From assembly GCA_002269645.1 (NCBI GenBank), contig NIVC01003141.1, positions 1 through 44,456 of the forward strand: a stretch of 44,456 bases of DNA. The letters run 5' to 3'. Below the pieces are notes generated by a model. The model saw only the letters and a program-made list of their open reading frames with translations. It was not told the origin of the DNA and did no database searches. This DNA comes from Macrostomum lignano. Lineage: Eukaryota. Shown in pieces: positions 1-44,456 of the stretch. Position 1 is the stretch's first letter, and every line of letters starts with the position of its first letter. The position numbers and the translations under genes were made by a program.

Positions 1-737
1 ACACTGATGCAGACACTAAGATAACGAGGAAGACACTAAGACACTGAGCAGACACTAAGATAACGAGGAAACACTAAACACTGCGGCAGACACTAAGATA
101 ACGAGGAAGACACTAAGACACTGCGGCAGACACTAAGATAACGAGGAAGACACTAAGACACTGATGCAGACACTAAGATAACGAGGAAGACACTAAGACA
201 CTGCGGCAGACACTAAGATAACGAGGAAGACACTAAGACACTGATGCAGACACTAAGATAACGAGGAAGACACTAAGACACTGCGGCAGACACTAAGATA
301 ACGAGGAAGACACTAAGACACTGCGGCAGATACGAGGAAGACACTAAGACACTGCGGCAACACTAAGATAACAAGGAACACTAAGACACTGCGGCAGACA
401 CTAAGATAACGAGGAAGACACTAAGACACTGCGGCAGACACTAGATAACGAGGAAGACACTAAGACACTGCGGCAGACACTAAGATAACGAGGAAGACAC
501 TAAGACACTGCGGCAGACCTAAGATAACGAGGAAGACACTAAGACACTGCGGCAGACACTAAGATAACGAGGAAGAACACTAAGACACTGCGGCAGACAC
601 TAAGATAACGAGGAAGACACTAAGACACTGATGCAGACACTAAGATAACGAGGAAGACACTAAGACACTGATGCAGACACTAAGATAACGAGGAAGACAC
701 TAAGACACTGATGCAGACACTAAGACTAAGACACTGA
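1..737. repeat. 40-bp minisatellite (ACACTAAGATAACGAGGAAGACACTAAGACACTGCGGCAG), ~18 copies, truncated by the window edge
   Basis: Period of 40 is visible (CTGCGGCAGA/CTGATGCAGA at 121, 161, 201, 241). Several units have 1-bp deletions. Confidence 0.95.
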
Positions 738-760
738 ACCAAATTATAAAAATGACTCAC

Positions 761-1168
761 CTCAGCATAGCTGCGATAGAAGTTGTGATTCATCTGCATC
801 CGACAGTCACTCTTCCTTCATCAGCCTCACGCCTGCGCCTCTTCAGTGCTTCGCTGTTTTGTTGATGCGCTCGAGCGTTCTCTTGATTGAACAGGGCCAG
901 CTGCCTGCATGCATTGATGGAGCATGGCGATGCGGAGAATGTAATAAAATAACGGCTTCAAATTAAAAAAAGCTACAATTTTCCAACCAAATACGACAAC
1001 CTTCCATAGTCCTTGTGAATGAGTTGCATCGCATCGCGCTGTGGCTGACAGGTTGGTTCAGGCCTGGCGGCACGAGCACATCGACGCTGGTGGAATTTCC
1101 GACCTGGTCGGGTCAGAAACATCAGGCCGGACTGCGGGTTGGGCGGAGGGAGGCGCGAGTTTGACAGA
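761..1168 (-). CDS. Possible two internal exons (1168-1001, 904-761) of an unidentified gene, ...MQLIHKDYG|RQLALFNQENARAHQQNSEALKRRRRE...
   Basis: Acceptor TTATTATCCGCCAG before 1168, weak donor GTTGTC after 1001, a ~96-nt AT-rich intron ending TGCAG, and a strong donor GTGAGT after 761. Phases are compatible (2/2). An in-frame TGA occurs in the second exon, so an indel error or a wrong call is possible. Confidence 0.3.
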
Positions 1169-1198
1169 CTGGCGGATAATAAGAGTTACACGCACTTG

Positions 1199-2828
1199 GA
1201 CAGGCACTGAAACAGGCACTGAGAACGACTGAGAGCACTGTGACAGGCCACTGTGACAGGCACTGTGACAGGCACTAGGACAGGCACTAGGACAGGCACT
1301 AGGATAGGCACTGAAACAGGCACTGAAACAGGCACTGAGACAGGCACTAGGACAGGCACTGAGACAGGCACTGAGACAGGCACTGAGACAGGCACTAAGA
1401 CAGGCACTGAGACAGGCACTAGGACAGGAACTGAGACAGGCACTAGGACAGGCACTGAGACAGGCACTGAGACAGGCACTAGGATAGGCACTAGGACAGG
1501 CACTAGACAGGCACTGAACAGGCACTGAAACAGGCATGAGACAGGCACTGAGACAGGCACTGAGACAGGCACTAGGACAGGCACTGAGACAAGCAGTAGG
1601 ACAGGCACTGAGACAAGCAGTAGGACAGGCACTGAGACAGGCACTAAGACAGGCACTGAGACAGGCACTGAGATAGGCACTGAGACAGGCACTGAGACAG
1701 GCACTGAGACAGGCACTGAGACAAGCAGTAGGACAGGCACTGAGACAAGCAGTAGGACAGGCACTGAGATAGGCACTAGGACAGGCACTGAGACAGGCAC
1801 TGAGACAGGCACTGAGATAGGCAGTAGGACAGGCACTGAGACAAGCAGTAGGACAGGCACTGAGACAGGAACTGAGACAGGAACTGAGACAGGCAGTAAG
1901 ACAGGCAGTAGGACAGGCACTGAGACAAGCAGTAAGACAGGCACTGAGACAAGCAGTAGGACAGGCACTGCGACAAGCAGTAGGACAGGCACTGAGATAG
2001 GCACTAGGACAGGCACTGAGACAGGCACTGAGACAGGCACTGAGACAGGCACTGAGACAGGCACTGAGACAAGCAGTAGGACAGGCACTGAGACAAGCAG
2101 TAGGACAGGCACTGAGACGGGCACTGAGACAGGCAGTAAGACAGGCACTGAGACAAGCAGTAGGACAGGCACTGAGATAGGCACTAGGACAGGCACTGAG
2201 ACAGGCACTGAGACAGGCACTGAGATAGGCAGTAGGACAGGCACTGAGACAGGCACTGAGATAGGCACTGAGATAGGCAGTAGGACAGGCACTGAGACAG
2301 GCACTGAGATAGGCACTAGGACAGGCACTGAGACAGGCACTGAGACAGGCACTGAGATAGGCACTGAGACAGGCACTGAGACAGGCACTGAGACAGGCAC
2401 TGAGACAAGCAGTAGGACAGGCACTGAGACAAGCAGTAGGACAGGCACTGAGATAGGCACTAGGACAGGCACTGAGACAGGCACTGAGACAGGCACTGAG
2501 ATAGGCAGTAGGACAGGCACTGAGACAAGCAGTAGGACAGGCACTGAGACAGGAACTGAGACAGGAACTGAGACAGGCAGTAAGACAGGCAGTAGGACAG
2601 GCACTGAGACAAGCAGTAAGACAGGCACTGAGACAAGCAGTAGGACAGGCACTGAGACAAGCAGTAGGACAGGCACTGAGACAAGCAGTAGGACAGGCAC
2701 TGAGACAGGCACTGAGACAAGCAGTAGGACAGGCACTGAGACAGGCACTGAGACAAGCAGTAGGACAGGCACTGAGACAAGCAGTAGGACAGGCACTGAG
2801 ACAAGCAGTAGGACAGGCACTAGGACAG
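1199..2828. repeat. 12-bp minisatellite (ACAGGCACTGAG with variants ACAAGCAGTAGG, ATAGGCACTAGG), ~135 copies
   Basis: Period of 12 seen directly. It explains the SACL/PVSV/TGTE repeat ORFs. Confidence 0.95.
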
Positions 2829-3774
2829 TCAGCCAAGTGTCAAGGACTACCAGCGGTCAGGCTCAGCCGGGAATTCGGTCTCCAACCATCGCAGCCTGCT
2901 CAAAGCCCGAGCTGACATTGGCGACAACCGGTAGTGCCGAAATCTGTCATGGAATTTTGGTTTATGATTTCTCAAGCACTACTCAAACTACGAGTGGTAG
3001 TTAAAGTCCCAAGCATGCTCAACAATTATCAGGATTATATTGACCTCTTACCCATCGAATGCCAATTTTCCAGTTGCAACTGAAAAAAGCAGCGGAAGGC
3101 CAAGAAGGATTATGCAGTGCTGAAAATGATTCATAATTTGAACTGGGCAGAAACTGCTAAGCAAATCTGTGCGCTCAATGAATTGAAACTGAATTGAAAC
3201 TCATTATTTAAATGTTTCTAACGCAAAATGGAAAACTGAAAGATTAAAATCATTTCACAGTCAGCGAATTTGTAGATGAAGCTTTATGTAAACAAAGAGT
3301 CTGTGCGGCACAGTGATGCTGATCATAGGCGGTCATGTCAGGTCACGAATGCAAATTTGTCTTCAATTTTATCTATGCTTTTTGAAATTGCAATAAACTT
3401 GCTGTCGTACGTAGTACGAGCTAATGTTTGATGTCAACTTGGAGTCTACCAACGACACGCGCTCATGCTCTCAGGTAATTGAAACTCAGTCCAGCTGTGA
3501 ACTTGAAAATCGGCACTTGAAATTTCATGAGCATCGTGAGCTATTGTCATTTTTTTATTCTATATTGGTCTTCATTCCAACATTGAATAAGGTAATCTGA
3601 TTCACTTAACTAAAGAAGCATAAAAAGGGTGCATGTTTCTCTATCCAGAATACTCGTATGTTTCTTCGTTAAGTATAATGTTTTCAATGTTTTTCTCGAT
3701 TCTTATTGGCTAGTAAAATACTCGTAATATCCGACCCATTTTTGTTCCTCTCTCTTTCTATACACCCAAAATCT

Positions 3775-4100
3775 TATTGGCTGGGAGTTCACCCAACCCA
3801 TTTTCTGTCTTTCTCTATTTCTCAAAGCCGTTTCTAATTGGTTGGGGGTTCCCCACCCCATTTTCTATCCTTATCTATTTCTCAAAGCCGTTTCTAATTG
3901 GCTGGGAGTTCAGCCACCCCATTTTCTGTCCATCTCTATTTCTCAAAGCCGTTTCTAATTGGTTGGGGGTTCCCCCACCCCATTTTCTATCCTTATCTAT
4001 TTCTCAAAGCCGTTTCTAATTGGTTGGGAGTTCCCCACCCCATTTTCTGTCCCTCTTTAGTTCACGACACTTGCTTCTGATTGGGTGGGGGTTCCAGCTC
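3775..4100. repeat. ~60-61-bp tandem repeat, ~5 copies (…CTATTTCTCAAAGCCGTTTCTAATTGG(C/T)TGGG(A/G)GTTC…CCCATTTTCT…)
   Basis: The block TATTTCTCAAAGCCGTTTCTAATTGG recurs at ~3816, 3876, 3937 and 3997. Confidence 0.9.
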
Positions 4101-5106
4101 ACTACTTTTCTGTTATTGTCCGTTTCAGTGCCCATTTCTGATTGGCTGTAAACTGGCAACATATACTTCTATTAGCAATCTGATGCAAATAACCCCAAAA
4201 AAGTTTTGTGACAAACCAGCATTCCAGTTTCTCCTTTCTTAACTAGCAACAACAATTAATTGGGCTAAGTTGTTTATTTATAGACGAATGTATCTAGATG
4301 AATGGATTTCTAGGAATTAATGGCTTTTTTGTGTGCATATACATGCATAAGAATCTGAAATGTGTAAGCTGATGTCACACAACTGATCACGCTCAAATTT
4401 ACGTGTACAGAAGTTCAAAGATGTGTTGAATAAAACAGCAATCGCAACTTTGCACTTTAATGCAAGAAATTGACAAGAATAATGCTAAAGATAATTTAAG
4501 ATAAGATAAGATGAGATTACTTCAAGTAGTAAAAATACAATTAACAAAGCGAGCCTGTTGAGATGGGACAATAAACATAGGACAATAAGTAGAAGCTGAA
4601 GGAAACGACAATAAACAGATATTTTCCTTGACACTGTTTAAGATTTGTACTCGCAATGAAAATTGACAAAATTGTCAAAAAAAGTCGTAGTTTTGCTTTC
4701 AAAGCAACCAGGTAACAATATTTCGATACAAAACTGGATTAAAAAAACTAACATGTAGTTTTCATTAACTTGGTTTTTGGGAATGCATAAAGCAAGAAAA
4801 CGGTGGTTTGAATTTAAGTAAAGCATAGGCAGTTGAACCAGAAGGGCGCTAACACTCAATTTCTTAGAAATGAACCGCCAGTGCATTTATTTGGCTCTGG
4901 AGAACGCGTAGCGCTAATGGGGTTGTACCATAGACAAATTCGATTGAGAAAAATCCTATATCTCTATATTAGAACTTAACCCAACTTAACGGCTATGCAA
5001 TATTTACGCGCCATACTCTATACTTTCTACTTAACAGTAAGCAAACTCTGCTTAAATTTTGCAACTATGAAATATTTCAGAAAATTCACTATCGAGACAG
5101 AACATC

Positions 5107-5346
5107 CCCGCTGGGAAAAAATTGCAGCGACGACTGGCTGATGACGACAACTTGACGACAAGTTCACAGAGTCCGATAAAAAGCAGGCAGTAAATCAGAT
5201 TTGGAAGCGCGCATTTGCACGATACTACTGAGTTGAACAAATCATACTTATTTTAGTAAATCAGGAGTAAATCGACAAGGCTGTCGCCTCTAGCCTGTCG
5301 TTGCTTGTCGTAAAAGTGTCGTCGCTGCAATTTTTTTCCCAGCGGG
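5107..5346. mobile_element. 240-bp non-autonomous DNA transposon (MITE), CACTA/EnSpm-like
   Basis: ~28-bp TIRs CCCGCTGGGAAAAAATTGCAGCGACGAC / GTCGTCGCTGCAATTTTTTTCCCAGCGGG, a 2-bp flanking duplication TC (5105-5106 and 5347-5348), and subterminal GACGAC/GTCGTC motifs. The superfamily assignment is inferred from CCC..GGG ends plus a 2-bp TSD. Confidence 0.8.
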
Positions 5347-5419
5347 TCGGTTTTACATGTATCGCTTTATTGGATTTTTCTAACTGTACTCTCTGCAGCG
5401 TCAGATACACAGTCGGTCT

Positions 5420-7831
5420 CTAAGCAGCCAGCCGGATCCGCTGGCTCAGATCCGCATAGTTCACTGGCATCAGGGTGACCTTCACGTCCTTCCACAGTCG
5501 CAGGTGCGGCCAGTTTGGGTCCTCAGACGGTGTGGGATAAATCCAGTGCACTGGCAGCAGGAGGTTCAGCCACCAGCGTTCGCCGAAGACTCGACACAAC
5601 GCCTCCGCTGGTTTCAACGAGGATTTGATGGGGAGCTTCTCTTTCACCTCAAGAGACAGCAGGCCGCCTCGACTAATCAGCTCGGCGTGCTCCATCAAAA
5701 ATCCCAATAGTAGAGGCTCGAAAAATCCCAGACAGTAGCCGGTGAACACCAGGATGCAGTCCTGCCAGCTGGCTGATCCTGTGAACGCTTGCGCGATGGT
5801 CACGGGAAGGAGGGTGGCAGCCAGGCCAAGTCGGGGCACGAAGTTTGTCACCATGTAGAGAATGCAGTGCACAGATGCGTAGGTTGCTGCCAGCACTGCG
5901 TAGAATAGGAAGACTAGGAAGAAGCTGGAGGGAGAGGGGGGGCAGTAGTAGGTTCGGGCACTAGATTATCACCTGTTCAGGCACTGGATTCTCACCTGTT
6001 CAGGCACTGGATTCTCACCTGTTCAGGCACTGGATTCTCACCTGTTCAGGCACTGGATTCTCACCTGTTCAGGCACTGCATGGATTCTCACCTGTTCACA
6101 CACTAGATTCTCACCTGTTCGGGCACTGGATTCTCACCTGTTCACACACTAGATTCTCACCTGTTCAGGCACTGGATTCTCACCTGTTCAGGCACTGCAT
6201 GGATTCTCACCTGTTCACACACTAGATTCTCACCTGTTCAGACACTGGATTCCACCTGTTCACACACTAGATTCTCACCTGTTCAGGCACTGGATTCCAC
6301 CTGTTCACACACTAGATTCTCACCTGTTCAGACACTGGATTCCACCTGTTCACACACTAGATTCTCACCTGCTCGGGCACTGGATTCTCACCTGTTCAGG
6401 CACTAGATTCTCACCTGTTCAGGCACTAGATTCTCACCTGTTCAGGCACTGGATTCTCACCTGTTCAGGCACTAGATTCTCACCTGTTCAGGCACTAGAT
6501 TCTCACCTGTTCACACACTAGATTCTCATCTGTTCACACACTAGATTCTCACCTGTTCACACACTAGATTCTCACCTGTTCACACACTAGATTCTCACTT
6601 GTTCACACACTAGATTCTCGCCTGTTCACACCCTAGATTCACATGTTTAGGCACATAAGGAAACTCACCGCTCATTTCCTTCTCCAATGCAGGTCCCAGA
6701 GAAGAAGCAGTGATGGTCTCGCTTGAAAACGCATATGTCGCACAGGGGACAGTGGTGCGTCCTAGGCGGCCTCCAATGCCGGCAGCTGAAGCAGGGCTTA
6801 TACGACAGGTAGGAATATTTATGGTCCTCAGCTATGGTACGCTTGAACTTAGGATTGTTCTGAGGCATCGGTATTGGCTGGCTGGCATTGTAGGCATTGT
6901 ACAGCTCCGGGACAATGCTGCTACCAGCCTTTTTGCTCGCTTGCTGATTGTCCTGCATTTGTGTTTCGTAGAATGTGATGCAGCGACTGATGAAGATTGG
7001 GAGAGACTGAAGACATATAAAAGATAAACAAATGAATACACAATGGGAGAGACAAGACCGAGAGACGGACAAAGAGAGAAGGACAGGGAGAGAAGGACAG
7101 GGAGAGGACAGGGAGAGGACAGGGAGAGGACAGGTAGAGGACAGGGAGAGCACAGGGAGAGGACAGGGAGAGGACAGGGAGAGGACAGGGAGAGGACAGG
7201 GAGAGGACACGGAGAGGACAGGTAGAGGACAGGGAGAGGACAGGGAGAGGACAGGGAGAGGACAGGGAGAGGACACGGAGAGGACAGGGAGAGGACAGGG
7301 AGAGGACAGGTAGAGGACAGGGAGAAGACAGGTAGAGGACAGGGAGAGGACAGGTAGAGGACAAGAGAGGACAGGGAGAGGACAGGGAGAGGACAGGGAG
7401 AGGACAGGGAGAGGACAGGAAAAGGACAGGGAGAGGACAGGGAGAGGACAGGGAGAGAAGGACATTGAGACGCCCCCAGGTCGCACCTTGGTCTTCCGAA
7501 AATGCACTTTCTCCGGATCGTTCGGGTTGAGCACGAAGTCGCCCTGCATTTGCAGCGGCTCGCCAACAAATCGCCTTTGTTGAGTTCGAATCAGCAGCCA
7601 GTTGAGCATCATCTGGGCCAGGCAGACTGTGGGAAACGCGGCATTGAAGGCGGTGGCCCACCAGCCCCAGCCCTGCCGCTGGATGTTGATGGGGCCAATG
7701 AGGAAGACGCCAAAGGACCAGATACAGGCGCAAGCGAGGATGTAGCATTTGGCGCTGAATCGGTTTAAACTGGCCGGGTTGACGAAGCGAAACCAGGTGC
7801 GCTTGAAGACTAGCAGCAGCTCGGTGGGCAT
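5420..7831 (-). CDS. DHHC-type palmitoyltransferase (ZDHHC22-like), 3 exons: 7831-7487, 7006(or 6952)-6669, 5924-5420; ~395 (or 377) aa
   Basis: Cys-rich domain CFSCRHWRPPRTHHCPLCDICVFKRDHHCFFSGTCIGEGNER|FFLVFLFY. Donors GTGCGA and GTGAGT, acceptors TCTTCAG and CCCTCCAG. Phases 0 and 2 join in frame. Hydrophobic helices lie on both sides of the DHHC motif. The subfamily label comes from recalled DHHCFF(S/T)G similarity. Confidence 0.92.
5957..6654. repeat. ~23-bp minisatellite (GGATTCTCACCTGTTCAGGCACT), ~30 copies, filling intron 2 of the DHHC gene
   Basis: Seen directly. On the gene's sense strand each unit reads …GAACAG|GTGAGAATC…. Confidence 0.95.
7081..7458. repeat. 11-bp purine-rich minisatellite (ACAGGGAGAGG), ~34 copies, in intron 1 of the DHHC gene
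   Basis: Seen directly. It reads CCTCTCCCTGT on the sense strand and keeps the 6665-7831 frame open across the intron. Confidence 0.95.
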
Positions 7832-8035
7832 GGCGCCTTGGAGACTTGGCTCTGGAATGCGGTTTGGTCGAATTTAAACTGTTGGAATTCCACATTAAAA
7901 AAGTATCTGAACACAAATGCTACTCATAAAAAGCTAGATGGGGCACTTCATGGAAACGTCTGGTCACTTCCTAACCCTTCATAACCCTAACTTAAACCCT
8001 GACCCTGACCTAATGTCGCATTGTAAGTTATTCGC

Positions 8036-8816
8036 AAGGGGCGCCAGCACCAAGGGGCGCCAGCACCAAGGGGCGCCAGCACCAAGGGCGCCAGCACCAA
8101 GGGGCGCCAGCACCAAGGGGCGCCAGCACCAAGGGCGCCAGCACCAAGGGGCGCCAGCACCAAGGGGCGCCAGCACCAAGGGGCGCCAGCACCAAGGGGC
8201 GCCAGCACCAAGGGGCGCCAGCACCAAGGGGCGCCAGCACCAAGGGGCGCCAGCACCAAGGGGCGCCAGCACCAAGGGGCGCCAGCACCAAGGGGCGCCA
8301 GCACCAAGGGGCGCCAGCACCAAGGGGCGCCAGCACCAAGGGGCGCCAGCACCAAGGGGCGCCAGCACCAAGGGGCGCCAGCACCAAGGGGCGCCAGCAC
8401 CAAGGGGCGCCAGCACCAAGGGGCGCCAGCACCAAGGGGCGCCAGCACCAAGGGGCGCCAGCACCAAGGGGCGCCAGCACCAAGGGGCGCCAGCACCAAG
8501 GGGCGCCAGCACCAAGGGGCGCCAGCACCAAGGGGCGCCAGCACCAAGGGGCGCCAGCACCAAGGGGCGCCAGCACCAAGGGGCGCCAGCACCAAGGGGC
8601 GCCAGCACCAAGGGGCGCCAGCACCAAGGGGCGCCAGCACCAAGGGGCGCCAGCACCAAGGGGCGCCAGCACCAAGGGGCGCCAGCACCAAGGGGCGCCA
8701 GCACCAAGGGGCGCCAGCACCAAGGGGCGCCAGCACCAAGGGGCGCCAGCACCAAGGGGCGCCAGCACCAAGGGGCGCCAGCACCAAGGGGCGCCAGCAC
8801 CAAGGGGCGCCAGCAC
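8036..8816. repeat. Highly homogeneous 16-bp GC-rich minisatellite (GGGGCGCCAGCACCAA), ~49 copies
   Basis: Period of 16 (48-nt/16-aa period in the ORFs). It is preceded by degenerate CCCTAA/CCCTGA motifs at 7970-8013. Confidence 0.97.
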
Positions 8817-9226
8817 TTTTGAATTGCACTAACAAATTGAACAAATTCTGTTCGCTCTAAACTGATTCACATGCATTTAAATTCATTTTTTCGCTGTAAT
8901 AAAAATCATAAAATAAATAAATTCGTGTTAAATTGCCTTTCGAAAAATAAGACTTATAAATCGGTGTTATTTATTATATTTTACATCAACTAGGAACTCA
9001 GCTCGCATAATTTGGACAGATTTGAACAATATTATTTTTCCCAGTTGGCAAAGAAATCCAAAAAGAGAGATCTATAAAGAGAAATGTCCTCTTTCTTGAC
9101 AATAATTCTAGATCATATATATAATAATCAGGGCTGCACTTTTGTACATCGCTGTTACAGTACTTGATGAAGAAGTGTTTTTCAGCGCATATTAAGGCTC
9201 GGTAAGCATAGGTTAATCGCACTAGC

Positions 9227-9757
9227 TCAGTTCCCCACATGGTAGGGATCGTGAATCGGCGGCAGAGTCTGCGCCCGATTGGGCTCCTCGTAGTGATCGG
9301 GATGGCAGAGGCCGTAGCGGACCGGCGGTATGTCGCCTTTGATCGCGCCAGGCTTTCTGGTGACGTCATTTACTCCGGTGTTCTCCGGCTTCAACGGGAA
9401 CACCTCTTCGCCGAATGCGCGGCGCTGGCTGGGCTTCGAGTAGCGATCGTACTGCCAGTTGAGGAACTTCTGGTCGGCCTGCCGGGTGTAATCCAGCCTG
9501 CGGCGGTACCAGTCCGGCTCGACTGCCGCGGCGCTGCGAGCGTGCATGTCCCAGTGCGTGTTCCACTGCTGGCAGGAGTTCCACTTGCGCCAGCCGGCCT
9601 GGCAGTAGTCCACCCCGCTGGAGTGCTGCGTGTTCACGTGACCATTGCGCGGCATCCACATGCTGCCAATCTCGTGCAGCGGCGGCGCCATGAACTGCTG
9701 CTTGTAGCGGCTGGCTAAGTTAGGGACTCGATAACTGTCACTCATGCTTGATTGCAT
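9227..9757 (-). CDS. Uncharacterised single-exon protein, 176 aa (172 aa if Met at 9745 is used), Trp/Tyr/Arg/Pro-rich and soluble
   Basis: GC-rich, non-repetitive ORF sharply bounded by AT-rich flanks, with strong G/C third positions. No recognisable domain. Confidence 0.75.
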   Translation of the reverse strand: MQSSMSDSYRVPNLASRYKQQFMAPPLHEIGSMWMPRNGHVNTQHSSGVDYCQAGWRKWNSCQQWNTHWDMHARSAAAVEPDWYRRRLDYTRQADQKFLNWQYDRYSKPSQRRAFGEEVFPLKPENTGVNDVTRKPGAIKGDIPPVRYGLCHPDHYEEPNRAQTLPPIHDPYHVGN

Positions 9758-10445
9758 GAAAAGTTTTGTTGAAAGTAATCAAAATGAATTTGGCTCCCCA
9801 CAGTCCAACACGAACTGTTATGGTCATTTAAAGCTATACATGTAAAGTTTTTGAACAACAATAGCTTTGAATAGCTTTATTAGGTTGTTGTTTTTAGTTA
9901 CATATAATATATTACTACTGCAATTGGAAATCTATTGTCACTTTCTTAGGCCCTGTTTTTAAAATCTAAACCCTACATTAAAATAGCTCAGAAAAATCTC
10001 AGAAAGCTAGCAAAGTTAATTTTATAGAACCACTCAAATTATTTCCTGTGTTGTTTTGACTACTTGGAGATAAAATTGAAACTTAACCAGCCTTTCAATT
10101 AACTAGCTAAATTTTGCACCAGAATGTAGCATTTGTCTTAGTTTGATGATATCTCTTAAGCAGTAATTTTTTTAAATCAAAAAACAGAAGCTGGTAGGCT
10201 AATAAATGAGTAAAGTAATAATGTGAGATGATGGTTTCAATTAGGTACATGATACTACATTAAAATTTGTCGAGTTTACTAACTAATATCATTTCCACAT
10301 TAGCTGATCCATGTATAAAAAGCTGATCTTGCGCTCAAATGCACATACTAAGCTTTGTAATACTATAAAAATTGTTTTACCAGTAATTCGATACTTTTTT
10401 AGATATGTATATATTGTTTAAATAAACAAATAAATATATGTTTAT

Positions 10446-10775
10446 CAGTGGCGTCGCAATGGATTTTATGGTGGGGGAGGACAAAACCAAGAAGTCAACA
10501 TGTACATGTACATGACTAAATTCCTATATTTCCATTATATTGAGAATCGTGTTGTCGGCACTCATTTTGGCGCCGTAGGCATTCCTTTTAGCGCCTTAGG
10601 CACTCATTTTGGCGCCTAAGGCGCTATATTTTGGCGCCCTGAAGAAAAATTATTGATTACCACGAGTCACAAGGTGGGATGGGGGGACAAAGCATTGGCA
10701 TGCCCCCCATAGCTTTTACTGGGGGGGGGGGGACATGTCCCCCCTGTTCCCCCCCCCCCAGGGGCGACGCCTGTG
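10446..10775. mobile_element. ~330-bp hAT-like non-autonomous element
   Basis: Ends CAGTGGCGTCGC … GCGACGCCTG(TG), G/C-run subterminal region (GGGGGGACATGTCCCCCC), internal short repeats with GGCGCC. There is no clean 8-bp TSD (ATGTTTAT vs TGATTTAT). Confidence 0.55.
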
Positions 10776-13700
10776 ATTTATACATGTTTTCTGTTAAAGC
10801 TATATGATGTGGTACGATAGAAACCTTGGGCTGATAAATTGAAAAATTATTAAGAAGTGCTCGAAATTAGATTGTCATTCAAAATATCATTGAAATTTAC
10901 ATGCAACAATTGCATTGTAGCTGCTAGTGTTACTCGACAACCAGCCAGGGGCCGGCCGGTGGGGTACGGTATACATGCATAGATGCTCAGTCATACAGTA
11001 AAACGATATCTAAAGTGAAAGTGAATTAAAAAATAATTTAATTTTAGACGGTAACGCCATGTTAAGTGATCACCTTTAATTAATTTTTTGAATACTGTAG
11101 AGATCTACTACAGTTAACTGATGAACGTGAGAAGTAAGTACGATGGTTCAAGGAATTCAGCAAATAGAATGCGCAAAATAAAAACAACGCTATTACATTG
11201 TTATGACAGCAAAAGTTAAAACAAAAACATTTTAGGCTCTTATGACTTTTTACACTTATAAGTATATAATTATTAAAGTATGCTTTTTTTAAACTTTACT
11301 ATTGTTTATTTATTATGCAAAATTTCAAGATGAACCACTATCAAAATACGAAATCCTCTTAACTGGATGCTCGTAGTCGTAGCTGTGGACGATTTTATCC
11401 ATTTTTTTCTATATTTTTTATTTCGTTTATTTCTTAATTTTAACTAAAACTCAATTCTTTTTACTGAAAATATGCAGTTTTATGAAATACTATTAACCGA
11501 AACGTCCGTTCACCGAAACGTTCGGTTAATTGCAGCTGCATTGTGGGTCTGAGTTATTATATAGTATATCTCAGCTAGTTAACAACTGATTATTGATTAA
11601 ATAATATATTTGCAATGTTATTCGGTGAAAATAAGCCCATTATTAAATTTCAATACTTCTGGTGCCTGAGAATAAAAGATACGGCAGTTGCAGAAAGCGC
11701 AGCCGCAACCAGAAATTTGTCGTGGGGTCGGGGATTTTGGTGGATGGGGTGGAGGGGTGGCTCAGCATTTCGGTGAAAATTCGCTTGGTCCCTCTTTGCC
11801 TTTTCTCTGGTCTCCGCCTAAGGGTGGGCGACCCCCTCTGGTTGCGCCAATGGTTGGCAATTGCAGACTTTGCTTCAATTGTTATACTGCAATAGTGCGA
11901 GAACTTTTTATCGTTCGCTTTTGATTTCGATAAAACTGTACGCGAGAGCTAGCATGCCAGGTGCATATGAAATCAAGTCAGAGTCACTCAGTCAGAGTCA
12001 CAGACCGCGGGATCGATTCCTCGTCTGAACCCTTCGGTCTTCAGTAATTGGCTGTGATTTTGTATAGATGCTCTCATTTCACGACTGACATCATGACATC
12101 GGTGCAGGCATGTTCGTAATCGTAGGATTTTACCTTTAATCAGTGAAGTTCCATATACTTAATATTCTTATACTAAAAAAACATGGCAGCATATATTACC
12201 CTACAGGCTACAGCTCATTTTATTCTGTAACATTTAATATTAGTATCGAGTTAAAGTGTAATCTATATTTTAAATGGTTTAATCAGGTGCCTGACCATAA
12301 TTCTTTAAAAAGCTATATGTTTAGTATGTATAACTTACCTGAAAGTTCTCTTAGAATTTTTAATTAACTTTTTATTCTTTCAAATAACTATTCACAATGT
12401 AATTATTCAAGATTGTGTCCAAAAAGTTTACTTCCATTTAAAATTCTGCCTTAGAAACTAATATAAACCAAGAATTTAAATATTTTAATTTGCCTTTAAA
12501 GAGTATAATTTATTAAATATTGCTACTGTGTCTGATAGTATAGTATTGTGTAGTATATTTAAGAACTTATAGATGTATATATGTATGTAAATTTACTGTA
12601 CAGTTTAAATCTTACTTTCTAAACAGCTCTCTTTACTTAAACTAACTTGAGTATTTTTCTTTTGTAATTTTTTATAAAAAAACCTTATCGTTTTATTTCG
12701 TTCATCAAAAACCTTTTGATGAGTAGACTAAATGATGTATTTTCATTTTTACATGTTGATTTAATGTAGGTGGATAGGAATATATCAATGGGTTTTAAAT
12801 TTGATAACTAATAGTACTTTTATCAGATAGGAAAACTGAGAGTATTTCAGTTCTTGGCAGTGCAAGACTTTTAAAAAATTAATTGAGTCTTTTTGCTTTC
12901 TTAATGAGTTTCTTTACCAACTACCAACTAACAAGGTATTTTTTCAGTAAAGTTGCGAATTATGTGCTAATATAGTATAACCCAGATTTATATAGCATCT
13001 ACGAGTATTTTACCAGGTCTCTATGTTCTTAATTGTCTAGATGAGTTAGAGAAATTATTATTAAAGTGGTCTCATGGTGGTGTCATGTATCCAGAAATTG
13101 CACTATTACTCTAATAAATATTCTGGAAAATTCTGTGTCCCATGAAACCATACCTGAGTAGGTTTCAAGGGTTTTGTGAAAAGAGTGCTCCAATGACACG
13201 AGAGAGAGAAAGAAGCTGGGCAGTTCATTGGGCAGCTGCTCATCAGCTCAAATTAGAGCTCGCCTATTAGCCTGAATAAGCTGCCAATGTGTGCTCAAAA
13301 CCGGTGTACGTTGCGCTGCGTCAGAGTCCAGCTATTAACCTCACCACTGTACCTTTAGCGGTATACTCGCTGTTATATTTGCTTATTCATGGAGCTCTGC
13401 GTTCGTCTATCTGGATTAGGAAACTCTAGGATGGTAAACTCTGACGAATTCAGAAATTTAACATAATTTAAAGTCCTATTTGATTATTTTCCATCTTCTG
13501 ATTTGAACATTGTTAAATTGTTTACAGCAAGTTGAAATTTACAAAACTATTTTGCGTACGCGCAATTTGATAAGGACTGCTTCATCACAGAAAACGCGCC
13601 ATATTTTCGACAAAAATAGCCAACCCAAATTGAAAGCTATCGCTTGTCTGGAATTTTTCATCACACCACTAAAAATAGAATGCAGCCGATTAATATAATA

Positions 13701-14191
13701 TGCATATTGAAGACATCGGAGTTGCAGTCACACTCATGTGGAGAAACTGGAGAATAGCAGTTTGAGTCTGTGTAGCACTTCACTCCAGATAGTGTGTCTA
13801 TGTAGAACTCCACGCGACTCGGAAAGAATTTTAACTTACCGAATGGCATGATGAGAAAGAGGGAAAGAGAGAGAGAGAGAGAAGTGTACATAGATTTTGG
13901 CTGTTCAGGTCATTTTCAAGGGTATATATGCATCTATTTGCGTTAGTGCAATGAAAAATAGATATGTACATTTCTCTTGTTCGCAAAAATACAGGTTTCG
14001 CACGCGAGAAGCCTGCAGTGTGAGTCACAGATTGCCCGGCTTTGGCTAATGCTAGAAAACTCACTCCAGAATATAGTGTACCCCATAAAACGCTTGCAAA
14101 AATTTGCTTCATTTCAGAAATTTTAAGCCAAAAAGTAAAGCTTGTTGACAAGCTTAAACTGGAAGTGAAACTTATAGCACGAACTTGAAGG

Positions 14192-17100
14192 ATGCTATTG
14201 TCGTTGTTTCTGCTCCACCTGTTTTCGAGTTCAATGATTACGGCTACTCCGGTACGTCCGTCATCTGCAGCGTCCAACCGAGTGACCGGCTGTCAGTTGC
14301 CTGGTTCAAAAGTTGGAAACTATTTTAGCAGCGCGATGAATTCCTCAGACACTTGGTTTAGCTTGGAGATTGGCTATGTACGACTCACGATGTTCTGCGT
14401 GTCGAATGAGTTTGGCGACGAAGTTCAATCTGGTATGTTGAACGAGCGTAGATCCTTTATAAACTCTGGATTGCACAGCAACCCAAACTTCATGTATTCA
14501 CTATCACAAATCATAAATTTCACCAACCCTAAACTTCACCAACCCTAAACTGCACCAACCCTAAACTGCACCAACCCTAAACTTCACCAACCCTAAACTT
14601 CACCAACCCTAAACTGCACCAACCCTAAACTGCACCAACCCTAAACTGCACCAACCCTAAACTTCACCAACCCTAAACTGCACCAACCCTAAACTTCAGC
14701 AACCCTAAACTGCACCAACCCTAAACTTCACCAACCCTAAACTGCACCAACCCTAAACTTCACCAACCCTAAACTGCACCAACCCTAAACTGCACCAACC
14801 CTAAACTGCACCAACCCTAAACTGCACCAACCCTAAACTTCAGCAACCCTAAAATGTTTAAACCTCATAGACTTCACTACTAACCTATTAGCTTAACAAT
14901 TCCTATAGATATCACCATTTCCTAAAGCTTAGATTTTTATCCAATAACAGGCACCGGGATATCAGCTGTCCTGAGTTCGAGTGGAGCATCCGGTCAAGTT
15001 TGGCCAGTTCCACCCAAAGTATTGCTAGCCAATGTCAAATTCGCATTAGCAATGCTACGAGGTCTGCTACCCCAGTCGGCTAAACATCCTGCTGTTGGTT
15101 CCCGACTCACTCAACTGTCTATGGCCGGCTTGGGGAACTTGCCAGCCAATGCCATTGCTCAGCTAGCAACAACTCTTACTAAGTTTGGCGACTTATTCAC
15201 GCTGAATATCAGTTCCGTTGGAGCGACCATTCTGCCATCCGAATTGCTGTCTTTGCCGCGACTCCACCGACTTAATGCCGGCGGAAATCCGTTGGACTGC
15301 GCGCTGATTGAAAATCGATGGCTTCGGCTGTTGACTCAATTGGGTTCCAGACTGGTGGAACCGGCGCTTCTGATGCGGCACTGCATAGAGGGTGAGCCTG
15401 TGGGGCTTTTAGATTTTGAGTAAGGAAGACCAGATTATCGACTGGGGTTGGGGTAGCAGAGTGGCTCAGTTGTTGACTGGGGTTGGGGTAGCAGAGTGGC
15501 TCAATTATTGGCTGGGGTTGGGGTAGCAGAGTGGCTCAATTATTGGCTGGGGTTGGGGTAGCAGAGTGGCTCAGTTATTGGCTGGGGTTGGGGTAGCAGA
15601 GTGGCTCAGTTATTGGCTGGGGTTGGGGTAGCAGAGTGGCTCAGTTATTGGCTGGGGTTGGGGTAGCAGAGTGGCTCAGTTGTTGGCTGGGGTTGGGGTA
15701 GCAGAGTGGCTCAGTTGTTGACTGGGGTTGGGGTAGCAGAGTGGCTCAGTTATTGGCTGGGGTTGGGGTAGCAGAGTGGCTCAATTATTGGCTGGGGTTG
15801 GGGTAGCAGAGTGGCTCAGTTATTGGCTGGGGTTGGGGTAGCAGAGTGGCTCAGTTATTGGCTGGGGTTGGGGTAGCAGAGTGGCTCAGTTATTGGCTGG
15901 GGTTGGGGTAGCAGAGTGGCTCAGTTATTGGCTCGGGTTGGGGTAGCAGAGTGGCTCAGTTATTGGCTCGGGTTGGGGTAGCAGAGTGGCTCAGTTGTTG
16001 ACTGGGGTTGGGGTAGCAGAGTGGCTCAGTTGTTGACTGGGGTTGGGGTAGCAGAGTGGCTCAGTTATTGGCTGGGGTTGGGGTAGCAGAGTGGCTCAAT
16101 TATTGGCTGGTGTTGGGGTAGCAGAGTGGCTCAGTTGTTGACTGGGGTTGGGGTAGCAGAGTGGCTCAGTTGTTGGCTGGGGTTGGGGTAGCAGAGTGGC
16201 TCAGTTATTGGCTGGGGTTGGGGTAGCAGAGTGGCTCAATTATTGACTGGGATAGAATTTGGCAGTGAAATTGTCGGTTTGTCTGAAAACTGTTTCAAGC
16301 CCTATTTATATGTCTCTCTTTATACAAATGAATACTTTCAATGCGTTTTCCTAACTTTATTACCGTCTGCTATTAATTATTTACCTTGTTGAAATTCCGT
16401 TGTGCACAGAAGATGCAACGAATAGCAGTGCAGCAGAATTATATCGCATGGACAGTCAATTAGCAACTAACATCACCGAATTAGAAGCTGTGGAAAACGA
16501 CTCCGCAGCGTCACACTACGTTGATTTGCACGGCGAAATTTCGGTACCCTGCAGTCGACGCTATTTTCGTCCCACCGACGATGGTATTTGGACGCCCGAC
16601 GCTAGCGTCGTTTGGCGCCGGCTAGACCAACCGGGAGCCAAGCTGCTGCTGGCCTCGATGGGCAATCTAAGCACCTATTTGGAGGCCAATTCTACAGCAC
16701 AACTATCCTCTTCTGCCAGAGTTTGGCACCCGGAACGGCATAGGAAACGATTCGCAACGCAAGTTGACATCGGCTCGGCAGCTCTAGGAGCACCGTTGAT
16801 GATTCGGGGAGCTCGACTGGCTGTGGCCGGCTTGTGGCGCTGCGAGCTGGCCAAGGCTGGCTTAGTGCTGGGCGTTCGGCACCGGATTGTACTGAGGCCG
16901 CCGTTTGAAACTTTGGAAATTGCATGCTACATTGTAGCCGCCTCTAGCAGCATGGCTATGGTGAGTCAAAACTGTTGTTTCGTTTTGCCTTAACGATGTT
17001 GTCCTGGCCTGGGCTGCGGACCCTCCGCAGCAGGCCCAGTATGCGTTCTCCCACTGACTAAGCAGCACCGATTGCTCCCCTCACTGACTCACCCGAGTCA

Positions 17101-17913
17101 CCCCACTGCACGCCCCCCATTGCTTCATGCTACATATCTCCTGTACGTTTGTGTTCGTGCCACAGCACGCCTATACGGTTCGGGCCCCAGAGCCCAGAAA
17201 TATAACGGTAAACACGACCCCCTCAGTCTCTCCACATTTGTACTGACTGCCTGCCTGCTCACGGGATCCGCTCCCAGGCAGAGCTTTGAACTAAACTCCA
17301 AGACTCACTTTCAAGTCATTACAGATGTCTTCGCAGGTTCTTACGGAGTTCTACTATTATAAAAGTCTTTCTGAACGAAAATTTAGTGAATATCCTACCA
17401 AATTTCCAGGTGCTCATCGGCCTAGCAGCCGGATTAATTCGTATCTTCATCCGCACCCGCTGCTGCACCCGCGTTGTACACATCGTGGAGGCTCAATCGG
17501 TGCACAATCTGAACGCCTCGCCGTTGCAAACTCGCCGCCGACGTCAAGAAGCCGCCGATGCCGTTGTCGGCCTCGATTTGACAGCTGAAGGCGGCGACAT
17601 TGAAGAATCCGACATGGGCGCTGTGGAACCCTGGCTGGATGGCCTGAATCCGAGCAGCAGCGGCGTCGGTGCCAACATCCGCGATCGGATGCGCGACATC
17701 AACGACCAGCTGCGATTACGCGTCACCAACATGCGAGCGGGCTGGACCAGCGGAGTTGAGCACGTCAAAGGCCAGATGCGCAGCATGGCGGAGTTCTGCG
17801 GAGTGAACAACCCACCGTTGGGCCAGACGGTCAGCGTGGTCAGTGTCTACACTAATCCGGACGGCAGGCAGGAGCCGATGGAGCAGCACTTGCATCTGCT
17901 GTCATCGGTGTAG
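14192..17913 (+). CDS. Type I membrane protein: signal peptide, degenerate LRRs + LRRCT, one Ig domain, TM, ~145-aa tail; exons 14192-14432, 14951-15391, 16410-16960, 17410-17913; 578 aa
   Basis: Signal MLLSLFLLHLFSSSMITA; LRRs (LTQLSMAGL, LFTLNISS, LHRLNAGGNPLDC…WL); Ig (VPC…VVWRR…LMIRGARLAVAGLWRC); TM split over exons 3/4. Donors GTATGT, GTGAGC, GTGAGT and acceptors TAACAG, GCACAG, TTCCAG join in phases 1, 1, 0 with no stop (1737 nt). Confidence 0.88.
14519..14852. repeat. 16-bp minisatellite (CACCAACCCTAAACT(T/G)), ~21 copies, each containing the telomeric hexamer CCCTAA; intron 1 of the LRR-Ig gene
   Basis: Seen directly. Confidence 0.95.
15440..16251. repeat. 35-bp G-rich minisatellite (GGCTGGGGTTGGGGTAGCAGAGTGGCTCAGTTATT), ~23 copies; intron 2 of the LRR-Ig gene
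   Basis: Period of 35 (TATTGGCTGG at 15541 and 15576). Confidence 0.95.
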
Positions 17914-19266
17914 CGAAAATATTGTCGATTCGGTGGAATATTCTAGATCGCTAGAATCCCATGTTATATGTAATCAATTTCTTTCCTAGAAAGTTTTGAA
18001 AAATACTTAGTGTAAATCAGGATAAAATTGGTATCTACAGATATTTTGGCGTTCAAACTCCTGTTGCTCTTAAGTATCCTTCCAGTATCCCTTGAGTACT
18101 ACACCTGCATGAATCTACTAGTTACACCTAAAAGAGTCGAATTTCCGTTTCAGGTACTATAAACTATAGAAGGTACATGCATGGATATCAGGCGATTAAA
18201 TCTGGCATGCAAAGCAAAAAAGCGGTTGCTATGAAAGGTTTATTAGAGAATTAATGATTTCAGAATTCTTTTCCCCGCACCATAAAATCTATACATTGTA
18301 TTAAGACGCCCTGTAATAAATACAATGTACGTAGACTTGTAGTTAGGTTACTCATTAGAAAACAATAGCTTGGGGATTTCTGTTTAGATGTTTTAACGCC
18401 ATCTAGCTTCAGCCAATGAGAGAGCAGTAAGGAGAGAGTTAGGCGCACGAAACTCAGCCTACTAGGGGGGGGGGGGGCAGGCCAGATCTACCTCAGCCAA
18501 TGAGAGAGCAGTAAAGGAGAGAAGGCAAAGTCACACACAAGCGGGCAAGCGGAAAGCCAAACTGGCCTGGATGTGGACTGAGGCGCCATCATTTTTCTCT
18601 CTTGTCCCTATGCACTCACTAAATTAATTAATTTTTATTAGCAATCTTCATCTGGAATTCATTAATTTTTGTAATAATTTGGATCTTGGACAGTTTGGAT
18701 AAAGATGCTATTTTTTGGGTTTGCTTGTAGAAAGCCGAAGGCGATTGCTGCATCTTTAAAAATGTTTAAATATTATAAACTTTAATCAATAATTATTTTA
18801 CGACAAAACCGATAATTTTGATACTAAGAAAAAGAGTAGATGATCACTTATTTGCAAGTGGCATCAGTTATCCTAGAATGTGTGATTACCATGGTCAGGA
18901 TCTTGTACCGGTGTACGCCGGAACGAAAATTGCTTCCGAAGCTCATGTACGCCAATGTACGCCAACGAACTTTTTATGGCACAAAAAATACGCCAAAATA
19001 AAAATACAAATTACGACCAATATTAACCGCTTGAAAATTTTTAACATTTAAAAAAATAATAAGTAAAAACTGGTAAATTTTTTTCTAAACCGTATAATAC
19101 TAGTTCATTTTAACTATATTTGTTTTACTTTTAACTTCTTAGGAGACTATGCCAAACGTAAACTTACGCCGGAATCTTCCAGCGTACATGTATACCACCC
19201 AGAGTCTGGTGTGATTACAGCGAAAAAGTTCGCTGTACTTTTAAACGCTGTTTTAAATGCAGTGTA

Positions 19267-20585
19267 CGAGAGGTGATCAAAAAGTTCTGCAAGTGACCTC
19301 ACAACTCTGCGTTACAGCAGCCGATGCGTCTAATCAGTGTCACTTTCCCTCAAAGTACTTTCCACCACAGTACTTTGTACCGTTGCATGCGTGTGAACCA
19401 TGTCTGAAAGCAGTCATGGTACTCAGAAGTTAGTATACCCTGTAGAGCTGAATGTACCACTTGGGCAAGGTCTTGTATGCGTGAAATGGCCTCCCAGAAA
19501 TGATGGATTTGATCCTCGGGAACAGCCAAAAGTTGCATGGTGCTAGGTCTGTAGAGTAGGATGGATGAGGCAGCAGCTGGACCCCCTGCTGCTCCAGGTA
19601 CGCCATGGTTGAAGCCGCCCTGTGCGGTGCCGCATTGTCATGGTGCAGCAGGAGTCGAGGTCCATGCCTGGTTCGCGCACGTTCCTGCCGCTCCTGCAGC
19701 ACGCCTGGCAGAGCAGTGTCTGTGTAGTACCTGGCAGTCACTGTGGCACCCGCTGGAAGGATGTTCACTGATACAACGCCCTGAGAGTTGAAAAAAATGG
19801 TGAATATCCGCTTCCGACTGCGGAATCCGGTCTTCAGCACCTCGGGCCTTGGCTCATCTTCTGCCAGCCAGACCACGTTGGACTGCTTATTCTTCATGGT
19901 AAATAAGTAGATCCAACATTCGCCTCCTGTGATGACATCCGACAGTCGTCGTGGGCCGTGAGGGTCAAAAATTTGCAGCCACAAGCGACAGATGCGCACC
20001 CTCTCTGCTTGCTGCTCCGGAGTGAGAAGATGGGGTACCCACCGAGTGCAGGTCTTTGTGTGGCCCAGTTGCTCATGCATAATGTTATGAGCACTTCCAT
20101 AGCTGACACCAAGCTCATAGGCAAGGAATCTCAGCGTAATGCTCCAATCCTCACGAATAATTGCATCGGCACGGGCCACGCCATCTTGGGTCACGGATGT
20201 CCAGGGTCGGCCAGACCTCGGTTCATCGTTGAAGCTGTCCCGGCCTTCCGAGAAATGGCGCGCAGCCAGCGGGCAACCGTGTCAAATGATGGAGCAGGGT
20301 CAGCTAAAACATTCACCAGATCGGTATGAATCTCAGTCGCTCGGCAGCCAAGTCGCATGCGCATAAATATGTAGAAGCGAACACTGTCTTTTGATGTTTT
20401 CATCAGCTACTGAAATCACATGGAAAATATATGGCTGTGAAATTTGACTAGAGCACATTGGGAAGCCAAAATTCATATAAATATAACAAACAGATATAGC
20501 CGCATATGTGTAAGTTTTTAGCTTTTGCCGATTTTATAACTAAAAGCTATAACAAGAGGTTGCAGAACTTTTTGATCACCCCTTG
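19267..20585 (-). mobile_element. Full-length mariner (Tc1/mariner, DD34D) transposon, 1319 bp
   Basis: 26-bp TIRs CGAGAGGTGATCAAAAAGTTCTGCAA / TTGCAGAACTTTTTGATCACCCCTTG (2 mismatches), TA duplicated at 19265-19266 and 20586-20587, and an internal transposase. Confidence 0.96.
19340..20403 (-). pseudogene. Inactivated mariner transposase
   Basis: HTH region, DEPRSGRP, WVPHLLT, ITG(D>G)ECW, HDNAAPH, HPSYSTDLAPC(D>N)FWLFP with 34 residues between the 2nd and 3rd catalytic positions. Frameshifts near 20260 (extra GC), ~19490 and ~19365. Confidence 0.92.
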
Positions 20586-21738
20586 TACCGTGCCTGCAGC
20601 TGTCACAGTGTAAATGCACTTTATTATAACAACCCGGAATGCTAATGTCAATTCTTCATATCACACGCTATCTGTGATAAATCGCTAATTTATTTACAAA
20701 TTCATTCTGTCGCTCTTTACGGTCGAAAAAAATAACATTTTTTATTCAATTGTTAATCTTAAATTGTTTTGCTGTCATTCGTAGAATAGGTTAAAAAAGC
20801 TATAAAAGCCTAGCCTAAAATAAAATTTATATTACATTAAAATAAGCTGCAACATTACTAACCCTGTGAGCAAAAACTAAATTTCCATACAGGATACGCG
20901 CAGTTGTGAGTGTAAATTCATTTTTAATTGTTAAATGTTAATATTTTTTATTTAGAGTAAATTATAGCGTGTAATTTGCATTGTTAGTTGGACCCAATTC
21001 TTTCAAGTTTTTGTGTAATTCTTTCAAATAATCATTTGTGCTTATTCATTTCGGCATGGTACATGTAACTAAATTAACGCGTATACACACATTTATAACT
21101 CTTGAAAATATAGAGAGACACGGGATATTTCCGGCTTTATTTATCGATTAGTTATCTAACGGCTACACCTCTCTTTACACATTCTTTGCCCCTTATTTAA
21201 AGAGATATAGTTATCTGACATAATATCAAGGTGACTTTAGTCCGCTAAACCTGAAAACGACGAAAAAATATGAATAAAAGAGTGATCATATTTCGATTAA
21301 AATCCAAGGCAATTGTTTTTTTATAAATTTTCTAAAAGTTACTTTTAACATGCTTTGTTGGCTACTCTAAGTACACGTCAGTTCCATTACGGTCTTAGAG
21401 TGCTTGCATGCAAACTAAAACTTTTAAAGTTAGGCTAACGCTACTAAATCACAAAGATTTAGACAATAGTGAGACTTAGAAATAGTATTTGTACGCCAAT
21501 TCCGTCTAATTTAATAAATTGTCGTCAAAAAGTTCAGAATCTGATTTGCCGATATGTATCGAAAATAATTTAATTCGTTACAAGTGAATATGTTAGTTAT
21601 CAGTTTACGATCTTACGTGTTGGCAACATACGAAAATATTTAGAGAGTAATATCTAGTAGTATAAGTGTTAAATTAGTACTATTATTAAGCCCAGTAAAA
21701 GCGTTTTTTTAATCAGTGAAATACGAAGCAAAAAAGAT

Positions 21739-21827
21739 TCCGGTGAGGCGGATTTGAACCACCGACCTAAGGATGGCTGCATATTGCACTCTACAGTCCT
21801 CCGCTCTACCAACTGAGCTATCACCGG
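21739..21827 (-). tRNA. tRNA-Tyr: tRNA-Tyr (GUA) with a 16-nt intron
   Basis: CCGGTGA TA GCTC AGTTGGTA GAGC G GAGGA CTGTAG[agtgcaatatgcagcc]A TCCTT AGGTC GGTGG TTCAAAT CCGCC TCACCGG A. All stems pair, the intron is at the canonical 37/38 site, and a T6 Pol III terminator follows immediately. Confidence 0.97.
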
Positions 21828-23720
21828 GGCAGAAGGAGATGACTCAGAAAGTATACTTAATCAGTTTGCAAATTATTTTTTCATTTTAGAATTCAGGTTT
21901 AGGCTTTATTACATGAGAGAGAACTGGCCCATCAAAGGGAGTAAAATAAGCTTTGTCTTTAAACTACAGCTTCAATCACTTTAATCATTTTAATCACTTT
22001 GCAAAAAAGCAAAGGGATCGTTTTTTAATTTAAACACTGCCTAAATTGGCTGGGTTTGGACTACACCTAGGGCCCTAAGGCCTAAAGCATCTTTAGCTAG
22101 TTTTTCGTCAACTCGTCGACGTCAAGGCGAACCGAGAAAGTCGTTATTTCCATTCTCTTTCGCCTTTTTGCTAATGAATTTCAAAGGCCTGGATCTGGAT
22201 GCTTTGCATGAGCACCTTGTGTGTGGGCCAGGCCAAGAGACGAAAGCCGGGTCCGCGGGAGCCTTTTTTGGCAGTTTAAAGCCAGTTTGGGAATAAAAAT
22301 GATGACGAGATGTCGCGAATCAAGCAGAAAGAAATCTATCTAGGTCTAATCTGTCAGGAAATCAGAACAAAAGCGATGAGAACTGCAGCTGAAGGACGGA
22401 TTTATGGACACCCCCCAGGACTAATTATAGGAATTGTAGTAATTTAGTAATTTGTTATAATCGTTTAACATCACGAACAATTATGTTTTTTCGTCCTTAC
22501 ATGTACATGTACTTGACAACTAGGAAGATATGATTTGAAATTTAATTAATGCACTGCACAGTGGGGGTCCCAAGGAGCTTACCATTTGAACTAACTGCTG
22601 TTCGACACTACTCTGACGCCCCATCTCGAGTTAGGCTAAAGCTGCATTCGATTTGAGACTGGCGCCCGCGGCACATGAGCTACGTACATGTATATATAGG
22701 AACTTGAGAAAGATTTGCACAACATACAAATGGAATCAGTATCCCTTTTGTATAATTGGATTAAGTTTCTCTTAAACGTGACACGTGTTTTACGAGAGTG
22801 GACGACTACGTGTGTACACGGAACAGCTAGAACAGATGGTAAAACTTTCCTGTATTTAATTAACTAGGCTTGCTACATTTATTTTACGAATACAATCTGC
22901 ATCTGCTTGGACTGCAAATACTCTAGAGATAATGCATTTTGAAGAAATATTATAGCGGCGTTAAAATAAAATTTTCCATAATTATGAAACGCTGCATCCA
23001 CGACAGTGCCCTTGCCATGTCACTTCTATAGCAGCTAAACTTATTAGAATTCAGCTTTGTTACATTAATATTTTCGGCAACTACTTAAATGTACTTAATA
23101 TTTACAGAGTATTCTCGTAGTACTTTACAGCTGCTGTTTTTGGCAGCAAATTTTGTGATCCTTCCTTCATAGATAACAGGAAGTCCAATTGGCGCAACAA
23201 CGTTTGTTGACCGGAGAAAGTTTTCTTTAACAAGTTCGACTGCACTTGGAGACATTCAAACATTTGGAGACGGATAGCTAGCTCTCTGGTCAAATCGCTC
23301 TGGGACTGTAATTCGAAATGAGCACTAAAATGTATCGAATGCCTACAACGGAAGCCATTCATTATTAAGCTTTACTTCTGTCTAAGATTTTTGGGCGTGG
23401 CAGTCTGGAAATCAATTACAGCATACAAAAATATTGATAAATTATCAAGGACTTAATTCAACAAATTTTTATAGAGTAAAAGTTTAGAGAAAGGGATTAC
23501 GCCGTTTAAATTTAAGCTCTGGACCCTTTTAATGGATTACTGAATTGGAAACTTTTTGTAATATTGCGCTTTCTTTCGCCCATCAGATTCTGCAGAGCTC
23601 TGAGGATTGAACAATCAATTTTCCAAACATTTCTAAAGCCGCCTAAAGTATGTGCTTAGGTCATTAACTAGCGTTTACATCCGGGAACTGCAAGCGTCAG
23701 TGTTCGAGCGGATCTGATGT

Positions 23721-23814
23721 ACCTGCTGAAAGTGTGCCTGCATGATAGAGCAGGTGTTTTAAGAGCAGGTAATTACCTGCTGAAAGTGTGCCTGCATGAT
23801 AGAGCAGGTGTTTT
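23721..23814. repeat. Exact 40-bp direct repeat (2 copies, 14-bp spacer); each copy is a hairpin ACCTGCT…AGCAGGT
   Basis: ACCTGCTGAAAGTGTGCCTGCATGATAGAGCAGGTGTTTT at 23721 and 23775. Confidence 0.85.
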
Positions 23815-24127
23815 ACCATCATTCGATGGAAATGATTAAGCCGTACTTTGACAGATTTTTAATTAAACTGCAATCAATTCTTTTATGTTTGATTCAAGAT
23901 TCACAGAGAACAATAAAACAATTAAAATGAATCTTCAATATGCTGATTGGCATGAATACACGCATGAATTCAATTTGTCAGTTTCAATTCAAATTTGATA
24001 ATTGGACAACAGCGAATACTTATTAACCAAATTAACTTTATCAAACAGTTCTGTCACAGGCTTCTATAAAAATTATTAATATTATGTTATTTGATAGAAA
24101 TTCACAGGCTTTCTCGCCCAATCTATC

Positions 24128-24506
24128 ATGAGTGAGTGAGTGAGTGAGTAAGTGAGTGAGTGAGTGAGTGAGTGAGTGAGTGAGTGAGTGAGTGAGTGAG
24201 TGAGTGAGTGAGTGAGTGAGTGAGTGAGTGAGTGAGTGAGTGAGTGAGTGAGTGAGTGAGTGAGTGAGTGAGTGAGTGAGTGAGTGAGTGAGTGAGTGAG
24301 TGAGTGAGTGAGTGAGTGAGTGAGTGAGTGAGTGAGTGAGTGAGTGAGTGAGTGAGTGAGTGAGTCAGTCAGTCAGTCAGTCAGTCAGTCAGTCAGTCAG
24401 TCAGTCAGTCAGTCAGTCAGTCAGTCAGTCAGTCAGTCAGTCAGTCAGTCAATCAGTCAGTCAGTCAGTCAGTCAGTCAGTCAGTCAGTCAGTCAGTCAG
24501 TCAGTC
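24128..24506. repeat. Compound microsatellite (TGAG)~59 followed by (TCAG)~36
   Basis: Seen directly; the switch is at ~24364. Confidence 0.97.
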
Positions 24507-25690
24507 AACAATCCGTTGCCGCTGCGGTGAAGTTGGTGACTGCGAGTGACTTGTCGAGATCAGCGAAGACAGCTGGCTGCCGAAGGCATCCGGGCGCAGG
24601 CGGCAGCTGAGCTCCAGGTTCTCGGTGGACAGGGCCGCGGCCTCGCCAGCAGCACCTCTGGCTCTGTTGATGTCGATGTCGTAGGGCCGGTAGCCACGGC
24701 AGCTGGGCGCGGATGAGCCGCAGATAATGCGACTTCTGGCGGCCGCTGGTTGCCGTCCGGAGCAGTGAGCCAGCAGGGCTCTACGAAACAGCCTGGTGGT
24801 GCTCACGTACACCAGGAAGTTCACCAGACTGTCGAGCTGGGTCAGCAAATTCACAGAGCGCACCAGAACGGAATTCTTCAGCCGGATGTAGGCGAACACG
24901 GCGGTCGGGAGCTCCAGGGCGGCGAACGCGAAGGCCAACAGGATGACAACGCGAGCCGCGTGCTTGTCGCGACGGGCTAGCGCGGAGGGACGCGTCAACT
25001 TGTGCGAGCAGCCTGCGCGGCCTTGGCCTTGGCCGCCTCCAGCAGCTCCCGAGCACTGCTGCGGACGCTTCCTCAGTCGATCAGCGATGAGCAACCGGAG
25101 ACGAGCACCAATAGGAACGGTACCGAGGTCTGCAGAGTGTAGAACACGGTGGCGTACTTGGTGACCAGGTGCGACTCAGTGCAGGCCGAGTCCAACTCGC
25201 TAATGATGGCCAGCGGCAGGATGGGAGCGGCCAACAGGCCGAAGGTCAGCATTGATCGGCGACCTTTCAAGATGGCCTCGCCAGTTTTAGCGGATATCGG
25301 ACGAATGACGGCGTTGAGACGCGAGATGGCGATCACTACGACAGTCCAGTTGCGCATGGTCAGAAACGCTCGCAGGCAGCAGCCGATGACCAGCCGGGAC
25401 GCCCCGTGTTCGACTCCGCAAGTCAGGCGAATCATTCTTCTTGCACCTAATCCGGCCAGTTCGAAGCAGACGTTGAGTCCGATGCTAAAGTTGAACAGGA
25501 GCTCGAATACGCTCAGGTAGCTAAGCAGATGACGAACTGTGGCGCTCATCTCGCGACTGCCAACTGTCTGGAAGAGGAATAGAGCGTAGCCGCTCTGGAC
25601 CAGGTTCAGTGCCCCCAGTCCAAGAAATGCACCGTTGAACAGCGAGCTGACAACGGCATCATGCGGAGAGTTTGAAGAGTTTGTTGCCAT
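24501..25690 (-). CDS. Intronless rhodopsin-class (class A) orphan/peptide-receptor-like GPCR, ~396 aa, with one apparent 1-bp frameshift at ~25093
   Basis: ORF 25690-25073 gives TM1-TM5 (TM3 [19 protein letters not shown]); ORF 25094-24501 gives TM6-TM7 ([18 protein letters not shown]; [10 protein letters not shown]…FRRAL). N-terminal N-glycosylation sequon NSS. Restoring one base in GGTTG joins both ORFs. Confidence 0.85.
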
Positions 25691-26822
25691 CGGGTTTGAC
25701 TTTTGATTGATTTATTCCTATAAACTGCAGTCTTGAATTGGAATGCGGCCAGTTTCAACTTATGTAGGGCTGGGATTGAGGACTCAAATACAGACAGCCT
25801 TGCATCCGTTTGGCCTCACCATTCACTGTTAGTTTGATCCAGTTATTGGGTTTGAGCTGCTGGGCCAATCGTAATTGGCTCGATCGCATCTGTGAGCCGA
25901 CTCACCTAGACAAGGAAGACAATTATGCTGGCTACGTGACTACTGATTACTCGTAGTAAGGCTCACATTTCAGCTTAACAGTGCCGTAGAGGCAGGCTAG
26001 TGGGCTGAATGGCGTGCCGGTTTAAACGAGTAGCACAGTTGCTTTTTTGATTTTCAAATGGGCCGCGTTTAAAAGCATCAATAAAAGGCATCCAACGGGC
26101 GAGCCTGTTTTGGGTGTGGTGTCACGGAATGATCTCTTCCTTGCTCGACCAAGGAAAATGATCACGGAATAATAGTTGAAGGATGTCGCATCGCAATGCC
26201 GCAATGCCTACGACATCGAAATCGTGTGGCAAACAGCGCTGATGCAATTGTGCACATTCTGAGGAGTCCTGAGCAGATACTGTAGACCAAGAACCACTAG
26301 AAGTTACGGTTGTATCAGAACGTAACACTTTCTTGTTTGCATTTCAGCTGAACTTTAAGTATATGATAATAGTATATTACGGCGCCCTCTGATTTTCCCA
26401 TTAACGCCCTTAAAGCATGGGTATTACTATTATTGTTCCATGGACATTTGTGTCCTTGACAAAGTGGGACAGGAAATACGAGTAGAAAGGGGGTGTGGGG
26501 GCGAAGCCATCACCAAAAGCCATAGACAAAACACGAAATAAGAATTTTTGCTGTAGTACAGTACTAACTTAAGAAGAGAAGAGAATAGAGTATACTTGTA
26601 TACTGTATAGAGAATACGAGCGTAGAATAGAATAGAGAATTGAAACTTATCGCACCACAGACCACAGAATATACTGTGCCATACTGTATATTCTGTGCCA
26701 CAGACTGCATACGGTTTGACTAAGACAAAACTAGATCTAGAAGCATGATCAACTATAGCAGTATCGCAGAGAGCGTGATAAGTGGATTGAATGCTGATGA
26801 ATTGGAATTTGTAACTCATTAA

Positions 26823-27068
26823 TCTGCTGGACGCTGCCATGAATCGGCTGTCTCACAATACGACGGACTTCCATCGGTCGACTCGAGACGCATCAACGAG
26901 TTCCTTCTGAACGTGACGGAGTTTCCTGAAGTGGACGAGACGGACCTCCAGGAGATAACTAATCTGGAGAAGGCTGCCGTTGTACAATCAACAGAGAAGC
27001 AGACGGACATCTACTCTAGAAGACTGAAGGCTTTTCTGAGTGAAAGAGGTCTTTCAATTATGTAGCAG
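26823..27068 (+). mobile_element. Possible N-terminal fragment of a Crypton-type (DUF3504/tyrosine recombinase) transposon protein
   Basis: 80-codon open frame not in the ORF track (no start codon): …FPEVDETDLQEITNLEKAAVVQSTEKQTDIYSRRLKAFLSERGLSIM*, followed by CAG|GTAAG. It resembles the recalled Crypton/KCTD1 N-terminal pattern F..sEeel..l…nT.KqT.wa…f..wl.er. Confidence 0.4.
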
Positions 27069-28382
27069 GTAAGTTTAACTGCTGAATTGATTAAATTGAC
27101 TCTATTGATTGAATTAAATTGACAATTGTTGTTTTGTTTTTGTTGCATTTATGTTCTAGTTTTCACATGTTTCATGCTGAGTCGTTCTACAAATAAAGCG
27201 GTCGTGTAACTGCCCACTAATTTGCATTAAAGTAAGTTTGACATAGACAATTTGTTCGATATTTCTTTCCTGCAAGCGTTTCCTCCTGCTTTCCTGCCAG
27301 TTTATGGCATTAAAAGGCAAGAATAAGTGTCCAGCGGGCACAAAGGTCATGGTACAATCGCCATTAAATAAGCATTCTTTGGTCAGAACGTCCGAGGCTG
27401 CATTTACGCTCGTAATGGTCCCGAGGCGAGCGAAGCGAGCCGAGGACCAATGAGTGGGGCCAAGGACATTCTGACCAGGACAGCTTAATTTAAGGGCTAT
27501 TATTTTATATGAAATCATATCGCTTTTTTGGAATATTCCACCTGACAGAGCCCCCGCTGGGGGTGTGAAGCCCCCGCTGGGGGTGTGAAGCCGCCACAAT
27601 TGAACCATAAACTTTTATGTAGAATTTCTCAAAACAGCTTAGAATTCTCATACAGTCTTAAATCTTTCTGGCGGGTCAAAGACAATGTTTTAGTAGGGAT
27701 TTTCTTAAGACAGTCGGCAAGTGAAAGAATGTCTAAAATGGAGAGAAGCGAGTACGACAAAATTAGTCTAACTGCTTTAGCGAGGATTCGTGCTGTTCTA
27801 TTTGCTATGTATGGCGCTGAGGAAGTCGTTGAATTCTTTGATTTCTTCAGCTCATTTGAGAATTCACCTACAGCTGATGCGGTGCGTCCATCTTTACCTT
27901 CGACAAGCCGTGTGGGTGAGCTGCTTGATTCGACCGACTTGGAGTGCCAGGATGTCTGAGAATCATCGGTCCCTCTGCCAAGGTGGTTGATGGTCTTGGA
28001 TTGCGTCCAGTGCTTCACAAGGCATCTCTGGTCCAGAAGAAAACCTGAGCAACGGTCCCACCGGTGAGCTTGTCGCGTCTGATGAGTCTTGTGAGTCCTC
28101 TAATGCACACGGAGTGAAGTCTATTGTCATTGGCAGTCCTATAAAATTGAAATCCTGTTGAGTGCGTGCAGACTTTTTGAAGCTAGCATGGGAAACTATT
28201 GAGAAGAAGCATGAGTTATGCGTTATTCGTAGTCTGTTTTTCTTGTTTTCTATTTGCGACATCAGATACACATTAATAGTTTATTAATCTATGGTACAAC
28301 TAGTCTTTTCCCGAGACCATTAAATCATTTAATGGGCTCCGTTTGAAGACCATTAAATGATATAGAAGTAGTTGTGCCATAG

Positions 28383-29388
28383 TGTAGTGATCCGCTAGTT
28401 GAGGTTAGGCGTCCCACTTTGTCAGCAGTCTCCCTCGCCCTCGCCCTGGGCTGCTGTCTGCCGCTGGTCAGCTTCCCGCCCCCTTTGCCCGTCTGTTGCT
28501 GTCCTTGGCCTGTTCTGCCCTTCTGCGTCTCCGTTCTCAGCCCCCAGTCTCTCGACTTTGGGTTGTTTCTGTTTCGCTTCCGTCCAGTTTTTCCCTGTCT
28601 TGTGAGCTAGTCACATGACAGTTCTTGCGTTCTTTGAGTCCTAAAGTGCAGTAAACATGTTTACTGCACTTGCTGGCCCTGTTTACCGGGGAGTCACATG
28701 CTTCGGTACCCTCCCTTCTCTAAGGAGAGGAGTGACTCATGTTGCTAAAAATAGCAACTGAGTCACAGCCGTGTGCACTCTGCCGGGGGACCCCAAGTGA
28801 CGTCAGTTCTAAAAATAGAACGAGTCACGGGGTCCGTGCGCAAAGGGACTCTGCCCAGAGGCCATGAGTGACGTCAGTTCTAGAAATAGAACAAGTCACG
28901 AGATCTTGTGCAATGGGTCATAGGTGGATCCCGCGCTATAAATAGGAGCACTCTCCCCCTTGTTTCCGTCAAGGAGTTCTGTGCTAGCCGTCTTTCTGTC
29001 CAACCTTGAGTTCTACGTGACTGAGTCCCGAGTGTCTGAGTCTTTGCGTACATTGAATCTATTCCTATTGGTCCGACTGAGACCCGACCAAGCCAACCCA
29101 AGCCTACGAGAGGCTAACTTAGCCCTCCCTTTACCATCCAAGCCCGGCAGGTACTGCTGACGAGACGCCTAGTACGTTGAGCTGCAATTCTGCACTTTGT
29201 GCTGTGTTCGTTGACTTCGTTATTTCGTTCCGACGGGAAGCTCACCTCCCCGAAGGCCGAGACCTGAAGGAACTGGTGGCAGCATTACCTACGCTACTGA
29301 GAGTTGAGAGAACTTCCCACTGAAGAGGCTCGAGTCTTAAGGTAATCTTAAGTGCCTAAACCGGGAAGAAAACCCCATAAGCATTTCA
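28383..29388 (+). mobile_element. Long terminal repeat (~1006 bp, TG…CA) of an LTR retrotransposon; 5' LTR with the internal region lost
   Basis: Starts TGTAGTGA and ends CATTTCA, 1 nt before a primer-binding site. TATA at 28937. No second LTR and no gag/pol in the window. The 5' boundary is less certain than the 3' boundary. Confidence 0.8.
28646..28945 (+). promoter_or_regulatory. LTR U3 enhancer/promoter: forkhead palindrome, three AP-1/CRE-MEF2 palindromic modules, TATA box
   Basis: GTGCAGTAAACA|TGTTTACTGCAC (28646-28669); modules at 28732-28766, 28797-28828 and 28868-28899; CTATAAATAG at 28936-28945. Confidence 0.65.
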
Positions 29389-29389
29389 C

Positions 29390-29412
29390 TGGTGGCAGCG
29401 GTGGGATTCGAA
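29390..29412 (+). other. Primer-binding site complementary to the 3' end of tRNA-Leu
   Basis: TGGTGGCAGCGGTGGGATTCGAA is the reverse complement of TTCGAATCCCACCGCTGCCA-CCA, the 3' end of eukaryotic tRNA-Leu(AAG/TAG) including CCA. Confidence 0.92.
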
Positions 29413-29516
29413 GACCTACCAGGCCACCCCGAGAAAACCAAAAGTACTTCACATAGACTATTGATTCCTTGCTGCACGAAGGCGCCCATTAAACGTCAAT
29501 TAAGTATATGTTATTC

Positions 29517-29816
29517 CCATGGAGGAAAGAATAGAATGGAGTGCTAATCTGAGCAAGTTATTTTTATCTCGCTCGATTTTCGCTTTTAACATCCCTTTAC
29601 TATTGGCTGAAAGCATATTTTGATGCGAGCTCGAACTATGCTGGGCCAGACCTTTTAGAGGGGAACGAAAGCGAAAACGAGACGAAAAATACTTTGTCTC
29701 TGGCAGTCACGAGCCAATAGGAAAGAACGGGGGGAAAGGGATGTTAAAAGCGAAAATCGAGCGAGATAAAAATAACGTGCTCAGATTAGCACTCCATTCT
29801 ATTCTTTCCTCCATGG
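29517..29816. mobile_element. 300-bp MITE with ~82-bp TIRs beginning CCATGGAGGAAAGAATAG
   Basis: Arms 29517-29598 and 29735-29816 are reverse complements with 1 mismatch, plus inner CTATTGGCT/AGCCAATAG. Superfamily not assigned. Confidence 0.85.
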
Positions 29817-30699
29817 TTATTACGTGATGGAGTGGTTTCGAGTCGTCATGCGATGATGAATGAGTTGGAGTTGAATTTGCAACTGAATAAAGCGACACCT
29901 GAAAATATTTTAATGACGAAAGTGCAGTTCTTCGTTCGTTCTTTGTTTCTTACACGTTATTTCGTTCAAAAAGAAATTCCAAAGTAAAAATAAATTTCTT
30001 TCGCATCAAATAAATGCTTTTCTTAGTCTATGACCGGGCCTAACTGGGTAATAAATAAGCAATCGGATTTTATATGCTAATATGTCTGGATCAGTTGCAC
30101 ATAAAATATACTTTTTCGCCACGCTTTGTGAGTTTTATTTCTCTTTTAAGATGACACAAAATTTATTTACGAGCTACATGTATCTACATGTGGGACATGT
30201 GGGTTAAACTTCTGTGGCACAAAGTTAGTGCATGTTTCTTTTAAGCAGTTGAATAGAATGCTTTTTTGAAGACAACAGTCGCCAAATACGTAAAGGGCGG
30301 GCTTTCAAATAGCTTCTAGCGGTCCATGAGTCACCGATAGAGGCTTTTTGCAGCCGGGAGAAGCCTTTAAAAATGAACTGATAAATTTTTTCTAATTTTA
30401 GAATCAAACGAAAAATAGTAAAGTGACTCGGCTTTTCATAGAAACAATGCTTATTGACGGTTTTTTATTTTACTTTAAAAAATTAATTAATAATAGTTCT
30501 GCTGATCATTAAGCCTCTGCTTGGAATAAATCTGACTCAATGCAGTCCACAGTTAATATCTTATCTATTAAGTTTAGCACTAGACCCTCTTCGAAAATAT
30601 TTATACCTTTCTTGAGAAGCACTTACAGCTCTTGGACTGGGCTTTCTGTCGCGCATCAGAATTTCCTTTGAGTTGACGAGAGAGAAGGCGGGACAGTTC

Positions 30700-31039
30700 T
30701 CTTCATCCCTTTTATCCCGAATCCCAACAAAATTGAGTGAAGCCCGTCGACTGAAGATTATCTTTCAGCCAGTCGGGGCATCTGAAGAGACGGCGGAAAT
30801 ATGAATGACAGTGATCTAGGCAGCACTGCAGCTTGATGGACTTCAAAAAGAAAAAGAATAACCTTTTGGTGCATTCCAAAGCGGAAACAGAATTGCTTAT
30901 TCATCATTGGGCGAATGAATCTCCCAAAGTAAAATGGATATTGACTAGATATTTGATTTTCATATTTGACCGGCTTCCGGGATGCTACTTGCCTCCCCTC
31001 GCTTGAAAGCTCAATGATAGCCTCATTCATTTTTACCAA
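30700..31039 (-). pseudogene. Possible decayed PIF/Harbinger-type transposase N-terminus
   Basis: MMNKQFCFRFGMHQKVILFLFE…IFPPSLQM, then after a shift QSTGFTQF, parallels the recalled Harbinger pattern (l.d.eF..rFRM.k.tF..L…lsp..ql…f.atG.fq). Weak and recognised by eye only. Confidence 0.3.
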
Positions 31040-31267
31040 AGAATGCGTACCAAGATCCCAAGAATCTTGAGGAGCGATAAATTGACTGTTGTAGCGCTGC
31101 GTGTTTCAAGTAGTCTGGTGGCTTGATCTTAAAAATGTCTTCACGTTTAGATTATCACTGATACGACGGAAATGTCCCAGATACAACAGTTTCACAGATA
31201 CTTCAGAGCCACCGATACATCAATGGGACAAAATACGCTAATTTCACAGGCCCTCAAGTGTCATAGG

Positions 31268-31470
31268 TGATGCGTCAGTTTCACAGATGATGCGTCAGTG
31301 TCAAAGATACGTCAGTGTCACAGATGATACACAGTCACAGATGATAAATCAGTCTCACAGATATTCATACGTCAGTGTCACAGATGATACATCAGTGTCA
31401 CAGATGATACATCAGTGTCACAGATGATAAGTCAGTGTCAGTTGATAAGCCAGTGCCAATGTCACAGATC
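31268..31470. repeat. Degenerate ~20-bp tandem repeat (CAGTGTCACAGATGATACAT), ~10 copies
   Basis: Seen directly. Confidence 0.85.
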
Positions 31471-32205
31471 GTTGATTTAATAGCATTTCAGATAGCATTT
31501 TCTATTTTTCAGATGATTAATTTTGAACGAATAAAGTTCGTTTTGTACGATTAGAACTTTTTCGGCAATTATTTGCAAGAAAACTACTCGTGGCTGTATT
31601 ACACTCACTCCTTCGCAGTGCACTGCATACATTTTGAGAACAACAACAACAATTTAATCTTAGAATGTTACCACATCTACCCCATCTACTAAACGCCGCC
31701 AAACTGCAGCAAAGAGCCACAGAATGGCTACCCCTCTGGTTGCTAGCCCGCCACCCTGTCGAGTTTACCCATAGCCTTGAGTGCTTGTCGGGCAGTCTAA
31801 GGACAGTTTATCTCGTATCAAATCTGAATTTGCTACTCATTTGGCCAGCCTTATCGCTGCCGCCGCTGCAGTGGCGATATTCACCTCTCCTTTTTTAATT
31901 CAATTGAAACCGAGTGCTTCATAAGAGTCTTTCTCTGGCCCGAGTCTCCTCACCTGTAGCCGCCTCAGCTCAGCTCGAATAGACTCAAACGCGTGCATAA
32001 ACATTTTCTTGCACTTAATAACTTGTACGTGACTGGACTCTGGCAGGTATTCGGTCCATCTTGTCTTTTGCTCTCTCTCTATTTCTCTACCCATTATTCT
32101 CTCTCGCTCATGGCGCGACCGATGTGAATTAGAGAAAAAAGAGCAATCGTGCTGCAGAATTTCATAACTGCACATTATCAGTCTAAATTTAATGTGCCCG
32201 CCTAC

Positions 32206-32207
<2 letters not shown>

Positions 32208-32268
<61 letters not shown>

Positions 32269-32270
32269 TC
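32208..32270. repeat. (CT)n microsatellite
   Basis: Seen directly. Confidence 0.95.
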
Positions 32271-32291
32271 TTCACTTTCTCACCCAGAGAT

Positions 32292-32305
32292 ATCACCATA
32301 GCAAC
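32292..32305. promoter_or_regulatory. Candidate RFX X-box
   Basis: ATCACCATAGCAAC matches GTYNCYATRGYAAC at 13 of 14 positions, ~1 kb upstream of the first predicted NWD exon. Confidence 0.35.
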
Positions 32306-33381
32306 CAGCTTCGTTCTCGACGGCGCTCGGGGTGGGTTGGTGCCAAGGGCTAATCGCTGTCGCAAATGGAAGCGGGTGCGTGCAAATGTAAATAGGCGAA
32401 TTCTCTGACTTACTGTTCTATCATTCCTTTCATTAGTGGCCTTCCAATCGGAGTTGAGAGAAGAGATTGAAAGAAATAGTAAAAACAAGGAAAAGTTGGG
32501 GGAGGGCCGTTGAGGTGCGCGCTGCGTTTTAACAGTCACCCCCTACTGAGAGACTGCTCATTACGCCTAGAGCTGCTTTCGTCTCTTTTAATTTTCCATC
32601 CCTGTCTATTTCTTTTGTAGTTTGTCCGTCTATTTTAGACTCTTCCATAGTTTCTAGCTCGCATAAACTAGCAACGACCAGCCTCAGAGAGTCAAGAGAC
32701 AGTTGAATTAGTGAGAGATCTAGATTTATCTTTATAGGTCGCTTCTGAATAAGGCGTCGTTGCGCCTCGCTCCCACTCAACTCTTTTCGAAGCACAAACG
32801 TTCTTAAATAAAAGAGAAGGCCGAAAGAATCACGTGCAAACTAGCGAAAAGGGGGGCTGACAGGATTGTCTTTGAAGCAGAAATCGTTTCGGCAGTCAAA
32901 GGCAGTCAAAGCGTGTCGCTTCAGCAATGAACTTCAATCAAGACGCTGTGAGTTGCACGCGTAGGCGGATAGTTCTGCGAGTCATTTTATCTAGAAAAAG
33001 TATTGTACTTTTCCATGATTGCAAATTCGTGACGTCTGGCCCTCTCGAAGGGCATAGAAATCCTCTCTAGAGTGTCTTAGACCTCTAGTAGCTCGTACAA
33101 GATGGCAAGCCTCTCTGAAAACCCTCTGAAGATTGTTAGAGGTTTCAAGCTGAAAATGGGCTACCCTCTGAAAGACTCTGCCAAGAAACTTTGAGGGGTA
33201 ATACGCTTACAGTAAACGTGTAGCAAATGATGTATTATTTAAATTATCCTACACACATTAGTGCATGCCTGAAACAATGTCACTTTAGGATGAGGCTACC
33301 GCGGCTGCGGCAAAACAATCGCCAGGCCGGAAGTGCTTCGGCTACAGGGCTATCTTTCCCAAGCTGCTAGGCGATCAAGTT

Positions 33382-36300
33382 ATGACTGGCAGAATGGATG
33401 GTCTGGTAAGTTTAGAGTGGCTTCTTAGTCTGTAGAATAGTGGTTTCAGCTAATACTGAATTCGTGCTGGATGCACTTTACAAAAAACTGCAGGATCACT
33501 ACGGTCATTGGAAACTGTTTCGCCAGAGTCGAGCAATGGGAACGGAGCGGCAACAGTTGGTTATTAGTCACATGAAAGTAAGTTGTAAATATTAACGTTA
33601 TTGTGTTATACTCTTGTTTACTTACATGCATGCTGTACTTGTACTTTTTCCAACTGATCGCACCTCCCAATTTTCACCAGCGTGGCCTGCGCCATCGCCT
33701 CGATCGTCGGTTCGCGGCTATCCAGGAGAGCAGCGAGGCCAGTCGTGGCGCTATCAGCGACGGCCCAACGCCCGACGGCATTGCAGGTGGCGGCGGCGGT
33801 GGCGGCGGTGGCGGCGGTGGCGGTGATGTACTTTTAAACGGAAGACTAGCTGCGGAAGGTACAAATGCATCAGCCTCGGAGCCTCTGGCATCAGCTCGCG
33901 CTGCCGAGGTTACGCCACGTCCGAGGCCAGCAGACGAGCACGAGTCGCTAGAGTCCGACAGGTCCACCGACTGTTTCAGCGCTACTCGCAGTACGGCGTA
34001 CAGCGCTCCAACTCCACACTCAGCACAGCGGGTGTCATCCCGGTCGACTTTCTTCATCCGGAAACTGAGTCTACGCCGCCGGCCGCCGGACCGGCCACGT
34101 TGGCGGCCGATCCGCAACAGGACGAAAAAGTCAAATCGCTGCTGGACAAGGAGCTGACCTTCGTGAACACGTTTGCCGTCGCTTCCGAACTGGAAGAAGT
34201 CCTCAGCAGGCAGTCGTCCTCCATGACGGCCCTACCACCGATCGGGGCTCGAACTCGGGACGACGCCAAGACTCTGCTACTGTATGTGACGTCCAGCTTA
34301 GGTGATTTTGATGCCGAGCGAGCGGCTATGGCCGAGCATCTTGTGCCACATCTGCGGGACACTGCGCGCAGCTTTGGTCTGGACTTTCGTCTGATTGATC
34401 CGCATTTTGGCTGCCGGTTTCACGCCTGCGACAACCACGAAGATATGAAAATCTGTCAGGAGGCTCTTGCCAAGACGAAGCTGTATAAGGATCGGCTAAA
34501 TCATGTGGTATGTCGGATGCGTCTTTCTAGAGAATTAACTTTAATGCACAGTATTTCGATCGAAACTGGTAACTTTTCGAATGCATGTAGTCGGATACCG
34601 GTGTGTTTGATCAAAAGGGATGTCAGCTTAAACTGCGGAATAGAAATTAAAGTCGGCAAGAACTAGCAAACACTGGAAACGCCAGGAAGGGAGGTTGATG
34701 GTGCATGTCTTGGCGTTTCTAGTCGACTGCTCTGACAAGTTAGTCCGCTTTGGTCCAGAGTTTTGCTTCGGGCTTCTTCGGATAGGTTGACATTCCCTTT
34801 GATTAGTGAAGCAATTTATATTATTGAGTACTTGCCTATGTATATAGTTAGTGCATAGCTTAAAGCAAGTGATAAATCAAGTAATATCGGTTTCCCTCTC
34901 CTCTCAGATCCTACTCGAGACAAATTCGGCAAGCCGAGCAGCCCGCCGACCATTGATCGAGCCGAATTCGAACTAATCGTCCGGGCGAATACAACTCGGC
35001 CTACCAGAAGCTGCAGCAACTGCGAGTGAGCGTCAAAAAAGCTGGAAGAGATGGAGAAGAGCGCAAAGTCCAGGAAGAAAAAGCGCAACAGAGCCGGCGC
35101 AGACGATGATGATACGGATGATGATTTTGAAGACGCCTCAACTCGTCGAAACAACCGGCGGACAAGCGTCAACAGGCGCCGGAGCAGCGTGAAGCCGAAG
35201 CCGAAGGCAAGCCTCACATCGGTAGCGAAGACGGTGGGCCGGGCGATGCTTATTCGCAAGTCTCAATTGGAGGACAACATACGCAGCATAGAGCCCTACT
35301 TGCCTAGCGAAAACTTCCTGGATACCTGGTATTACCTGGATAGCAGTCGCGTGCCAGTAGTTTACCGGCTAGCGCAGGTCAGCAGCGTTCTGCCGGAATT
35401 TTCCGCTTACAGAATGCAGGTTCAGGACCAGTGGCAGCGGACGGACCAGCAACTGTTGGCCACGCTCACCTTCTGCTCGCGTCGACTAGTGAAAAATGAC
35501 GTCATGCCCGAGTCTGAGAGCACCATCCTTGCCCTAAACAAGACGTCCGTGCTGGAGCAAGAGTTGCGCCAGACCGTGCTTCGATCGCGTGGCAGCCACT
35601 CGGACACTCTGATGTTTGTGCGAACTTTTGACAACTTGAAAGATCAAGTAGGCCAGCCACTCGCGGCCTTATATACGGACATTGAGCCGGGACGTGACGA
35701 GGTCGACTTAGAGGCTGCGCACGCTTTTGTTACGGTCAAACGGGATCTGGAATTGATGGTGTGTCAATGAACCGAGCGTTTTACTATGGTTGTAAACAAT
35801 TTTAAACCAGGCAGATTCTATCACTACCAAATTCAGTTTAGCGTTCTGCTTTATTATAAAAAACTTGCTGAAAATTTCACCCTCAGGTGCCAGAAGACAT
35901 CATCCACCGGGCTCAGATCAGTTGGATCCCAGAGGGCGGCGTCAATCCCGAGCGGTCGCGCATTCACGAGAATCACGTGAAAAAAATCTGCGCCCAGATT
36001 ATCCGCGTCCTAGAGCCGCAGATTCGTCAAATTGGACTGGATCTGGAGAGGCACCAGACTGAGCAGCAGAGTCTGATGCACACTATTCAGGAGAATGAGA
36101 ACTACTGCCTGCAACAGTAATTATATTCATTGCTTTATTTACTTAAAGCAAGTTCTCCGAATAGAGCATATGGTTCAGAGCATGTATCAGGGCATATGAA
36201 CTCAACTAACCAACCGCTCTTTACCCGATGCGCAATAAAACTACGCTTTGGTGGAGGTGATTAATTAGACAAGTGCAGCATGCAGAACTAAGTAAGAAAG

Positions 36301-39300
36301 GGAAAAGTATGCAGCACTCTTATTCGGTGAACTGTGGTACAAACTCAAGGCCGATTAATAAAGGCCATGCATCCATAGTACATTTTTCTGATCTGCCCGG
36401 TCTCACTCTATTCATAGTTATGAAAGACGTGTAGCCAAAACAAACTAGCTTTGATGCGTTTGTATTACTTACAGTAGCTTCTAAGTATTAAGCTGTGATT
36501 CTTTTTTCAATTTTCTCTCAGTGCGCTGAATGCTACGGCCGCAAGACCATGCTAGCCAAGATGAAGGCGTACCTGAACTCGGACAGCATGATCCCCATGG
36601 TGGTGCACGGACCGTCGGGTAGTGGCAAGACCACTTTGATGGCGAAATGCTTCTCAAAATTGAAAGACTGGCTGCCGGAGAGTTCGACTTGTGTTGTTCG
36701 CGTTGTTGGAGTGTCCAGCAGGTCTGGGAACGTCCGCTACCTGTTGGGAAGCATCTGCCGAGAATTGCTGTTAAAGTGGAAAGAACAAGGCGACCCACCG
36801 CAGGTAACGAGGCTTTATTAATTTTTATTTTAATTGACTCTGACATGGATTCGGGGTTTCTTAGGGTCCTTAAGCCTGGTAGTTGTTAAGTATGTTACCT
36901 CCAGTATGTTACCTCCAGGTGGTGTTACCTCCATGACGTGGGTTACCTCCAGGTGACGTGGGTTACCTCCAGGTGACGTGGGTTACCTCCAGGTGACGTG
37001 GGTTACTCCAGGTGACGTGGGTTACCTCCAGGTGACGTGGGTTACCTCCAGGTGACGTGGGTTACATCCAGGTGACGTGGGTTACCTCCAGGTGATGTGG
37101 GTTACCTCCAGGTGATGTGGGTTACCTCCAGGTGATGTGGGTTACCTCCAGGTGATGTGGGTTACCTCCAGGTGATGTGGGTTACCTCCAGGAAACATAT
37201 TCCCTTATTCTAGGTAGAGCGAGTTTATTTAGCTCAAACTAGCCAAGTGAGCTATAGTCTAATGAGATGTAGATGTCAAATAAAAACCTACACATAATGC
37301 CTAGTACATATTTGATATTTCACTAATTCGTTTATAAGTGACTGGTTTTTAAATAGGTTCTATGTGCGCATCTATCTAAAACCTTTTTCACCAGCTAACA
37401 CTTAAACTTGTCTGCGTCTTTCTATGGGGCTGATTTGAAATTTCAATATAATCTGGAATTTTATTTTCCAGAAACGTTTCGCGAGCAATCCAGAGGAGAT
37501 GCTGGTACAGAGTGTTTCAAATTTCAAATTTATTTATGCGTTTTTAACCTACTACAATGATCAACTTCGAATGCTATCAGAATTAATTAGCAACTTTATT
37601 CTTGTAATTGTAAATTCCGGATTGACTATCTAATCAAGTTAATTACAAAATTTGACCAGATTTGCACACATTCATCTCACTAACCTGTTTGAATAAGAAC
37701 TATGACAACAAGTATATATTTATCTATGCTTGCCGTAATCATAAAGATATTATTCCAGACCCGAAAATTTGTTAATTGTTTAATGACAACATTTTTACGA
37801 CTTTCGATTCAAATTCTCAACAGTTGTGATTTACAATTGGGAACATTGTCAGTTTTCCTGATGAAAATAAAAACACGTTTGAGGGCTATATGTATAATAC
37901 TCTAACTGTTTCAAATGTTTGCAACAGTTGACTGCAGCAGCAAAGTCAATCAAAACCGTCTCTCCTACACGCAGGATTTCGCTGGCCTGGTCAACGAGTT
38001 CACTGCTCGACTTCAACAGGCCTCTCGCGACCGTCCGCTTGTCATCTTGCTGGACTCCCTGGGCCAGCTCACCGAAGAGTACCAAGGTCGTCGGTGCCAC
38101 TGGCTGCCGAAGGTGTTGCCGAAATACGTCAAGGTGATCGCATCAACGGTTGGCGACGAACGGGTCGGCGTGCTGGGCCAGCTGAAGAGCATGTACTCAG
38201 ACGCCTCCCCGGATCACTTCATGGAGATGGAGCAGCTGACGGTCGAGGAAGCTGAGAAGATTTTGAGTTCGTGGCTAGCTAAAGAAGGCAAAACACTGAC
38301 CACACCGCAGCTTGAGCATGTACTGTCGGCTTTTAATTGCGTGCCGTTGCCTCTTCAGCTGCGACTCAGCTTCCACGAATCCTTAAACTGGCCGCCCAGC
38401 TTCTTGCCCCGAGAATTTGCAGCCAAGACTCTGAAACAGTCGGTGACATTCTACTTGAGCCGACTGGAGTCTGGATTCGGCGATTTGCTTGTTAAACGAG
38501 CGCTCGGATACCTGACGGCCGCCAAGAACGGCTTGACAGAAGCAGAACTACTCGACATTTTGTCGCTCGACGACCACGTGATGGACGTGCTCAACTTTCA
38601 GTTTCATCTGCCTGTGCGTCGCTGCCCCCCGATCGCTTGGCTGCGCCTGCGAAACGCACTCGGTGAATTCTTGACAGAAAAATCCGTAGACAACTGTGTC
38701 ACTATCGTCTGGGCATTCAACATGTTCAATGAAGCAGCCGCGGAGCGCTACTTGAACCAGAAGGAAAAGCCGGTGCTGCACAAGGCTCTCGCCGAATACT
38801 TCGACGGAATGTGGGCCGGCAACAAGCGAAAGCCGCACCTGGGCAACGAGGCCGGCTCCAACCGCTTTGTCAGCTCTCAGCCATACTACTTCGAGCGTCA
38901 AGAGCCGCCGGGTTTCGTCTGCAACGACCGAAAACTTGCCGAGCTGCCTTGGCACCTGAGAGAGTCGCAGCAGTTTGAATCGTTGAAACAAAAGTGCCTG
39001 TGCAACTTTGATTTCATTCTGGCCAAAATGTTGGCTTCGTCGGTGCGACATGTGTTGGATTTGTACGAATCTGTGCTAAGCGCCGAGCCTCGTGACAAAG
39101 ACCTACGACTGATATCCAACTCTTTGTACTTGTCTCGAGCCGAGCTGGAGCTAGACCCGAAGCAACTAGCGTCACAGCTTCTTGGACGCATCACGGATGT
39201 GCTCAAAGCTGATCGGCCAAAGGCTCCAGCAGATCCGAAGAAGTACCCATTTGTGCACGCCCTCTTTTATCGCGCTCGGCGCAACAACGTTCCCACTCTT

Positions 39301-41712
39301 GTCCCATCAAAGTCGTGCATGACAACGCCTAGCGAGATTGTCCTTGATCTCCTGCAGGGACACCGACTGCCAATCACGGCTGTCTGCATCAGCGAAGATG
39401 GAACCACGGGATTCACTAGCTCGCAGGAGGACACAATTAAAGTGTGGGACTTGACGAATAGTAGAGTCGTAAGCACTATTGAAGGCTCTGGCAGTCAGGT
39501 ACTGTCCATGACGCTTGGCCGTCAGGAATCGGTGTTGATCACATCGGAGTTAACATGCGTAAAGGTGTACGCAGTGAAGATAGGCTGTCTGCTTTTCACC
39601 ATTCCAGTTCAGGATGATCCTTGCTCTGTTGTCGTCAATGGAGACACAAACAACTTGGTTTGCTTTCACCAGGGTATCTGCGTGATGCGCACCTGGAATT
39701 TGGAGCGCTTAACTAAGGTCTGCGACAAGACGTTAACAGAGACAGGACTGCACCAGGATCGCACCGTGGTTGTCTCTACCCGATGCAACGCAGATTTAGT
39801 TCTGTACGGCCTTAGAGGTTCCAATTTCGCTCGTGTTGTCCACTGCCGCAGCGGACAGGACGTATTAAAGCTGTCCTGTCTTGACAAAGCGTCCCTAGTG
39901 ACGGCTGTGCAGACTAGTCGCGAGTATTACATTGTAGCTTGCCAGGCTACCGACTTGCACACTCGCGTGCACATGTTCTTCTTGGAGCTATTTGACACCG
40001 GAAAAGGCAAAAGCGTCCGACGCATCAAGGGTTGTTCATCTGACAGTGTAGTCGATGAGCTAATGCTAACTAACATTCAACAGCACGTGATCTCCTTGAA
40101 TCCTATGCGAGACAAGAATATGACTGATATTGTGGCATGGAACCTGGAGACCGAGGAGCACAAACACTTTACTCGTCACCCAGGAATTTCGTCAATTGGT
40201 GCTGTTTACGATTTTCGTCGTGTGATCACGGGCTCGCTGGCCGAGAACGCCCTTCGCATGTGGAACGTGCAGCAGAACATGCAATCCGCGCCGCAAAAGA
40301 CCGAAAGCCTCGTAAATCTGGCTGATATAGTTATCGACGCAGGTAACAACCGGTATGCACTGACAAAACTTTCCGACAATAGCGTAATTCACGCTTGGAG
40401 TCTCAGCGCGAATAAATTCTCCGGCAAAGTTGTTAAATCTGCCAAAAGCATCGCTGGGCCCAATGACATGGTGCTGATGGACAGGCACTTTGTCATTGTT
40501 CTAGCAAGACCAGGTTTCTCGCCTAAGGTGCCGAATGCAAAGTTCGTGTACCAGACACTAACTATCTTCGATATTCAAAAGCAAAAATTCACTGTCAATT
40601 TAAACAACGTACTCATTGTACCGTGCGCCTACGAGGAATATCACGTGATTCATGGCAACCAGCTGTTGTGCATAAATGAGTTTCACACCAACTTTTTGGT
40701 GTACAGCCTAGAGTCTGGTGAAATTATTCGCCGAATTAAGCCAGAATTCTCGTTTGACCCTAACAAGAAGCGGCCGTCCGCCCTGCTCGAGGGTAGCGTG
40801 CTGCAGCGCGAAAACGAAATGTTTGAAGAGTTCATCAACAGTCGAAAGCAGACGGTTTTCATGACACCCTGGGAGCGCAGAAACGAGAGCAAATCGGCAA
40901 AAACTCGACGCTATCGAAGCGAGTGGGAGGAGAAAAAGCAACGAGCTGACGAGCTTGAGCAGGAGAAAGGAAACGGCATCGCGGACTTCCTAATTAGCAA
41001 GGACCAGTCCACCGTTGTGTCCAGCTTTTTTGCTCACCACATCTGCGTATTCAACTTGTCCAACGGGACCCAGCAAAGCGTGCTGGAGCATCCCAACGCC
41101 CTGCTGCACTTGTTTACAGCGTCGCTTAGTCCCAACGGGCGCTACCTCGCTCATACTATCTACAACGAGCAGCAGGAAATGAGCCAGCTGTGCCTCTGGG
41201 ACTGTCGCACCGGAAAAGTGAAGAAGTCCTTCAACGAGGGCGGCGTCGGGGCCGTAGCTATCAACAGCGACGCTAGCATTCTCGTCTACGGGACCGACAG
41301 AGGCGAGCTGCGGGTACGCGACTGCCGACGCAGTCCAGCCAAAGTCCGTGTGGCCAAGACCAGCGCCTGTGTGAACTTCCAGCAGAGCAGTCACCGAAAC
41401 TTCATCCAGTTGTTCCGCGACGATAAATGGGCTTTGATCTACGCCAGGAGCCTGTCAGTGTGGAACATGCAGAGCCTGGAAATGTTGAGCATCCTGACAC
41501 CCGATCAGCCGCTGCACTCGATTCGGCTGGCACTGAACGACCAGCTGATTGTGTTCAGCTCCAAGGACTCAAACGATCCGATCATTCTGAAGATGCTGTC
41601 GGCCAATTCAAAGCGACCACAACGAGTCGGCGCGCGCAAGTTCGGCGAGGCGGACTCGACAGATTCGAGCGAGGACGAAGACATGCCGGTAGAAAGAAGC
41701 GCTGACGACTGA
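33382..41712 (+). CDS. NWD1/NWD2-like STAND protein (DUF4062-like domain, NACHT P-loop, WD40 repeats), ~1980 aa; exons 33289(ATG 33382)-33405, 33681-34507, 34908-35758, 35887-36117, 36522-36803, 37975-41712
   Basis: DUF4062-like LLYVTSSLGDFDAER…LIDPHFG; L..WY.LD..VP; TSVLEQEL; Walker A GPSGSGKT; Walker B region LVILLDSLGQL; GYLTAAKNGLTEAELLDILSLDD; RKLAELPWHL; WD40 repeats (LLQGHRLPITAVCISEDG…IKVWDL). The 3.7-kb last exon is intact. Exons 2-4 need 1-bp corrections (~33968, 34917, 34985, ~35028-35040, 36117). The 5' end is less certain. Confidence 0.9.
36893..37192. repeat. 20-bp minisatellite (GTTACCTCCAGGTGA(C/T)GTGG), ~15 copies, in the intron after the Walker A exon
   Basis: Seen directly. 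Confidence 0.95.
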
Positions 41713-42337
41713 CCATTCGACGTTAGTGAAGAACTTGTGAATTATTTATCACCTGTGGCGCTGTAAACGCTGCTGGAGCTTCTATGGTAAAACAAGTTTT
41801 CAGTGAATCCCCGTTTCTATTTCGATGTTTTACTTTGCATAGCTAAGTTGCGTGTGTTGAATTTTGTTTACTATTGATTTCTTTGTTTTTTTTCAATCAA
41901 TAACTCTTCAGGTCTGATTTTATTCTCGATATCTGACTGATTAAACTTCTAATAATTAACTTTAACAAATTGTCAGCTCTACAGCTGAACAACCACTCAT
42001 CAACTCTGCAGTATGATATGAGCAAATATTTTTATGACTTGCGGTAAAGATGTTCAAAGTTTTTCCGTTGCCTAAAGTACCGCAGATAAGTACTGGCTGA
42101 TTGGATATACTGAATACTTTTATTTTGAGAAAATAAATTGAGAAACAATTGGAAACGCTTGTAACGTAATGCTATTGCATAAGAATAATATTTATAAGCT
42201 GCTAAATAGCTGAGGTGCTAAAAGGTGCGAAAAAAGAACGACAGATGTTACATGATTAATTTTTTTTCATTTCTTGCACTATATTCTACTCTTCAAGTAT
42301 TGGAGAAATGGCTGCAGTCTCGTTAGCGCTATGTACG

Positions 42338-42693
42338 AGTATTGCTTTTGTCAGCCTAACTGAGAATAAAGCCATCCAATGTGAGAATCGATTGGTCTAT
42401 GCGTCGTATTCTTTTATTTTTATACCTTCTGAGCTTCTGAGCCATATGAATAGCCAATCCTAGCTTATCCTTTATAGTCTATGGCTCATAGACTAGGCTG
42501 GACGCAGCTAGGCCCTTCGTATTCAGCGTAGGCAGGATTCTCACATTGGATGGCTTTTTATCACTTTGCTTGTCCTTTATTGTCTATGGCCCATAGACTA
42601 AGGCTGCACGCAGCCAGGCACTTCGCAGTCAGCGTAGGCAGGATTCTCACTTTGGATGGCTTTATTCTCAGTTAGGCTGACAAAACCAATACT
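42338..42693. mobile_element. ~356-bp MITE with ~52-bp TIRs and an internal ~120-bp duplication
   Basis: AGTATTGCTTTTGTCAGCCTAACTGAGAATAAAGCCATCCAATGTGAGAATC vs GATTCTCACTTTGGATGGCTTTATTCTCAGTTAGGCTGACAAAACCAATACT. Two internal copies carry GTCTATGG..CATAGAC hairpins. No clear TSD. Confidence 0.8.
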
Positions 42694-42813
42694 TATTTTT
42701 TGTTATGCTTAACAGACTGCTAATATTAAATTGACGCTATGGAAATGTTCTGCAGCTGAGCTGTTAACCAAAGTAGGCACGAATATATTACAAAAAATTA
42801 AATAAACTAAATC

Positions 42814-43402
<589 letters not shown>

Positions 43403-44039
43403 TTTTCAGCCATGTTTGCCCATGTATGCCTCCCAAGTATAGAAGTAGAAGGGCTTAAAAAACGCATTAGTTTTTTTCGTCTCTTCCTGGGCAAAACTGA
43501 GTGCATTGTTTAGTGCGCTTGGATGCGCCAATATTAAAATTTAATGCCTGGTGGTTCCCCTTCTGTTTGAGACGACACTCTACATTCAGAATTTGTCAAG
43601 CATCGGAAAGAAGGGAAGCTCTCCGCTGAGTCTTTCTTTTTCTTTGCCTTTCCAACGTATGACTTCTCTACTCCCCTGTCCCTTTCAATTGCCTCCTCTC
43701 GTTGCCTTGACAACAAGGCTAACAACAAACAGGCAGGCGTATTTGCACGAAGAAGAAAAAACTGTAATTTTAAGCAACTCCTCTTCCATCGGGTAGGCAG
43801 ACACCGGTAACTCTGAGACTCCGGTATTCAGAGAGCGTCTTCTGCCCCAAGTTGCAAATTTTGCTAGTCAGGACCTAGCCTGTGCAATACAGCAGTCTAT
43901 CAACAATCAATAATCAATTGAATTCATTCACTGGTGAGTCAGCGTAACTGTGATTCAAGAATTTGATGCTTAGTTATCGAACATCAGCGTCTTATTTCGC
44001 TATGCTTAATATGCACTAAACTAATTGCAGACCCACACG

Positions 44040-44456
44040 ATGGAGAAGCGACAGCACCTCCTTGTTCTGCTGCTGCTGCCACTGCTGCCTGTCGTGCTGC
44101 TTGCTGTCGCCACTGACCCAGTTGTGGCTAAGAATTACAAGTTCCGCCAAGACCCTGTCTGCCCTCCAGCTGTTGGGGTTCCCAGCCTCAATGACTGTTT
44201 GAGTCACCCAGGACCTGCTCGATTGAGTGTTCGGTGAGGACCGATTGCGCCGTGTACAGCTTTGTCAGCGCGTCCAACCAGTGCCAGATGGGCAGCACCG
44301 CCGACCTGCTTAACACCTGGTCAACCAGCCCTGGGACGCCCTGCGTGAGCCAGCTGAATCCTCGCCTGCGGGCATTCTGACATTCCGATCCAAACTGCTG
44401 GCTTTCTTGGACTTTCGCGTTGGTCAGGACAATCTTGTTGGTAGCGCCCAGTTCAA
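44040..44456 (+). CDS. 5' end of a secreted PAN/apple-domain protein, possibly followed by a LamG/concanavalin-like domain; runs off the window
   Basis: Signal peptide MEKRQHLLVLLLLPLLPVVLLAVA. With one C restored at 44207-44209 it reads CLSHPRTCSIECSVRTDCAVYSFVSASNQCQMG (PAN cysteine pattern). With one G restored at 44370-44372 it continues GILTFRSKLLAFLDFRVGQDNLVGSAQF. Confidence 0.7.

Follow-up and report, generated by a model that had tools for sequence, protein, structure and literature searches.

The window analysed here, a DNA stretch of 44,456 bp, carries a solo LTR whose U3 region holds a cluster of paired bZIP (AP-1 or CRE) and MEF2 sites together with forkhead sites and a TATA box, and these conserved U3 blocks probably represent the retrotransposon's own signal-responsive enhancer-promoter. 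The clustered consensus sites are under selective constraint across the family, as is expected of a signal-responsive MEF2/bZIP enhancer. The factors named throughout are those predicted to bind, judged from consensus matches.

Structure of the solo LTR and its motifs

The solo LTR spans 1069 bp on the forward strand (28383-29451), has TG...CA ends, and is directly bordered by the forward-strand target-site duplication CATAG on its 5' side (28378-28382) and its 3' side (29452-29456), both read directly; it is the single LTR that the first-pass annotation had described as an orphan. It was inserted inside another repeat (window 27500-28382 and 29452-29500), LTR-free copies of which contain CATAG only once. 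Target-site duplications of 4 bp were seen by eye at other family copies, versus 5 bp at this one. An LTR-free joint in the DNA-like runs X15 and X17 may come from a paralogue and was used for the duplication alone, and an empty-site search with the left flank was rejected as a test of the locus, because this flank is itself part of the repeat and has about 35 copies. Directly to the right of the solo LTR lies a MITE-like element (29510-29823) with 89-bp inverted arms that are 96% complementary; it is missing from the C5170 homeolog of the neighbouring NWD locus.

The motif cluster falls within the U3 of this LTR, and direct reading located all of the motifs named in the first-pass annotation. 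Module 1 (28732-28766) consists of AP-1 (28733-39), five spacer bases, MEF2 (28745-54), four spacer bases and a second AP-1 (28759-65); its letters are exactly as annotated, and the arms of its near-palindrome are separated by a one-base bulge. Module 2 (28797-28828) is formed by CRE (28798-805), three spacer bases, MEF2 (28809-18) and a degenerate right half-site. Module 3 (28868-28899) has the same CRE-N3-MEF2 order, and the annotated change in its MEF2 core is present, but it is not otherwise identical to module 2, since its right half-site reads AAGTCAC instead of GAGTCAC. The change, at 28883, breaks the MEF2 consensus and is private to the window copy (0/52 other copies; the twin locus also differs), and it reflects either mutation or assembly error.

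Upstream of the modules, two forkhead cores (28651-57 and 28658-64) sit within a palindrome (28644-28671) that is perfect over 28 bp rather than the 24 bp given earlier, and a third core, TGTTTAC, is found on the reverse strand at 28680-28686, where it had been annotated. The TATA box, CTATAAATAG, occupies 28936-28945 on the forward strand and also fits the MEF2 consensus; transcription would be expected to start near 28966-28972. Two further sites were absent from the first-pass annotation, including an E-box-like GTCACATGAC at 28610-28619, which we take to resemble MiT/TFE-USF sites, and a second E-box-like site, TCAC(A/G)TG, at 28694-28700.

When 28646-28946 was subjected to 2000 dinucleotide shuffles, the observed numbers of MEF2 sites (three), CRE sites (two), forkhead sites (three) and bZIP-N3..5-MEF2 composites (three) were each reached in 0/2000 shuffles, and the two AP-1 sites were reached in 3/2000. 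No such composite is present in the rest of the window outside this interval.

Retrotransposon family

The genome searched comprised 764 Mb in 5269 contigs. A DNA search with the solo LTR gave 1000 candidates, 40 of which were scored, all being 83-100% identical to it. Family LTRs are paired 8-9.5 kb apart (about 9.3 kb) on several contigs, constituting full-length elements, and the window LTR is 84-89% identical to these paired LTRs. The full-length relatives encode, in Pfam order, zf-CCHC (the gag zinc knuckle), RVT_1, RT_RNaseH, Integrase_H2C2 and rve, and possess a tRNA-Leu primer-binding site and a purine-rich run ahead of the 3' LTRs; the family belongs to the Ty3/gypsy LTR retrotransposons. 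In six full-length copies the two LTRs show only 0-4 differences per ~1000 positions, and the family has therefore moved recently. A 14-base U5 anchor had 463 matches in the genome versus 2 for its control, and with five of the first 30 loci being chance matches this corresponds to several hundred dispersed LTR copies. The copy count called for by the first-pass annotation thus yields hundreds of family LTRs scattered over the genome.

The RT-RNaseH of L033 (on C1545) is 82% identical at the protein level to those of L035, L041, L042, L087 and L090, and the LTRs are closely similar, indicating that one LTR type serves at least two internal regions. The pol frames of the family have a long tail after the integrase with no Pfam match.

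Conservation of the motifs across the family

Genome-wide, the pattern CRE-N3-MEF2 has 813 matches versus 0 for a reversed-pattern control, and AP-1-N4-MEF2 has 590 versus 3 for its control; 39 of the 40 CRE-MEF2 loci fetched are held by family LTRs. A motif-blind sample was drawn through the U5 anchor (30 loci, minus five without family homology and one without U3). All 24 U3-bearing copies in this sample possess the bZIP-MEF2 composite, with a fully intact AP-1-MEF2-AP-1 arrangement in 15, a TATA box that matches MEF2 in 19, and the E-box-like core of 28610-28619 in 18.

Constraint was assessed on a broader set, for which 110 loci were screened for the LTR span. The full span was lacking in 21 (including the highly diverged L053, L060, L061 and L068), removal of duplicates and 3' LTRs left 55 LTRs, two could not be anchored, and the window copy served as reference, leaving 52 copies that are 62-96% identical to it in the 5' part. 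Shared variants, defined as those common to at least three copies, occur at 1/71 motif positions versus 83/206 neighbouring positions (p=4e-12; middle module excluded), and at 1/35 versus 83/206 (p=2e-6) when only forkhead and AP-1 sites are counted, which were used in neither picking nor anchoring (for roughly half of the copies, CRE/MEF2 had guided the picking or anchoring); because the 52 copies share kinship, these p-values overstate independence and are indicative only. No shared variant falls in the forkhead palindrome cores (0/14 positions), the third forkhead core (0/7) or the TATA core. The E-box-like site at 28610-28619 has a shared variant at 1/10 positions, and variation in that at 28694-28700 is confined to the central A/G; both are as constrained as the motifs known from the first-pass annotation. 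The modules are thus kept among the LTR copies, as the enhancer reading of that annotation supposes.

Spacer letters vary, and module spacing is fixed at 3-5 bases. The enhancer block is tandemly duplicated with a period of 64-84 bp, giving two modules per LTR in 17 copies, three in 33 and four in 3, with one module only in two very diverged copies. The TATA box doubles as a MEF2 site in the window copy, as annotated, but this is a subfamily trait and not lineage-wide, since CTATAAATAG is found in 42/53 copies and the TATA/MEF2 overlap is missing from older subfamilies. The palindromy of the modules, likewise annotated correctly for the window copy, is also a subfamily trait.

This palindromy bears on a different explanation, in which the palindromes act as DNA or RNA hairpins (in recombination, template switching or RNA structure) and the motifs are a by-product. 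A perfect 28-bp palindrome would suit such a role, as would the inner arms of module 1, which are fully complementary in 39/52 copies and whose innermost pair has both members altered in older subfamilies. However, the remaining 13/52 copies break the inner arms and keep the AP-1/MEF2 cores and spacing, from which it follows that the symmetry is mostly that of the binding sites themselves. MEF2 has a flanking-base preference that the innermost pair likewise matches, the CRE-type modules are asymmetric outside their cores, and the full core of the forkhead palindrome is retained in only 15/24 U5-picked copies, whereas 22/24 have some forkhead core. We consider the hairpin explanation highly improbable.

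Changes found in single copies number 0.41 per site in the motifs and 0.62 per site at the other invariant positions, a difference that is not significant (p=0.12-0.15). Constraint on shared variants without significant depletion of single-copy changes points to selection on the replicating element, in which sites would be kept because the copies that have them replicate; there is no clear sign of host selection on the motifs after insertion.

Relationship to the neighbouring NWD gene

An NWD1/2-like gene (NACHT/WD40-type) is located at 32277-41712 on the forward strand, with Pfam HTH_NWD1 and WD40 matches in 37906-41709. Its first RNA-covered exon (32277-32947) is spliced to 33289 with GT-AG joints in 5/6 RNA-like runs. 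These runs are contigs guessed to be RNA, with no level or strand information; they are probably RNA, because spliced joints occur in the NWD gene, and run depth was taken neither as expression nor as copy number. Five assembled copies of the 5' end of the gene were recovered, the homeologs having been found via the NWD exon, and two of them (the window and its C206 twin) contain the LTR; C227 and C1184 end too near the gene to show the site. One extra base at window 33968 in 4/4 runs is likely to reflect an indel introduced into an NWD exon during assembly, and a 20-bp minisatellite array at 31257 is longer in other NWD homeologs.

According to the first-pass annotation, the LTR is co-oriented with the NWD gene and lies ~4 kb upstream of it. 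The orientation is right, but the modules lie ~3.4 kb, and the end of the LTR 2.8 kb, upstream of the first RNA-covered exon. Such a position, together with nearly all sites being intact in the window copy and with two of the assembled locus copies containing the LTR, could mean that the solo LTR was co-opted as an enhancer or promoter of the NWD gene and that the family seeded a host wound-response network; in the flatworm Echinococcus, solo LTRs are described as minor alternative promoters in the accessible part of PMC4558846. However, the C5170 homeolog aligns with the window up to 28086 and again from 29822, with no LTR and no composite, and its diagnostic alleles are found in the spliced NWD contig of X6 (7/7) and in the X4 contig (6/6 listed), which indicates that presence of the LTR makes no difference to the first exon of the NWD gene. 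The C206 twin has the LTR, yet there it is separated from the gene by an additional 11.1 kb of DNA, most of which consists of tandem repeats. The LTR-NWD chimeric reads anticipated by the first-pass annotation did not appear, as no LTR-NWD joint, and hence no LTR-initiated transcript spliced into the NWD gene, was found in the six RNA-like runs, whose contigs drop rare forms. In X1, the cover of the interval between LTR and gene is low, and some of it bears alleles of the homeolog that lacks the LTR; some runs have no cover in this interval, which was not counted as evidence. The private MEF2 change of the window copy and the single-copy changes, which are not significantly rarer in motifs, also argue against co-option.

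As the LTR-free homeolog and its spliced contigs indicate, the LTR appears to be neither fixed at the locus nor needed for expression, and the role at the NWD gene implied by the first-pass annotation found no support; co-option is very unlikely. The NWD gene appears not to need the LTR, which may have a small or wound-specific effect on it, and the solo LTR at this locus is most likely a passenger whose decay has already started.

A second gypsy family with the same block

Twenty AP-1-MEF2 loci were chosen for unusual spacers, of which 11 proved to be LTRs of the family described above, six belonged to a second group according to blastn, one resembled the second group by eye, and two belonged to neither. 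The second group represents a further gypsy family; its paired LTRs are young, and its RT-RNaseH is 55-59% identical to that of the first. Its LTR keeps MEF2-N4-AP-1 and aligns with the LTRs of the first family weakly and around the module only (E 0.001-0.008), except for one locus that holds an unrelated part of it. Common ancestry or exchange seems a more likely source of the block in both families than convergence. In the second family the composite sits ~80 bp downstream of the top-ranking TATA-like word, a position that does not match a simple upstream enhancer. An extra open frame of 377 aa with no Pfam match was also observed in the second family (L155:7902-9032).

Among 60 hand-picked loci, the composite was found outside the two LTR families only at L058 (in a coding context), at L132, which gave no gene assignment, and at L140, and the search of these loci for composite-bearing host promoters did not locate host immediate-early promoters.

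Proposed function and host factors

AP-1 and CRE sites are classically signal-activated. Together with MEF2, AP-1/CREB factors are established end points of MAPK/calcium signalling, as is also described in the accessible parts of PMC2628930 and PMC4374383. If the U3 blocks act as a signal-responsive enhancer-promoter, MEF2 would sit 12-13 bp from an AP-1/CREB-type dimer bound next to it, and a rise in kinase or calcium signalling would cause the bound MEF2/bZIP factors to switch on the TATA promoter. Wounding and osmotic, oxidative or starvation stress are candidate stimuli, and the upstream forkhead and E-box sites may provide a second, nutrient-stress input.

The host is a flatworm, as the first-pass annotation had supposed, and possesses several MEF2 genes. 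There are 16 MADS-box matches in the genome; the 12 that were read (L179-L190) include at least four distinct exons with MADS and MEF2 domains, which suggests that the host MEF2 family is expanded. A domain search for the Jun family gave no match, with the control equally silent.

The same sites might instead drive steady, tissue-restricted expression in muscle, neurons or other MEF2-rich cells, with no induction involved. MEF2 is the most invariant motif, with three to five sites per LTR, and the family LTR sequence was covered in 6/6 RNA-like runs from five studies, both of which are in line with steady expression. However, the MEF2 site of every module is paired at fixed spacing with an AP-1 or CRE site of the signal-activated kind, and confinement to terminal somatic cells alone would not explain heritable young copies. 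We therefore regard steady expression as rather unlikely and favour the signal-responsive enhancer-promoter.

A more far-reaching version of the signal-responsive reading, which we put forward tentatively and with more doubt than conviction, is that a gypsy lineage of a regenerating flatworm took over the immediate-early wound switch (MEF2 and AP-1/CREB, plus nutrient-stress input through forkhead/E-box sites), adjusts it via the number of blocks, shares its core block with a distant gypsy family, and fires in the wound-activated stem cells that rebuild the gonads, so that the ~500 LTRs would form a stock of injury-responsive enhancers. If this were true, the lineage would have a post-embryonic route into the germ line. 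Wound induction of the LTR would provide a compact injury-responsive promoter for flatworm transgenesis, and would also test the idea, raised in the accessible part of PMC12801592, of regeneration as a route for retrotransposons into the rebuilt germ line. The MEF2/bZIP sites follow an unusually clean grammar for which selection is demonstrable, and the NWD homeologs with and without the LTR constitute a natural control inside the genome.

Comparison with known systems

LTRs with host stress-factor sites are already well known, including heat-shock LTRs in Macrostomum lignano. By analogy of layout, the closest known arrangement is the U3 of the HTLV-1 LTR, where a MEF2 site beside the CRE repeats binds MEF2 and supports LTR activation, according to the accessible part of PMC4374383. 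As far as that source describes, both have tandem CRE-bearing repeats, adjoining MEF2 and a MEF2-like site overlapping the TATA box (PMC4374383). HTLV-1, however, is a retrovirus of humans and depends on its own Tax protein, and the available text gives it a single, imperfect MEF2 site (7/10), whereas the flatworm LTR has a perfect MEF2 core per repeat at fixed AP-1/CRE spacing. The flatworm LTR also adds forkhead and E-box sites, and the likeness is one of layout, with no homology claimed.

Retroviral tandem U3 enhancer repeats and the SV40 72-bp repeat vary in copy number among isolates. The ~64-84 bp block of the flatworm LTR, with its variable copy number, resembles them in architecture only, as they carry sites for other factors. 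The TATA element of the Xenopus MyoDa promoter was reportedly found by Leibham in 1994 to be bindable by both TFIID and MEF2; that promoter belongs to a host muscle gene, whereas the overlap in the flatworm lineage belongs to a retrotransposon LTR and does not extend to older subfamilies. The EBV Zp promoter was considered as another analogue and dropped, the literature search being without result.

AP-1 and MEF2 sites are reportedly similarly close to each other in the c-jun promoter. There, p38/MAPK induction is mediated jointly by MEF2 sites and sites of the AP-1 type, according to the part of PMC2628930 that was accessible. The flatworm LTR shares this AP-1/ATF and MEF2 pairing, but c-jun is a single-copy host promoter (PMC2628930).

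In M. lignano, which is likely the same host, LTRs with captured heat-shock elements (HSEs) have been proven with reporters, and an LTR-reporter assay already works in this species, as described in the accessible portion of PMC12801592. Those LTRs are likewise Ty3/gypsy with stress-factor sites in U3, but the signal described there differs, with HSEs in place of MEF2/bZIP sites (PMC12801592). Canonical HSEs number zero in the window LTR and were found in 0/55 family LTRs, and the MEF2 core and CRE word are absent from the supplements of PMC12801592, which indicates that the present family is not among the six HSE families in so far as that source presents them. Candidate clades for the family are those named in PMC12801592, Gmr1/Osvaldo, Mdg3/Micropia, Mag and CsRN1; sequences in its supplements cover the HSE families alone. 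A literature search mostly of material outside subscription journals and bioRxiv supplements turned up no description of MEF2/AP-1 modules in LTRs of flatworms.

Primer-site copies in the LTR ends

The U5 of the window LTR contains a short forward-strand complement of the tRNA-Leu 3' end (29274-29283, 10/10 complementary), which is present in most family copies examined and is the older of the primer-like sequences, being kept in nearly all subfamilies. At the LTR end, a 63-bp unit (29389-29451, forward strand) combines a copy of the primer-binding site (29390-29412) with a second LTR terminus behind it, and this copy is complementary at 23/23 positions to the genome's tRNA-Leu(AAG/TAG) with CCA added. 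Units of ~64 bp occur 0-2 times in tandem per family LTR (L006, L007, L009, L090 and others), and it seems that the LTR grows by repeatedly capturing its primer site, a process of which the literature search found no clear description. By eye, the ~64-bp unit also resembles the complement of a tRNA D-arm. Two to four stacked, decayed units of LTR end plus primer site were observed in the second gypsy family (L153, L125), so stacking extends beyond one family.

In most of the sampled young copies (L006, L007, L017, L018, L019, L027 and L087), the primer site before gag does not fully match the tRNA-Leu complement; L008, L015 and L090 are the few copies with fewer mismatches. These mismatches fit heteroduplex repair after tRNA copying. 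Silencing of retrotransposons by tRNA fragments has also been proposed, and the mismatches possibly reflect escape from it.

Other features of the window

A mariner-type element is located at window 19259-20593, with a Transposase_1 match (19433-20281) between 34-bp inverted repeats. Two overlapping frames on the reverse strand at 24501-25711 look membrane-receptor-like by eye and are presumably GPCR-like, with no Pfam match at E 0.01; they are on the opposite side of the LTR from the NWD gene and face away. Minisatellite arrays with periods of 4-40 bp occupy window 1-16250, 24129-24505, 31257-31440, 36908-37192 and 42814-43402.
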